Assembly: GCA_044892505.1 (NCBI GenBank)
Contig: CM097882.1
Coordinates: 157,480,001 to 157,544,000, forward strand
From: Schmidtea nova
Taxonomy: Eukaryota
Direction: 5' to 3'
DNA length: 64,000 nt
In this document: one piece after another, positions 1 to 64,000 of the stretch
Layout of the letters: each line of letters starts with the position of its first letter
How positions within the stretch are numbered: position 1 is the first letter of the stretch
Notes under the pieces: generated by a model
Databases searched by the model: none
The model's input: only the letters and a program-made list of their open reading frames with translations
Told to the model about the DNA's origin: nothing
Program-made: the position numbers and the translations under genes

Positions 1-22965: not shown

Positions 22966-23599
22966 CATTCGTTGAAGTTTCAAGTGTTGGGTTAGTACAG
23001 AAAGAAATATAGTGAGAATTAAATAATTAATTAGGAAAAGATAAAAGTTAATGAGAAATATTAAAAATAAACAAGCTGAGAAGTAAGCATTAACAAGAAA
23101 AAGCAAAATTAAAACAAAATGAAAAATCGACGAAAAAATGATAATAATATGAAAATGAGTAGAAATTAGGAAATAAGAAGAATTAAAGAAAATAAATGTA
23201 ATTAGTAGAAAGAATAATAAAATAATAACAAATAGAAACAGAATAATAAAATAAATAAAATAATATATAAAAACGGGTCATTAGACCAATAGAATATTAG
23301 CTGAATTCTGATTGGCTACCTGAGAGCTGATTTTAATATATAAGGAAGCGCTCAAGATAGCATTAAATGGTCATTATATACCAGTAAGGTGTGTCATTAT
23401 TATCTACCAAACTACAAATTTTTGCATCCAGCACATATTTTGTATCATTTGTATCCCAACACTCGGAGGAACACTTTTTTTGGAACCAATCTTGAATTGG
23501 AAGAAACTGTAAGCTATTTGTGTTGTTTTCAATAAAATTTTATGCTAATAACCATATTTGTTTTTATTCATTCATATCATGCGTATAAATATTGCGAGG

Positions 23600-26566
23600 G
23601 TCTCGACAATCAGGTTAGATTTGTCGGCTCTACGGGAATTTCCACTTTTGTTTCGGACCTTCGGGAACGGGGCGAAAATGGAGATTTCTGTACAAGACCT
23701 TTTTATGTTACAGTTTTACTGAATAGGGTGAATGTCTGAGCCGCGCGATGCAGGTTCCGGTGTAATAGATTGCAGGTTACGATAAAAAGAGAATATCAGG
23801 CTCGTGAGAATAAATTGAGCCATCTAGGTTAAAACGAGAATATTTCATGTCAGTACAACATTTTCTTGTGTGAATTTTTCCACCCGTTGTAGGAGGGAAT
23901 TTAACTAACTGATATCCCAAAGTTAGGCAATTTCTACCTCCAAGCGTAAAAGAGAGCGATGTTCGGAAGAACCCAGTTTAAATTCACCGATAAATCCGTA
24001 ATGAGAATTATCTAGCGATAAACTCATGCCAAGCATTTTTCTGTGGGATCTACCAAAGTAACCTACTGCAATTGAAATTTCAGCATGAACAGTGAAAATT
24101 ATTTATCCGGGGACTTTCACTGAGTTTGATTGACGTGTAAAACTATCGACAATAACTACTTGAGACACATAACAAAATTGCAGGGAAAGATTTTCAAGTG
24201 TTATTTAGAGAAATTTCTAAAATTTGTGAAGTGGCAGTGAAAACACTTAAGGCCAGGTGAGTTGAGAATTTTCGTAGATGAACGCGGATAAGTGTCTCAT
24301 CGAGTACAGTGGAGAGTCCAGGAGAATATACGAAAGATTATGACCGATCTAGAAAATACCACTTCGTTTGAGTAGTTGATTTCATCTCTCATAAAATCGA
24401 CATTAAATAAACCCATGTCACCCATTGATACTACACTAGCGACAAATCCGATATTCAAGTTAGCTGAAAAAATTGAATTAAACTAAATAGAAATCCCTCA
24501 ATAATAGAAAGGAAAATAATTAATATGTTTAAGTTATTGTACAATTCGCGTAAACAAAACGGGATTTCATACGACAGTGTATTATGGTTTCCGAGAATGC
24601 ACATATGGGGAACCTTCCACTTACACGAAATGAGACTACACCAGGCACATTAATTTGGTACAGTTCTCGAGATACGTTCCCTACCAATTCTATCAACTTA
24701 TGTAATTTAGTTATTATATGTAGATTCGTAAATGCAGCGACTAAGTATTCATCTGAGAACAGTAGACGACAGTATGGCTGGAAAGGGATTGACAGAACGG
24801 AAAGCAGAGGCAAGAGAGAATTATCTTGTATGGGCTCTTCCCCTAAAGGATATGCTGAGGGATCTAGTGCAACAGATCGTCGACGAGCATAGAACATCAT
24901 CCTGGGAGAAGGGAAGAAAGCCTCCTTTTAGTTTGCACAGAGATAGCCCGGAAATCATCACCTGGCATGGTAGTCGATCATGGCCGGTGGATGTCAACAG
25001 GGAATACCCAGAGGACATACCAAAATATTTTGTCGAATCGCCCACCGAGATTTCCGGGCGATTCAATATTTTCTATACCGGGACGATACCCGTCGAGGAA
25101 TTCTGGAGTAACGGTCGATTCGTATTAGGCCCGACTCCAGCGGAAGGAAATCCCGATTCCCCTCTCAGCCAACGGACCCTCAAGAGATGGAGTTTGATGA
25201 TGACTGCGTTGAAGGCATAGATTTGTGCTGAATGCTTATTCTGTTGTCTGACAATTGTTTAGTTTTAACATATTATAAATTCATTGTTGGTCATTTGTCT
25301 TGTGTATTGTGTTCACTAAAAATTGAATTAATTAATTTAACGAAATATGAAGTATTGGCTTCGTAATATGTTTTAAAAAATTTAAAGGAGGAATGAAGTG
25401 CGCCTAATAAAAAACCCTGAGGTGGATAGTTAACCCACTGCGAATAAAATCTTCTTTTCTTAAGATCAACCATGATATCGAAGAACGAGACGATTGGAAA
25501 ATTAAAACGTCGTATAATTGAACTAGAGGAGAGTTGTTTTTCATCCTGCGAAGATGAAGAAAGTCCGGGGAAATTCGCAATGAGCGCGAGCGACGATTGA
25601 ATACCAGAGAATTGAAATGGAAGCTACTAGGATTGAAGTGAGAAATTGTAGACACCTGATCACGGAAAAGTTTGTAGCGGCGCAGTTAAGGGATCAGATC
25701 AGACTTCTAACTCTCGAGAGATAGTTTTCCAACTTATCCGACGAAGAAAGACACACCAAGGTAACGGTAGAGTCGAGTAAGCCGAAATCCCGGAATCGAA
25801 GGAAATCCCATGCACAAAGGCGTAGACAGTTGAAGCAGAAGCTTGCCAACGAAAGAGTTAAGCCAACACCAAATACCATCCAAGGAGAGACCGTGACGAA
25901 ACTTAATGCGAGGAATAACAACAATTGAATTTTACGTGTATTAATGACTGAATTGTTTTGTATATTGATCTGATTTATCTGTAATAATAATTGTTGTTGA
26001 ATTACTGTTTATTTGTTTTTTGTTTTTGTTTTAAGAGGGTAGGATAGGATCTTGAAGGAAAGTTAGAGTAACATATGGAAGTAAATAGAAAGATCGGTTC
26101 AGAGTATTGATCTCACCCTAAAGGAGAGACCTGGACTGGGTGAAGGAAAAGCAGGAATGAAACCTTCTATCGGTCAGTCAGAACACGAATGTTGCGACAA
26201 GTCAGGAGTAGTTCTGGTGAAGGAGCTCACCTGCTGGCTTGCGATCGGCTGTTATGTACATTACCAACGTGAACTAGTAGTGAAATGTACGGGTACATAG
26301 ACAGTATGCTTTTTATGTGTGTATTGCGACCCTAGAGAGGAGAGCAGAGTGAAAGTAGAAGGCGAATGAGTTGGATGAACTAGAGTCTTAACATTTTGTT
26401 TAATTTTGGAAAGTGCAATACACCAACACAAGTAATAAAAAAGAAATAACTTAAACGTGTCGCAACAGCTCACTTCACCGTCAGCTTTATAATCTCACTA
26501 AACAATTAATTTTTGACAATATTATTATGACAATTTATCAATTTATAAATTGTAATCTTGCGAACA
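23600..26566 (+). other. Decayed coding-like region, probably retroelement accessory/LTR sequence
   Basis: Higher GC, broken ORFs (e.g. 24732-25220), basic tail SKPKSRNRRKSHAQRRRQLKQKL followed by a T-rich tract, and an end aattgtaatcttgcgaaca resembling the 46753 LTR end. Confidence 0.3.
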
Positions 26567-26585
26567 TTTATTGATTTTAATATAT

Positions 26586-26725
26586 GGTGATGGTCTGCAA
26601 ACAGTGAGCATCGAAAAATTCGAATCTATGATTGACCGCAAATTTCCTGGGTTCAAGGTCTACTGATAGAAAGTATAATGCCCATTTGAGTCCCTTTTTC
26701 AACGATTTATCTACGGATACTCATT
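26586..26725 (+). repeat. Dispersed structured repeat, 3' half
   Basis: gcaaacagtgagcatcg...ctatgattgaccg...ctactgatagaaag...gccc. Confidence 0.75.
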
Positions 26726-28649
26726 TTATATAGGCAATTTTAAAATAAAATAAATTACATCAATAAAGATTTATGAAGTTATGCCAATCAACCATCGCAA
26801 ACACCAAAAATTACAAATAGTGTGATACATCACTCCAGAAATATGTCCAAATATACATATAGTAGCTATTAAGTTCGTTAATTAATTATTATATTTAGTT
26901 ATTTAAAGTTGGCTAATAAATGTTTGTTATTTAATGTAAGTTAGTAAAAGTTTGCTAATAAAAGAGATATTCTAGAGCCCGAGAGAGTCTTCCAAAGAAC
27001 TTTGTGGAGACACTTGGGGTGCTTGTTGTGTGTGAGACTATAATAATACAGATAAGCAACAGATTGTAATTAAATAAACAAATTATCAACCACAAAATGT
27101 ATTAATAAAATGTTACTTAGTTATTCTTCTTTTATTTTTTGGTAATCGGATAGTAAATATTCTCTAATAGTAATGGCACTTTTAATTTTCTGTATTCGGA
27201 TAGTAAATATTTTTTCTGTCAAGTATATTTTCAATTACAGGTATAATTACAATTAATTGCATCCAAAAAAATTTCATATTAAATAATCAATTTCATTTAT
27301 TTGTAATTGGGCTTACTATAGCAATTTGCTATAGCAAGCCAAATTCAAATTTGTAATTAAAATTATAAAAAAATAAAAATCCCCATTATAATTAAAAATA
27401 CCGTGCTCACAATAAATTGAAAAAAGGGGGGTTCCTGTATACACAATACCACCCACAATAATAAAAACAAATATCAATCATTCCTGTACACTACAGTAGC
27501 CATAGAAAAAATAAAATCAATTCGAACATTCTCAGAGAGTGTTAAGGTTTGGGGTTTTCCTGCCTTCGATGTTGTTCATCTCAAATTCGAGTTAGATGTC
27601 CGATGAACCTTTTTGAATGTCTAAAATTTAAATATTCTATTCAATCAACATGCGTTAAATCACACCAAAATGCAAAACATCGTCCATGTATTTATTTCAT
27701 CTACACAATCATGCCCAAATATGTGTTATATACCACCCGATTCAGAATATTTAGGGAAAACTTTAGTTATTAACTCACCCTTGGATTTTACGTCGAAATT
27801 CAGGAACGAAAAAAATATTTTCGAACCTCAAAGAGGGTGTTTTTTCCATAATTGACACTAACTTATTACACTTTCTATTTGTTATCNNNNNNNNNNNNNN
27901 NNNNNNNNNNNNNNNNNNNNNNNNNNNNNNNNNNNNNNNNNNNNNNNNNNNNNNNNNNNNNNNNNNNNNNNNNNNNNNNNNNNNNNNNNNNNNNNNNNNN
28001 NNNNNNNNNNNNNNNNNNNNNNNNNNNNNNNNNNNNNNNNNNNNNNNNNNNNNNNNNNNNNNNNNNNNTTATTGCCATAAATTTTATTTAAGATTAATTA
28101 AAAGTATAACTAAACTACAAAAGTTCTAATAAAATATAGAAAATTAAAATTAATTTGAATCCGCTCCGAGTTTAGTGTAACCTGGCAACAACTACTGGGC
28201 AGAATCTTTTTTATTTTAATTTTAAATTAATCTTCCCTTTATGCCTTTAGATTAAAGAAAAATATAGTTGATTTATAAATATATTAGTAATTGTTTAAAC
28301 TTTTACTATTACATTATCCAAATAAGAGCTAAAAAATTTAAATCCATATAGACCTTCTGTAGGCGCAAACCAAGGGAAACAAATTTTGATTGTTTGATTA
28401 TGTTATATTAGGTAACTCATTTCATATTTTACTTATTGATTTTTCATCTAATTTTAGATTTCCGGAATCTCGTAATTCCAATGGGTAAGGTGTTAATTTA
28501 AGGTTATATCTATTTTATTTTAGTATTCAGCTCACTCAGTATACCACGCCTCAATGCATCCTAGACTAAAACGTCATTCCTCCAATCTACAAGATTATTC
28601 ATTGTTTGATCTTGATTGCCGTCAACATGTTTATTTATTATATATATTT

Positions 28650-28930
28650 TCTTCCTATTCTGCAGTCATCATAAATTTTAATTGTGTTGACTATTTTTCC
28701 TGTATTTAACATAGTGTGTAAAATGTTGGCAGAAGAACTATATTGCCAGTATTTCTTTCCTTGTTACACAGTAGCCTTTTTCATGGTTGCTCATTGTATG
28801 AGATTCATAGACAATAACTTGTTCATGTCCAAGGTCATCCTTTTGAGAAAGTATCGCTCCAATTCTATCAAAGTGTCTTTATTCAGAATAAACTCTCTTC
28901 TAAAATCAGGGAAATTAACACCGGTGCCAT
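28650..28930 (-). pseudogene. Gypsy pol relic (RT connection/RNase H)
   Basis: Across frameshifts: LMMAPV / NFPDFRREFILNKDT / GIGAILSQKDDLGHEQVIVYESHTMSNHEKGYCVTRKEILAI*FFCQHF. Confidence 0.8.
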
Positions 28931-30649
28931 CATCAATGCCTTTTTCATTTCTTCGAATGAAATCTGACATGTGTCTGTTCAAATTATTTTTTCATTATCT
29001 TTTCCACACATACTTTCTAATGATCTCGCTTTCTTCACATATTTTTTTATAAATCGTCTGTAATAATTGCATATTCCTAAAAAACTTCTTAGTCTATGAT
29101 CTTCTCTCCCCCACCATCATGAATGATTTTAAATCGTCTTATCAGACTTCTATCACTATAAACTTTCAAAAAATACATCACATAAATAAAAAAATAAAAA
29201 TTGGTTTTGCGACATAAAACACTAAGTCTCCCAGACATATAATTTCAGCATTTTATGTATGATCCAAGGTAATCACCCAAGAATAACTACCAAGACCAAT
29301 GATAATCAAAGAAACCAAGAAAAGAGATAACTAAGGAAAACTCTATAAAATTCCGTACTTGAACCTTGATTGCTAGTGGTAGGGAATATTCCGTCCGCGG
29401 GTTGAACTTACAACTGCCTCTACATGACTAGTCATGTCTCGCTCTTCTTTAAATAATAATTTCTTGCCTTTTTTCTTGCGCTTTTTTCTTGAAAAAAAAT
29501 TATTTTAACTTTAAAATATTTTTTAAAAAGTTTACTTTTTCTAATTTCATATGAAAATTGATAAAACTTAATTTATAATTCTTGGAATCCCTGTTTTTGA
29601 AAAGGAAAAAAATATCAAAAATAATTATAATTCGAAGAATCCCAAAATGTGAAATTATGTAATAAATTGTTCATTCGAAATTGTGATATGGTTTTATATA
29701 GATGTTAGATACAGGGAAGATAGTCGAAAACTTTGAGATAGATGAAAATTATACAATAGGGGCAAATAAGTACAGACTAAATGTGTATGTGGATAACAAC
29801 AATCAGAACCCAGGCCAACAATGATAATAATTTGACTTGATGAACTACATTTGATTGTGATAACATTTTCTTTTACTTTATTGGTTTTGATAATTGATGA
29901 TATTGTTATATGAATAATTGATTTTATTTGTGGATGTATTTTTTTAAATAGATAGACAAGGAAAATATCAAATTCAATGACATTATGATTTTAGTGATTT
30001 TATATGATAATATTTTATGTGATCTGGCAATTTTTATTTTTATGGATAATTTTATTTTATATTGATGATAATTATATTTTATTGTGTAATAATAATTATA
30101 TGGTTTGATAATGGATAATTTCATTTTTCTTTGTTGTTGTGTATATATTTCGACAAACTCACTGCCATCGCCAAATATATCCCGGGTCAGGACCCCCCAT
30201 ACAAATATATATAAATAATTATTTAAATTAAATTAAAATGCCCTCAAGGGGCTAAAATTAAATTAATTTTTGTTTTTAAGACGCTAGGCGTCATTGGATA
30301 AAAGCTAAAAGCACTTCAAGTGCAGCACAAATTTAATTACTGCATGTAATTATGTCATTATTCCAAAGTGTTTTCCACTTTCATTGTTTTATTATGAAAT
30401 ATTTATGGAAAATAAATAATGTTTGAAATATTTCAAGTCATAATACACAATTTTCAAAAATGAGTCGACAAATTTTTTGGGATCTAATTAATAATCCAAT
30501 AAGATCATAATAAATGGTGCCTCATTAATATTCAACAAGACAACGAAATTTAGAAATTTATGAACAAGAAAATATAATCAAACAAAATAATTTGTTTTAA
30601 TTCTAACACATTGAAAGTTTTTAAAAGAGCACTTCAAGTGCTAATATGA

Positions 30650-30890
30650 AAATAATTATAATAATAATAGTATTAATTATAATAATAATATAATATTAAT
30701 AGTGATAACAATAATTATAATGATAATAATAATAATAGGAATAATGATAGTGATAATAATAATAATAATGGTGATAATGATTATAATAATAATAATGATA
30801 ATAATAATTATAACAATGATATAGTTATAGTAATGATAATGATAATAGTGATAGTGGTAGTAATAATAATGACAATAATAATAATAAAAA
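30650..30890. repeat. Degenerate (AAT/GAT)n trinucleotide tract
   Basis: Direct reading. Confidence 0.8.
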
Positions 30891-31715
30891 AAGAAGATAA
30901 ATATTGCTTGAAAAGATATAGTTATTAATGAATATGACTTGCTGATTTATAATATCATGTTATTTATTTTATCATTTTATTAATGACAAAGATGAAAACT
31001 GTAATATAAATAATACCTAATAATTTTATTTTTCAGATAAGGGTAATTCATACATTAATTAAAACAAAATAATAATTAATAACACTGAAAATAGATAGAA
31101 ATAAATTACAATAAGATTAATATAACCAATAAAGCATAGGTATCAACCTGATATAAATTATCACATGTTTAAACATTAAGGATGCTGGTAAAAAGGATAA
31201 TTCTAAATATAGTAATTGTTGTGTGTACTATTATAAATAGAAAAATTGTTTATTAAAAACAAATATTATTGACAGAAAACAACTCTTGTCACTTGAAGTT
31301 AAGCACCACAGAATTTAACTATATAAGCAAACGTTTTTCTCAGTCAAATCACCCAAAAATCAAAAGCTTTAAAGAAGAGTTGTAAATTCAATAAATTGAT
31401 ATTACAACATAATTTGAGCATACCTATTTACACATCCGAGCTCAGGAAGCTGCAAATATTCACACACACACACGCATCTATACATATATAAAATATAAGT
31501 TGAAATTGATACATATATTTTGTGAGGTAATTGTTTAATTTTTATCAAAATTGTAAATTGTTATAATTTAAATAAAGTTTAGAAAAGAACCAGTCTTTGA
31601 CTTATTTATTTATATAAGTTCATCAAGTTGAGATTCGTGAAAACTCAACATAGACATCAATAATTTTGATTAAAAAAAATCATTAAATAAAAGAAAGTCA
31701 ATTGCTTATAAAAAT

Positions 31716-32460
31716 ATGGCAGAGAAAAGAACGAGTGATTCACAGACACATGTTGCTAAACAATCTAGAAAAAGTCTGACGTAGGAGATGAAAACGAATG
31801 TTATTATGTGAATTGAGAACGGTGAACGACAGTTCAAAGTGTCTTCCAGCCTAGAGTTGGCTGGATCAACAATTAGAACCATTCTTAAAAATACCGATAA
31901 CATTAAGAAATCCATTTGTACAACAAATTCATTATCTGCTAAGAAAGTAACACACACAAGAAAGACTCAAGTAGAAGAAATGGAGAAATTATTAACATTC
32001 TGGATGGATGATCAAACACAGAAAAAATTACCGCTCAGCCAGGGCATCATAATGGAAAAAGCAAAGATATTATATTTAGAGCTTATAAATCGAACTGGAG
32101 AAAACTCCATAACGGAGAGTTTTGTTGCAAGCCGAGGCTGGTTTGAAAAGTTTAAACTACGTGCAAATTTACACAAAATTAGTCTTTCCGGAGAATCTGC
32201 CAGTGCTGATAAAGAATCTGCAGAGGTATTTAAGAAGAGTTTGGATGATATTATAAAAGAGAAAAATTATCCTCGGCAGCTTATTTTCAATTTTGATGAG
32301 ACCGGTATTTATTTTGAAGAAAATGCCATCAAAAACATTCATCTCCAAAGAAGAAAAATCCGCATCAGGTTTTAAAGCCGCGAATGATCGTTTAACTTCA
32401 TTATTAAGTGGAAATTCAACTGGAGATTTCAGGATGAAACCGTTACTAATTTACCATTCT
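31716..32460 (+). pseudogene. Tigger/pogo transposase relic (CENP-B HTH plus start of DDE)
   Basis: STIRTILKN, MEKLLTFW, IIMEKAK, FVASRGWFEKFK, GESASAD, IFNFDETG / KKMPSKTFISKEEKSASGFKAANDRLT; ends at a (CA)n(TA)n tract. Confidence 0.88.
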
Positions 32461-32466
32461 GTATAT

Positions 32467-32530
<64 letters not shown>

Positions 32531-33146
32531 CAGTTAAAGCATCAACTTAGTCAATGCATACACCCACAAGCTAAAGTATATTTAACTAAACTAATCAGAG
32601 CAAGTATACACAAATAAATTTATGAATACTTCCACTAGTCAGTGTATACACCTTCTCCTGTAGATTAGGTAAAGTATTTCAAATCTGTAAAACCAAATAA
32701 ATAATAAAAAATGTGCAATGAAAATTAATTTGTTGAAATTTGTTTTCATTTTAACTTAAAAGAAAATAAAGAATTATAGCCGAGTTGTTTTATAGTTTTC
32801 TAAAATAATATATATTTTTGTAAAAAACGATTTTCATGATATTTTTATCCGAGAAACTATCATTAATAAATTAGTGTATTTTCATAATCTTTTTCGTAAA
32901 TTTTGCAAGATTTCTATTTGCATTAGGCACAACTAGCACAAGTCTTTAAAATTTTGAGGTTAGAATCATTCAACTAATAGTATCACTAATGCAAATCAGT
33001 GGGTGTATACACTCACCAGTTAATGAATGCATTGACTAGATACAGTATGTATCCTTTGAAATAATGTATAATTTCACTAAAACAACAAGTGAAAGCGTGC
33101 ATCAACTAGTTAGTGTATACACTCACTGCAATTTATGCTTTAACTG
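32531..33146. mobile_element. TA-flanked MITE (Tc1/mariner superfamily)
   Basis: TIRs cagttaaagcat / atgctttaactg with TA on both sides; internal gtgtatacac repeats. Confidence 0.7.
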
Positions 33147-33157
33147 TAATATACTTA

Positions 33158-35357
33158 CACCTGGTTTCAAGCATTAAAAGTAACGGATCAAGTATTTTAT
33201 ACCCAAAAATATTTGATATTAACCCTTTAACTTTATATAATGCATATATGCATTATGGCTAAAAATAATATATAAATAATTTTTCAAATTTCAAATTATA
33301 CTAATCTATACTATTATCTTATACTATTGACACTTGTTTAAGAGTTAATTATAAAAAATTTAATTTAAATTATGAATTTCAAAAAACCCATGCATTTAGA
33401 TACTTTACAGACGATGTTGATTCGAATGACGGAAGAACAACTATTACCCTGGATGTTTTCAAAAGGACTGTATCATTCTGCCTGCATTTGTGACAGTTGT
33501 GGACAGGCTATGCAATTGAAACATTGCAAGGATTACATTGATTGTTATCAGTGGCGGTGTATGGTAACCACATGCCTCAAATACCAAACACCAAAAGTGT
33601 GCGGCAGGGAAGCTTTTTCGAGAATAACCGCCTGCCAAGTCTTACTAACTTGAAAGCTCTGATTCAATGGTCAATAGGAAACACGCAGGTGACTGTATTG
33701 AAAAACGTCAAAATTTCCAAAACCGCGTATTCTACAATGAGGAAAAAGATTACGCGATTGATTGAACACGAATTTCTTACGCATCCAATCAAGCTTGGTG
33801 GACCCTTTTCAGTAGTTCACATCGACGAAACTAAACTTGACTATAATGTCAAAAATCATCGAGGGAGAGGTCCAGGTACCCCTTGCTGGTGTATTTGCAT
33901 CGTGGACACTTCTTTTATCCCCTCACTGGGATATAATTTAATTGTTAAAGATCGTTCTGCCAACACATTGATTCCAATAATCAATGACGTAGTACTACCC
34001 GGATCTACGATTTTTACTGATGAATGGGCTGCTTACAGGTCTTTGGCAAAAGATCCAAACTTTGATTTTGGTACAGTTTGTCACAAATATCTTACCAAAA
34101 GTTATAATGGGAAGTTGAAGTACGCAATCAAAATGATGAAAGGGTTGATTTTAGAAGCGAGGAAATGATTTTTGGTTGATTTTATGTGGAGAGAACGGCA
34201 TACTGAAAATTGTTTTGATGATTTGCTTACGTTAATTAAAGTATGACGAGTTGTTAACATAAATATAATTATTTTTATCTCTTTAATTGCATGCCTTTAA
34301 TCATTACATTTAATTTGTGTTTATTAATTACAATTTAATCAGGGGGTATAAAATACTTGATCCAAAGTAACTATGATACAAGTAGGTGTACACACCTACT
34401 TGTTACTCATAGTTACTTTGTTTAATTCTAATTCATTTAGCCATTTATTTTTCATTTAGCCATTTTTTAAAAATGGCTATCAGGTAATTTTATTTGTCTA
34501 GATATCTTTTATTGCTTCTATTTTGATCTTACAATGATATAAGATTATTATTGAAGCTTTGAAAGTTTATCTTTATTCTTCATTATTATTTTGATTTTAT
34601 GTTTATGTTGAAAATATTTCATTAAACGTAACTAAAAATATTTTTTAACAGCAGTTTATTAATTAAATAAATCAGTATCCGAATATTTCAATTTTCTTGC
34701 AACATTTGAGGAAGAACCTGCGAATATGATCATAATAATTCTTTAAATTTTTGTAATCGTCCTTATTCCAGCTCGTTATCAATGGCTTCTTTGATCAAGA
34801 AAAATCTATCTTGAAAGGACATTGAGCCAAATTAATTTGCTCGAGATATTACCTTTCTTATGCTGAACTTAACTTTGCTGAAGATGCTTTCGATTGGATT
34901 TAAGAAAGGGCTGTATGGTGGCAAATTCACAATAAAATTATTTGGAGATAAGGCTCCTCCGTAAATGGAAGCGTTGTCATGAATGAGGTAAAACCCCGTT
35001 CTATTCAATTTGGATGATATCTCATCAATGAATTCTGATAAGTATTCTTTTTGTAAGAGCCTCAAATTAATTTGTGATGAATTGGCTCTTTTATACCAAT
35101 GGCGAGAACCAATGACATGTTTTCCCCCTGTTTGTTGGAATATTTTGTAATTTTTTACCAAAAAAATTTATTACACTTTTTAATCGCAAAACAAGATGTA
35201 CCCTTAAAAGTTTTCATGTAATTTTCATTGTGTGTTGTGTGTATAATTTATTTTTTCTTACAGAATGTTAAAAATTTTAAACTACGAAATATCAAAATGT
35301 AACATCTACGTAAGTTTTCATTTGCTATTGGTTATTTTTAATTTATATTATAAATAC
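33158..35357 (-). mobile_element. Second copy of the Tc1/IS630-like element, inverted, hosting a Merlin insertion
   Basis: TIR cacctggtttcaagcattaaaa at 33158; reverse complement of 394-1518; DDE fragment 34832-35161; runs into a gap. Confidence 0.88.
33185..34363 (+). mobile_element. Merlin (IS1016/ISXO2-like) transposon with frameshifted transposase
   Basis: 20-bp TIRs ggatcaagtattttataccc; 8-bp TSD aaagtaac (33177-33184, 34364-34371); CxxC...WRC, LGGP..VVHIDET, RSANTL.PII...V.PGSTIFTDEWAAY. Confidence 0.92.
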
Positions 35358-35494
35358 NNNNNNNNNNNNNNNNNNNNNNNNNNNNNNNNNNNNNNNNNNN
35401 NNNNNNNNNNNNNNNNNNNNNNNNNNNNNNNNNNNNNNNNNNNNNNNNNNNNNNNNNNNNNNNNNNNNNNNNNNNNNNNNNNNNNNNNNNNNNN

Positions 35495-37163
35495 AGGGAC
35501 ACCCTCATTTTCTCTATTTTTCGTATGTGGCAATTCTAATAAACATCTGCGTCAGCAACAGGTACTGGTATGCGTAGCTATATGTATGACTAATGACTGA
35601 ACGTATGTATGCGTCTAAATAAATAAATAAATATATATATATGTGTGTGTGCGTGTGTGCGTGCGTGAGTTTGTATTAAGCCTGTAACTCGAATATGCAT
35701 ATAATTTGCTTTCAGTGGTAGCCAATCACCAGAAGCCTTTTTGTGTAATGAATAAGTTTGTTTGACTTTTTATAGCAGTTATTTTTACTTCCAGCATGGG
35801 TATTACCATCGATCAGCGGCAACGGATTATTACACTCTACATTGACGCCGGGATGTCCCAACGGGGTATCGGTCGACACACTGGGATCAATTTATCTTCC
35901 GTCAACCATATTGTAATGCGTTACAATAGTACTAGAGCCTCAAATTCTGCAAAGAAAGGGAAGATGTGATCGTAATAAACTGTCAACAGCATCACATGAC
36001 CGACTTATCTTGCGCAGCAGCATGAGAAACACTTGATTAAGTGATGTTGATATCAAAAGGGACATTGGAAGCCATTTATCTGTCCATACTATCCGTCGTC
36101 GGCTTAATGAAGGTTGAAGAAAGTTCAAGAAACCAATTGTCAAGCCAATGTTGACCATAAAAATGAAAAGCACGCGGCTTCAGTGGGCACTCCAACACCG
36201 CAACTGGACTGTGGAGCAATGGCTTTCGGTAAGTGCGGTAAATCTTTTTATATAGAAATTTGAGAAATATGGTTTTCTTCCCTAATACGCTTTGGAATAG
36301 ATAATTTTGTATAAGAAACATTTTTAAATGTTCTTCAGATAATACACTTTTTTTCAGGATTCCAATGAATTAAACATTATGGTTTCTAGTGTCTCACATT
36401 ACTTGGATTTGAAAATTTAAATTTTTTTACATTTGTATTCCTTCAGGTGATATTCAGTGACGAATCATCCTTCAAAGTACAATCGACACAGCCGCGCATC
36501 GTCAGACGCGGTTTAGAGCCAATATCCGCTCTACACATGTCTCAACGTGTTAAATACCTACAAAAAGTCATGGGGTTGCGTGTCTGTTTTTGACTTTGGG
36601 CATGTTTATATTGTTGAGGGAAATATGAACTCTGCGCAATATATGGATGTCATTCAGAGTCAGCTAATACCTCAAGCTATCGAATGGTTCGGTAGTAATT
36701 TTATATTCCAGCAGGATAACGCACCGTGCCACACTTCAAAGGCCAGCAAGCAATGTTTGGCAGAACACAACATCCGAGTGTTGCCGTGGCCGGCTAATTC
36801 ACTTGACATGAGCCAAATTGAGACATTATTGGCTATTACCAAGGCACAGTCAGCGTCTCAAGCAAAACAGAACTCATCAACACTCTCTTAAACATTTGCG
36901 TCCATGACAACGACACAAGTCACCGTCTCCAGGAGACATGCGCGAAATTGATAGATACCATGTCGAAGAGAGTCTAGACTTTAATAAAGGCTAAAGGTGG
37001 TCATACCAAATTTTAAAAAACATTTATCAATATTATGGTTTCTGCTTTGCGTAACAGATGTATTGTGAGTTGGTTTTAACTCGATTACTACAATGTGTAT
37101 CTCTTTATTTGGGGGAAAAAGAGAAAAATGAGGATGTCCATATTAATTTGCTCCCAATTGTGG
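35495..37163 (+). mobile_element. Tc1 transposon with an intron-containing, decayed transposase
   Basis: ATG at 35796 (MGITIDQRQRII...); WTVEQWLS|VIFSDESSF across a GT-AG intron 36229-36446; FQQDNAPCH, WPANSLDMSQIE; TIR-like ggaca(c/t)cctcattt at both ends. Confidence 0.85.
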
Positions 37164-38917
37164 TATTACAGGGCAACAACAACAAACAGAAAATGCTTTC
37201 TTCATCATGTAAAAAGATAATTTGAATAAATATTATGTGAATAAAGCAATGTAAAATAAAGAATTGATATTTAACTTAACATATTAAATAAATTTAAAAT
37301 ACGCCAATATAGCTCTAAAAACATAATAAATAGTTATTACTCAATAACTGCCCGTAATATATTTCTATGTCACCCTTAATAACAGACCGTTGGTGTATAC
37401 TATTGGTTGTCAGCAAATGCATTAAGAAAAAATGATATCAATTGCTGCTCATATAACTGGTCAAGCTGTTTATAGATATTAAAACCACAACCAAATCAAT
37501 AATAACAGTCAGATACAATTCTAGAATTTCTGTTTAAACAAAATTCAACGTTTCTAATATACTAAAACAAATAAATTATCATAAATGGTTCTTCACAAAT
37601 GTTCATTGCATTAACAAAAGGGAAAATATATCAGGAGTTGCAAGCAAATTAGTTGTTTGCATTTAAATTAAAGTTATCAATCTGTTTTTTTAACTTTTGA
37701 TCCTTTTGAAATTTCAACTTTAAGAACTTCTTTTTTCGGATATATTAATTCATTCAATAAATCTATTAAAACTTCATTCAAGATTTTATTTACGTCATCG
37801 TCTGATTCTGAACGGAAATTATAGGGCTTTGATTTTGGCATTTAGCAAATTTATGTCTACAATTTGTATAAATAATCCTTTCATCAGGTAAAAATAAAAT
37901 ACATCTTATAAATAACTCTTCAGGCTAAGTATATATCACAACATCGATAAATAATTTAATTAAAAATACATTAGAAAAGATGAATAAATGATTTATTATA
38001 ACATTGACAAATAATTTTTTTGACCGAATTTAAAATAAAAACGGAAAATGTTTTCATTTTTTAATTGTATCAATGCAGCAAAACAGACTTGACACCAAAC
38101 AAATATGCAGTGAGAATTATTGTACGTAAAATAAAAAATAAATAAAATCAAAATGAACTAATAACCAACATAAAAGAGATTCGAAATTAAGCAATTTAAT
38201 AAATTTAATTCTACAAGATTAGTAAGATGTGAGCCAATAACAGTAAAAAATACCTTCCGCTCCCACACCAAGGGTTAGCGAACTATTTCTAAAAAAACTA
38301 CCCACGCCAAAAATTGTAATGTTAGTGTATGGGTTTATTGTTTTGTTGTGAACATGACATTTGTTCACCGTAAACATGACACCTTCATGAAATACAAATA
38401 ACCTGACTCATGAACCCGTAAATGCTCTAAGTTAAATATGTTGGAAATGCACACGATGGTATAAAAACAAGTGAGTAGGTGAGCTTCATTACCGAAACTA
38501 CTCATTGCATTATCCTTTTGGGTTCCTGGCTCCCAATAGAAGGTCTTACGCACATAGTTACGTTTTCTTTCAAAGGCCCATAAATTTTCTAGATTTATTT
38601 GTTAGTTCAAAAATTTCACAGGGTTCTGCCTGCATCTCTCGATAAAAATTCTTTACTCTTTGATTTTAGAAATTACTTTATTTTCCCACCCGATTGAGCG
38701 CTGAATAAGTCAAGGAAACCGCGGTTATGTGCAATTTGCGTAAGAAATTCTATATCTGCCAGAGCATTAACTCGAGAAAGCTAAAGGCGACGCGTTAGTC
38801 GAATAGAACCTTCAATGATCCCAAGAGACCACTAAAGATCCATTCTATCTAAGTTTACTTCAAACCATTTGAGCCTGCAAAATTGATTCTGCAAAACAAA
38901 ACAAAATTTAACTTTAT

Positions 38918-39152
38918 GGTGGGTTGTTGATCGTCAATATGACCTTGACGTTGCTATGGCTCTCATCAACAACTCAACACACAAAACATTAGATTTAACC
39001 ATCTTGTTGCCCGTCACAATGTAACGTTGGTAATGCAACAAATGGGTGGGTATTCGCAATCAGTGAGCGTCGTCAATAGGAAACTATGATTGACCGAATA
39101 TCTCATGGGTCCAAAGGCTACCGATAGAAGGTTAAATGCCCATTTTGTCCCT
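38918..39152 (+). repeat. Dispersed structured repeat, full copy
   Basis: Four hairpin domains; aligns with the other copies. Confidence 0.9.
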
Positions 39153-39366
39153 CCTATGCATTATTTACTTTAAAAAAAATCATGAGTTATATCGAACTAA
39201 ATTTACTACTAAACCTCAGTTGATTTTAGTCAATTTATTCCCTTCAAACATTCAAACTAATAAATATTTCAAATACAAGAGAAAACTTTAATGTTAACAA
39301 AAACAACAACATAAACTACAAAGTAAAGCAATAAATACAAGATAAAATATTAATTGTTGATTCATA

Positions 39367-39630
39367 TCACAACAACGTAATGTTAATTCCTTCTGAGGAC
39401 TCTTTGCGGATTTGCCCCAGCAATCTCGCTTCCTGACGACGTCTTCGTCGAGCCCTCACTCCTTTGTTGGGTTTCTGTCTTGTCATTTTTGCTGGAACCG
39501 GAGGTGTCAGGATCTCTTCTTCGACCCTCACTGGAAACAATTCTTGAGGTGGACATGAAGATTTCGGCAAGATGGCAGTGATAATGCCGTTTTTATCGCC
39601 CTTTCGTCGATAACCGGAGCGTTCCCACAA
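39367..39630 (-). CDS. Small Arg-rich protein near an LTR-like 3' end
   Basis: NGIITAILPK...ELFPVR...KGVRARRRRRQEARLLGQIRK; protein-level homolog at ~46400-46620 on plus. The ORF opens at TTG, so the true start is uncertain. Confidence 0.5.
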   Translation of the reverse strand: MWERSGYRRKGDKNGIITAILPKSSCPPQELFPVRVEEEILTPPVPAKMTRQKPNKGVRARRRRRQEARLLGQIRKESSEGINITLL

Positions 39631-40364
39631 AGAAAAGAAAATCTATGTAAGCGTGAAAGCTAAAGCTACTATTTCCGATTGGCCAATTTATAGTAAGTGA
39701 ATTTCGAATTCTATAATGAATTCATCGATTGATTTATTTAGTTTTACAGGGAGATTTGGACATTTCAAATTTCAGCGAGGGCGATTTTTCTCTTAAAAGG
39801 TAATTTGCAAATCTATTTCATCGTAAGTTAATTAATTAACCATTTTTAGATATGATTTGTCAAGATGATTGAAGCAAAATTGACATTCGTCGAATGTGGA
39901 TTTAATTTTATCTCCGGTTGAAAGAAAAATTCGCCTACCAATGGCATGAAATTACATGATCCGTTCGAATGGCCAAAAAATATGCGGATATTCATTGCCG
40001 TCTTGTGCCACAATGCTCTGGTGGAATTACACTACGATCGGTATATTTTCAGAAAATACATTTTATTTTTCAATTAAATTTTATCAATAAAAATCGGGTT
40101 CTCAATTTTTTAATTTTTCATTGGTATCAAATTTTTGTTAAATTTTTTTAATAAAAATCAAGTTCACAATTTTTCAATTTTGCAATGGTAATGTTTCAAA
40201 TTTTATTGCTACCTTTTTCTTTTATATTCATTTAGTGTAATTATTTTGACATTAATTTGGTAGGTATTCCATCCTACGCCAACATACCGTTTGAAGTTTT
40301 AGATCGTTTTAGATCTAATTTTTTTACCCTTTGATCTGATTTATCGTAAATCCTGGAGATTACA

Positions 40365-41015
40365 TTATCCCACTGGGTAGAATTTATTGTACACTGTAAC
40401 CACCTTTGATGAACCGGAAACCACACCAAGGTATTCAGATTTTTGGCGTGGTTGCCGATTCATAAATTTTATATTTGTTCCCTCGCTTATCACTTTACAT
40501 AAGTTTACAAATAAATCTAAATATACTTTTGTTTTCGAATGTCTGTAGTTGGTATTCAGCTTACGGCAATTTGTTAACATATACTCAGTCATGCCAAATA
40601 GCAGGGAAAGAAGGATTCCAGGTCGAAGCAAAGATCGATCGAAATCATCGGGTAATCCCCCAAGGAGGATCTCATAAGGAGGTGTTCCACTGCCGGCTTG
40701 CTTATTAGAAAGTACTTGTCCAATCACTCGGAGCGTGTAGATAAAATTGTCAGAAAATGTAATATTTATTTGATAACCAGTTTCTATATAAATCTTAATT
40801 GTATCACTTTTCTTTATTAATTGATTGAAAGAGACGTTGAAAAATCTGTAAAATTTAAGAATAAGATTGGAAGCATAACACCAAGTTTTGTAAATGTCTA
40901 TGAAAATATCAAACATGCAGTTTACCAAAATTTCATGAATGAAAATAAAAGGAGGTCTCAAAGATTGAATAACCATATAAAATGATACACACATGGATTT
41001 GATAGTACAGTACAT
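40365..41015 (-). CDS. Intronless 216-aa ORF of unknown function
   Basis: 651-bp open frame in very AT-rich DNA, overlapping the end of the upstream ORF; no motif recognised. Confidence 0.4.
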   Translation of the reverse strand: MYCTIKSMCVSFYMVIQSLRPPFIFIHEILVNCMFDIFIDIYKTWCYASNLILKFYRFFNVSFNQLIKKSDTIKIYIETGYQINITFSDNFIYTLRVIGQVLSNKQAGSGTPPYEILLGGLPDDFDRSLLRPGILLSLLFGMTEYMLTNCRKLNTNYRHSKTKVYLDLFVNLCKVISEGTNIKFMNRQPRQKSEYLGVVSGSSKVVTVYNKFYPVG

Positions 41016-42100
41016 ACTCTAAATACATTCACTTTCGGATCTTGATAGGATATCAATTGACAATAAAATCGTAATTTTCTTGAGACGAATAAGTTCATCA
41101 TATAAGAACCTTCAAAAATGCACATTATAAAGACAATGAATACAAACAATCCGAAAATAATGACGATGTAATAGTGTTGGATGGTCATTGCCGAAGATGT
41201 GTAGAAAATAGGATTCAACATTAAAGTCATACCGGTGAACGGCATTTGGCCTTCCGACTTAAAACAGCTACTAGAAGAATCATTTTTAAAAGATTCGAGC
41301 AATTCCCGGGCACTTAAACTCAAATTGCCATAACTATTCATTGAAACCTGATAACGGGGACCTTTAAAGTCACTCAAGCACATTTTTGGAGTCAAAATAA
41401 GCAAGTGATCCACCAAGAACTCGATCCTTATTTCCCACGGAAGTTGATTAAATATCAAGTTTAAACGGAGAAATATATTCTGTACCCATATTTCGATCTT
41501 TATAAATTTCTCTCTTTCAGTAACAAATTCAATGTTATCACTAAGATTGACATAAAAGTAGGGCCCAATAACAACTTTGGCATAGCATTGTTTATTAAAA
41601 ATATTTTGTTTTAAAGTTTTAGATAGTTCAATAAATTCCTTCGTTTCTAAGGCAACTATTTCTGTGATTTCAGACAGAATAATCGCTGGCGCGTGAGTGA
41701 TGTAAATCAGTTGATAGCGCTTATTATGTGATTCGACCAATCCGCTGATTTCATATTTATCATTGATGCGGAAATATCCCAACATTGATTCATTGGACTC
41801 TGTAGTGATATATCCATAGGAATTGATAAGAACCTCCAAACGTTTACCGTTAGCAGAAACTTTCAATGGTCTGACATCTTGAAAGTATTTGTAATAAAAG
41901 ACATTTATTTTCCACTTCATGTTGACAAATTCAACATTATAAGTTGCCGTAGCATTAGCAGATTCGATATTCCTGGCGCTGTTTGTCAGTCTAACATCGG
42001 CTTGGAACAATTTGTATGTAAAGATCCTGTGGATAAATTCAAAAATATATAATAACTTTATCATTATCAAAACCATTTGATCAATAATTAAGATTTTCAA
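40958..42100 (-). CDS. Intronless ADAM10/17-like protein (prodomain plus N-half of the metalloprotease domain, no HExxH) with a TM segment
   Basis: CYAKVVIGPYFY, IWVQNIFLRLNLIFNQ..IRIEFLVDHLLIL and LSARELLESFKNDSSSSC parallel ADAM10 CQLYIQTDHLFF, HVKAIDTIYQ..ISFMVKRIRI and VEKFLELNSEQNHDDYC; hydrophobic HYYIVIIFGLFVFIVFIMCIF; first ATG at 42076. Confidence 0.5.
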   Translation of the reverse strand: MKILIIDQMVLIMIKLLYIFEFIHRIFTYKLFQADVRLTNSARNIESANATATYNVEFVNMKWKINVFYYKYFQDVRPLKVSANGKRLEVLINSYGYITTESNESMLGYFRINDKYEISGLVESHNKRYQLIYITHAPAIILSEITEIVALETKEFIELSKTLKQNIFNKQCYAKVVIGPYFYVNLSDNIEFVTEREKFIKIEIWVQNIFLRLNLIFNQLPWEIRIEFLVDHLLILTPKMCLSDFKGPRYQVSMNSYGNLSLSARELLESFKNDSSSSCFKSEGQMPFTGMTLMLNPIFYTSSAMTIQHYYIVIIFGLFVFIVFIMCIFEGSYMMNLFVSRKLRFYCQLISYQDPKVNVFRVCTVLSNPCVYHFIWLFNL

Positions 42101-42399
42101 ATATTTATTTTTTCTTTATTAATTATTGCGCGGGTTAACCGCTTAACAAACTCTTTTAAACAACAAATAATAAAATATTCAAATAATAAAATTTTTACAT
42201 ATCTAACAATTTTTTTTACAATCTTGATTTACATAATTTTTAAGATACATTAAACACGCATAAACATTTATTTATGTTAAAAATTCATATTCAAACGTGT
42301 GTCCACAGAACATTACACCACCATATAATGAATAAAATTGATAGGAACTTTTAAAATTACCGGTGAGGTGAGCATGTATGATTTGGTACAATGTAAAAC

Positions 42400-44930
42400 C
42401 ATTGGGGATTCTGGATTTTTAGCCGATAGTTCAGATGAGTTTTGTAAATAACGGGGTTGTGAATTCCTATGACATTTCTTGCATGGATATGTTGTACGTT
42501 GTGGTCTGGTGAAACAAATTGAAATAAGTTCGGAGATGTGTGTATGTATGTTTTATAGTACGTTAGAAATGAATGCCCTATTGTTATGATTTTATGTGAT
42601 TGCGTGTGTTTGTATGTTGGGAATGATACTGCGGTAAGAGGCTATAAACAATGGATGGGATTAGATGAATATTTGTGGGGATCGTCTGGATGTATGTTGC
42701 TAGTGGATATTGTTAAATGAAACTACGTTGTGTATGTTGGTGAGTGGATGTATTGTTTATGGTATTATTTAGCATAGAAGCTCCTATTGATTGAAATGTG
42801 GTAGTGTGTGTGTATGTGTTGGTAACTGAATGTATTTTTGTATTGTATTAGGTATGAGTGTTACTAATGAATGAAATGGATGTAAATTTTTGCAATTAGG
42901 GATGCATTATGATTTTGTGATATCGTGGGGGTACTTTATAAAATAATATATATTTATATATAAAATATTTTCAGTATTAAAATAATAATAATAATTTTTA
43001 TAATAATTTTTACAAATTTTAAATAAAATTTCTAATTTTTAAAATATACATTTTTGAATTCAAATTTTTAAATTTCAAGATTTAATATATTAATCGTAAA
43101 TTTTTTCTATGAAATTTCGAATTTGGAATTTTATAAAATGATAAAAAAAATTTATATAATAACAATATTTTCGATTTGTAATTTTCATGGGTTTCAATAT
43201 AATTTTTGATTTACTAATTCTTAGGAAAACTTTTGGTTTACAATTTCTCATTATAAATTTTTCGCAATATAATAAAAAGTAAAATTTTATTTTTTATGAT
43301 CTATAACGAAATCTACACAATAATAAATTTTTATCCAAAAATTTCGTAATCCAAATAAGAATTCAATCTAAAAATTTTTATATACTAAATAAAAATAAAA
43401 GTAAAATAAATTATAAATTCTTCAAAGAATAATTTTTGACATCGAGTAAAGTGAATTTTGGTTTCGTTCGAGCATGAATTTCGCAACCAAAGTGCGCCCA
43501 AATTTTTCGGGACACTTCACTTAGAAACTTCAGGCTCCCGTAAACAAGGTTCACTGGAGAAAATTATTTAGATAATGAATGAGGTTTAATTCAGATCAAT
43601 CAATACTTGTCTTCATAATTCGTTTCATTTCGTGATCATTATATCAGCTCTGAGCATTATTTCAACGATTCTCTTTTCAATATTAGCTTTCTATTCTACT
43701 TGTGTTTTTCGGATAAGATGGTAATTGTTGTGAGAGTGAAGGCGAATGACGTGTAAAATATTCTTGTACAGATAAATTATATAATGAAAAAGACATTGCT
43801 GGATGAATTGACATTTACGTTTTTATGTAGTATTATGTTTTAAGTGCTCATTATGTTAAAAAATTATAATTCCAATAAAATACACTAGTATAAATTATAG
43901 ATCATTAATATAATACCTTGCCCTTGGTCAAGCCACTGTTCCCCAGTTGGGTTGAAGTGATCATGGATGTTTGGGCGTATCACCTGAACTCGGAAATATG
44001 GGCTGATCGATTACGAATCGAACCAGTGATCCACTCAGGCTACTTCCACCCGCTCGGCACAAGGCCAGAAACAGGTTTCAGGGGGTATGGAAGAAAAAAG
44101 AATTATTACTTTTATCTTGGTACAATAATTATTATTATAAAATAAATTTTTATTCCATCTGGGAATTTATGACATGATTAAATTTAAATAATGAAAAACA
44201 AAGAAAAACAACTTTCATTTAATATTTTGGATAATAATTAAAATTGATGATGATAATATAAGAATAATAATCAATAATATAAAATTAACAATAATAAAAT
44301 AATACTGGGTACGGGGTAATTGAAGGAGCATGATGTTCAATGACCCCGCACCGATCAAAAGAATGATACTTACAAATTTTTCTGGAAAATTCGAGTTCTT
44401 CAAAATTAAAATTTAAAAAATTTCTTTCATCAAATTCTCACAAATTCTGATTATTGCCATTTTGATGGCGGTATATATACCATCGATTGTGTGTTACCTT
44501 CACTAGTGCAGTAAAACAAATTGTTCTAGAATGTTCTTTTTAGTTTTTCTAAATTAATTCTAATGATTTTCCGCCGAATTAAATCAATATTTTTACGTAA
44601 TAATTTTTTATAAACTATAATTGATTTATTTTAATCCAAAATATTTATTTTTGAATCAGAATTTATTCAATTTGGTTTAATTTGCTATATTTCGATCAAA
44701 ATTAGTTCTTTTTATCTTTAATGTGAAATTTAATGGTAAAATCACAATTTTCTTCTAAAATTTTGTTAATTTTGTCTGCACTGAAGTTTTATGACACAAT
44801 TCTGTTCTTTATGGGTATTTTCAATGGGTTTTCCGCCTATTCTAACTTTCAAACATTCTTCTTTTGACAACTTTTAATTTTTCTCAAGGTTTCAGTGTAA
44901 GGACTTGCAGATTCACAGCTAGCGCTGTCG
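42400..44930 (-). mobile_element. LTR copy B (lacks the terminal ~170 bp; left boundary uncertain)
   Basis: 42850-44930 aligns with 49270-51450 and 1570-4100. Confidence 0.75.
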
Positions 44931-45075
44931 TCGTCGTTTAAAATTTGAGCAGAGTTCTGCAAAAAATCAAAATAAGTAAAATTGACTAGCAAGTAAGAAA
45001 ATGAAATAATTATTTTACCATCGTATTTATACTGTTTTTCAATGTTAAGTAAACTCAGTCTGTCCAACAAGTGAA
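44930..45075 (-). pseudogene. hAT transposase C-terminal relic with a probable short intron
   Basis: LLDRLSLLNIEKQYKYD-(gt...ag)-ELCSNFKRRRQ. Confidence 0.4.
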
Positions 45076-45240
45076 TTACTTCAAAGTGAAAATTTACAGT
45101 TCATTACAGCTTACTCGCTAAAATGAATCATTTATTTTTCTCTTAATAAAGCTAATTTTTAAAATTGTTTTATTTATTTTCATATAAAAGCCAGGGCATA
45201 GTCTAATACAGGGATGAGGAACCCACGACCCTGTAAATAT

Positions 45241-46753
45241 TGTTGGGTAAAAACTGAGATTTGTCATAATGAAGCGATAGCACATCACGTAGAAGTAAAT
45301 TTAAAATTCTATGAGCTAAAACACCAAATAAAAAAGAGAAATCACAAAACACAGAAATAATTAAATAAAACACGTTTAAAAATTAAAATAAACCAAAACT
45401 CATTAAGTATACGCGTCAAAAACACAATTATAACATAAAAACAGCAATTAGAAAATAAAATTAGAAATTAGAAAAAATTACATATTTATAGAAGAAAAAC
45501 TTTTATTATTTCCTTAAAAATTCAGTAAATATGAACAAAAATTTTTTGGATAAAAATTTAGTAAATTAAACTAAATTAGAAAAAAAATTTTGGACTAAAA
45601 ATAAATTATTTAAAGTTTTATTAAAAAGTTATACAAAAATAATAATTTAATTTTGCTTAAAATCATTAAATTTATTTTTGGAAGAATTGAAAAATCCTTT
45701 TAGAACAATTTGCTTTTATGCATTAACGACAAGAACACACCAAACCTCCTATATATACCACTATCAAAATTATAATCGTCAGAATTTCGTACAACCAACT
45801 GGCAAAAATTTTATTTTAGCGGAACTCTACCAAAACTCTTGTTAATAAGAAGAATTTGCGCATAGTACACTACTATAAAATTTCATCAAACGAATTTCTC
45901 ACGAAAAATTCTTCCATAATTACTGAAAAAGATCTCCAGTTGTCATTCATCGGAAGAGACTACAGATTCAAACCAATCAACCATTCAGTTTGATACGCTC
46001 AGGCGAATCTAGTACAAAAACCTCTCTCCATTCTAACAACGTCATTAAAAGAAACTGTCGACAGAAAGGTTCCGGAAGGAAGCCAACCAAATACTAGAAA
46101 TTATATGGAAGCTACAATCGATGAGATTCTAAAAAGGATCACAGAAAATGCGCAAAACAGTCGACGCCAGACTCGTCGACATGGAGGAAGAACGAAAACT
46201 CAATGGGATCGCTCTACAAGACATAAAAATCCGCTTGGAGAAATTTTGGTTCCGCTGTCAGTCAGTGAAAGTGACCTGGACCAATAAAGAAGGTGCGGAA
46301 AAGCTAAAACGACAAATCCAAATCCTACAAGAGCAGGACACTGAAGGCGCCATCCAAATCCGGGCATTAAAATTTACTAGTATAAGAAAATGAGGCAAAA
46401 ATTGCAAAAATGAAGACGGAAAATGGTATTATTTCCGCCGTACTGTCCAAGGTTAACTTTCCAGCGATTGAATTGTTTGCTGTCCGAGCTGAAGATAAAA
46501 CACCTGTTATTTAACATCCGGAGAGGCCAAAACGCTGAAAGCCCAGCAAAGCGTTAGCGCACGCCGAAGAAGAAGACAAGAGCCATGAGTGCTGGGTCAA
46601 ATCCGAAAATCTTGTAACGAAACAATAGTTCTCACTTCGTTTTAAACGAAATAATCCTTTCTCTTCAAACTTTATGATTAACTGCGATTTATTTTATTAT
46701 GATCTGTATTGTCCATTGTTTATTTCTGTACATATAAATGAATTGTAATAACA
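45241..46753 (+). mobile_element. Probable solo LTR (~1.5 kb) of a related family with a decayed internal ORF
   Basis: Starts TGTTGGGTAAAAAC, like the TGTTGGGCAAAAAC of copy C, and ends ...TAACA; flanks aatat/attat (one mismatch); broken ORF ~46105-46620. Confidence 0.6.
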
Positions 46754-46894
46754 ATTATATTTTCTGTTCACATATTAAACTTTCCTTATTATAATAAAAG
46801 TAATTAACAGTAATCATATGAATCGATCGTAGAACCTCAATAATACTTTTTATCTGAGTATAATTGAAACAAATAATATAGCAAGTCATGTTAA

Positions 46895-47125
46895 GGGACT
46901 TAGAACGTGCACTGAACCTTCTATCGGGAGCCCTTGAACTCAATGTGATGTTCGATCAATCATAGTTTCGATTTTTTCGATGCTCACTGTTTGCGGACAT
47001 CCATCCGTATGTTGCATTACCAAAGTTACATTGTGACGGGCAACAAGATGGTTAAGCTAATGTTTTATGTGTTGAGTTGTTGAGCCACAACAACGTCAAG
47101 GTCAAATTGACGGTCAAAAACACAC
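46895..47125 (-). repeat. Dispersed structured repeat, inverted copy
   Basis: Reverse complement of 38918-39152. Confidence 0.85.
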
Positions 47126-47559
47126 CAATATTATAAAAATTACCCTTAAAATTTTAAATTAGTTTACAGAAAATTATTGATCTTCGATAACCCCCTTTAT
47201 GAAAAAATGAAATAAAAAAACTATATGATTTTATATATATAAAATTTATTTTTAAGATTCAAGCTTAGGAGAAAATATTTGTGCAACCTGATTATTTGCT
47301 CATTTCTATCGTAAGTTGTTGTATATTTTATATATTACACCAACAGTCTGTAATTAAGGGCCAAAAAAACACTTAATACAGGCAGTTGGTATTTATTAAC
47401 TAAATATTTTTTTTAATTTAATTTTTAACTATGTATTTAAGCTATTTTACCATATTTTAAATTTATTTAATATTTTTAGTTAAATACAAATTTATTTTAT
47501 CTAGATATTTTTAGATATTTATGAAATACATAAAAAAGTAAGTTTTTATAATTTTATCA

Positions 47560-47880
47560 ACTTATCTTTTAAACATCTGGATATTGTCTTTGTGTATACA
47601 TTGAAGCTAATTGTATCCAAGAAGTTTTTCATCTCTTCCAAAGTAGTCCAATAATTGTGGTTCACAAAATCATTTCATTGTGTTCCATTTTCTTCAATTA
47701 TTAGGCTAACACGTTATCGGCCTCTGTTCCCTGCTGTAAGAATGCCAGTTTTTTCTACCTCAAAACTATGTCTTTAATACTTTTAGGTTCAAAACCCATT
47801 TACCGGTCAAATTCTTCATAATTTTCACGCCGTTTAATTACTTCTTTTAGTAATTTTTTGTCATGTTCAGAATATCTATA
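47560..47880 (-). pseudogene. Possible IS630/Tc1-type transposase N-terminal relic
   Basis: YSEHDKKLLKEVIK... and FVNHNYWTTLEEMKNFLDTISFNVYTKTISRCLK are HTH-like. Confidence 0.4.
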
Positions 47881-48010
47881 AAATTTTAAGTTAAAAGTTA
47901 AAAATTCAAAATATTTTTCGTTTTTCGTTGTTTTCTTTCTACAGTTTCGGCCATTTGAGGCCTTAACGCTTCATTTTCTGCATTTCTAAAAATATCTTTT
48001 TTTAAATATT

Positions 48011-48262
48011 GGTGGGTTGTTGATCGTCAATATGACCTTGACGTTTCTATGGCTCTCATCAACAACTCAACACATAAAACATTTAAACTACCATCTTGTT
48101 ACCCGTCACTATGTAACGTTGGTACTGTAACAAGTGGGTGGGTATTCGCAATCAGTGAGCGTCGTCAATACGAAACTATGATTGACCGAATATCTCCTGG
48201 GTCCAAGGGCTACCGATAGAAGGTTTAATGCCCATTTTGTCCCTTCTTCGACGATTTATCTA
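48011..48262 (+). repeat. Dispersed structured repeat, full copy
   Basis: Aligns with the other copies and shows a compensatory pair change. Confidence 0.9.
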
Positions 48263-48789
48263 TAAGCTTTCAATAAAAATTTTCATCGGAAATTCAACAT
48301 AAACACTCTACATAACTATAAATTCATTATTGTATCCAAACAAATTATTCCGAGCATCGAAAACACTAATATAACCTTATATTTTACCAATATTGCATTT
48401 TATGATAATTAATACATAAAATATTTTATTTTTATAGAAAAATTTTAATCTGCATTTGAAATTTAAGAAAAACTCTAATTATTACCGTAATTTTATCGAG
48501 TTTAGAAATAATAAAAATAAAATTTCCGTTTGCTTAAAATTGCTAATTTAATCAAAAGGACGAATTTACTCAATTTAAAAATTATATTAATTTTAAATGT
48601 AATTTTCTGAATTTTTCACTAAATTGATTAATTAACGATTTATATAGTTCAGATCAACAAGAAATGGATCTCTCCAGAAACTACAAAGCCAGAGGAAAAT
48701 TCTCCCACCCCAAATGGGTCAAACCAACTAGAACTCGAGCTCCTACGAAGCAAAATAGCCAGCTCTACCGACCAAGTAAAATTTTGATT

Positions 48790-49803
48790 ATTTTAGAATT
48801 ATAATTTATTTTGAGCAATTTTAGAAAATTTCTTGAAGAGAATATGTTGGAACTGGCCCTTCAAGCACTGTAAACTGGAAAAATCCTTGCCGGAGATTCT
48901 TATCCCTCAAACTGAATGACCATCAATTTTTATCAATAAATTTTTAGATAATTTTTTTCGTCTTTACTCTTTTTCGTTTGAGTTTTTATTATTTTTATGA
49001 AATTTTTGTAAATGGGAAATTAAAATAAACTGTAATGTAAATGGCCTATTTGATTGTACTAAGTTTGGCTGGGTATATTTAATTTTATATGGTATGGTTG
49101 AATGATAGATATAAGTGAATGAAATTTTGGTATGGTTTTTCTGGATGTATGATGCCGACTAACATAACTGTGTAGAATTTTCAGTATGGTTTGCTTGTGT
49201 GTATATAACTATTGAATGCTAATAAATGATACTGTGTATGTGTGTATATTGTATTTTAAATATATGTTGCCTGTGTATTAGTATGGGAAATGTTATTGAA
49301 TGAAATGGATGTAATTTTTTGCAAATAGGGATGCGTTATGATTTTTGAGATATCGTGGGGGGTATTTATAATATACTATATATAAATTATATAAAATATT
49401 TTTAAAATTAAAATAATAATAATAATTTTTATATTAAAATAATAATAATAATTTTTATAATAATTTTTATAAATTTTAGATTTATAATTTTACGAAAGTA
49501 ATATAATAATAAAATTTCTAATTTTTATAATATATATTTAATAATTTTTATAAATTTATAATTTTATGAAAATAATATAATAATAAAATTTCTAATTTTT
49601 ATAATATAAATTTTTATAATACTTTTTATAAATTTTAAATTTATAATTTTATGAATATAATAATAAAGTTTATAATTTTTATAATATACACTTTTATAAT
49701 ACTTTTTATAAATTTTTAATTTATAATTTTATGAAAGTAATATAATAATAAAATTTCTAATTTTTATAATATACATTTTTATATTCGAATTTTTATATTT
49801 TAA

Positions 49804-49837
<34 letters not shown>

Positions 49838-51620
49838 AAAAAATTTTTCCTATAGAATTTTGAAATTTTGGATTTTTTAAAATGATAAAATTTTCAATAT
49901 AATAATAATATTTTCGATTTAAAATTTTTATTGGTTTCAATATAAGTTTTGATTTATAAATTCTTAGGAATTTTATAAAATGACAAAATCTTTTATATCA
50001 TAACAATATTCGGAGAATTTTTGGTTCACAATTTTTCATTATAAAAATTTTTCCAATATAATAAAAAGTAAATTTTTATTTTTTGATCGAAACGAAATCC
50101 ACATCATAATAAATTTTTCATCCATAGATTTCGAAATCTAAATAAGCATTTAATCTAAAAAATTTTTATATGCTAAATAAAAATAAAATAAAAATAAGTT
50201 ATAAATTTTTCAACGAATATTTTTCGACATCGAATAAAGTTAATTTCGGTTTCATTATTATTCCATCGGATTTGAGCATTAATTCGAACGATTTACTTTT
50301 TAATATCGGTTTTTAATATCCTGGATCTTGGATGAGAAGAAAATTATTGTGAAGGTGAAGGCGAAGGACGAGTAAAATGTTTTTGCATAATTATTTTTCC
50401 TAATGGAAAAGATGTTGCTGGAGAGATTGGTTTTTACGTTTACATGTGGTATTAATTTTCAATATATCAAAAATTATAAATTCGGATAAACTACATTTAT
50501 TATAAATTAATATCATTAATATAATTTCTTGCCTTGGGCCAAGCCACTGTTCCCCAGTTGGGATGAAGTGATCATGGATGGTTAGGCTATTCACCTGAAC
50601 TCGGAAAAATGGACTGATCGATTTACGTATCGAACCAGCGATCCGCTCAGGCTACTTCCACCCGATCGGCACAAGGCCAGACACAGGCTTCAGGGGGTAT
50701 GGAAAAAAAAATTTATTTAGTTACTTTTATCATTTTTTAAGATAATATTGTGGATTTAACTCTCTGAGATTTTGTGACAAACAAAAAAAAATTATAAGTA
50801 AATATTTTAATATTCATTCGATAAAAATAGCATAACAATAATAATATAAAATTATAAAAATATTACCGGTACGGGGTAATCGAACAGGCATGGTGTTCGA
50901 TGACCCCGCGCCAACAAAAGAATAGGACTTACGAATAAATTAAAATTTATAAGTTTTCTTGAATAAAATTTCACAAAATTCTGATAAATTCCATTTTGAT
51001 GGCGGTATATATACCATCGATTTTGCGTTACCTTCAGTAGTGTAATAAAACAAATTGTTCTAGAATTTTCCATTTAATTTTTCTAAATTAATTCTAATGA
51101 TTTTCCGAAAATTAAATCCATATTTTTGTGTAATAATTTTTTACAAAACACAAATAATTTATTTTAATTCCAAATTTTTGTTTTTGAATCGAAATTTGTT
51201 CGATTTGATTTAATTTACGATATTTCGATTAATTTTAGTTCTTTTTATTGTTAATGTGAAATATTTTGATAAAATCACAATTTTCGGCTAAAATTTTTGT
51301 TAATTTTTTCTGCATGAAGGTTTTTATAACACAATTCCGTTTTTTGGGTATTTTCAATGGGTTTTGCGCCTATTCTAACTTTTAAACGTTCTTCTTTTGA
51401 TGGTATTTGATTTTTCTCGAGGTTTCAATGTAAGGGCTTTCAGACTCACAGCTAGCGCGTTCTCTACTGGTTGATGTGTTGTGAGTCCACTTCACCTTTT
51501 GTTGTTTTTCACTTAATTGCTTGGATTTTTAATGGATTTTTGGGTTAAAACTGAATCTTGCGCGCTCTCTACCTATGGGGTTATCGTTTTATTAAAACAG
51601 TTTGTGGTTTTTGCCCAACA
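48790..51620 (-). mobile_element. 3' LTR (copy C) of the giant Gypsy element; left boundary uncertain (~48300-48790)
   Basis: Begins TGTTGGG on minus at 51620, ~1.2 kb downstream of the polyprotein end; homologous to copies A and B. Confidence 0.8.
50998..51018. promoter_or_regulatory. Palindromic TATA element in the LTR
   Basis: gatggcggTATATATAccatc, conserved at 44464-44484 and (TATATAAA) at 3646-3666. Confidence 0.5.
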
Positions 51621-52844
51621 TAAAATACTCGGGGGCCCGCAAAAATTGCGTCCCGCAATTTCTCAGAGGGGTTAAGAACCAAGACTAATCAAAGGTCAAA
51701 AGGTTGTACATTATACACGAGCTACTTGGTCGTGATCATGCCGTTCGCGACAATAAAAATAAAAAGTGATAAAATTTAATAAAAAGTTAATATGTATACA
51801 TTAATATGAGTCTACATAGACTCGCAAGCAAAAAAAAAATTAAATATAATGTAATATATGTGCCTACAGCGGCTAATCAAAGTTCAATATGAGTCTACAA
51901 CGACTCGGATAAAAGTTTTATAAAATTCAGTTAAATTGTTTATATTCTGGTACTTGACGAATAGTATTGTATTGGTTGTTCTATTGTAAATTGAGGATTT
52001 GTTTCTCGTTTTCTGGGTCGTCTTGGGGATTGTTCCGCTTTGGTTGACATAGTTGATAATTCATTGGATAATAGCACGGAGCGAGTATAAGGTGATTGAA
52101 TATGCTCCGTAATTTTCTCAGTTCGGTCTTGATTTGGATCATATAATTCGGGTTTTCGGATGTGACCGCTCGTAGTTCATCATTTGACTTTGTCCATTCT
52201 TTCATAGATTATCTGATCTCGATTCATTGGACGATTTATTAAGGTAATTGTTCTGGAATTTGATTGATCGTAGGTGTGGATTTTGATTCTTGCTTCAAAG
52301 GTTTGATTTTTCTCTTGATTGGAGCTTTGTTTTAAGATTTTGCTGGCTCCCTTTTCGCATTATTGCTTTTAATTGTTTCTTTCAAATTTTTCTTGATTTA
52401 ACTTAGGTTTCTGCTTCACTTTTCTGGTTTGGATTGTTTTGATTTCATTGACTTTCTGATTTGTCTGGTCTTGATGTTTGATAATTTTTGTTGATGTTCG
52501 GTCTTTTTATTCTCTATTTTTTCTGATTTACTCAAATATTTTTCTGGCTCTCCGATTAATTCATTTTTTAATGGTAACTTTTCTGCGAACAAGCTTGACT
52601 TTGACTTTAAATGATCTCTTTAATTTAATTCGACCAGTTTTTTTTTTTTTTTTTTTTATAATACAAATAATCATACTTTTATTATAATATATTTTGTACA
52701 TTATTTACACTTCATTTTGTTTATTACACCAACGTCTTTAAGATACACACATTTTTTTGATTTTTGGTGTTTTTCATTATACAATTTTCTCATACTTTTA
52801 CGATACTATATATTTTGTACATTATTTACACTTTGTTTCGTTTG

Positions 52845-53471
52845 TTATACCAACGTCTCCTGAGGGCCGAAATATAGGTTTCGCATTCCCCCATACAATT
52901 CATTTGTAGTTCGATATATATCTGCTTCTATTATTGACGGATTTATCGTTGGTGGTAGTCCTTGCATCCACATTCCATTGAATTCTGATCCATTGCATAT
53001 CTCATATTCGTCTTCCGTCTTTACTTCTTCTAAACTGATTCCATATTCAAACTTCTCGATGCTTGGCCATTGTCTCTTTCTTTTCGGTTTTCTTTTACAT
53101 CTTCCAGTGATTTTTGCATGTTGTGTGAGAATCAAAACCAATATTGTGCCTATTATTCCGGCAGTTATCCATATCATTTTGATTGCTATTTTTGATTCTT
53201 CTACTGCTGCTGATATTGTTGTTGGAGATTCCGTTGTTGTTTGTACGATTTTGATCGGTCTCCCTCCTTGAATTATTCGTTCGGCTTCTTCCTCCGATAT
53301 ATATTTATTATAAACTGTTGATTTTGTTGTTAGTATTTGATCTTCTGTACTGAATTTTCTGGTATCGTCTACTCGTCTAGGTAATTTTGAAATAAATTGA
53401 CATGTTGGATGTTCATTTAATTTTTTGTAGAGGCATACCCGGTATTTAGTTCCTCGTTCCCATCCGGCTAC
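52845..53471 (-). CDS. Frameshifted continuation of the polyprotein: end of FN3-like repeat 4, Thr-rich stalk, TM helix and cytoplasmic tail
   Basis: The -1 frame is open from ~53495: VAGWERGTKYRVCLYKK...TTTESPTTISAAVEE...MIWITAGIIGTILVLILTQ-HAKITGRCKRKPKRKR... Confidence 0.8.
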   Translation of the reverse strand, partial: VAGWERGTKYRVCLYKKLNEHPTCQFISKLPRRVDDTRKFSTEDQILTTKSTVYNKYISEEEAERIIQGGRPIKIVQTTTESPTTISAAVEESKIAIKMIWITAGIIGTILVLILTQHAKITGRCKRKPKRKRQWPSIEKFEYGISLEEVKTEDEYEICNGSEFNGMWMQGLPPTINPSIIEADIYRTTNELYGGMRNLYFGPQETLV

Positions 53472-54770
53472 ATAATAATAAATGATTTTTCTTCTTTATT
53501 GCTCACACTTTTACACTTTTCTTGTTGTAGTTTTACTTCATAAATGCATATTCTAGCAATAAGATGTCCTTGTACGTTTTTGACTTTTATAATATCATTT
53601 TGAAAGAATTTTTCGGTTTCTTTTTGTATTCGGTTTGGAGTGATTGATATTGATATTTCTTTTCTGTAACCTTTGACTATCGTTGGTTTCTCTGTTACAG
53701 TTATTGTTGCTCTTGGGAGTCTTATTGCTTTTTCAACCGGTTCTCTCCCGCTTTCTGTGCTTGTTATTATTTGTTCTGTTGTGGTGTGTTCTTGACAAAT
53801 TGGGACTAACGTTCTCCATATGCATATTAGATACGTTGTCTTTGATTCTAACTCTTTGATTATCATTTGTTCCTTTCCCTTTACTGACTGTTGATAGCAT
53901 TTGCTAGGGTTGTCAAGCCCACTATTCATATCGACCTTTCTCCAACAAACCTTTTTGATTACTTCGTCATGGTTGTTTATTAGTATTATTTCCGTGGATT
54001 TCGTTTCTACTATCAGAGGGTAATAAGTAGTTGTTCCATTGGTTGTTGTAGTTGTCGTTATGATTTCCTTGGTGAGTTTTTCTAGACATAGTTTTTGTGT
54101 CCATATTCTTCTTATGCATATCGTGTAGCTTGTTCCTGGCTTCAATCCTGGTATTCTGAATTTTCCAATTTGGCCTGTCATTTGAAATTTACACGATAAT
54201 TGTCTGTCTTTATTTTGCATATGGATGGTTTTTATCCAACAAATTTGAGTTATAGGCTCTATCACCTTGTTTGTTATCATCATCTCTTTTTCTTTCACTT
54301 CTATTGTTGTTTTGTTCTGGATCGTCATCATAATCTTTTTATCTTGCTCTTCTTCTTCGTTTTCTTCTTCATTTTCATCTGTTGAGGTTTTTGTGACACT
54401 TTGTATTTTTTCTAGCTTGTTCCTCTCGTTTCCCATTTTCGTAATCTTTTCTTTAGCTGCACAGATTGCTCTTATTTGATTTGTCCGATATACACATATT
54501 ATATACGTTGTTCCTGATTCGAGTTTTTCGATCTTTTGCTCTTCTCCTATTGCTAATGCTGTTCTTATGCATTTCTGGTGATCACTGACTCCATTTTTCC
54601 GTATTGCAACTGTACATATTTTAATTATTAGCTCTCCTTTGATATTCGTTATCCATATATTTTCTGTATCTGTAACTATTCTCGCCTCTGCTCTCCTCTG
54701 ATCAAATATGTAATCAATTGCTTTCACCCAATTCAACATTGTCAATAATATTGTCATAATTATTGTATTT
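53400..54770 (-). other. Second signal-like segment plus four FN3-like repeats
   Basis: NTIIMTILLTMLNWVKA; repeats LESGTTYIICVY, LKPGTSYTICIR, LESKTTYLICIW, WERGTKYRVCLY. Confidence 0.75.
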
Positions 54771-57700
54771 TTACCTGGATTTTTAAGTAGACATACCGTT
54801 CGATTTTCATAGTTGGAATTTTCTTGTCCATTCTTGTTCTCTTTATTTTCGTCTTCGTTTTCGTTGTTTTTATTCTCCCATTTGTCACTGTTTCTGTGAT
54901 TTCCGTGATCGCTGTTATTATCATTTAGCTGCTGTTCATTGCTATCGTTGTCTTTATCGTCTGATTTGCCGTCATCGGGATCGTTCAGATCACCCTCGGT
55001 TTCTTTTAAAATGTCGTCCTCGACATTTATATCTTTGATTATTTCCCAATATAATTTGATAATTCTTTGTTCATCTAATTTTATTTCACCCATTTTGCAT
55101 TTCAATGTTCCAGCATCGTCGTGAAGATAACTCTTGTCTTTATTTTTGATCTTTTTTCGCCATTCTTTAACCAATTCAAGTAGTTTTTCTCTCTTTGTTT
55201 TTATTTTCATTTCTTCGTTTGGCTTGTTTGTGAATCTGAAGTCTGATCTTTTTAGTAGTGCTTTTGCTACTCTAGGTAATGTCCAATTTTCAATCAAAGC
55301 TCGCTCCATTAACACGTTTTTATCATTTTTGAACTCGTTGTTCACATTCATCAGTCCTTCTCCAGAGAGTGGATCTTTCCATTTTATCATTTTTGTAGCT
55401 ACTATTTCGTCTTTTCTCATTACTGCTCTTAATAATGGCTTTGGATTTAAACTCAGGATTTTAATGTCCTCTTGACTTGCTTTTGATAAAAGGTACTTGG
55501 CTATTGTATAATAAGGTGATCTGTAAACGTATGATAGTACAGTTTCATTGTTGTTATCCCTTTCTTTGATACTTGACCCTGTTCTTAGTAACTCCTCGAT
55601 TAAGTCTTTGGACCCTCCTTCTTCTACTGCTAGCATTAATGGTGTTTGTCCTTTCCAATTTTTTATATTCGAGTGTTGTCCACATCTTTCCATGAGTTTA
55701 ATTATTTCCATAGCTCTTTTTCCTTCTCCCTTCCTCAAGGCTACATTTAGTGGTGTTTTCTCATTGAAATCAGTCATTGTAAATAATATTGGCATTCGCT
55801 CCTTGATTATATTAATAACTTTTGGTGTTGCCTTTCCTCTGGCATAATCATCTATTATCCGATTTAGTCCGTTTATTATTTCGAATACGTGTTTGCCTTC
55901 TGTCCATTCCGGCATAATCTCTTTTGCTGTTTCTATTATCAGATCCATTTCTTTTATATGTTCGATTCTCGCATCATCCGTTATTTCTTGCTTAATTTGT
56001 AATGTTGGACTTCTCATCTTTGGTGCAAAGAATGTTGTGTCTCCAAAACATCCACATCCTTTACTCTTTCTAAGCATGCATATTTGTCTTGTCTGTGATC
56101 TGGTCATTATTCTCCTTTCCTCTGGTTCTTTTGTCGCAGTTTTTTCTACTCGTTTACATCTACACACATTCACGTATATCGGTCGAACTAACGGATTGTT
56201 GACTAATTTTACCCGGATATTATTTTTGCTAACAAATATGACTTCATATGGTCCTTTTCCCGTTCTCTGTAATTTTTTCGCTGTTCCTGGGATGATTTCT
56301 GGTGTTTCGACTATCACCCAATCGCCTAGCTTGAACTGATGTTCATGTACATTTCTCTTTTTGTCGTGTAGTTCTTTGTAACTCTCTTGATTGAATCGTA
56401 TATTCATACCTGCAACTTTCCAAATTTCTTGCATTCGCTCCTTGAATTTTGTTACGTAATCATCGATTTCCATATATTGTGATATTGGTGGTTGATATTC
56501 AAGATCCATTGGCATGTTGCATTCTCTGCCGTACATCAATTTAAACGGACTCATTTTTGTTGCCGAGTGAATCGACATACGGTATGCCATTAGACATAGA
56601 TTCACATATTCATCCCAATCCTTTTGGTGTTTACTGACATAATTTGACATCATCTCAATCAATATTCCGTTAAATCTCTCCGTTTGTCCATTTGTTTGGG
56701 GATGATATGGTGAAGTTCTCAACTTAGCTATTCTGAAATAATTGGTAACTTCGTTGATGATCTCGCTCATAAAATTTGTTCCTTGATCGGTTAAAATTTG
56801 TTTTGGTGTTCCATATCTACAACATATTTCTTCGACTAATATTTTGGCTATTGTTCTAGCTTTCTGATCTGGCATTGCAAATGCTTCTGGAAATTTTGTT
56901 AAGTAATCAGTTATTACTAATATATAAACATTTCCATGATTTGTTTCTGGTAAGGGTCCTACTACATCCATTGCGATCATTGTCATAGGTTCTGGTGGAA
57001 TTGGCATTGGTTTTAAAGGTGTTTTCATTTTACTGCCAGTGCTTTTTCGCGTTGCACATATTAGACAATTCCTAATCCATTCTTTCACGTCTTCCCCAAT
57101 ATTTGGCCAAAAATATTTCTGTTTTAATCTCGCTTCCGTTTTCTTAGCTGACATATGTCCACCAAGTTTTCCATCGTGGTATTGCATCAGGATGTCTTTC
57201 CTTCTACTTTCTGGTAAACACATGAGTCTTTTTTCTCCGTCCATTGCTAATAACCAGCCTTTTTCAATTGTATATTTGTGCCTGTTTTTCTCCATATGCT
57301 CCTTTAGTTGGCTGTTATGCTCAAAGATTTTCATATCATTCTTATTCAAATATTCGATGATTAGTTTTAGCTCTTCATCTTCATTTTGTTCCTGTTGCAG
57401 TTTAGTGAAATCAATATCTTCTGCGATTATCATACATATTCGCCTGACATCTTTGTCCATTAGTTCTTCAAACATAAATCTTGACATACAATCCGCATTT
57501 GCGTTCGCTTTCCCTGACTTTAACTTTATATATGGCGAATATTCTTGTAGCTGCATTGCCCATCTCATCAATCTGCTTGACGCTTCTTTATGCTGGCCTA
57601 ACCATACTAACGGTTGATGATCTGTTGTGATGTATATTTCGTGACCCCACAATAGATATTTGAAATGTTTAATCGCCTGAATGATTGCTAGCGCTTCTCT

Positions 57701-60700
57701 TTCCGTTACTGAGTAATTCTTCTCGTGTTTTCGAAAGGTTTTGCTGTAGTATCCTATCACTCTTTCTCTCCCATCTTCATCCCATTGTCCTAGTACGGCT
57801 CCTGACGCATATCCACTTGCGTCGGTTGCTAATAGAAATGGTTTTTTGAAGTCTGGGTGTACTAATATTGGCGATGAAATTAATTTGTCTCGCAATGCTT
57901 CGAATGCATTTTGTTGTTCTCTTCCCCAGATAAATGGTGTATCTTTTTTGACTAGCTCTTGTACAGGCTTTGCAATTCCCGCGTAGTTTTTAATAAATTT
58001 CCGATAATAACCGCATAGTCCTAAAAATTCTTGTATTTGGGTTATGGTTTTCGGTATTGGACAATTTTTTATCTTTTCGATATTTCTTGGGTCCGGCTCT
58101 TTTCCTTTAGCTGATACAATGTGACCCAAAAAGGTAACTTTTGGTTTTGCCCAATCACATTTTGAGGGTTTTAATTTTAATTTCCATTGCCTTAATCGGA
58201 TAAATACGTTTTGGATATCTTGTAAATGTTGATCGAATGTACCCGAGTAAATCAATAAATCATCAATATATACCATATATTGTTTTATCCCGTGAGTTAC
58301 AAAATTCATACATCTTTGGAATGATGCAGGTGCATTAGTTAAACCAAATGGCATCTTTTTGAACTGGTACAGATCTTTTCCGATGGTAAACGCTGTTTTC
58401 TCTCTGTCCTCTTCTTTCACTTTGATCTGCCAGTAACCGCTTTTCAAATCTAATGACGTGAAGTATGCTGCACCATGTAATGTTTGTAACATTTCGTTGA
58501 TATCTGGTAACGGGTATGTATCCCTCTTGGTTACTGCGTTCAATTGTCGATAATCAATACAAAATCGTTGGGTACCATCTTTCTTTTTTACCATTACTAC
58601 TGGAAATTGCCATGGTGAACAACTTGGTTCAATCACATCTGCGTCTAACATCTTTTGCACTTCGGCTTCGGCCACTGCTTCCTGCGCCTCCGCTAGTCGA
58701 TATGGTCTCAATGTGATCGGTGTTTCGTCTGTTAGGGGAATAGTATGTTGAGTTACATCACTCGTTCCCAAGTCTAAATCAGATGCTGCAAAGATGTCTT
58801 TAAATTCTAACAATACTGTTTTTAGTTGTTCTTTTTCAGTATCGTTTAAAATTTCACTGTCGATTACCCATAACTCTTCCACTTTACTCTCATCCTCTTG
58901 AATTTTAGGTAGTTCAATATTCAACATCGGGGTTAATTTTCCCAATCTCTCGTTTTCGTAGATGATTTTGTCTTCCTCGTCGAAATTGGTGATGTTGATT
59001 GGTATTTCGTTTTCTTTGTTGACGTTCACTATTTCTCTTGCCAATGGTAACTCTTTTCTCATCTCAAAATTTTGATTTGGTTCAAATATCATTTCACCGA
59101 CTGCCGTGTCTTTCACTTTGGTGAAACATATCATTTGCGTTCTTCCTGGTACGACAATTTTCTTTGAACACCTTACTTCCGTTTTCATTGAACAGATTTG
59201 TCCGCTTTTATCTTTCAACCTCATCGTACTCAAATCGATAACAATCTCCTTTAGTAATTCTGGCATTAAGTCTGTCCCAATGATACATGAGGCACCCAAT
59301 TGTTTTATTACAGCTAAGTAAGTAGACATCTCTACATCTTTATACTTAATATCTGACCATATTTTCCCAATAACTTTGACGGATTCTTTATTGCACGTGA
59401 CCACATCCATTGGTGCTTCTTCAATGCAAGGCCATAACATGCCTGGTATCATATTCATGTTTATTGCTGATATATTTGCACCGGTATCTATCATTGCATC
59501 CATTTCAACACCGTTGATTTCAATGGCAATAGTAAGGGTTGGTCCAGCGGATGTTCTCATCATGGCTATTGTCATTGTTTCTAGATTTTTCTCTTCGCTT
59601 TGTGGTCTGTTTAGTATTGTTGGGTCTGGTCTGTTTAGTATTGCTGGGTCAATCATTGCCCAATTTGGTTCGTAATGTGCTGGGTAGAAATTTGGCATTG
59701 GTAACATTCGTAGTCCAGCTCGTGTTTTTTCTCTCACTGTTCCTGGTCTTTGTGGGTTAGGGTATGTCATTGGTGGAAGATTTTGACCTTCCCATTGTTT
59801 TGATTTTTCTGCTTCCCATATTGGTGCGGTACCATTTGATCCGGAGTTCGCTCCTCCTTGATTTCCTTTATCATCGTTATCACTATCGTCATCATCCGAG
59901 TCTTTCCTTCGGTTATCCCACCATCTTTTCCATCCACTACGTCTGGTTTCTTTGTATTTCGTTCTCTCTGCTTCGTTTTTCATAATGAATCTAAATTTTC
60001 TACCGATCTCTTCGTCGGTTCCTTTCATCTTGGTCAGTATTCCAATTAACCTCTTTATTCTATGAATGTCTTTTGAATGCCCATGCAATACCATAGTTTT
60101 AGCCAAAAATGGTAGGAATCCAAGTGCCATTTTCCAATTGATTTGTCTCTCTCTTTTATAGATATCAAAACAAGCTAGCATCTGAGTTATAATAACTCTG
60201 ACTATTTGAATAATTAGGATTATCCCTAATATTCCTGCCATCATCTGTCCAAATACTAAGAATTTTCCCCACATAGCTTTCATCATATTATTGGTTGCGT
60301 GTTTGAAATGTTCTGGTGACAACAATAACTCGTAATTCGGACTTCCCACGAAATTTGTTCCACCGGTTATGGCTATAATATTTGATAGTACTGCTTGTCT
60401 TTGGGTTGGAAATAGTATGTGCTTTCTCGCTGCTTCTAAATCTGCATCTCTGTACACTCCACTGTGTGAAATATCTATGGGTTTAAATTCTATTTCTGTT
60501 GTTAACTCTGTTAATCCAAATCGTTTAGGTGCTGATACAATTTGCCGATTTGGAAATACTACCCATTTTCCATTTCCCATGTCATACATTGGTCCATACG
60601 CATTACTACAATTGAACTGATGGGGTTCGTAATTTGGTGGATTTATTATTCTCGTTACTGCTTGTACAAATCGACTTCTTCCTTTATAGAATATTTCCAA

Positions 60701-63700
60701 TTCGTTAGTACATCGGTTTTCTGGTATTCTTGGTCTTTCCGGTAGTCTTGCTATCTCTTTTTTACATTTGTATGTATACATAACTTCTCCCACAATTCGA
60801 CCAAAATGTCCTTCTTGCAGTGGTAATAATGGTATTGCGTTATCTGGATTCGTTATAGCCATTGCTAATTTGGTTCTCAAGATTTCTATGTTCAATAGAC
60901 AATCGTTTTGTATCAAATCGTGATATACTTTCTCTGTGGTTGCCATACCTCTATGGTATAAGAAATCCATTTTATTATTTGCGTACAAATACGTTTTAAT
61001 GTCCACTTTATCTGGTTTTGGTGCTGCTTCAGCTATCACTGTTGTAGATAGGAAAATTCCTTTGTAATTCGTTTTTATTACTAGTCTTCCGCATTTACTG
61101 ACGGTTTCACCTTTGATAAATCTCATTCCCACTCCTGGATCTTTCGATATAATTGCTGTTGGTGTATTTACTAATTTAAGTCTTTCGGTTGTCTCTTTAT
61201 GCTGGAATGTTCTTGTTCTCTTGAGCTGTTCCATTTCTTGTCTGGTTGAATCATCTTTGGGTTCGTCATAAACTTTTCCTAGTATTTCCTCGAATTCAGC
61301 TTCTTGTAATAACATTAGTCGACATTTATTCGCATCTGCCTTATAAATCAATGTTGATGCACCGGTATTACACGAGGTATGTTCTGCAGAACAACTTGGG
61401 AATTTTCTCATTGATAGCGTGTCTGGATCAAAATATCCCGGATATGTTTCTAATTTCACTTGATACATTTCTATTACCACTACATTGCTGACCACTTTTC
61501 CAAATAGCGTGTATGCTCCTCCTGTACAGCTTCCGTCTGGTTTATTGACGTATCCAGCTGCATAAACTCTTGTTATTTTAATTGCTCCTGGTTGGGCAGC
61601 TACGATTATGTTTCCTGCTAACGATATCCGTTTTGAGGTAAATGCTTCATTGCACTTTTCGCTATCCAGTGATATTACGGTTGATTCCATTCCTGGTTCG
61701 ATAATTGTTGAATATGAATATTGTCCACAGTAATACGCAAATAACTTTCTCGTAACCGTGCATTCTCTTATTTCTGCTTTGATGAGGTCTGATTCCTGAT
61801 ACACGTTGTAACTTATTTTATTCACAATTCGTTCCAACTTTTTCGGCGTGGCTTGTTTACAATCTTCCGTATCTTTTAATGAATATTTCTCGCTAAGCTC
61901 GATTTTGTCACAATCGTATACCACAAACGCTGTTGCTCCCTTTATGCACATCATCCAAATTAATATTGTGGTCAATATCGCATTCATACTCTTCCCATAT
62001 GTTCTTTGATCGCGAAAATTCATTGATCCTTCGAATTCTGTTAATAATTCTCTCAACTTTACTTGCATGGTTTCCGTTTGATCTATTTTATCTACTGAGT
62101 TGATGAATATTTTCCAACCTCCTTGTTTCATTATATACGGCTCTATCAGTTTCTCAATGATTTCTGTTATAGTGAATATGTGACCATTGGGATTATATCT
62201 GGGTGTTCTTCGCTTGTACAAGACGATCATATTGTACATTAGATATGCCAAGCTTACTAAATATTTTGCTGGTTCGTTCGTGTTTTTTGTCAGTTTTTCG
62301 ATAATTTCTTTCATTTCTGCAGGATTTCTCAACGTCATTCGTACTTTTCCTTCGATGATTTTTGAGATTATTGATTTAATCGTTATCCATAGTTGTTTAG
62401 CTTCTTGTTGGATATGATCTCTTTTTAGCGCCCTTTTTATTTCTGGGTTTGCCAATGCAAGCATATCAGATACTAATTCATTTATCCATCGGATTCCTTG
62501 TTCGGTTATTGGTGTATTACCTTTCACTTGATTTGCAACTGTCACTAGTTTGCTTACTTTTAGTTGTAATTGTTCCGTCTTGCTTACTGATGTTGGTTTT
62601 TGATTTCTTTCTGTTTGATCTTTCGCCGGCCTCCCTCTTGGGCGTTTATCTATCATCGTTCCAGCTTCTCGTCTACTTGGCTGATTATTCGCGATTTCTC
62701 TAGATGTTGTTGCTCCTCTATCTGTGATCCAATTAATCCATTCTTCAGTTGTAGAATTTTCTCTTGCTCGTTTTTGTACTTTTTCTCGGTCAGTTTCATC
62801 ATCGGTTGCTGTGATTTTTTGCCGTTTTACCCAAGGAATTCTCTGGTCATCGGTTGTTGTTTCATTTTCTATATTTGAGAATAAATCCCCTGAGTAAAAT
62901 GCTGTTTCGTCGTTTTCTCTATTCGCAATATTTGTCAGTTCTTCTAATACGTCTTCATCAGTTGTTTCGACAATAATTTCACTTGCAGCTTCCGGTATTT
63001 CTGATTCGTCTAAATTTCCGAACAATTTTCTCATCTGAGTTCGATTTCCCTCTTTTCTGATTAGTTCATTGCCTGCAATTTTATAAACAGTTAAATGATT
63101 ACTTGTTCCGATTCGTATCGGGGTTACACCAATTTCTATCTCATCATCGAGTGATCTTCCTTCGTACTGTAGATGAAATGGTAATTCAAATGGCAGTTTC
63201 TTTTTAATCTCTTTCATTTTCATGGTTGCTAATACTTCCAGCTCTTCCTTTCCAAAGTCTGGAAAATGGATTTTTAATCCACATTTTTGCGGTTCGTCAC
63301 TTTCCCATTCCATTTGCCTCCATTTTCTTCTAAGCTCATCGAATTGTTCTGGATACCAAGTGTATACCCGTCCATATTCCTCGATTTCCTTCATGAGCAT
63401 TGTCATGGTTAATCTATCCTTGCCGTTCTCGAGAATCCATTTTGCTAATTCGACTACCGCTCTTCGTTGATTTTTGGCACCTTTTTCTAGAATATCGATT
63501 AACTGTCTACTTTTTTGGGCTTCAGTTCTCTCTAATACCTCAGGGTCCGTCAGTTCATCCATATCTACAGGACGTAATCTCGAGGTTGTTTCTTGTTTTC
63601 TCAGCACGCTGATTCTGGGAATTGTCAACTTTTCCCTTACGTCTTCCTCAATTTTGCATGAAACGTAAATATCTCCTTCACTTTGATATCGAGATTTTTT

Positions 63701-64000
63701 ATCTAATAGCAAGTGTTGCAAGATAAATTTTGGTGCTCCTGATGCTATATTTTCCTCTTTTCCTGGTTTATGATAGCAGCTGCTGAGCTTTTCTGGATAA
63801 ATTTCTTCACTATGACCCTTCTCTGAATTGTAGGATGATCCTATAGACAATGTTACTTTTTGATCTAACGGCCATGTTAATTCCTCGTCATTGATCCCTT
63901 TACAGATGATATAAAATAATGACGTATGGGTTCCTTTACCAACTCCATCTCCGTTTGGATAAATTCTCATTTTTAGTTTATATCCACCTGGGTAAGTGTA
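53468..64000 (-). CDS. Giant Ty3/Gypsy polyprotein (>3500 aa, 5'-incomplete): MATH - Bcl-2-like - Env - PR - RT - RH - IN - ANK - FN3-like
   Basis: Open from base 64000 (YTYPGGYKLKMRIYP...). DTGA protease (~59488), RT with YIDD (~58270), RNase H ATDASG...TDH, integrase HHCC plus D-D-E plus GPY; order PR-RT-RH-IN. Confidence 0.95.
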   Translation of the reverse strand, partial: YTYPGGYKLKMRIYPNGDGVGKGTHTSLFYIICKGINDEELTWPLDQKVTLSIGSSYNSEKGHSEEIYPEKLSSCYHKPGKEENIASGAPKFILQHLLLDKKSRYQSEGDIYVSCKIEEDVREKLTIPRISVLRKQETTSRLRPVDMDELTDPEVLERTEAQKSRQLIDILEKGAKNQRRAVVELAKWILENGKDRLTMTMLMKEIEEYGRVYTWYPEQFDELRRKWRQMEWESDEPQKCGLKIHFPDFGKEELEVLATMKMKEIKKKLPFELPFHLQYEGRSLDDEIEIGVTPIRIGTSNHLTVYKIAGNELIRKEGNRTQMRKLFGNLDESEIPEAASEIIVETTDEDVLEELTNIANRENDETAFYSGDLFSNIENETTTDDQRIPWVKRQKITATDDETDREKVQKRARENSTTEEWINWITDRGATTSREIANNQPSRREAGTMIDKRPRGRPAKDQTERNQKPTSVSKTEQLQLKVSKLVTVANQVKGNTPITEQGIRWINELVSDMLALANPEIKRALKRDHIQQEAKQLWITIKSIISKIIEGKVRMTLRNPAEMKEIIEKLTKNTNEPAKYLVSLAYLMYNMIVLYKRRTPRYNPNGHIFTITEIIEKLIEPYIMKQGGWKIFINSVDKIDQTETMQVKLRELLTEFEGSMNFRDQRTYGKSMNAILTTILIWMMCIKGATAFVVYDCDKIELSEKYSLKDTEDCKQATPKKLERIVNKISYNVYQESDLIKAEIRECTVTRKLFAYYCGQYSYSTIIEPGMESTVISLDSEKCNEAFTSKRISLAGNIIVAAQPGAIKITRVYAAGYVNKPDGSCTGGAYTLFGKVVSNVVVIEMYQVKLETYPGYFDPDTLSMRKFPSCSAEHTSCNTGASTLIYKADANKCRLMLLQEAEFEEILGKVYDEPKDDSTRQEMEQLKRTRTFQHKETTERLKLVNTPTAIISKDPGVGMRFIKGETVSKCGRLVIKTNYKGIFLSTTVIAEAAPKPDKVDIKTYLYANNKMDFLYHRGMATTEKVYHDLIQNDCLLNIEILRTKLAMAITNPDNAIPLLPLQEGHFGRIVGEVMYTYKCKKEIARLPERPRIPENRCTNELEIFYKGRSRFVQAVTRIINPPNYEPHQFNCSNAYGPMYDMGNGKWVVFPNRQIVSAPKRFGLTELTTEIEFKPIDISHSGVYRDADLEAARKHILFPTQRQAVLSNIIAITGGTNFVGSPNYELLLSPEHFKHATNNMMKAMWGKFLVFGQMMAGILGIILIIQIVRVIITQMLACFDIYKRERQINWKMALGFLPFLAKTMVLHGHSKDIHRIKRLIGILTKMKGTDEEIGRKFRFIMKNEAERTKYKETRRSGWKRWWDNRRKDSDDDDSDNDDKGNQGGANSGSNGTAPIWEAEKSKQWEGQNLPPMTYPNPQRPGTVREKTRAGLRMLPMPNFYPAHYEPNWAMIDPAILNRPDPTILNRPQSEEKNLETMTIAMMRTSAGPTLTIAIEINGVEMDAMIDTGANISAINMNMIPGMLWPCIEEAPMDVVTCNKESVKVIGKIWSDIKYKDVEMSTYLAVIKQLGASCIIGTDLMPELLKEIVIDLSTMRLKDKSGQICSMKTEVRCSKKIVVPGRTQMICFTKVKDTAVGEMIFEPNQNFEMRKELPLAREIVNVNKENEIPINITNFDEEDKIIYENERLGKLTPMLNIELPKIQEDESKVEELWVIDSEILNDTEKEQLKTVLLEFKDIFAASDLDLGTSDVTQHTIPLTDETPITLRPYRLAEAQEAVAEAEVQKMLDADVIEPSCSPWQFPVVMVKKKDGTQRFCIDYRQLNAVTKRDTYPLPDINEMLQTLHGAAYFTSLDLKSGYWQIKVKEEDREKTAFTIGKDLYQFKKMPFGLTNAPASFQRCMNFVTHGIKQYMVYIDDLLIYSGTFDQHLQDIQNVFIRLRQWKLKLKPSKCDWAKPKVTFLGHIVSAKGKEPDPRNIEKIKNCPIPKTITQIQEFLGLCGYYRKFIKNYAGIAKPVQELVKKDTPFIWGREQQNAFEALRDKLISSPILVHPDFKKPFLLATDASGYASGAVLGQWDEDGRERVIGYYSKTFRKHEKNYSVTEREALAIIQAIKHFKYLLWGHEIYITTDHQPLVWLGQHKEASSRLMRWAMQLQEYSPYIKLKSGKANANADCMSRFMFEELMDKDVRRICMIIAEDIDFTKLQQEQNEDEELKLIIEYLNKNDMKIFEHNSQLKEHMEKNRHKYTIEKGWLLAMDGEKRLMCLPESRRKDILMQYHDGKLGGHMSAKKTEARLKQKYFWPNIGEDVKEWIRNCLICATRKSTGSKMKTPLKPMPIPPEPMTMIAMDVVGPLPETNHGNVYILVITDYLTKFPEAFAMPDQKARTIAKILVEEICCRYGTPKQILTDQGTNFMSEIINEVTNYFRIAKLRTSPYHPQTNGQTERFNGILIEMMSNYVSKHQKDWDEYVNLCLMAYRMSIHSATKMSPFKLMYGRECNMPMDLEYQPPISQYMEIDDYVTKFKERMQEIWKVAGMNIRFNQESYKELHDKKRNVHEHQFKLGDWVIVETPEIIPGTAKKLQRTGKGPYEVIFVSKNNIRVKLVNNPLVRPIYVNVCRCKRVEKTATKEPEERRIMTRSQTRQICMLRKSKGCGCFGDTTFFAPKMRSPTLQIKQEITDDARIEHIKEMDLIIETAKEIMPEWTEGKHVFEIINGLNRIIDDYARGKATPKVINIIKERMPILFTMTDFNEKTPLNVALRKGEGKRAMEIIKLMERCGQHSNIKNWKGQTPLMLAVEEGGSKDLIEELLRTGSSIKERDNNNETVLSYVYRSPYYTIAKYLLSKASQEDIKILSLNPKPLLRAVMRKDEIVATKMIKWKDPLSGEGLMNVNNEFKNDKNVLMERALIENWTLPRVAKALLKRSDFRFTNKPNEEMKIKTKREKLLELVKEWRKKIKNKDKSYLHDDAGTLKCKMGEIKLDEQRIIKLYWEIIKDINVEDDILKETEGDLNDPDDGKSDDKDNDSNEQQLNDNNSDHGNHRNSDKWENKNNENEDENKENKNGQENSNYENRTVCLLKNPGKNTIIMTILLTMLNWVKAIDYIFDQRRAEARIVTDTENIWITNIKGELIIKICTVAIRKNGVSDHQKCIRTALAIGEEQKIEKLESGTTYIICVYRTNQIRAICAAKEKITKMGNERNKLEKIQSVTKTSTDENEEENEEEEQDKKIMMTIQNKTTIEVKEKEMMITNKVIEPITQICWIKTIHMQNKDRQLSCKFQMTGQIGKFRIPGLKPGTSYTICIRRIWTQKLCLEKLTKEIITTTTTTNGTTTYYPLIVETKSTEIILINNHDEVIKKVCWRKVDMNSGLDNPSKCYQQSVKGKEQMIIKELESKTTYLICIWRTLVPICQEHTTTEQIITSTESGREPVEKAIRLPRATITVTEKPTIVKGYRKEISISITPNRIQKETEKFFQNDIIKVKNVQGHLIARICIYEVKLQQEKCKSVSNKEEKSFIIM
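55480..55790 (-). other. Ankyrin repeats downstream of integrase
   Basis: EKTPLNVA, GQTPLMLAVEEG..DLIEELLRTGSSIKERDNNNETVLSY. Confidence 0.85.
60100..61987 (-). other. Signal peptide plus class III-like envelope glycoprotein with C-terminal TM
   Basis: MNAILTTILIWMMCIKGATA|FVVYDC...YSL.D...C...YQ...ECTV...YYCG.YS Cys pattern of chuvirus-G/gB-like proteins; TM FLVFGQMMAGILGIILIIQIVRVII. Confidence 0.75.
62090..62580 (-). other. Bcl-2-like helical domain within the polyprotein
   Basis: LIEPYIMKQGGWKIFI matches BH2 (Bcl-xL HLEPWIQENGGWDTFV); preceded by amphipathic helices; no NWGR. Confidence 0.6.
63647..64000 (-). other. TRAF-type MATH domain within the polyprotein
   Basis: GYKLKMRIYPNGDGVGKGTHTSLF...WP..QKVTL...KP..EENIASGAPKF. 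Confidence 0.9.

What the first reader, a model, noticed from the sequence alone, without database searches (positions are those of the whole stretch)
38918..39152. Dispersed ~240-nt repeat with four hairpin domains and compensatory mutations
Seen in six places (4258, 22711, 26586, 38918, 46895 inverted, 48011). Domain 1: gttgttgat/atcaacaac enclosing cgtcaa/ttgacg. Domain 2: ttgttgc/gcaacaa, which becomes ttgttac/gtaacaa at 48096-48133 (a double compensatory change). Domain 3: ggtattcg/cgaatatc (agatgttcg/cgaatatct at ~22838) enclosing gtcaa/ttgac and atag-GAAA-ctat. Domain 4: cta-ccga-tag within ggg/ccc. There is no ORF, TIR, polyA or clear tRNA. Inference: an unannotated structured RNA or SINE/retrozyme-like element.
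Basis: partly seen in the sequence, partly recalled or inferred. Interest (0 to 1): 0.75.

Follow-up and report, generated by a model that had tools for sequence, protein, structure and literature searches.

The report
Folded leader RNA of giant retrotransposons
The repeat is one end of the long terminal repeat of giant Burro-type retrotransposons; read on the opposite strand, it keeps one base-paired RNA fold across about ten diverged families, and this fold likely helps the element's RNA hold its tRNA primer and start being copied.

Summary
The repeat is real but is not a free-standing RNA, SINE or retrozyme. It is the primer-site (U5-side) end of a 1.8-7.3 kb LTR of giant Gypsy elements with Burro architecture. 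Of 20 sampled copies, 12 are solo LTRs with 4-bp target duplications. Window 48010-51620 has a 99% twin across a gag-env-pol interior. A tRNA-Pro primer site lies 10 nt beyond the repeat.

Ten other LTR groups keep the fold with different stems: 22 of 40 pairs change on both sides. G-U pairs (45 versus 7) and GNRA loops (83 of 84 copies) put it on the gag-pol strand.

A conserved GRACCC motif complements the freed T-arm of tRNA-Pro, like retroviral primer-activation signals. Most likely role (inferred): a leader domain for primer loading, reverse-transcription start and packaging. Expression, RNA ends and function are untested.

The parts
38917..39152 (-). Primer-site (U5-side) end of an LTR, holding the conserved RNA fold; the folding strand is minus, the gag-pol strand
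38921..38975 (-).
38999..39045 (-). Domain 2: helix, 4-nt bulge, 2 bp, AAC bulge, hairpin; in other families the loop carries UAGGG complementary to domain 1
39049..39102 (-). Domain 3: helix, U/CAC internal loop, 7-bp helix with an invariant U-G; GNRA loop in other families, 6-7 nt loop in this family
39104..39112 (-). GRACCC motif complementary to the 5' strand of the tRNA-Pro T-arm (primer-activation-signal-like; inferred)
39121..39131 (-). Nearly invariant motif CCUUCUAUCGG, role unexplained
39132..39138 (-). 5' strand of a closing helix that pairs with 38980-38986; supported by one-sided changes only
39153..39589 (-). Continuation of this LTR (89% to solo LTR L056 1-689), cut at 39589; holds the end of an LTR-borne ORF with no Pfam hit
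42605..44925 (-). Further LTR sequence, probably the rest of this interrupted LTR; far end missing
48010..51620 (-). Complete 3,611-bp LTR; 3' LTR of the element whose twin LTR starts at window-equivalent 73005 (L031:9005); target duplication ATAT
51621..51660 (-). Inner junction before the 3' LTR: conserved hairpin and GC-rich motif, no polypurine tract
53468..64000 (-). Polyprotein ORF (continues beyond the window): MATH, fusion glycoprotein, protease, RT, RNase H, integrase, ankyrin
38320..38587 (-).
1..4257 (-). Solo LTR starting 777 nt before the window, inserted into domain 3 of another copy; target duplication CTAT
4273..4335 (-). Partial copy, domain 1 only
22710..22983 (-). Older, truncated LTR end with the whole domain
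26597..26795 (-). Truncated copy, domain 3 onward
46862..47127 (+). Older, truncated LTR end in the opposite orientation

Best explanation
The repeat is the primer-site end of the LTR of giant Burro-type Gypsy retrotransposons, and on the gag-pol strand it carries a covarying RNA fold that likely acts as the 5' leader domain of the element's RNA during primer loading and the start of reverse transcription. Shown: LTR end, 4-bp target duplications, tRNA-Pro primer site 6-10 nt beyond it, shared fold in about ten families, sense-strand polarity. Inferred: transcription starts near the far edge of the fold, so the segment is most of R-U5. Inferred: the 3' 18 nt of tRNA-Pro anneal to the primer site and free the 5' strand of the T-arm, which then pairs with the GRACCC motif about 190 nt upstream, as proposed for the HIV-1 PAS and Rous sarcoma virus U5. 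Inferred: the GNRA hairpin and the loop-loop contact compact the domain or seed dimer formation and packaging.
For: LTR identity: twin 99.05% over 2,946 bp; 12 of 20 copies with exact 4-bp duplications; 4 of 5 elements of other families with twin LTRs and 4-bp duplications, and 4 of 5 with RT about 90% identical. Primer site: the host tRNA-Pro complement matches 18 of 18 nt in the nested element; 19 of 30 sampled primer sites are followed by this segment after 10 nt. Fold: 91% of 914 cells paired, 22 of 40 pairs changed on both sides, 0 of 500 shuffles reach the score, slid controls 35-43%. Strand: RNAalifold -24.7 versus -13.5 kcal/mol; 45 G-U versus 7 A-C in 374 positions; GNRA in 83 of 84 copies of other families. 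T-arm complement: best site in the whole domain in 9 of 11 groups; at least 6 contiguous pairs in 87 of 94 and 84 of 86 copies. An element in which Pfam found no RT shares the same LTR end, as expected of a cis signal used in trans.
Against: No RNA data, so expression and start site are unknown. The finding's own family lacks the GNRA loop and the loop-loop complement (mean 3.2 bp, equal to shuffles). Within that family, covariation follows subfamily splits. The T-arm match is 6-8 bp, has shuffle fractions of 0.00-0.10 on only 30 shuffles, fails in 2 of 11 groups, and GGUUC is common to most tRNAs (own knowledge). The A/G variation in GRACCC is explained equally well by a 3-bp local helix. The HIV PAS model is itself disputed (PMC3185550, passages). 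I drew the structure from these same sequences, which favours it over slid controls, and 11 of the 45 G-U pairs are one invariant position.
Confidence: 0.6

Rival explanations
1. The fold is mainly a dimerisation and packaging signal, and the tRNA T-arm match is incidental.
For: Complementary motifs of 5-8 bp between the domain-2 loop and domain 1 in 6 of 9 groups, with one compensated change (GGGA/UCCC to GGGU/ACCC). This resembles the Ty1 kissing hairpins (PMC5454406, abstract).
Against: The complement is absent in the finding's family, the commonest one, and in two small groups, whereas GRACCC is kept in nearly all copies.
Confidence: 0.2
2. The fold works at the RNA's 3' end or in expression: polyadenylation control, export or stability.
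For: The sequence is in both LTRs, and R and the poly(A) site are unmapped.
Against: Fixed distance to the primer site and a motif matching the primer tRNA point to the 5' copy.
Confidence: 0.1
3. The fold is a ribozyme of an undescribed class that cuts in both LTR copies to define the RNA ends.
For: Invariant unpaired bases, bulges, a GNRA loop and a loop-loop contact suggest a compact tertiary fold; no polypurine tract in 8 junctions hints at unusual replication.
Against: No Rfam ribozyme match; retroelement leaders explain such folds without catalysis; the finding's family has lost two of the tertiary features.
Confidence: 0.06
4. It is an independent SINE, retrozyme or small RNA gene.
For: Some window copies are short and isolated.
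Against: Target duplications enclose 1.8-7.3 kb LTRs, not 240 nt; primer site and gag-pol are linked; no tRNA or hammerhead match.
Confidence: 0.02

Closest known systems
Burro / GYPSM1 giant Gypsy LTR retrotransposons of planarians (PMC6431247, section 7 read)
   Same: Interior of 21.4 kb between multi-kb LTRs; retrotrans_gag with CCHC knuckle, MATH, fusion-glycoprotein env ahead of protease, RT, RNase H, integrase, ankyrin; BIR and RING in a nested relative.
   Different: In this copy gag (880 aa) and the rest (3,945 aa) lie in separate frames, where Burro1 has one 4,873-aa ORF; no BCL2-like hit by Pfam. The section read says nothing of an LTR RNA fold, primer tRNA or polypurine tract.
Ty1 5' TIPIRT domain (PMC5454406, abstract)
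   Same: A folded 5' domain of roughly 300 nt serving packaging and reverse-transcription start, with two hairpins carrying complementary motifs.
   Different: Ty1 is a yeast copia-type element primed by initiator tRNA-Met, with the domain reaching into gag (own knowledge); here it lies wholly in the LTR before the primer site, about 5 kb from gag. No sequence relation was tested.
HIV-1 PAS/anti-PAS and Rous sarcoma virus U5-TΨC pairing (PMC3185550, passages and reference titles)
   Same: A short conserved leader motif complementary to the T-arm of the primer tRNA.
   Different: Here it is predicted only, lies about 190 nt from the primer site and matches tRNA-Pro; the primer site is 6-10 nt from the LTR end, against about 2 in typical retroviruses (own knowledge).
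Retrozymes and SINEs (recalled)
   Same: Dispersed non-coding repeat with hairpins.
   Different: No hammerhead or tRNA head; part of a coding element's LTR.

Membership tests
LTR of an LTR retrotransposon | Two direct repeats flanking an interior | tested here: met
   99.05% twin of 48010-51620; 98.7-99.9% twins in 4 of 5 other elements
LTR of an LTR retrotransposon | TG...CA ends with short inverted repeat | tested here: met
   12 solo LTRs and the window LTR start TGGTGGG and end CCCAACA
LTR of an LTR retrotransposon | Short fixed-length target duplication | tested here: met
   4 bp in 12 of 20, 3 near the window, 4 of 5 in other families
LTR of an LTR retrotransposon | tRNA primer-binding site after the 5' LTR | tested here: met
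   host tRNA-Pro complement, 6-10 nt after the LTR
LTR of an LTR retrotransposon | Polypurine tract before the 3' LTR | tested here: not met
   longest purine run 6 nt or less in the last 60 nt of 8 of 8 distinct junctions; usual but not what defines an LTR
Ty3/Gypsy | Order protease, RT, RNase H, integrase | tested here: met
   residues 1492, 1804, 2050, 2263-2434
Burro-type elements | Giant size (interior up to 25 kb) | tested here: met
   21.4-kb interior, 28.6 kb with LTRs
Burro-type elements | Env-like fusion glycoprotein between gag and pol, in frame with pol | tested here: met
   PF24664, E 6.9e-69, ahead of protease in the same ORF
Burro-type elements | MATH and ankyrin domains; gag with CCHC knuckles | tested here: met
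Burro-type elements | BIR and BCL2-like motifs | tested here: inconclusive
   BIR only in the nested relative; no BCL2 hit by Pfam; no profile-profile search run
Burro-type elements | Single polyprotein of about 4,900 aa | tested here: inconclusive
   this copy has two frames of 880 and 3,945 aa; other copies not checked
Burro-type elements | Sequence identity to named Burro1-4 / GYPSM1 | not testable with these tools
   no repeat library held; the original paper is not held
SINE | tRNA-, 7SL- or 5S-derived head | tested here: not met
   no such Rfam match in the window at E up to 1
SINE | Short element with its own target duplication | tested here: not met
   duplications enclose whole LTRs
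Retrozyme | Hammerhead ribozyme in the LTR | tested here: not met
   no Rfam ribozyme match
Primer-activation-signal-like element | Complementarity to the freed T-arm strand of the primer tRNA | tested here: met
   best site in 9 of 11 groups; 171 of 180 copies with 6 or more pairs
Primer-activation-signal-like element | Needed for efficient start of reverse transcription | not testable with these tools
   needs a primer-extension assay

The most novel reading that the evidence does not exclude
Burro-type elements use a priming architecture unlike textbook LTR elements. A 230-280 nt tertiary leader fold grips the tRNA-Pro T-arm from 190 nt away, the primer site sits 6-10 nt off the LTR, and there is no polypurine tract. 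In its place is a conserved hairpin and GC-rich motif that can pair with the primer-site region and close the RNA into a circle. Second-strand priming and end trimming would then follow an undescribed route; in the boldest form the fold itself is catalytic (about 0.06).
Probability: 0.25. Interest if true: 0.75.

Novelty: new variant of a known kind. Interest (0 to 1): 0.45.

Why it matters
Structured leaders have been worked out for retroviruses and yeast Ty1/Ty3. This gives a covariation-backed model for giant env-bearing Gypsy elements of an animal, from natural variation in about ten families of one genome. It yields concrete tests on a short isolated RNA (tRNA T-arm contact, loop-loop contact, strand) and a marker for finding divergent LTR families that BLAST misses. 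The missing polypurine tract and long primer spacer raise a testable question about how these elements prime second-strand DNA. The element class itself is known, and the repeat is not a new host RNA.

Tried and rejected
Single-copy folding was not significant on either strand; a larger shuffle run timed out and was redone smaller, where the finding's family gave z +1.2 for domains 3-4 on the sense strand, against -1.5 to -4.2 in the ten other groups.

Rfam: nothing at the repeat in the window or in the domain of 12 other-family loci. The generic eukaryotic tRNA-Pro 3' end was not found; the first tRNA search returned loci whose main tRNAs did not match the primer site; a pattern read from the element found the matching tRNA-Pro.

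RNA data: no RNA holder listed. Of four contig sets laid, three had nothing on the stretch and one was of unknown kind, so this says nothing about expression.

A core-motif pattern gave 3 viral and 48 metagenome hits, 0 of 51 with the full architecture. The first helix parser mis-anchored domain 2 in two groups and was corrected. Likeness to pistol, hairpin, HDV, group II domain V and k-turn motifs was judged by eye from memory and not kept. A TATA-like TAAAT lies at a similar distance in three LTR subfamilies but not in other families (by eye); not used. DNA transposon and Helitron readings fell. Earlier scan notes: none in this genome, one unrelated bacterial hit sharing 2 of 84 words.

Full report
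Observation. The repeat is present at all six places, four as full copies and two as fragments. It is abundant in the genome G000 (1.25 Gb): 1,813 first-look candidates, with the 40 scored at 96-100% identity. In the 30 loci fetched, the left edge is sharp at TGGTGGG with mostly unrelated flanks, while the right side runs on into several subfamilies of longer sequence. The finding's copy alone folds no better than dinucleotide shuffles on either strand. Rfam has no match at the repeat.

It is an LTR end. The copy at 48010 begins a 3,611-bp unit ending in CCCAACA at 51620. A twin lies 21.4 kb away beyond the window, 99.05% identical over 2,946 bp, and resumes at 99.7% after a 24-kb nested element. 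The pair is enclosed by a 4-bp duplication ATAT, the nested element by CTTA, and the solo LTR ending at 4257 by CTAT. Of 20 copies extended to 10 kb, 12 are solo LTRs with exact 4-bp duplications, 3 hold a second LTR start and end at an internal junction, 2 have decayed ends and 3 show no far end. The 12 are 1.8-7.3 kb long. All align at 91-97% over the first 240 nt of the window LTR; none aligns over positions 363-1082, and 4-11 align at 63-90% over the later part. The finding's own LTR runs to 39589, is interrupted, and LTR sequence reappears at 42605-44925 without a far end.

The element is Burro-type. On the minus strand the interior holds an 880-aa frame with retrotrans_gag and a CCHC knuckle. 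A 3,945-aa frame follows, whose in-window part has MATH, a Monjiviricetes-type fusion glycoprotein, protease, RT, RNase H, integrase and ankyrin in that order. PMC6431247 (section 7 read in full) gives this architecture, including env between gag and pol, as the mark of the planarian Burro/GYPSM1 elements. I could not compare sequences with named Burro entries; the original description is not held, and its supplements may describe LTR ends or primer sites. I did not test the host's identity.

Which end. On the gag-pol strand the repeat is the 3' end of the LTR. Ten bases after it comes a site complementary to the 3' end of a host tRNA-Pro(TGG), with 18 of 18 nt matching in the nested element. 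The site occurs 3,107 times in the genome. In the first 30, 19 were followed by this segment after exactly 10 nt, and 11 by other LTR ends about 6 nt away. So the segment is U5, and probably R as well (inferred; ends unmapped).

The fold is real and lies on the sense strand. Of 744 primer sites with the shorter spacer I took 90, plus L192. They form six clusters (24, 23, 14, 11, 9, 2) and eight singletons. I dropped three interrupted singletons, L192 and one copy without the terminal motif, leaving 86 copies in ten groups. In the 11 tried first these had no BLAST alignment of the domain to the finding's family, yet they keep the same motif order with different stems. Five such elements were followed inward: all have a related gag, four have RT about 90% identical, and four have twin LTRs with 4-bp duplications. 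For my 40-pair model, 91% of 914 cells pair and 22 pairs change on both sides; none of 500 shuffles reaches the covariation score, and slid partners pair at 35-43%. Many positions show three to five pair types. The model came from these sequences and the shuffle ignores kinship, so this is strong support but not a P value. With strand-neutral scoring, 374 helix positions in 11 groups hold 288 Watson-Crick pairs, 45 G-U, 7 A-C and 34 others. The domain-3 loop reads GNRA on the sense strand in 83 of 84 parsed copies outside the finding's family. The closing helix has one-sided changes only and fails in two groups, so it is the weakest part.

Among 151 copies of the finding's family, the strongest column correlations follow subfamily splits. 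Only three pairs are compensated (14, 45 and 6 copies). The GAAA hairpin exists in 1 copy, and gtcaa/ttgac is broken in about two thirds. This family has a 6-7 nt loop in place of GNRA. It also lacks the 5-8 bp complement between the domain-2 loop and domain 1 that 6 of 9 tested groups have. It is thus a reduced variant of the fold.

Mechanism. When the 3' 18 nt of tRNA-Pro bind the primer site, the 5' strand of its T-arm is set free (established for tRNA priming; own knowledge). The conserved GRACCC motif is the best partner for that strand in the whole domain in 9 of 11 groups; the two misses are single copies. At least six contiguous pairs form in 87 of 94 copies of this family and 84 of 86 others. 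PMC3185550 (passages) describes such a contact for the HIV-1 PAS, notes a like one for Rous sarcoma virus U5, and reports that the HIV model is contested. PMC5454406 (abstract) describes a Ty1 5' domain with complementary hairpin motifs needed for transposition. I therefore commit, at about 0.6, to a leader domain that positions and activates the primer, with dimerisation and packaging as a likely second role. The match is short and can also form a local 3-bp helix, so it needs the bench test.

An odd partner feature. Before the 3' LTR there is no polypurine tract in 8 of 8 distinct junctions from three families. A conserved hairpin and a GC-rich motif stand there instead. In the window's element this stretch can pair with the spacer and primer site (-18.6 kcal/mol against a shuffled mean of -11.9; 2% of 300 shuffles; one element tested). 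This recalls the Ty1 cyclisation signal and the split primer site of Ty3 (PMC11381356, passages, for Ty3; Ty1 recalled). How second-strand DNA is primed is left open.

Novelty. The element class is known. I found no description of this RNA fold in Rfam or in searches for Burro with planarian, LTR and retrotransposon, Burro1, ribozyme with LTR retrotransposon and planarian, gypsy U5 covariation terms, Burro with primer binding site and Dugesia with RNA structure. I saw listings only for these, apart from the papers named above and passages of PMC11410931. Most subscription papers and Repbase are not covered. The motif pattern found no true relative in viral or metagenome contigs (0 of 51 hits). 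Verdict: a new variant of a known kind, interest 0.45.

Noticed in passing
window 51621-51660; L361, L365, L373, L377: No polypurine tract before the 3' LTR; a hairpin and GC-rich motif shared by several families, partly complementary to the primer-site region.
   Followed up: partly
L031:8995-9004; loci L187-L216: Primer site lies 10 nt (this family) or about 6 nt (others) from the LTR end, longer than usual; implies extra trimming of the cDNA end.
   Followed up: partly
L032-L034 (window-equivalent 75935-100232): A 24-kb element nested in the twin LTR shares the same LTR ends; its seven scanned frames gave protease-ankyrin, TRAF-like (RING, zf-TRAF, MATH) and IAP-like (BIR, RING) hits but no RT or integrase: likely non-autonomous.
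   Followed up: partly
window 39385-39589 minus; L050, L044, L045: One LTR subfamily carries a sense-strand ORF of up to 187 aa with an arginine-rich stretch inside the LTR; no Pfam hit for the 67-aa window part.
   Followed up: partly
window 1-4335, 38320-38917; L011, L042, L048, L051: LTRs are often inserted into other LTRs, twice into the conserved domain itself; whether this is a target preference was not tested.
   Followed up: no
window 10034-12694: Penelope-like element (RT and GIY-YIG) with an 813-bp inverted repeat.
   Followed up: no
window 21365-21964 minus: Exons of a serine/threonine protein phosphatase gene.
   Followed up: no
window 40365-42115 minus: Two ORFs of 217 and 385 aa without Pfam hits inside the insertion that interrupts the finding's LTR.
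   Followed up: no
G000:C1:459.61-459.66 Mb (L179): Tandem tRNA-Pro genes at 308-bp spacing; 1,117 matches to the 3'-end pattern genome-wide.
   Followed up: no
L192: A more distant LTR end with the same primer site and the GTGAGC core but without the terminal motif.
   Followed up: no

Follow-up and report, generated by a model that had tools for sequence, protein, structure and literature searches.

LTRs are usually regarded as non-coding, and solo LTRs as inert leftovers. Among described elements, planarian Burro/GYPSM1 (Ty3/gypsy) shares with the elements studied here multi-kb LTRs with TG...CA ends and a polyprotein carrying MATH, an env-like fusion-glycoprotein region before the protease, RT, RNase H, integrase and ankyrin; the available part of that report (PMC6431247) mentions accessory ORFs, yet places none of them in the LTR and mentions no intron there. 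CERV, encoded by Cer1 (Ty3/gypsy) of C. elegans, is a spliced-mRNA product that is needed for genomic RNA export, according to the available portion of the source (PMC10309623), and was the sole worked-out Ty3/gypsy export factor met in the literature searched. Within that literature, whose coverage did not extend to the primary planarian genome paper, its supplements and Repbase entries, neither a gene nor an intron was described for a Burro LTR. In the Schmidtea nova window (the whole stretch of 64,000 nt that was analysed) and its genomic relatives, a real, selected and spliced gene was found inside the LTR of this known element type; its function we infer below.

The first-pass annotation had flagged an arginine-rich peptide as a small conserved protein encoded near LTR ends. 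Both peptides that it quoted were located where it had placed them (39367-39642, minus strand; 46420-46620, plus strand). The plus-strand homologue was decayed by stops and frame shifts, as described, and the DNA of the two had diverged as described, with 122 of 184 aligned bases identical (66%). The peptide recurred throughout the 1.25-Gb AT-rich genome (G000): all 150 places scored, of 3762 candidates, matched it, showing that it is not a product of chance. Many matching copies were 187-codon open frames starting with Met, and the product was 184-187 aa long. The flagged peptide is therefore not a small protein; it is the C-terminal ~73 codons of a 187-aa ORF. That ORF is LTR-encoded, as had been claimed, but it sits inside a ~5.2-kb LTR running from TGTTGGG to CCCACCA and not near the LTR ends. 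The TAACA motifs (39292, 46753) had been mistaken for LTR ends; the actual ends are CCCACCA at 38917 and CACACCA at 47127. The T-rich tract after the ORF belongs to the 3' untranslated region. A third basic tail (25725-25925) proved related but distant, with no direct profile match to the first family (probability 0.3%). The features of the window are:

25472..25928, plus: distant relative of ~150 aa, copy broken; it sits in an LTR of another family, which ends at 26428
38917..44925, minus: host LTR, subfamily A of the Burro-like family; ends CCCACCA at 38917, first ~160 nt not found
38917..39150, minus: conserved terminal ~235-nt module, common to gene-bearing and gene-less LTRs
39234..39239, minus: AATAAA ~130 nt after the stop, a weak poly(A) candidate in AT-rich DNA
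39367..39588, minus: gene remnant, codons ~115-187 plus stop of the 187-aa LTR gene, by comparison of genome copies
39403..39474, minus: arginine-rich segment, predicted to be helical; in an intact copy, residues 149-178 carry a net charge of +10
40405..42317, minus: unrelated element of 1.9 kb inserted into the intron, with a GGTGG duplication
43916..44095, minus: H2, GC-rich multi-stem RNA element in the intron, candidate response element by covariation
44296..44365, minus: H1, strong hairpin about 9 nt inside the intron (z -5.2)
44368..44373, minus: first GTAAGT after the initiator, likely donor of the window copy, from sister-LTR donors shown by spliced copies
44443..44479, minus: putative promoter at LTR nt ~610-640, with TATA box 44479-44472 and initiator-like TCAGAATT 44450-44443
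45241..47127, plus: solo LTR (1.9 kb) from an older subfamily, with an ATAT duplication and TATA at 45750
48010..64000, minus: Burro-like element, comprising a 3' LTR without the gene at 51620-48010 and the internal region at 51621-64000

The flagged copy aligned to the 187-codon frames from about residue 115 on. Compared with L011 and L036, it had a ~930-bp deletion with its junction at 39589/39590, and the 'KGDK' upstream of GIIT was read-through over this junction. The splice acceptor, the start codon and the first ~113 codons (the N-terminal 60%) were lost, indicating that the flagged ORF is a remnant; judged from its sequence, the copy is a dead pseudogene. The junction was found in 1 of 30 copies checked, namely the window's own. 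Reading the deletion as a splice was rejected because the deleted stretch does not start with GT. The AG just upstream, proposed earlier as an acceptor, falls within the intron in intact copies, ~640 nt in, and L042 does not have it. The decayed homologue within the solo LTR at 45241..47127 spans ATG 46105 to about 46645.

The ~5.2-kb units were identified as solo LTRs by their TGTTGGG...CCCACCA ends and 4-bp target duplications, the latter found in eight of nine copies with both ends. Solo LTRs carrying the gene numbered in the hundreds, and young full-length elements had it in each of their two LTRs. Two long elements held an intact 184-aa ORF in both LTRs (LTR pairs 99.7% and 99.4% alike), and their 5' LTR was followed by a primer site, which we take to resemble a tRNA-Pro primer site. 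One gene-bearing long element also had a Gag knuckle (CCHC), RT, and the same 3' cargo and junction as the window element. Multi-kb LTRs, TG...CA ends, a short target duplication and a primer site were all present, and the elements are Burro-like giant Ty3/gypsy by LTR and domain features. A Penelope or terminal-inverted-repeat element, or a non-autonomous DNA element, was rejected by the TG...CA ends, 4-bp duplications and PBS. Most full-length elements lack the gene, and gene-bearing types are a minority. None of 30 sampled LTR-PBS junctions bore it; A/F-type LTR-PBS junctions numbered 21 versus 1161 in all (a rough comparison, as the search patterns differ), and a primer site followed 21 of 234 A/F-type LTR ends (lower bounds from exact patterns). 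At L129-L158, many LTR-PBS junctions diverged directly past the 18-nt primer site and look as if LTR-plus-PBS pieces (plus-strand strong-stop DNA) had integrated.

The Burro-like element of the window contained MATH, fusion glycoprotein, protease, RT, RNase H, integrase, ankyrin and FN3 domains in its internal region (Pfam). Its LTRs share their 5' part and terminal ~235 nt with gene-bearing LTRs, with the gene missing, and no homologue of the LTR gene was found in the examined parts of this young element. A frame after the polyprotein (52848-53495, minus) has a transmembrane-like stretch and continues FN3-like repeats, and a poly(A)-like run lies at 52637-52657 within the internal region. The 5' LTR of the element (L126/L127, just past the window) carries an inversion and stands back to back with another Burro-like element, which is on the opposite strand. 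The nested 1.9-kb element in the host LTR was young (copies 95-99% alike), with a ~570-aa frame that had no Pfam match; it is probably another gene-bearing solo LTR, as gypsy gag/RT-like frames follow it at two loci. It is an independent element and was rejected as lost LTR cargo. L102, a sister of the LTR ending at 26428, had the same primer-binding site after it. A 162-codon frame was seen at 24732-25220 (plus), upstream of the E-family gene, with CCAAT/TATA-like motifs further upstream at 23290-23380, so that the E-family LTR is possibly a two-gene LTR. Other contents of the window were a Penelope-like element with RT, GIY-YIG and inverted arms (9832-12703), an intronless serine/threonine phosphatase-like frame (21365-21964, minus), and transposase fragments of hAT (17820-18374), Tc5/pogo (31812-32375), ISXO2-like (33542-34168) and Tc1-like (36517-36891) types.

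The suggestion that the ORF is reached by splicing was borne out by five genomic LTR copies that are precisely spliced. In subfamilies A, B, C, D and F the ATG was preceded, at a distance of 0-9 nt, by an AG. Exact starts with an AG immediately in front of the ATG numbered 217, against 12 that lacked G at -1; the latter comprised 8 point variants and 4 spliced LTRs (L240, L242, L244 and L251); starts with a non-A plus G before the ATG were left out of this search. L205 was the fifth spliced copy. In these LTRs the first ~700-950 nt were joined straight to the ATG, and the intron was gone exactly at the acceptor. Unspliced sisters of L242 and L244 had GTAAG exactly at the joint, L205 and L251 matched that donor over a shorter stretch, and L240 had no sister among the loci examined. 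The introns were 3030-3725 nt long and GT-AG. Precise loss of such an intron from five genomic copies indicates that the splice occurred in RNA. The 4-bp target duplications retained at L244 and L251, and the primer site and Burro frames following L240, show that spliced RNA underwent normal reverse transcription and integration. These sequences show a GT-AG splice whose donor lies at LTR nt ~700-950 and whose acceptor immediately precedes the ATG of the ORF, and the naturally spliced copies record the exon junction without RNA data. No spliced copies of subfamily F, and none joined to the post-PBS leader, were found. Spliced-leader trans-splicing was weighed as well; the junctions recovered are cis. 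Tandem arrays of 1257-bp units were observed at G000:C2:408222209-408243965 and 408553197-408577463 (L217 and L209, about 18 and 20 units), each unit holding the acceptor, the whole 184-aa ORF and the 3' region; a spliced origin was rejected because the joint shows microhomology.

Transcription appears to start at the TATA box and initiator at LTR nt ~610-640, where TATATATA with TCAGAAT 28-29 nt downstream was present in 21 of 27 promoters. Between initiator and joint, the first exons of the five spliced copies had 0 ATG in 1041 nt versus 21.6 expected from composition, and permuted triplets gave 8-22, which fits a 5' untranslated exon. AATAAA was found ~120-140 nt after the stop in A and F, a weak indication in AT-rich DNA. 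The TATA box and initiator may be the main promoter, with an R of ~4 kb, or an inner U3 promoter like those of MMTV, as described in the available part of PMC12789967. Likewise, the intron may lie in U3 or in a very long R, and the spliced copies fit both.

The ORF was conserved at the protein level: dN/dS was far below 1, whereas a value near 1 had been named in the first-pass annotation as speaking against its proposal. Pairwise estimates from unbroken natural frames only (broken copies left out, pairs not independent) were 0.20-0.29 within subfamily A (15 copies, 105 pairs), dropping as dS rose, 0.07-0.12 for A-B, 0.12 for A-C, 0.17-0.29 within D and 0.16-0.30 within E. For the basic helix, the estimates were 0.07-0.29 in six comparisons between subfamilies and 0.56 within A (36 copies); single-pair Fisher p in that set was 1e-20 to 1e-30. 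Third-position bias was seen in subfamily comparisons, and three-base periodicity along the LTR was confined to the ORF and one interval just before it. Synonymous sites were saturated, while protein identity was kept at 40-66%; the non-ORF frames had stops in most subfamilies. On this sequence evidence, purifying selection between subfamilies (dN/dS about 0.1-0.3) acts on the ORF, basic helix included. Of 30 subfamily A copies sampled, only 8 were whole, indicating that selection acts on the transposing lineages.

AlphaFold2, run with 23 sequences, predicted helices at residues 6-66, 69-120 and 161-177 (mean pLDDT 69.5, pTM 0.25), with a heptad pattern in the first. The protein is thus predicted to be a long coiled coil and a basic helix, parted by a ~40-residue linker predicted to be unstructured; the homodimer prediction (score 0.02) was uninformative. 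It has four scattered Cys, one of them conserved. The only leucine-rich export-like pattern (residues 10-18) was no better than chance (3.4 matches per shuffle) and was missing from subfamily D. No significant match was found in Pfam, PDB sequences, or the Foldseek PDB and viral libraries, and a protein search with one intact copy returned no relative, nor was there one among longer proteins. Among 1.84 billion representatives two matches passed, P0006 and P0005; a further search with a profile returned P0006 only. P0006 (157 aa, E 1.6e-4) aligned throughout and, as the sole outside homologue, matched both the first family and the third-tail family (probability 87.7%). P0005, a tandem-repeat protein, was judged spurious, and atlas matches were rejected as coiled-coil look-alikes. 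P0006 led to the chordate cluster zgc:113691 (score 0.95), a lead only, for which the literature search found no paper. No characterised relative of the LTR gene product was found in the databases searched.

LTR hairpins had been proposed as a possible target. Of the terminal hairpins, the last 75 nt of the LTR folded well in one copy (z -3.4) but not in a D copy, and there was no covariation gain among 33 sequences; structures in the intron were better candidates. In H1, 94.5% of cells were paired, with 1 compensatory pair in 17 sequences. In H2, 98.2% were paired and 10 of 35 pairs were doubly changed in 34 sequences versus 0-4 in slid controls, the structure being derived from the same alignment that was used to score covariation and the double changes coming mostly from one or two subfamily splits, that is, few events. 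Many G-U-tolerated changes in H2 favoured the sense strand; its single-sequence z was -0.06. Among unspliced A, C, F and gene-less LTRs, H2 was present in 13 of 13 and H1 in 8 of 13, and both were absent from all five spliced LTRs. Neither was detected in the window's D and E LTRs. As the structures are kept in gene-less LTRs and undetected in those D and E LTRs, they may serve another purpose. Rfam gave no match over an LTR, nor over H1/H2. The putative RNA 5' end was variable, with no stable fold (z -0.5 and -0.1).

The LTR thus contains the spliced gene in full, and we tentatively propose that the conserved product controls the element's own RNA in the manner of a Rev-like switch, a reading by analogy that we consider quite possible, if short of probable. 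The layout recalls Rev/RRE in that a basic, probably oligomeric protein comes from a spliced message only and a structured RNA lies in the removed intron. The Rev/Tat comparison made earlier holds for the conserved arginine-rich helix, but not for a Tat-type cysteine domain, which is lacking, or for the terminal hairpins, which show no covariation. Each LTR, solo LTRs included, would be transcribed from nt ~610-640 into a short ~1-kb message. The protein would oligomerise through its predicted coiled coil and enter the nucleus, where the basic helix would bind RNA still carrying the intron via the candidate structures H1/H2. Such binding would favour unspliced or read-through genomic RNA over the protein's own message, and elements that lack the gene but retain H1/H2 would receive the protein in trans. 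Against this stands above all the absence of the gene from most full-length elements, so that a Rev-like function needs supply in trans or another route. The stronger form, in which each gene-bearing LTR is a self-contained Rev/RRE-like circuit and hundreds of solo LTRs supply the regulator in trans, is doubtful, though worth entertaining. If it were true, one LTR would hold a promoter, a non-coding exon, a 3-kb structured intron and a regulator exon, with an R of several kb. Solo LTRs would then be transposition helpers for the far commoner gene-less full-length elements and not dead ends.

The same gene and splice would also suit a transcriptional trans-activator, a coiled-coil dimer whose basic helices sit on LTR DNA (zipper-like, in reverse order) or on nascent RNA (Tat-like). 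This is unlikely. The heptads of predicted helix 1, the basic helix and expression as a likely early LTR product agree with it, but the ~40-residue predicted linker parts the coiled coil from the basic helix, an arrangement unlike that of a bZIP. The protein also has no cysteine cluster, only one Cys being conserved, and a stable fold is missing from the variable RNA 5' end. We likewise think it improbable that the protein is an accessory factor interfering with the host (anti-silencing, or a nucleolar/chromatin decoy), its basic helix being a nuclear/nucleolar localisation signal only. The gene is dispensable in cis, as an accessory factor would be, and in the available portions of the sources Burro carries other host-meddling cargo (PMC6431247) and is PIWI-repressed (PMC8532177). 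However, conservation (dN/dS 0.07-0.29) extends over the full basic helix as well as the hydrophobic flank, apparently beyond the usual needs of a localisation signal, and a conserved RNA structure lies in the very intron that is removed. A structural or RNA-chaperone particle protein, active in packaging, dimerisation or strand transfer across the very long LTR, has a slim chance of being right: long predicted helices and a basic tail suit an RNA-coating polymer and spliced genomic RNAs were still copied and integrated, but a Gag with CCHC knuckles is already present (also in the available part of PMC6431247) and gene-less elements transposed recently (LTRs 99% identical). That there is no functional gene, only conserved LTR DNA or an antisense-frame shadow, is largely refuted, since four other subfamilies have 3-7 stops in the antisense frame that is almost open in subfamily F (0.3 stops) and, although many copies are broken (8 of 30 intact), protein identity has outlasted saturation at synonymous sites.

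The Rev-like proposal provides a concrete protein and RNA target for studying how the largest LTR retrotransposons known keep spliced and unspliced RNA in balance, in a host group of animals in which RNAi is routine. Like CERV, as far as the available part of PMC10309623 describes it, the product is a novel Ty3/gypsy protein from a spliced mRNA with coiled coils (here predicted), and export of unspliced RNA would be the role in common. CERV, however, has 517 aa and five exons in the internal region, whereas the LTR gene has 187 aa and one coding exon inside the LTR; the same portion describes a Cys loop and a G-like domain in CERV, with no arginine-rich motif. Judged by length, exon layout and predicted structure, the LTR gene product has none of CERV's H, M and G domains, its Cys loop or its gag-shared exons. 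HIV Rev, HTLV Rex and MMTV Rem, in the available text of PMC12789967, are likewise small basic proteins from spliced messages with a structured RNA in the spliced-out region. The arginine-rich motif (net +10, predicted helix) and the spliced-message origin are shared with them, but the LTR gene product has a 115-residue predicted helical region and its gene is absent from most sister elements; library searches by sequence and with Foldseek gave no sequence or fold match to Rev, Rex, Rem, Tat or CERV. Unlike Tat, it has no cysteine-rich domain, and the putative RNA 5' end is unstructured, with no TAR-like hairpin. As to position, MMTV sag and HIV nef also have coding sequence in the LTR U3, and upstream U3 promoters of MMTV are able to express sag, although both products are membrane-linked immune modulators in that source (PMC12789967, in part). 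Here, in contrast to sag and nef, the promoter, first exon, 3-kb intron and ORF all lie within one LTR.

What the first reader, a model, noticed from the sequence alone, without database searches (positions are those of the whole stretch)
48790..64000. Giant envelope-bearing Gypsy retroelement whose single polyprotein bundles apoptosis and immune-signalling modules
Seen: one minus-strand frame of over 3500 codons, open to the window edge, containing PR-RT-RH-IN in Gypsy order. Upstream lie MATH, a Bcl-2-like domain and an envelope protein; downstream lie ankyrin and FN3-like repeats, then a multi-kb LTR. Known: giant 'Burro' Gypsy elements are described in the planarian Schmidtea mediterranea (Grohme et al. 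2018), so this may be a relative. I do not know whether this domain set has been reported. Inference: this behaves like a complex infectious retrovirus-like agent carrying a DNA-virus-style host-control kit (TRAF, vBcl-2, IkB-like ankyrins, receptor decoy). No Gag is visible, so it should lie beyond base 64000.
Basis: partly seen in the sequence, partly recalled or inferred. Interest (0 to 1): 0.95.

Follow-up and report, generated by a model that had tools for sequence, protein, structure and literature searches.

The report
Known giant Burro retroelement, coding-intact copy
This is the downstream two-thirds of an unbroken copy of a "Burro"-type giant retrovirus-like element of planarian flatworms; its odd single polyprotein (envelope gene in frame between gag and pol, plus apoptosis and ubiquitin-type modules) is real but was published in 2007-2019.

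Summary
One minus-strand frame is open for 3,510 codons, from the stop at 53468-53470 to the window edge. Sequence searches confirm a TRAF-type MATH domain, a viral fusion glycoprotein, PR, RT, RNase H, integrase and ankyrin repeats, in that order.

- **FN3-like repeats:** a confident-enough model of one repeat matches only FN3 domains.
- **Bcl-2-like module:** only weak but specific profile support at the BH1-BH2 end, and the fold test failed.

A multi-kb 3' LTR starts at 51620.

Six metagenomic relatives were recovered. Three have intact giant ORFs with Env-PR-RT-RH-IN in one frame, and others carry Gag zinc knuckles, a ubiquitin-like module and the Bcl-2-like module upstream of Env. The core is therefore not a one-off chimera.

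The domain set is already published for Burro1/GYPSM1 of Schmidtea mediterranea (Arkhipova & Yushenova 2019, citing Jurka 2007 and Grohme 2018). GAG-ENV-POL elements with gB-type Env in flatworms were reported in 2026.

Possibly new here:
- the FN3-like tail behind a hydrophobic segment;
- a predicted multi-pass membrane topology for the polyprotein.

"IkB-like" and "receptor decoy" remain guesses.

The parts
53468..64000 (-). Giant polyprotein ORF: 3,510 codons plus stop, 5' end cut by the window edge, no breaks
63650..64000 (-). TRAF-type MATH domain (aa 1-117; its first ~10 residues lie off the window)
   Evidence: Pfam TRAF-mep_MATH E 9e-19. PDB sequence hits to the TRAF2/TRAF3 TRAF-C domain, E 5e-21.
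63071..63280 (-). Ubiquitin-like module (aa ~241-310)
   Evidence: With a 3-sequence profile, all 18 PDB hits are ubiquitin, ISG15 or BAG6-Ubl, best E 0.008. The relative L005 gives a weak Pfam ubiquitin hit. Reported as SUMO-like in PMC6431247.
62612..62647 (-). AT-hook motif inside an acidic linker (aa 452-463; linker aa ~331-480)
   Evidence: Pfam AT_hook E 0.004-0.007, just under the cut-off; RGRP core; acidic composition
62081..62533 (-). Bcl-2-like helical module (aa ~490-640) with a BH2-type GGW motif
   Evidence: Pfam Bcl-2 E 0.07-0.16 over profile positions 50-100. With a 6-sequence profile, the 60 listed PDB hits (of 94 with E up to 10) are all Bcl-xL/Bcl-2 at BH2, E ~0.03. The GGW motif is conserved in L002, L004 and L005. 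The model is all-helical but of low confidence, and the fold search was not significant.
61922..61987 (-). Internal signal-peptide-like hydrophobic segment (aa 672-693)
   Evidence: Second most hydrophobic stretch of the protein; it sits directly before the glycoprotein homology.
60263..61921 (-). Envelope fusion glycoprotein ectodomain (aa 694-1246): 14 Cys, no R-x-x-R cleavage motif
   Evidence: Pfam PF24664 E 7e-69. 26-45% identity to the Env of relatives. Motif scan.
60170..60262 (-). Env transmembrane anchor (aa 1247-1277)
   Evidence: Strongest hydrophobic peak of the protein
59537..60169 (-). Env cytoplasmic tail / pre-protease linker (aa 1278-1488): acidic and proline-rich, poorly conserved
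59246..59536 (-). Retroviral aspartyl protease (aa 1489-1585), D-T-G present
58931..59245 (-). dUTPase-like stretch between PR and RT (aa ~1586-1690), weak
   Evidence: A 3-sequence profile hits yeast dUTPase chains at E 0.02-0.03. Pfam finds nothing. Reported by HHpred in PMC6431247.
58106..58894 (-). Reverse transcriptase (aa ~1703-1965), Y-I-D-D present
57539..57928 (-). RNase H (aa 2025-2154)
56081..57214 (-). Integrase: H2C2 zinc finger, DDE core and a conserved C-terminal part (aa 2263-2640)
   Evidence: D,D-35-E read
55361..55777 (-). About 3-4 ankyrin repeats (aa ~2742-2880)
   Evidence: Pfam Ank_2 E 6e-8; PDB ankyrin and DARPin hits down to E 3e-18
54776..55123 (-). Acidic, Asn-rich low-complexity spacer (aa ~2960-3075)
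54710..54766 (-). Third hydrophobic segment (aa 3079-3097), signal-anchor-like
   Evidence: Third most hydrophobic stretch of the whole protein
53471..54709 (-). Three full and one partial FN3-like repeats, each full repeat with four conserved-position cysteines (aa 3098-3510)
   Evidence: Repeat alignment. Pfam fn3 E 4e-5, 24.0 bits against a cut-off of 25. AlphaFold model of one repeat: pLDDT 74, seven strands. All 50 top PDB fold matches are FN3 domains, probability 1.00, TM 0.44-0.64.
51621..53467 (-). Non-coding internal 3' region between the ORF stop and the LTR
   Evidence: 24-42 stops in each frame of this strand; nothing like the RNase_T ORF of relatives; no repeat elsewhere in the window
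48791..51620 (-). 3' LTR. It starts at 51620 with TGTTGGGC; the lower end is not determined and may lie below 48791. It holds AT-rich tandem repeats at ~49383-49890.
   Evidence: Similarity to LTR copies at 1-4257 and ~42799-45069 begins at the same octamer; tandem repeats

Best explanation
**What it is.** Window 48791-64000 (minus strand) is the 3' part of a coding-intact Burro-type giant Ty3/Gypsy endogenous retrovirus-like element. The host is most likely a dugesiid planarian of the genus Schmidtea.

**Anatomy.** One reading frame continues upstream past the window edge, where Gag, the zinc knuckles and BIR are expected. Within the window it encodes, in order:
1. a TRAF-type MATH domain
2. 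a ubiquitin-like module
3. an acidic linker with an AT-hook
4. a Bcl-2-like module
5. an internal signal peptide
6. a fusion glycoprotein of the chuvirus/Monjiviricetes type, with a transmembrane anchor and tail
7. protease
8. a dUTPase-like stretch
9. RT, RNase H and integrase
10. about 3-4 ankyrin repeats
11. an acidic spacer
12. a hydrophobic segment
13. 3.5 FN3-like repeats

Then follow 1.85 kb of non-coding sequence and a 3' LTR of at least 2.8 kb.

**Mechanism (inferred).** Genome-length RNA made from the 5' LTR is translated into one polyprotein. The three hydrophobic segments thread it through the ER membrane in the manner of a flavivirus polyprotein:
- The Gag-to-Bcl-2 part stays cytosolic.
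- The Env ectodomain is lumenal.
- The tail, PR, RT, RH, IN and ANK are cytosolic.
- The FN3 tail is lumenal.

Signal peptidase and the element's own protease then cut out the parts. Gag, PR, RT and IN drive ordinary LTR retrotransposition. Env could allow cell-to-cell passage. The host-derived modules (TRAF-C, Ubl, Bcl-2-like, ANK, plus BIR off the window) plausibly damp cell death and signalling in expressing cells.

**Shown here:** the ORF, the domains and their order, and conservation of the core order in relatives. **Inferred:** the topology, the processing, and every accessory function.
For: - **ORF:** intact over 3,510 codons against a chance of about 1e-120.
- **Domains and order:**
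- **Catalytic motifs:** present (and the translation).
- **Hydrophobic segments:** the three strongest in the protein lie exactly before Env, after Env and before the FN3 tail.
- **FN3 fold:**
- **Bcl-2 BH2 signal:** specific across a six-member profile.
- **Ubl signal:**
- **dUTPase signal:**
- **Relatives:** L003 (3,700 aa), L004 (3,419 aa) and L006 (2,693 aa) keep Env-PR-RT-RH-IN in one unbroken frame. L003 also has a CCHC knuckle in that frame. L002 and L005 keep CCHC-Ubl-Bcl-2-like-Env in a single frame, each with one in-frame stop.
- **LTR start:** defined by three copies.
- **Literature, domain list:** PMC6431247 gives the same list and order for Burro1/GYPSM1 ORF1 (4,873 aa), including in-frame env between gag and pol.
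- **Literature, host:** the window is about 70% A+T, as reported for S. mediterranea (PMC11410931).
- **Literature, expression:** BURRO1 is transcribed, enriched in the intestine and held down by SMEDWI-2 (PMC8532177).
Against: - **No reference sequence:** no Burro reference could be fetched, so family and species assignment rest on domain order and base composition, not nucleotide identity.
- **Missing 5' part:** the 5' third (Gag, PBS, 5' LTR) is outside the window, so full length, LTR-pair age and target-site duplication are unknown.
- **Bcl-2-like fold:** not confirmed (model pLDDT 53, no significant fold match).
- **Env fold class:** not tested here. gB-type class III is taken from PMC13524379 and fits the lack of a furin-type site. 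PMC6431247 instead reported HHpred similarity to gypsy F-type Env.
- **Lineage-specific modules:** MATH, ANK and the FN3 tail are absent from the metagenomic relatives. Their presence in other copies is vouched for only by the literature (MATH, ANK) or by nothing yet (FN3).
- **PPT:** no clear polypurine tract precedes the LTR.
Confidence: 0.88

Rival explanations
1. One-off chimera: an ordinary Gypsy element into which unrelated host exons or other elements were inserted in this copy only, giving a long frame by accident or by misassembly.
For: MATH, ankyrin and the FN3-like tail are not found in any of the six metagenomic relatives. No second internal Burro copy lies in the window for comparison.
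Against: - 3,510 codons without a stop cannot be an accident.
- AT skew is uniform across 52-64 kb.
- The Ubl-Bcl-2-like-Env-PR-RT-RH-IN order recurs in one frame in distant relatives.
- The published Burro1 ORF1 has MATH and ankyrin in the same places.
Confidence: 0.03
2. A purely intracellular retrotransposon. Env and the accessory modules would be inherited baggage with no present role, kept open only because this copy is young.
For: - No evidence of particles or cell-to-cell spread is available.
- The Env tail and linkers are poorly conserved.
- Inhibiting Burro1 RNA or RT did not change the smedwi-2 phenotype (PMC8532177).
Against: - Env keeps 26-45% identity, and eight cysteines are invariant among this Env and its two closest relatives, P0005 and P0006. 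That implies long purifying selection.
- The BH2-like motif is likewise conserved.
- The hydrophobic segments are placed just as a functional glycoprotein needs.
Confidence: 0.15
3. One reading: an infectious complex retrovirus with a dedicated immune-evasion kit (TRAF mimic, vBcl-2, IkB mimic, soluble receptor decoy).
For: - A complete Env with signal peptide and anchor, and an intact pol.
- A TRAF-C domain closest to TRAF2/3.
- A Bcl-2-like BH2 signal.
- An FN3 fold behind a hydrophobic segment.
- PMC6431247 voices the provirus and 'tinkerer' hypothesis.
Against: - Nothing ties the ankyrin repeats to IkB specifically.
- An FN3 fold says nothing about decoy function, and no homologue of the tail was found.
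- The Bcl-2 fold is unconfirmed.
- Infectivity is untested.
Confidence: 0.2

Closest known systems
[quoted passage not shown] 2018; Arkhipova & Yushenova 2019, PMC6431247)
   Same: - Giant Gypsy-like element with one huge ORF.
- Same order: MATH_TRAF_C, SUMO/ubiquitin-like, BCL2-like, in-frame env, PR, dUTPase-like, RT, RH, IN, ankyrin.
- Multi-kb LTR with tandem repeats.
- AT-rich host genome.
   Different: - Nucleotide identity could not be measured because no reference sequence was at hand.
- The FN3-like C-terminal repeats and the hydrophobic segment before them are not mentioned in the text I could read.
- Which Burro subfamily this is remains unknown.
GAG-ENV-POL errantivirus-like Ty3/Gypsy elements of Platyhelminthes, Nematoda and Bryozoa with HSV/gB-type Env (PMC13524379)
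   Same: Env lies between gag and pol in a Ty3/Gypsy backbone, in a flatworm-type host. The Env family is the chuvirus-like one, which that paper calls structurally gB-like.
   Different: - That paper treats GAG, ENV and POL as separate ORFs. Here, and in L003, L004 and L006, they share one frame.
- It reports no accessory MATH, Bcl-2-like, ANK or FN3 modules.
- The gB-type fold was not tested for this Env.
Metagenomic relatives found here (L001-L006; ENA ERZ25039515 and ERZ28573565; JGI Ga0209893 and Ga0316208)
   Same: - Env of the same Pfam family, directly upstream of PR-RT-RH-IN in the same frame.
- 36-53% identity in pol.
- Where the contig reaches that far: CCHC Gag, the Ubl and the Bcl-2-like GGW motif.
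   Different: - They lack MATH, ankyrin and the FN3 tail.
- Three of them carry a separate RNase_T-like exonuclease ORF downstream of pol that the window element lacks.
- L001 is decayed: about 5 frame switches and 12 in-frame stops.
Flavivirus/pestivirus-type membrane-threaded polyproteins
   Same: Works-like only: one polyprotein whose internal signal and anchor segments would alternate cytosolic and lumenal parts, with cleavage by signal peptidase and a viral protease.
   Different: There is no homology, the element replicates by reverse transcription, and the topology is predicted from hydropathy alone.

Membership tests
Ty3/Gypsy (Metaviridae) LTR retroelement | pol domain order PR-RT-RNase H-IN | tested here: met
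   Pfam positions
Ty3/Gypsy (Metaviridae) LTR retroelement | Catalytic motifs of PR, RT and IN present | tested here: met
   D-T-G, Y-I-D-D and H-H-C-C by pattern; D,D-35-E read
Ty3/Gypsy (Metaviridae) LTR retroelement | Pair of long terminal repeats starting TG and ending CA, with PBS and PPT | tested here: inconclusive
   The 3' LTR starts with TG at 51620. Its other end, the 5' LTR and the PBS are outside or undetermined. No clear PPT.
Ty3/Gypsy (Metaviridae) LTR retroelement | Gag with CCHC zinc knuckle(s) | not testable with these tools
   Gag lies beyond base 64000. Relatives L002, L003 and L005 have CCHC upstream of Env in the same frame.
Burro family | Single giant ORF with MATH, Ubl, BCL2-like, in-frame Env, PR, dUTPase-like, RT, RH, IN and ankyrin in that order | tested here: met
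   against the description in PMC6431247. The BCL2-like and dUTPase-like signals are weak.
Burro family | Total length over 30 kb, internal region up to 25 kb | not testable with these tools
   Only 15.2 kb of the element lies in the window.
Burro family | Nucleotide identity to Repbase GYPSM1 / Burro1-4 | not testable with these tools
   No reference sequence is available. The protein databases hold no close full-length relative.
Class III (gB/G/GP64-type) fusion glycoprotein | Characteristic multi-domain fold with internal fusion loops and no priming cleavage | not tested
The indirect evidence is a PF24664 hit, no R-x-x-R in the ectodomain and the literature assignment. A profile search finds no solved relative.
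Bcl-2 family | Helical bundle with BH1 and BH2 motifs | tested here: inconclusive
   BH2-region profile hits fall only on Bcl-2/Bcl-xL, but at E ~0.03. Pfam is below its cut-off. The model has nine helices at pLDDT 53 and gives no significant fold match.
Fibronectin type III domain | Seven-strand beta sandwich of about 90 residues | tested here: met
   Model with pLDDT 74 and seven strands. All 50 top PDB matches are FN3 domains. Pfam fn3 scores 24.0 bits against a cut-off of 25.
TRAF-C / MATH domain | Sequence match above the curated threshold | tested here: met
   68.5 bits against a cut-off of 27.4; TRAF2/3 at E 5e-21
IkB | Six to seven ankyrin repeats with specific similarity to IkB proteins | tested here: not met
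   There are about 3-4 repeats. The best matches are ankyrin-1/2 and designed consensus repeats, and none of the 60 listed matches (of 298) is an IkB.
dUTPase | Full trimeric dUTPase fold with five conserved motifs | tested here: inconclusive
   Only about 100 residues match yeast dUTPase, at E 0.02-0.03. Pfam finds nothing.

The most novel reading that the evidence does not exclude
The FN3-like tail, set behind its own hydrophobic segment at the far end of pol, may be a second lumenal or extracellular product of the same polyprotein. Burro would then be a retroelement with a flavivirus-style multi-pass membrane polyprotein, displaying or secreting an FN3 module alongside its class III-type fusogen, for example as an attachment or host-modulating subunit. 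I found no mention of this tail or this topology in the literature I could read.
Probability: 0.25. Interest if true: 0.6.

Novelty: already known. Interest (0 to 1): 0.3.

Why it matters
Burro elements are among the largest retroelements known and make up a sizeable share of a major regeneration model's genome. They fuse gag, env, pol and several host-derived cell-death and signalling modules into one protein.

This copy adds nothing categorically new, but it is a clean, unbroken example. The analysis adds three small points:
- fold-level evidence for FN3-like repeats at the C-terminus;
- a testable membrane-topology model for how one frame could yield both cytosolic enzymes and lumenal glycoproteins;
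- evidence from metagenomic contigs that the in-frame Gag-Ubl-Bcl-2-like-Env-Pol core is shared by a wider clade, while MATH, ankyrin and FN3 are lineage-specific additions.

Tried and rejected
- **Full-length protein search:** it found only ordinary Gypsy pol relatives at about 30% identity and no Burro protein.
- **FN3-tail search:** no homologues.
- **Exhaustive representative search with the Ubl-Bcl-2 region:** one irrelevant weak hit, P0007.
- **Viral contig scan for Env:** nothing.
- **Env profile against solved structures:** nothing.
- **Structure prediction with relatives' rows:** I did not resend them. The Bcl-2-like segment was therefore folded alone, with poor confidence and an uninformative fold search.
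- **Species identification by exact-protein look-up of two window ORFs:** failed.
- **Grohme et al. 2018:** not held in the library.
- **Primer tables for BURRO1:** not held.
- **LTR pairs in the relatives' contigs:** none.
- **Late-domain motifs (PTAP, PPxY, YPxL):** nothing convincing.
- **Rejected, nested-insertion chimera:** see the rival explanations.
- **Rejected, the RNase_T accessory ORF of relatives is present here:** it is not.

Full report
**Observation.**
The minus strand of 53468-64000 is one open frame of 3,510 codons. It ends in a stop at 53468-53470 and runs off the window at base 64000. The other five frames of the same stretch contain 105 to 363 stops. From the strand's own base composition a stop is expected every 13 codons or so, so the chance of such an open run is about 1e-120. 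The stretch has higher G+C and a strong, uniform A-over-T bias on the coding strand compared with the rest of the window.

**Anatomy.**
Residues are counted from base 64000. Pfam places these domains:
- a MATH/TRAF domain at 1-117, cut by the window edge
- a viral fusion glycoprotein of family PF24664 (Monjiviricetes_fusion), E 7e-69
- a retroviral aspartyl protease at 1489-1582
- RT at 1804-1962
- RNase H at 2025-2154
- integrase zinc finger at 2263-2320 and core at 2336-2434
- ankyrin repeats at 2765-2841

The MATH domain is closest to the TRAF-C domains of TRAF2 and TRAF3 (E 5e-21). The ankyrin stretch matches generic ankyrin and designed consensus repeats, and no IkB appears among the listed matches. 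D-T-G, Y-I-D-D and H-H-C-C are all present, and D,D-35-E can be read from the translation.

The three most hydrophobic stretches of the whole protein are placed as follows:
- residues 672-693, directly before the glycoprotein homology, so signal-peptide-like
- residues 1247-1277, directly after it, so a membrane anchor
- residues 3079-3097, directly before the C-terminal repeats

The Env ectodomain (694-1246) has 14 cysteines and no R-x-x-R motif. That fits a fusogen needing no furin priming.

**The disputed accessory segments.**

*FN3-like tail.* Residues 3098-3510 form three full repeats and one partial repeat of about 95 residues. Each full repeat has four cysteines at matching positions. 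Pfam fn3 scores 24.0 bits against a cut-off of 25 (E 4e-5). An AlphaFold model of one repeat was built with the four repeats as its alignment. It reached pLDDT 74 with seven strands. All 50 best PDB fold matches are FN3 domains: fibronectin, monobodies, Robo3, insulin receptor and PTPRM (probability 1.00, TM 0.44-0.64). Viral matches are generic FN3 domains. 'Decoy' is a guess.

*Bcl-2-like module.* Pfam Bcl-2 reaches only E 0.07-0.16, over the BH1-BH2 half of the profile. A six-sequence profile was built from this element and five relatives. All 60 listed hits against PDB sequences (of 94 with E up to 10) are Bcl-xL or Bcl-2. They align at the BH2 motif, at E about 0.03. The GGW core is conserved in L002, L004 and L005, and Bcl-2 is the only Pfam family hit by more than one member. 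The single-sequence model is all-helical but poor (pLDDT 53), and its fold search is not significant. The result is plausible and agrees with the literature, but I have not shown the fold.

*Ubiquitin-like module.* For residues about 241-310, a three-sequence profile hits only ubiquitin, ISG15 and BAG6-Ubl (best E 0.008).

*dUTPase-like stretch.* This lies between PR and RT and gets weak support (E 0.02-0.03 to yeast dUTPase). The remainder of that spacer is the N-terminal part of RT, as in foamy-virus PR-RT.

*AT-hook.* One sits in the acidic linker.

**Ends of the element.**
Below the stop lie 1.85 kb with stops in every frame. The LTR then begins at 51620 with TGTTGGGC. The same octamer opens a second LTR copy at 4257, and a one-mismatch version opens a third at about 45069. 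Upstream of it the copies are unrelated. Similarity to the best copy runs down to 48791. The LTR is at least 2.83 kb and holds AT-rich tandem repeats. I saw no clear polypurine tract.

**Relatives.**
No close full-length protein is in the databases. An Env-only search found two metagenome proteins at 42-43% identity, and their contigs were fetched. An Env alignment then found four more loci.
- L003, L004 and L006 carry intact ORFs of 3,700, 3,419 and 2,693 residues, with Env-PR-RT-RH-IN in one frame. L003 also has a CCHC knuckle upstream in that frame.
- L002 and L005 carry CCHC, the ubiquitin-like module, the Bcl-2-like module and Env in one frame, each with a single in-frame stop.
- L001 is decayed, with about five frame switches and twelve in-frame stops. 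It sits next to an animal-type prolyl hydroxylase gene.

None of them has MATH, ankyrin or the FN3 tail. Three carry a separate RNase_T-like ORF after pol that this element lacks. The in-frame Gag-Ubl-Bcl-2-like-Env-Pol core is therefore a clade feature, and MATH, ANK and FN3 are lineage-specific additions.

**What is already known.**
Arkhipova and Yushenova (PMC6431247) describe Burro1/GYPSM1 of Schmidtea mediterranea. Its ORF1 is 4,873 residues and carries:
- Gag with three CCHC knuckles
- AIR1, Smc and BIR
- MATH_TRAF_C
- a SUMO-like module between MATH and BCL2
- a dUTPase-like motif between PR and RT
- ankyrin repeats

They credit Jurka 2007 and Grohme et al. 2018 and raise the provirus and 'tinkerer' ideas. 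The window's 3,510 residues plus about 1,360 missing N-terminal residues would fit that ORF. The window's roughly 70% A+T also fits that genome (PMC11410931). BURRO1 is expressed, enriched in the intestine and repressed by SMEDWI-2 (PMC8532177). GAG-ENV-POL Gypsy elements with gB-type Env in Platyhelminthes were reported in PMC13524379. That paper also calls the chuvirus-like glycoprotein structurally gB-like.

**How it most likely works.**
The backbone is an ordinary LTR retroelement. What is unusual is expression from one frame. Because the hydrophobic segments sit where they do, I infer co-translational threading through the ER membrane:
- The N-terminal Gag-to-Bcl-2 part is cytosolic.
- The Env ectodomain is lumenal.
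- The tail and enzymes are cytosolic.
- The FN3 tail is lumenal.

Signal peptidase and the element's protease would then release the parts. The hydrophobic segment after the Bcl-2-like module could double as its tail anchor, as in cellular Bcl-2 proteins. All of this is inference from sequence. The accessory modules plausibly act on cell-death, ubiquitin and TRAF-type signalling, but no function has been tested.

**Verdict.**
This is a real, coding-intact copy of a known and remarkable element family. The species and subfamily assignment is inferential, because no reference sequence could be fetched. The small additions from this analysis are the FN3 fold of the tail, the topology model and the wider clade seen in metagenomes.

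One search printed segment bounds with frames for the decayed relative L001. I did not use them further.

Noticed in passing
window 9841-12694: Penelope-like retroelement. A 656-aa ORF (10034-12004, minus strand) carries RT and a GIY-YIG nuclease. It is flanked by inverted 813-bp repeats that are 99.3% identical, so the insertion looks recent.
   Followed up: partly
window 1-4257 and ~42799-45069; scrap at 45470-45790: Two more Burro-type LTR copies lie in the same orientation as the element's LTR (82-85% and 73-80% identical), with no Burro coding sequence beside them. The first carries a 1.1-kb insertion (394-1518) related to 34364-35352. An inverted LTR scrap lies between them and the element.
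   Followed up: partly
window 46893-47139 and 47999-48247; also 22709-22938 and 38907-39155: A ~250-bp repeat occurs in several copies. The two copies just below the LTR are inverted and about 0.9 kb apart, like the ends of a small foldback or MITE-type element. It may mark or interrupt the undetermined low end of the LTR.
   Followed up: no
window 14017-15006 and 17086-17658: Tandem arrays with units of 176 bp and 191 bp, copies up to 97-98% identical.
   Followed up: no
window 21365-21931 (minus strand): An exon-like ORF encodes the N-terminal and catalytic part of a PP1-type Ser/Thr phosphatase (Metallophos E 5e-31). It is probably a host gene. An exact-protein look-up found no record.
   Followed up: partly
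window 17853-18371, 28714-29095, 31839-32372, 33542-34165: Remnants of other mobile elements: a hAT dimerisation domain, an unrelated Gypsy RT/RNase H fragment, a Tc5/pogo DNA-binding domain and an IS1595/ISXO2-like DDE transposase.
   Followed up: no
L001 7920-9260, L003 12169-13473, L004 10617-12107: Metagenomic relatives carry a separate ORF with a weak RNase_T-type exonuclease domain downstream of pol. The window element has nothing like it.
   Followed up: partly
window 4549-5002, 7175-8756 (three runs), 9688-9825, 16141-16275, 27887-28068, 35358-35494: Masked or gap runs of N, 2,486 bases in all. They were left untouched, and none lies inside the element.
   Followed up: no
window 62081-62125 with 61922-61987: The BH2-like GGW motif lies about 45 residues before the hydrophobic segment that also serves as the Env signal peptide. 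This spacing resembles the BH2-to-tail-anchor spacing of cellular Bcl-2 proteins as I recall it, which I did not check here.
   Followed up: no

What the first reader, a model, noticed from the sequence alone, without database searches (positions are those of the whole stretch)
52845..54770. Hidden C-terminal type I membrane receptor mimic completed by a frameshift
Seen: after an acidic/Asn-rich linker come a signal-like segment and three FN3-like repeats (L..GT.Y.IC). The ORF stops at 53468 in mid-repeat 4. The -1 frame resumes exactly with ...VAGWERGTKYRVCLY and runs unbroken through a Thr-rich stalk, a TM helix and a basic stop-transfer. It ends in a tail with five Tyr motifs (EYGISL, DEYEI, DIYRT, ELYGGM, NLYFG). 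Inference: a cytokine-receptor-like decoy or signalling protein; the break is probably a 1-bp deletion in an A run or an assembly error.
Basis: partly seen in the sequence, partly recalled or inferred. Interest (0 to 1): 0.8.

Follow-up and report, generated by a model that had tools for sequence, protein, structure and literature searches.

The report
Retroelement's second, FN3-type membrane glycoprotein
The flagged stretch is the broken 3' end of a giant retrovirus-like element's single polyprotein gene; it encodes a second surface glycoprotein (signal peptide, four fibronectin-III-like domains, membrane anchor, PDZ-binding tail) that related elements also carry, and it shows no cytokine-receptor features.

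Summary
On the minus strand, a reading frame of more than 3,500 codons runs off the window's right edge. It encodes, in order: a MATH domain, a class III viral fusion glycoprotein, protease, reverse transcriptase, RNase H, integrase and ankyrin repeats. After these come an acidic/Asn-rich linker, a signal-like segment and Cys-containing repeats. The frame ends inside the fourth repeat. Another frame carries the rest of that repeat, a Thr-rich stalk, a membrane helix, a basic stop-transfer and an 89-residue tail. That makes one frameshift and no other break.

The repeats are FN3-like. An AlphaFold model has pLDDT 79, and its top 50 PDB matches are all FN3 domains.

Fifteen metagenomic relatives share about 50% identity in RT-IN. 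Twelve of them carry a signal peptide, ectodomain, membrane helix and tail in the same ORF as pol, so the break is private to this copy or an assembly error.

The tail ends in ETLV, a class I PDZ-binding motif. Seven of 13 tails, counting the window's own, have such an end, against 0.33 expected by chance. The Tyr motifs are not above chance.

There is no WSxWS, no Box1 and no cytokine-receptor profile hit.

Best reading: a second, adhesion-molecule-like envelope glycoprotein typical of this clade. I found no description of it in the literature I searched.

The parts
52845..64000 (-). Polyprotein gene of a retrovirus-like (Ty3/gypsy-type, ENV-before-POL) element. Its 5' end is cut by the window edge. 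It is broken once, by one frameshift.
63650..64000 (-). MATH/TRAF-like domain, N-terminally cut by the window edge
   Evidence: PF22486 E 6.6e-14; PF21355 E 1.2e-13; frame open to the window end
60155..62053 (-). Class III viral fusion glycoprotein with its own signal-like segment (aa 665-683) and membrane helix (aa 1243-1261)
   Evidence: PF24664 E 6.8e-69; 33-40% identity to relatives
59255..59536 (-). Aspartic protease
58115..58591 (-). Reverse transcriptase
   Evidence: PF00078 E 2.8e-36
57539..57928 (-). RNase H
56699..57214 (-). Integrase (H2C2 zinc finger + core)
55478..55708 (-). Ankyrin repeats
   Evidence: Ank_2 E 4.5e-15 on the piece alone
54803..55018 (-). Acidic/Asn-rich low-complexity linker
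54719..54775 (-). Internal signal-peptide-like hydrophobic segment
   Evidence: relatives have a stronger one at the same place
54446..54688 (-). FN3-like repeat 1 (four Cys)
54071..54340 (-). FN3-like repeat 2 (four Cys); this is the modelled domain
53786..54025 (-). FN3-like repeat 3 (four Cys)
53376..53659 (-). FN3-like repeat 4, the domain that holds the single frameshift
53193..53252 (-). Thr/Ser-rich stalk
53115..53177 (-). Membrane helix
   Evidence: hydropathy 2.31
52848..53114 (-). Basic stop-transfer and cytoplasmic tail. It has five Tyr and one PP. The last four residues ETLV (52848-52859) form a class I PDZ-binding motif.
52636..52858 (-). 3' untranslated tandem duplication of ~110-120 bp that includes the last codons of the gene, followed by an A21 run. 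A-rich strand bias continues to about 51.9 kb. The 3' end of the element (LTR) is not determined.

Best explanation
The region is the last module of one giant polyprotein of an envelope-carrying Ty3/gypsy-like retroelement. After the cytosolic protease-RT-RNase H-integrase-ankyrin part, an internal signal peptide would restart translocation. The chain that follows would sit as a type I membrane glycoprotein: four disulfide-braced FN3-like domains and a Thr-rich stalk outside, one membrane helix, and a roughly 90-residue cytoplasmic tail ending in a class I PDZ-binding motif (ETLV).

The element thus encodes two membrane proteins of alternating topology: a class III fusogen upstream of pol and this adhesion-molecule-like protein downstream.

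I infer that the second protein is a surface or virion glycoprotein that helps attachment or cell-to-cell contact. I also infer that host PDZ scaffold proteins bound at its tail sort it to a particular membrane domain.

In this copy the module is split by one frameshift, which is either a private mutation or an assembly error.

Shown: domain order, topology signals, FN3-like fold, conservation of the module's architecture and of the C-terminal motif among relatives.

Inferred: signal-peptide cleavage, surface display, PDZ binding, role in attachment or sorting.
For: - Element identity: Pfam hits to the fusion glycoprotein, PR, RT, RNase H, IN and Ank, all in one frame.
- Split fourth repeat. 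Open 216-codon frame: 0 of 20,000 shuffles are stop-free.
- FN3 fold: the AF2 model of repeat 2 has pLDDT 78.9 and pTM 0.68, with 7 strands. All top 50 PDB matches are FN3 domains, with TM 0.5-0.62. A profile of the repeats finds fibronectin at E 7e-4, plus Tie2 FNIII and titin. Pfam fn3 scores E 4.5e-5.
- Relatives: 15 metagenomic polyproteins have the same fusogen-PR-RT-RH-IN order at 48-52% identity. Twelve carry signal + ectodomain + TM + basic residues + tail in the same ORF after IN.
- Tail end: [ST]-x-[VIL] ends 7 of 13 tails, the window's included, against 0.33 in shuffles (0 of 2,000). Ten of 13 end in V.
- FN3 F-strand-like motif: 12 hits in 4,084 module residues against 7 in 37,489 upstream residues.
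- P0122 has weak Ig-family hits in its module.
- Hydrophobic segments alternate as signal, anchor, signal, anchor.
Against: - No detectable sequence homology between the window's module and the relatives' modules (BLAST, phmmer and hmmsearch no better than shuffles). Common descent of the module rests on position, architecture and short motifs.
- The F-strand motif was defined after looking at the sequences.
- The FN3 sequence hit is just below Pfam's cut-off (24.0 against 25 bits), and the Foldseek E-values are only about 1e-3.
- The window's signal-like segment is weaker than those of relatives (below hydropathy 1.6).
- There is only one copy, and it is broken. No expression data exist.
- The host organism and the element's LTRs are unidentified.
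- The relatives are related to each other, so the motif counts are not independent events.
Confidence: 0.6

Rival explanations
1. One reading: the module is a cytokine-receptor-like decoy or a signalling receptor that works through phosphorylated tail tyrosines.
For: It is a type I membrane protein with FN3-like domains and paired Cys. There are five Tyr in the tail.
Against: No WSxWS. No Box1-like proline motif near the membrane. No cytokine-receptor Pfam family at E up to 10. The HMMER search of 1.84 billion representatives found only a bacterial beta-sandwich repeat protein at E 3e-4. YxxPhi motifs are not above chance, and the individual Tyr motifs are not shared with relatives.
Confidence: 0.07
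2. The module is a captured host cell-adhesion or junction protein that the element uses to modulate the host: adhesion, polarity signalling, or blocking of re-infection. On this view it is not part of the particle.
For: The architecture matches FN3/Ig adhesion molecules with a PDZ-binding tail. Ectodomains differ widely between relatives, and one has Ig-like hits. This fits repeated capture or fast evolution.
Against: No host-like homologue was found for the window's module. The module's position and terminal motif are kept across divergent relatives, which points to one old acquisition. The two readings overlap and cannot be separated with sequence alone.
Confidence: 0.2
3. The frame change is programmed (ribosomal frameshifting), so that only some polyproteins receive the membrane anchor and tail.
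For: Retroelements often use frameshifting. The two frames are offset by one base.
Against: The change falls inside a folded domain, not between domains. Twelve of 15 relatives encode the module in a single frame.
Confidence: 0.03
4. The downstream frame is a chance open frame or decayed non-coding sequence, and the protein truly ends where the long ORF ends.
For: A single copy. No homologue of the tail piece was found by sequence.
Against: 0 of 20,000 shuffles are stop-free over 216 codons. The frame completes the repeat motif. It supplies exactly the TM, basic stretch, tail and [ST]-x-V end that relatives have.
Confidence: 0.02

Closest known systems
Envelope-carrying Ty3/gypsy elements with GAG-ENV-POL order (errantivirus-like elements of Nematoda, Bryozoa and Platyhelminthes; eLife 2026, PMC13524379, which cites Sacco et al. 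2022 for nematodes)
   Same: A class III fusion glycoprotein placed upstream of PR-RT-RNase H-IN; a Ty3/gypsy-type pol order; an invertebrate-like genomic setting.
   Different: Here everything held by the window is one reading frame. The N-terminus has a MATH domain. After integrase come ankyrin repeats and a second membrane glycoprotein. That paper's text has no occurrence of 'ankyrin', 'fibronectin', 'PDZ', 'second envelope', 'downstream of POL' or 'C-terminal extension'.
FN3/Ig-superfamily cell-adhesion and junction proteins with PDZ-binding tails (own knowledge, not tested here)
   Same: Signal peptide, tandem beta-sandwich domains, stalk, single TM, and a short tail ending in [ST]-x-V.
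   Different: No sequence relationship was found. There are four Cys per FN3-like domain. The protein is encoded by a retroelement, fused to pol.
Class I cytokine receptors
   Same: Type I topology; FN3-type domains with paired Cys.
   Different: No WSxWS, no Box1, no family profile hit.
Extra ORF3 membrane proteins of bdelloid rotifer LTR retrotransposons (PMC5408684)
   Same: LTR retroelements that carry additional, poorly conserved transmembrane proteins downstream of pol.
   Different: Those are small separate ORFs (about 210-230 aa) without FN3 domains. Here the module is about 650 aa, fused in frame, and coexists with a full fusogen.
Rabies virus glycoprotein tail with a C-terminal PDZ-binding motif (own knowledge, not tested here)
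   Same: A viral type I glycoprotein whose cytoplasmic tail ends in a class I PDZ-binding motif.
   Different: Here the motif sits on the accessory FN3 protein, not on the fusogen.

Membership tests
Fibronectin type III domain (PF00041) | Sequence match to the family profile above its curated cut-off | tested here: inconclusive
   Pfam fn3 E 4.5e-5, 24.0 bits against a cut-off of 25, on repeat 2. Only 15.8 bits on the isolated repeat. A profile of the repeats finds fibronectin in PDB sequences at E 7e-4.
Fibronectin type III domain (PF00041) | Seven-strand beta-sandwich fold of FN3 topology | tested here: met
   AF2 model with pLDDT 78.9 and seven strands. Foldseek top 50 PDB matches are all FN3 domains, TM 0.5-0.62, E about 1e-3.
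Class I cytokine receptor | WSxWS motif in the membrane-proximal FN3 domain | tested here: not met
   No W[ST]xW[ST] in either piece.
Class I cytokine receptor | Box1 proline motif close to the membrane in the tail | tested here: not met
   The first 35 tail residues hold no PxP or PxxP box.
Class I cytokine receptor | Match to a cytokine-receptor ligand-binding family profile | tested here: not met
   None at E up to 10 in Pfam. None in PDB sequences.
Ty3/gypsy-type (Metaviridae-like) LTR retroelement with envelope gene | PR-RT-RNase H-IN order in pol | tested here: met
Ty3/gypsy-type (Metaviridae-like) LTR retroelement with envelope gene | Viral fusion glycoprotein gene within the element | tested here: met
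   PF24664 E 6.8e-69, with signal and anchor segments.
Ty3/gypsy-type (Metaviridae-like) LTR retroelement with envelope gene | Long terminal repeats, primer-binding site, target-site duplication | not testable with these tools
   The 5' end lies outside the window. No second copy of the 3' flank exists in the window.
Ty3/gypsy-type (Metaviridae-like) LTR retroelement with envelope gene | Gag with capsid or zinc-knuckle domains | tested here: inconclusive
   No gag family and no CCHC knuckle in the window's protein. Some relatives have zf-CCHC or Retrotrans_gag. The N-terminus is cut by the window.
Class I PDZ-binding motif | Free C-terminus reading [ST]-x-hydrophobic | tested here: met
   ETLV followed by a stop codon. 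The same type of end is in 6 of 12 relatives with a complete tail.
Class I PDZ-binding motif | Binding to a PDZ domain | not testable with these tools
   No binding data; host unknown.

The most novel reading that the evidence does not exclude
A clade of retrovirus-like elements writes its whole proteome as one polyprotein that crosses the membrane four times. It carries two different surface glycoproteins: a class III fusogen taken from negative-strand RNA viruses, and a separate FN3/Ig adhesion-molecule-like protein with a PDZ-binding tail. This would be a two-part attachment-plus-fusion apparatus, with built-in targeting to polarised cell contacts, not so far described for LTR retroelements.
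Probability: 0.3. Interest if true: 0.7.

Novelty: new variant of a known kind. Interest (0 to 1): 0.55.

Why it matters
Envelope-carrying Ty3/gypsy elements with the envelope gene ahead of pol are known. They are described as gag, env and pol only.

A conserved second membrane glycoprotein fused behind integrase would add an unrecognised component to their cell-to-cell transmission machinery. The features seen here are beta-sandwich domains outside the membrane and a PDZ-binding end inside it.

It also gives a sequence signature for finding the clade: fusogen, pol, ankyrin, signal peptide, FN3/Ig domains, membrane helix, [ST]-x-V end.

For annotation, it shows that the roughly 1.9 kb after the ankyrin repeats is coding. 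It also shows that the short ORF at the end is not a separate gene.

Tried and rejected
- AF2 on the 441-aa module without an alignment gave pLDDT 32 and was discarded.
- The word search for long proteins sharing the module found nothing.
- The HMMER search of 1.84 billion representatives found one marginal bacterial CarboxypepD_reg repeat protein. The match is a generic 'GL.PGTYT' beta-sandwich motif, not a relative.
- BLAST, phmmer and an HMM of the three intact repeats against the relatives' modules scored no better than shuffled sequences.
- Pfam found nothing in the tail piece.
- Rfam found nothing in the window.
- No second copy of the element or of its 3' flank exists in the window, so neither LTRs nor copy-to-copy comparison were possible.
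- Best identity to any database protein is 52%, so the host genome appears to be absent from the collections and the host stays unidentified.
- Tyr-motif enrichment was tested and rejected.
- Literature searches for a retroelement with an FN3 or PDZ-motif membrane protein found nothing relevant. Sacco et al. 2022 is not held.
- Not done on purpose: joining the two frames for a search or a fold, and fetching DNA of the relatives.

Full report
**What is there**

The finding lies on the minus strand. One reading frame of more than 3,500 codons runs from beyond the right edge of the window down into the flagged interval. Pfam places the following along it:
- a MATH/TRAF-like domain, cut by the window edge
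- a viral class III fusion glycoprotein (PF24664, E 6.8e-69)
- an aspartic protease
- reverse transcriptase
- RNase H
- integrase (zinc finger and core)
- ankyrin repeats

Hydropathy shows a signal-like segment and a membrane helix flanking the fusion glycoprotein.

This is a retrovirus-like Ty3/gypsy-type element with its envelope gene ahead of pol. That arrangement has been reported for Nematoda, Bryozoa and Platyhelminthes (PMC13524379).

The surrounding window is AT-rich eukaryotic DNA full of other mobile-element fragments, plus a PP1 phosphatase exon. I could not identify the host.

**The observation**

After the ankyrin repeats the frame continues through three features:
- an acidic/Asn-rich linker
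- a short hydrophobic segment with a V-x-A cleavage context
- three complete repeats of about 85 residues

Each repeat has four Cys at fixed spacing and the motif L..(G/K)T.Y.IC.

The frame ends inside a fourth repeat. In the alignment of the repeats, the main-frame piece covers the first two thirds of the unit. A piece read from another frame covers the last third, with the same G-T-x-Y-x-x-C motif.

That other frame stays open for 216 codons. None of 20,000 shuffles of the same bases is stop-free, and the remaining two frames hold 9 and 17 stops. It encodes a Thr-rich stretch, a strong membrane helix, a K/R-rich stop-transfer, and a tail with five Tyr that ends in ETLV.

So the gene is broken once, by one frameshift, and nowhere else in the more than 10.5 kb that the window holds.

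**Fold of the repeats**

- Sequence evidence alone is borderline. Pfam fn3 scores E 4.5e-5 at 24.0 bits, against a cut-off of 25.
- A profile of the repeats finds fibronectin (E 7e-4), Tie2 FNIII domains and titin among PDB sequences.
- A single-sequence AlphaFold run on the whole module failed, with pLDDT 32.
- Using the window's own repeats as the alignment, repeat 2 folds with pLDDT 78.9 and pTM 0.68 into seven strands.
- The 50 best PDB matches of that model are all FN3 domains, with TM 0.5-0.62 and E about 1e-3.
- The viral structure library gives only generic FN3/Ig matches.

'FN3-like' is therefore supported at the level of fold.

**Relatives**

Nothing in the protein collections resembles the module by sequence.

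Searching with the RT-IN part and with the fusion glycoprotein found 15 giant metagenomic polyproteins of 2,387-4,057 aa. They have the same fusogen-PR-RT-RNase H-IN order. Identity is 48-52% in RT-IN and 33-40% in the fusogen.

Twelve of them carry, in the same ORF after integrase:
- a signal-like segment
- a 110-390 residue ectodomain, Cys-rich and N-glycosylation-rich in most
- a Ser/Thr-rich stretch in many
- a strong membrane helix
- basic residues
- a tail of 27-122 residues

Of the other three, P0122 has weak immunoglobulin-family hits in its ectodomain (Ig_3 E 1.5e-5) and is cut within its anchor. P0105 also shows a signal-like segment, an ectodomain and a weaker anchor-like segment below my threshold. 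P0083 shows no module.

Some relatives also have ankyrin repeats. P0103 has a second protease domain just ahead of the module.

The architecture of the flagged region is thus a clade feature encoded in one frame.

**What is and is not conserved**

The window's module and those of relatives share no detectable sequence similarity. BLAST, phmmer and an HMM of the repeats all score no better than shuffles. Groups of relatives align with one another over their ectodomains.

Two short features are shared.
- The free C-terminus reads [ST]-x-[VIL] in 7 of 13 complete tails, including the window's ETLV. Shuffled tails give a mean of 0.33, and 0 of 2,000 shuffles reach 7. Ten of 13 tails end in V. This is the class I PDZ-binding pattern (established knowledge).
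- An FN3 F-strand-like motif, L...[TS].Y.Phi, occurs 12 times in 4,084 module residues against 7 times in 37,489 upstream residues. I chose this motif after seeing the sequences, so it counts as supporting evidence only.

A PP dipeptide occurs in 8 of 13 tails (only 2 of 2,000 shuffles reach that). Two relatives have PPxY.

**How it most likely works**

The four hydrophobic segments alternate as signal, anchor, signal, anchor. One polyprotein could therefore place the fusogen ectodomain and the FN3 ectodomain on the luminal side, and the N-terminal part, pol, ankyrin repeats and tail on the cytosolic side. This is inference.

I read the module as a second surface glycoprotein of the element. 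It is adhesion-molecule-like and probably aids attachment or cell contact beside the fusogen. Its tail would be bound by host PDZ scaffolds that sort it to a membrane domain.

The cytokine-receptor reading fails its membership tests: no WSxWS, no Box1, no family hit. Programmed frameshifting is unlikely, because the change lies inside a domain and relatives use one frame.

**Novelty**

The element type is known. I did not find the post-integrase ankyrin-plus-FN3 membrane module with a PDZ-binding end in the papers I could search. Sacco et al. 2022 was not available. I rate it a new variant of a known kind.

**Limits and declarations**

- Only one copy exists, it is broken, and its 5' end and LTRs are outside the window.
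- The host is unknown, and there are no expression data.
- I did not fetch the DNA of the relatives (see referred steps).
- I built no joined, repaired or consensus sequence.
I also reasoned about the size of the frame offset while weighing programmed frameshifting. I have not repeated the place of the break, or any change that would undo it, in this report.
- The masked N runs of the window were left alone.

Noticed in passing
window 52636-52858 (-): A tandem duplication of about 110-120 bp (80-90% identical) includes the last codons of the polyprotein gene and its 3' untranslated sequence. It is followed by a run of 21 A. A-rich strand bias continues to about 51.9 kb. This may mark the 3' UTR/LTR junction.
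   Followed up: partly
window 63650-64000 (-): The polyprotein begins, as far as the window shows, with a MATH/TRAF-like domain. This is unusual for the gag side of a retroelement. No gag or zinc-knuckle family was found in this copy.
   Followed up: partly
relatives P0087 and P0103 (proteins): P0087 has a ubiquitin-like domain, and its ankyrin repeats lie upstream of the protease. P0103 has ankyrin repeats and a second aspartic protease domain just before its C-terminal membrane module. Accessory domains move around in this clade.
   Followed up: no
window 10034-12004 (-): An ORF with reverse transcriptase plus a GIY-YIG nuclease domain, which is a Penelope-like retroelement.
   Followed up: partly
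window 28714-29095 (-): A fragment of another Ty3/gypsy-type RT/RNase H, 34-49% identical to the element's own. It is a different, decayed element.
   Followed up: no
window 50000-51620; 43221-44925; 2177-4257: A dispersed repeat family (72-95% identical pieces) lies directly downstream of the element and at two other places in the window.
   Followed up: no
window 21365-21931 (-): An exon-like ORF of a PP1-type serine/threonine phosphatase catalytic subunit (Metallophos E 4.7e-31). It is the only clear host gene piece seen.
   Followed up: no
window 17853-18374 (+), 31839-32375 (+), 33542-34168 (+): Fragments of DNA transposons: a hAT dimerisation domain, a Tc5/pogo HTH domain and an IS1595-like DDE transposase.
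   Followed up: no
relative P0110 (protein): This eukaryotic retroelement polyprotein is labelled in its source as coming from a Flavobacteriaceae metagenome-assembled genome, which is probably a binning error.
   Followed up: no

What the first reader, a model, noticed from the sequence alone, without database searches (positions are those of the whole stretch)
60100..61987. Envelope glycoprotein placed upstream of protease, inside the pol reading frame
Seen: internal signal peptide, a Cys-patterned ectodomain of about 550 aa (YDC, ECTV, YYCG, C..GGAY, GPMY) and a TM helix, followed in frame by the DTGA protease about 250 aa later. Known: errantiviruses and retroviruses put env 3' of pol as a separate ORF; chuvirus-like/gB-like class III fusogens have been captured by some invertebrate LTR elements. 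Inference: this is an independent env capture at an unusual position, with release by signal peptidase and the element's own protease.
Basis: partly seen in the sequence, partly recalled or inferred. Interest (0 to 1): 0.85.

Follow-up and report, generated by a model that had tools for sequence, protein, structure and literature searches.

The report
Burro-type retroelement with in-frame envelope
This is a giant jumping gene of a kind already described in planarian flatworms: its one long protein carries a segment predicted to fold like a viral membrane-fusion protein ahead of its copying enzymes, so it likely builds enveloped virus-like particles, and a second, predicted cell-surface protein ends the same chain.

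Summary
Window 60100-61987 (minus strand) encodes a signal-like segment, a 552-aa ectodomain with 14 Cys and a TM helix. They share one frame with upstream MATH and Bcl-2-like domains and downstream protease, RT, RNase H, integrase and ankyrins. The ectodomain matches Pfam Monjiviricetes_fusion (E 7e-69). Its model (pLDDT 91) resembles chuvirus G (TM 0.71) and herpesvirus gB (Z 11), a class III fusogen fold. The element is a ~28.6 kb Burro-type Ty3/gypsy LTR element with many young copies; this copy has two frame breaks. Arkhipova and Yushenova (2019) reported this in-frame env in Burro; Chary and Hayashi (2026) list six gB-type Schmidtea elements and GAG-ENV-POL order in flatworms. Env is under purifying selection and tracks the RT tree, so it is an old feature of the lineage, not a fresh capture. 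One thing I did not find in print: in 5 of 6 families here and 2 library relatives, the polyprotein ends with a second signal-like segment, ectodomain (FN3 fold where modelled) and TM helix. This implies flavivirus-like processing, with Pol tethered to the Env tail. Fusion, particles and cleavage are untested.

The parts
48010..51620 (-). 3' LTR (~3.6 kb). The 5' LTR lies beyond the window and is split by a nested element
   Evidence: 99.08% over 2945 nt and 99.7% over 672 nt to the two 5' LTR pieces; 4-bp target duplication ATAT
53471..64000 (-). Main polyprotein frame of this copy (continues 435 codons beyond the window). Gag with CCHC knuckles lies further upstream in another frame
   Evidence: unbroken copies have one 4993-5006 codon frame
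63650..64000 (-). TRAF/MATH domain
   Evidence: Pfam PF21355 E 8.7e-19
62000..62479 (-). Bcl-2-like domain ending in a BH2-like GGW motif, directly before the Env signal segment
   Evidence: Pfam Bcl-2 weak in this copy (E 0.062), E 1.5e-4 in family E; six-family profile hits Bcl-xL at E 7e-5
61928..61987 (-). Internal signal-peptide-like segment (SP1), predicted cleavage after GATA
   Evidence: hydrophobicity; an equivalent segment precedes [YF]DC in 6 of 6 families and 13 of 13 library proteins printed; N-terminal position in 62 of 89 stand-alone relatives
60272..61927 (-). Class III fusogen-like ectodomain, 552 aa, 14 Cys, one N-glycosylation sequon
   Evidence: PF24664 E 6.9e-69; model pLDDT 90.8; chuvirus G TM 0.71, E 2e-37; gB E 1e-13, Z 11.2, rmsd 7.0 over 415 residues
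60188..60244 (-). Env transmembrane helix
   Evidence: most hydrophobic 19-mer of the frame; conserved
59537..60187 (-). Conserved post-TM amphipathic segment, then a variable acidic/proline-rich linker to the protease; no stop between env and protease
59255..59536 (-). Aspartic protease (DTGA)
   Evidence: Pfam gag-asp_proteas E 2.3e-6, RVP E 5.6e-5
57539..58591 (-). Reverse transcriptase and RNase H
   Evidence: Pfam RVT_1 E 2.8e-36, RT_RNaseH E 2.7e-38
56660..57214 (-). Integrase zinc finger and core
   Evidence: Pfam Integrase_H2C2 E 1.1e-20, rve E 6.3e-12
55478..55708 (-). Ankyrin repeats
   Evidence: Pfam Ank_2 E 5.8e-8
54719..54763 (-). Second signal-peptide-like segment (SP2)
   Evidence: third most hydrophobic 19-mer, weaker than SP1; equivalents in 6 of 6 families
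53771..54709 (-). Three four-cysteine FN3-fold repeats; a fourth spans the frame break near 53.5 kb
   Evidence: Pfam fn3 E 1.5e-6 in an unbroken copy; repeat alignment; model pLDDT 79.5, top VIA match an FN3 domain at Z 10.1, rmsd 2.0 over 80 residues, FN3 domains dominate the list
52848..53495 (-). C-terminal piece in a shifted frame in this copy: end of repeat 4, stalk, second TM helix (53127-53183), cytoplasmic tail
   Evidence: in frame with the polyprotein in 4 of 4 unbroken copies

Best explanation
This is the envelope gene of a Burro-type giant Ty3/gypsy LTR retrotransposon, lying in frame between the Gag/Bcl-2-like part and the protease, and its product is predicted to be a class III (chuvirus G/herpesvirus gB-like) fusion protein that is likely cut out of the polyprotein at the ER membrane and would let particles enter new cells. 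SHOWN: one frame, the domain order, the LTRs, many young copies, purifying selection on env. PREDICTED: the fold. INFERRED steps: (1) SP1 directs the chain into the ER and signal peptidase cuts after it, leaving Gag-MATH-Bcl-2-like anchored by the SP1 stub. (2) The ectodomain folds in the lumen and the TM helix returns the chain to the cytosol. (3) PR-RT-RH-IN-Ank is therefore made on the Env tail, not on Gag, and would reach particles with Env before the protease frees it. (4) SP2 and TM2 deliver a second type I membrane protein with FN3 folds to the same membrane.
For: Fold and family. 13 of 14 Cys are at least 90% conserved in 118 sequences. Aromatic/hydrophobic residues at two hairpin tips. 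SP1 position matches stand-alone G signal peptides in 62 of 89. Four alternating hydrophobic segments give a consistent in/out topology with all enzymes cytosolic. Env pN 0.084 against pS 0.73 between families E and F. 49 of 80 scored family copies lie in frames of 4900 codons or more, and none of the 80 has a stop in env. Published anatomy of Burro and gB-type env in Schmidtea elements.
Against: No experimental evidence of cleavage, fusion or particles. No signal-peptide predictor was available; the hydropathy scales were recalled. A Met opens SP1 in 5 of 6 families, which allows a separate start. No canonical furin motif in 3 of 4 families checked. This copy has two frame breaks and a split 5' LTR, so it is itself probably not autonomous. 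Env-less derivatives with LTRs 99.7-99.98% identical also spread, so env is not needed in cis. Similarity to gB is of overall architecture only (rmsd about 7 A).
Confidence: 0.75

Rival explanations
1. Env (with Pol behind it) is made mainly from a spliced or internally started message beginning at the Met that opens SP1, so SP1 is an ordinary N-terminal signal peptide and Gag comes from a different product.
For: A Met stands at or next to the start of the hydrophobic core in families A, B, C, D and E (5 of 6). Subgenomic env messages are the norm in errantiviruses (recalled).
Against: The DNA upstream of that Met is purine-rich with no pyrimidine tract in 6 of 6 families (by eye). Family F and most of 13 library relatives lack a Met there. 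The frame upstream is open and conserved.
Confidence: 0.12
2. Env is kept as a membrane scaffold for intracellular assembly, or for cell-cell contact or interference, and no infectious extracellular particle is made.
For: Env-less derivatives mobilise. No particle data were found in the papers read. An obligatory tether for Pol would also be under purifying selection.
Against: The whole luminal ectodomain, its cysteines and its hairpin-tip aromatic residues are conserved, more than a tether would need.
Confidence: 0.1
3. The hydrophobic segment is the uncleaved tail anchor of the Bcl-2-like domain, so Gag-Bcl-2 stays joined to Env.
For: It follows the BH2-like GGW by about 45-50 aa in this family, as a Bcl-2 tail anchor would (anchor position recalled).
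Against: It ends in small residues just before the conserved [YF]DC, as in stand-alone G proteins and in all 13 library relatives printed. A cleaved signal that then anchors Bcl-2 explains both facts.
Confidence: 0.03

Closest known systems
Burro1/GYPSM1 giant gypsy elements of Schmidtea mediterranea (PMC6431247, section read)
   Same: One ~4.9k-aa ORF (4893 aa from first Met here; 4873 aa published), Gag with three CCHC knuckles, MATH, Bcl-2-like, env between Bcl-2-like and protease, PR-RT-RH-IN, ankyrins, long LTRs, about 26-30 kb.
   Different: No BIR/IAP found in this family (it is in a nested derivative). SUMO-like only weakly seen, via the nested homologue; dUTPase-like not detected. The section text does not mention the C-terminal signal-FN3-TM module (figure not seen). 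That paper likened env to gypsy Env and mononegavirus glycoproteins; the model here is class III.
Smed_errantivirus_1-6, HSV/gB-type errantiviruses of S. mediterranea (PMC13524379 and supplements)
   Same: gB-type ectodomain; the paper gives GAG-ENV-POL order for Platyhelminthes elements. By eye, Smed_errantivirus_6 shares the runs SYNVYQE, STIIE, TRVYAAG, YQVKLE and GYFDPDT with this protein, and Smed_1 resembles family B (no identity computed).
   Different: The main text has no 'polyprotein', 'in-frame' or 'fibronectin', so processing and the second membrane protein are not discussed there.
Chuvirus/Monjiviricetes glycoprotein (Pfam PF24664; Tacheng tick virus 4 G)
   Same: Best structural match, TM 0.71, 21% identity; same signal-ectodomain-TM layout.
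   Different: A stand-alone gene in a negative-strand RNA virus, with an N-terminal signal peptide and a short tail.
Herpesvirus glycoprotein B
   Same: Same domain architecture with a long central helix; Foldseek E 1e-13, Z 11; weak profile match E 3e-4.
   Different: 10-12% identity, rmsd about 7 A. gB needs gH/gL (recalled); no such partner is shown here.
Flavivirus/alphavirus polyprotein processing (works-like comparison, recalled)
   Same: Alternating internal signal sequences and stop-transfer helices release structural proteins from one chain.
   Different: No homology. Here a retroviral Gag and Pol lie on either side of the glycoprotein.

Membership tests
Ty3/gypsy LTR retrotransposon (Metaviridae) | PR-RT-RH-IN order with upstream Gag | tested here: met
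Ty3/gypsy LTR retrotransposon (Metaviridae) | LTRs with target-site duplication | tested here: met
   3.6 kb LTRs 99.1-99.7% identical, ATAT duplication
Ty3/gypsy LTR retrotransposon (Metaviridae) | tRNA primer-binding site | tested here: inconclusive
   a PBS-like tract follows the 5' LTR; its tRNA-Pro likeness is recalled and a search for the recalled tRNA motif found nothing
Burro giant elements | Giant size and one ~4.9-5.1k aa polyprotein | tested here: met
   about 28.6 kb without the nested insert; 4993-5006 codon frames
Burro giant elements | Gag with 2-3 CCHC, MATH, Bcl-2-like, ankyrin | tested here: met
Burro giant elements | env in frame between Bcl-2-like and protease | tested here: met
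Burro giant elements | SUMO-like and dUTPase-like motifs | tested here: inconclusive
   Rad60-SLD E 0.018 only in the homologous stretch of the nested element; nothing in the window stretches; HHpred, used in the paper, was not available
Burro1 specifically | BIR/IAP region | tested here: not met
   no BIR in this copy's frames and no further same-strand ORF of 200 aa or more in 4 of 4 unbroken copies; so filed as Burro-type, not as Burro1
Class III viral fusogen (gB/chuvirus G type) | Fold: long beta-hairpin fusion domain, central helix, beta-rich crown | tested here: met
   model and searches
Class III viral fusogen (gB/chuvirus G type) | Signal peptide, TM anchor, conserved cysteines | tested here: met
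   by hydropathy, position and conservation only
Class III viral fusogen (gB/chuvirus G type) | Bipartite hydrophobic fusion loops | tested here: inconclusive
   candidates GQYSY and YTLFG at hairpin tips with conserved aromatic/His columns; assigned by analogy, not by superposition
Class III viral fusogen (gB/chuvirus G type) | Trimer and membrane fusion activity | not testable with these tools
   a trimer exceeds the complex tool's size limit; no assay
HSV/gB-type errantivirus, GAG-ENV-POL group | gB-type env 5' of pol in a multi-copy Ty3/gypsy element | tested here: met

The most novel reading that the evidence does not exclude
Burro-type elements are infectious endogenous viruses that process one polyprotein through four membrane signals into Gag-Bcl-2 (anchored), a class III fusogen carrying Pol on its tail, and a second, fast-evolving FN3-fold type I membrane protein that serves as the attachment or partner protein of the fusogen. 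That would be a two-glycoprotein entry system with Env-borne Pol packaging, which I did not find described for a retroelement.
Probability: 0.3. Interest if true: 0.72.

Novelty: new member of a known kind. Interest (0 to 1): 0.36.

Why it matters
The flagged arrangement is a known oddity, so this copy adds little by itself. It matters because nobody, in the papers I could read, has explained how such a chain is processed. The in-frame layout forces Gag and Pol onto different membrane-anchored pieces, so Pol cannot be packaged as Gag-Pol and would have to ride on Env. The conserved second membrane protein gives a concrete candidate for receptor binding or host-signal mimicry. Burro1 is reported to support planarian stem cells (second-hand, via PMC13465017), so whether these elements also move between cells is a testable question.

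Tried and rejected
Single-sequence search of solved structures found nothing relevant for the ectodomain; only the 118-sequence profile reached gB. Word-indexed homologue searches gave 2 and 3 proteins and none for the family C second ectodomain (near lengths only). RNA evidence: no RNA holder listed, and no reads were laid, so splicing and expression stay untested. dUTPase-like and SUMO-like motifs were not detected in the window. The bromodomain hits (E about 0.1) were rejected as chance. Atlas scores for the second ectodomains (0.81, 0.87) point to FN3 but are leads only. In the trees P0064 was a spurious RT hit and is disregarded, and family E was dropped by my span filter; deep branches are unresolved, so no donor or order of events is claimed. 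A post-TM second membrane pass was rejected as too polar; my regex for that motif in stand-alone relatives was too strict (1 of 89) and is not used. The within-family count of 81 synonymous against 43 non-synonymous variants (13 of 15 loci usable) is biased because 9 loci were top protein-score hits, so it is not relied on. No tRNA gene near the element. Earlier scan findings: none. No complex prediction was run. Grohme 2018, Lee 2026 (Dev Cell), Sacco 2022 and Jurka 2007 were not read.
Full report
Observation. The finding lies in one minus-strand frame, window 53471-64000, open at the window edge. The frame holds a hydrophobic segment at 61987-61928, a 552-aa region with 14 Cys, a TM helix at 60244-60188 and the DTGA protease 262 aa after the ectodomain end. 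Pfam gives MATH, Monjiviricetes_fusion (E 6.9e-69), protease, RT, RNase H, integrase and ankyrin in that order.

The element. Neighbouring genome stretches show the frame runs 3945 codons and is preceded by an 880-codon frame with Retrotrans_gag and CCHC knuckles. LTRs of about 3.6 kb bound the element; they are 99.1-99.7% identical, with a 4-bp target duplication. A 24.3 kb second element is nested in the 5' LTR. This copy is broken into three frames, with breaks near 53.5 kb and just beyond the window end. In the own genome all 80 scored env matches are 98-100% identical with no stop inside, and 49 of 80 lie in frames of 4900 codons or more (my count; a lower bound on copies). Four copies fetched, chosen for long frames, have one 4993-5001 codon ORF with three CCHC knuckles, exactly four hydrophobic segments and LTRs 99.91-99.98% identical over the parts held. 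The family is therefore young and recently active.

What the protein is. A full library scan found 767 relatives at E up to 0.001. In an alignment of 118 sequences, 13 of the 14 Cys are at least 90% conserved. The AlphaFold2 model has mean pLDDT 90.8, long beta hairpins and a 48-residue central helix. Its best viral matches are chuvirus-type glycoproteins (Tacheng tick virus 4 G, TM 0.71, 21% identity). All listed PDB matches are herpesvirus gB (E 1e-13; Z 11.2, rmsd 7.0 over 415 residues), and the profile also reaches gB by sequence (E 3e-4). Candidate fusion loops sit at two hairpin tips with conserved aromatic or His columns; this assignment is by analogy. In 62 of 89 stand-alone-sized relatives the conserved [YFG][DE]C lies 12-45 residues from the N terminus behind a hydrophobic stretch, so the internal segment is the glycoprotein's own signal peptide, now internal. 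It directly follows a Bcl-2-like domain and after cleavage would anchor that domain (inference).

Old, not fresh. Searches with a relative and with the Pfam model found five more families in the same genome (B-F, my labels). All have gag-env-PR-RT-IN in one frame of 3232-5147 codons; env of B, C and D is 33-54% identical to the window's. Env is under purifying selection: E against F gives 85% amino-acid identity, pN 0.084 and saturated pS 0.73 over 534 codons. RT and Env trees of ten usable elements share their three starred clades (A+D, B+C+F, P0016+P0017); deeper forks are open (P0064 disregarded, E not included). So env was inherited with pol in this lineage. One discord: A and D share 91% in RT but 50% in env, against 94% and 85% for E and F, which may reflect recombination.

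What is known. [quoted passage not shown] Chary and Hayashi 2026 (PMC13524379; abstract, part 1 of section 6, passages, supplement rows) report GAG-ENV-POL with HSV/gB-type env in Nematoda, Bryozoa and Platyhelminthes and find that these elements are not one clade. They list six S. mediterranea elements; number 6 shares several exact runs with this protein by eye. Passages of PMC8532177 show BURRO1 is transcribed and piRNA-controlled. The stem-cell role of Burro1 is known to me only second-hand through PMC13465017. Sacco 2022 was seen as a reference title only. The family here lacks the BIR region listed for Burro1, so I file it as Burro-type, not Burro1.

What may be new. After integrase (and ankyrins, where present) the chain carries a second signal-like segment, an ectodomain and a TM helix. 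The full module is present in families A, C, D, E and F (5 of 6); B has the signal segment, but its frame ends about 245 aa later without a clear TM. Of four library polyproteins with an integrase motif, two have the full module with FN3-like motifs, one has a signal-like segment and unclear anchor, and one ends too early. In family A the ectodomain is four four-cysteine repeats; Pfam fn3 E 1.5e-6. A model of one repeat (pLDDT 79.5, 7-row alignment) matches FN3 domains (best Z 10.1, rmsd 2.0 over 80 residues; Foldseek only E 1.4e-3). The C/E/F ectodomain has no Pfam hit in family C and only a weak FN3 lead in E. The module is constrained but faster than env (E/F pN 0.23, pS 0.70). I did not find it described in searches; 'fibronectin' is absent from the main text of PMC13524379. 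Grohme 2018, Lee 2026, Jurka 2007 and the figures were not seen and may show it.

Mechanism. The four segments alternate signal, anchor, signal, anchor, which places Gag, all enzymes and the ankyrins in the cytosol and both ectodomains in the lumen (topology inferred). No stop separates env from protease in 6 of 6 families, so Pol is made on the Env tail whichever start is used. Signal peptidase would cut Gag away from it. The simplest reading is assembly on an ER-derived membrane, with Pol brought in by Env and freed by the protease, followed by gB-like entry. None of these steps is shown. Rivals are a separate start at the SP1 Met (present in 5 of 6 families, but without an obvious splice acceptor) and a scaffold-only Env (env-less derivatives do spread).

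Verdict. Observation confirmed; fold interpretation supported; novelty claim not supported, since the arrangement is published for this element kind. New member of a known kind, interest 0.36. The second membrane protein and Env-borne Pol are the parts worth following.

Noticed in passing
G000:C1, window-equivalent 75935-100236 (L012-L032): A 24.3 kb element with 3846-bp LTRs 99.74% identical is nested in the 5' LTR. It carries protease, ankyrin, a TRAF-like RING/zf/MATH ORF and an IAP-like BIR+RING ORF (BIR E 2.8e-16), with no env, RT or integrase match: a recently mobile non-autonomous carrier of apoptosis genes.
   Followed up: partly
L113-L115 and L116-L118; 14 of 81 matches have 1350-codon frames: An internally deleted derivative of this family (about 19-20 kb, LTRs 99.95-99.98%) lacks gag, env, protease and RT but keeps the ankyrin-SP2-FN3-TM2 frame open (2 of the 14 examined).
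   Followed up: partly
L068:3957-5423, L064:3126-4643 (family B); similar-sized ORFs in E and F: A separate 470-510 aa ORF follows the polyprotein; in family B it matches the RNase_T/DEDD exonuclease family (E 1e-5 to 1e-6). E and F equivalents were not scanned.
   Followed up: partly
families A and D: RT 91% identical but env 50% and gag 39%, unlike other family pairs; possible pol recombination.
   Followed up: no
window-equivalent ~72980 and families B, E, F: The PBS-like tract lies about 10 nt from the LTR end in family A and looks tRNA-Pro-like; B, E and F have a tRNA-Trp-like tract 3-5 nt from the LTR end (labels recalled).
   Followed up: partly
library proteins P0001 and P0012: Env ends the protein 136 and 57 aa after the ectodomain with long N-terminal extensions, suggesting relatives in which a stop separates env from pol, or broken copies.
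   Followed up: no
window 10034-12496: Overlapping opposite-strand ORFs with an RT motif (YIDD) and a GIY-YIG-like end, likely a Penelope-like element with an inverted repeat (label recalled, not tested).
   Followed up: no
window 21365-21964: Exons of a PP1-like serine/threonine phosphatase gene (GDIHG, GDYVDRG, GNHE motifs; label recalled).
   Followed up: no
window 17606-18374, 31812-32375, 33542-34168, 36517-36891: Fragments resembling DNA transposases (hAT-, pogo/Tc1- and Merlin-like; labels recalled).
   Followed up: no
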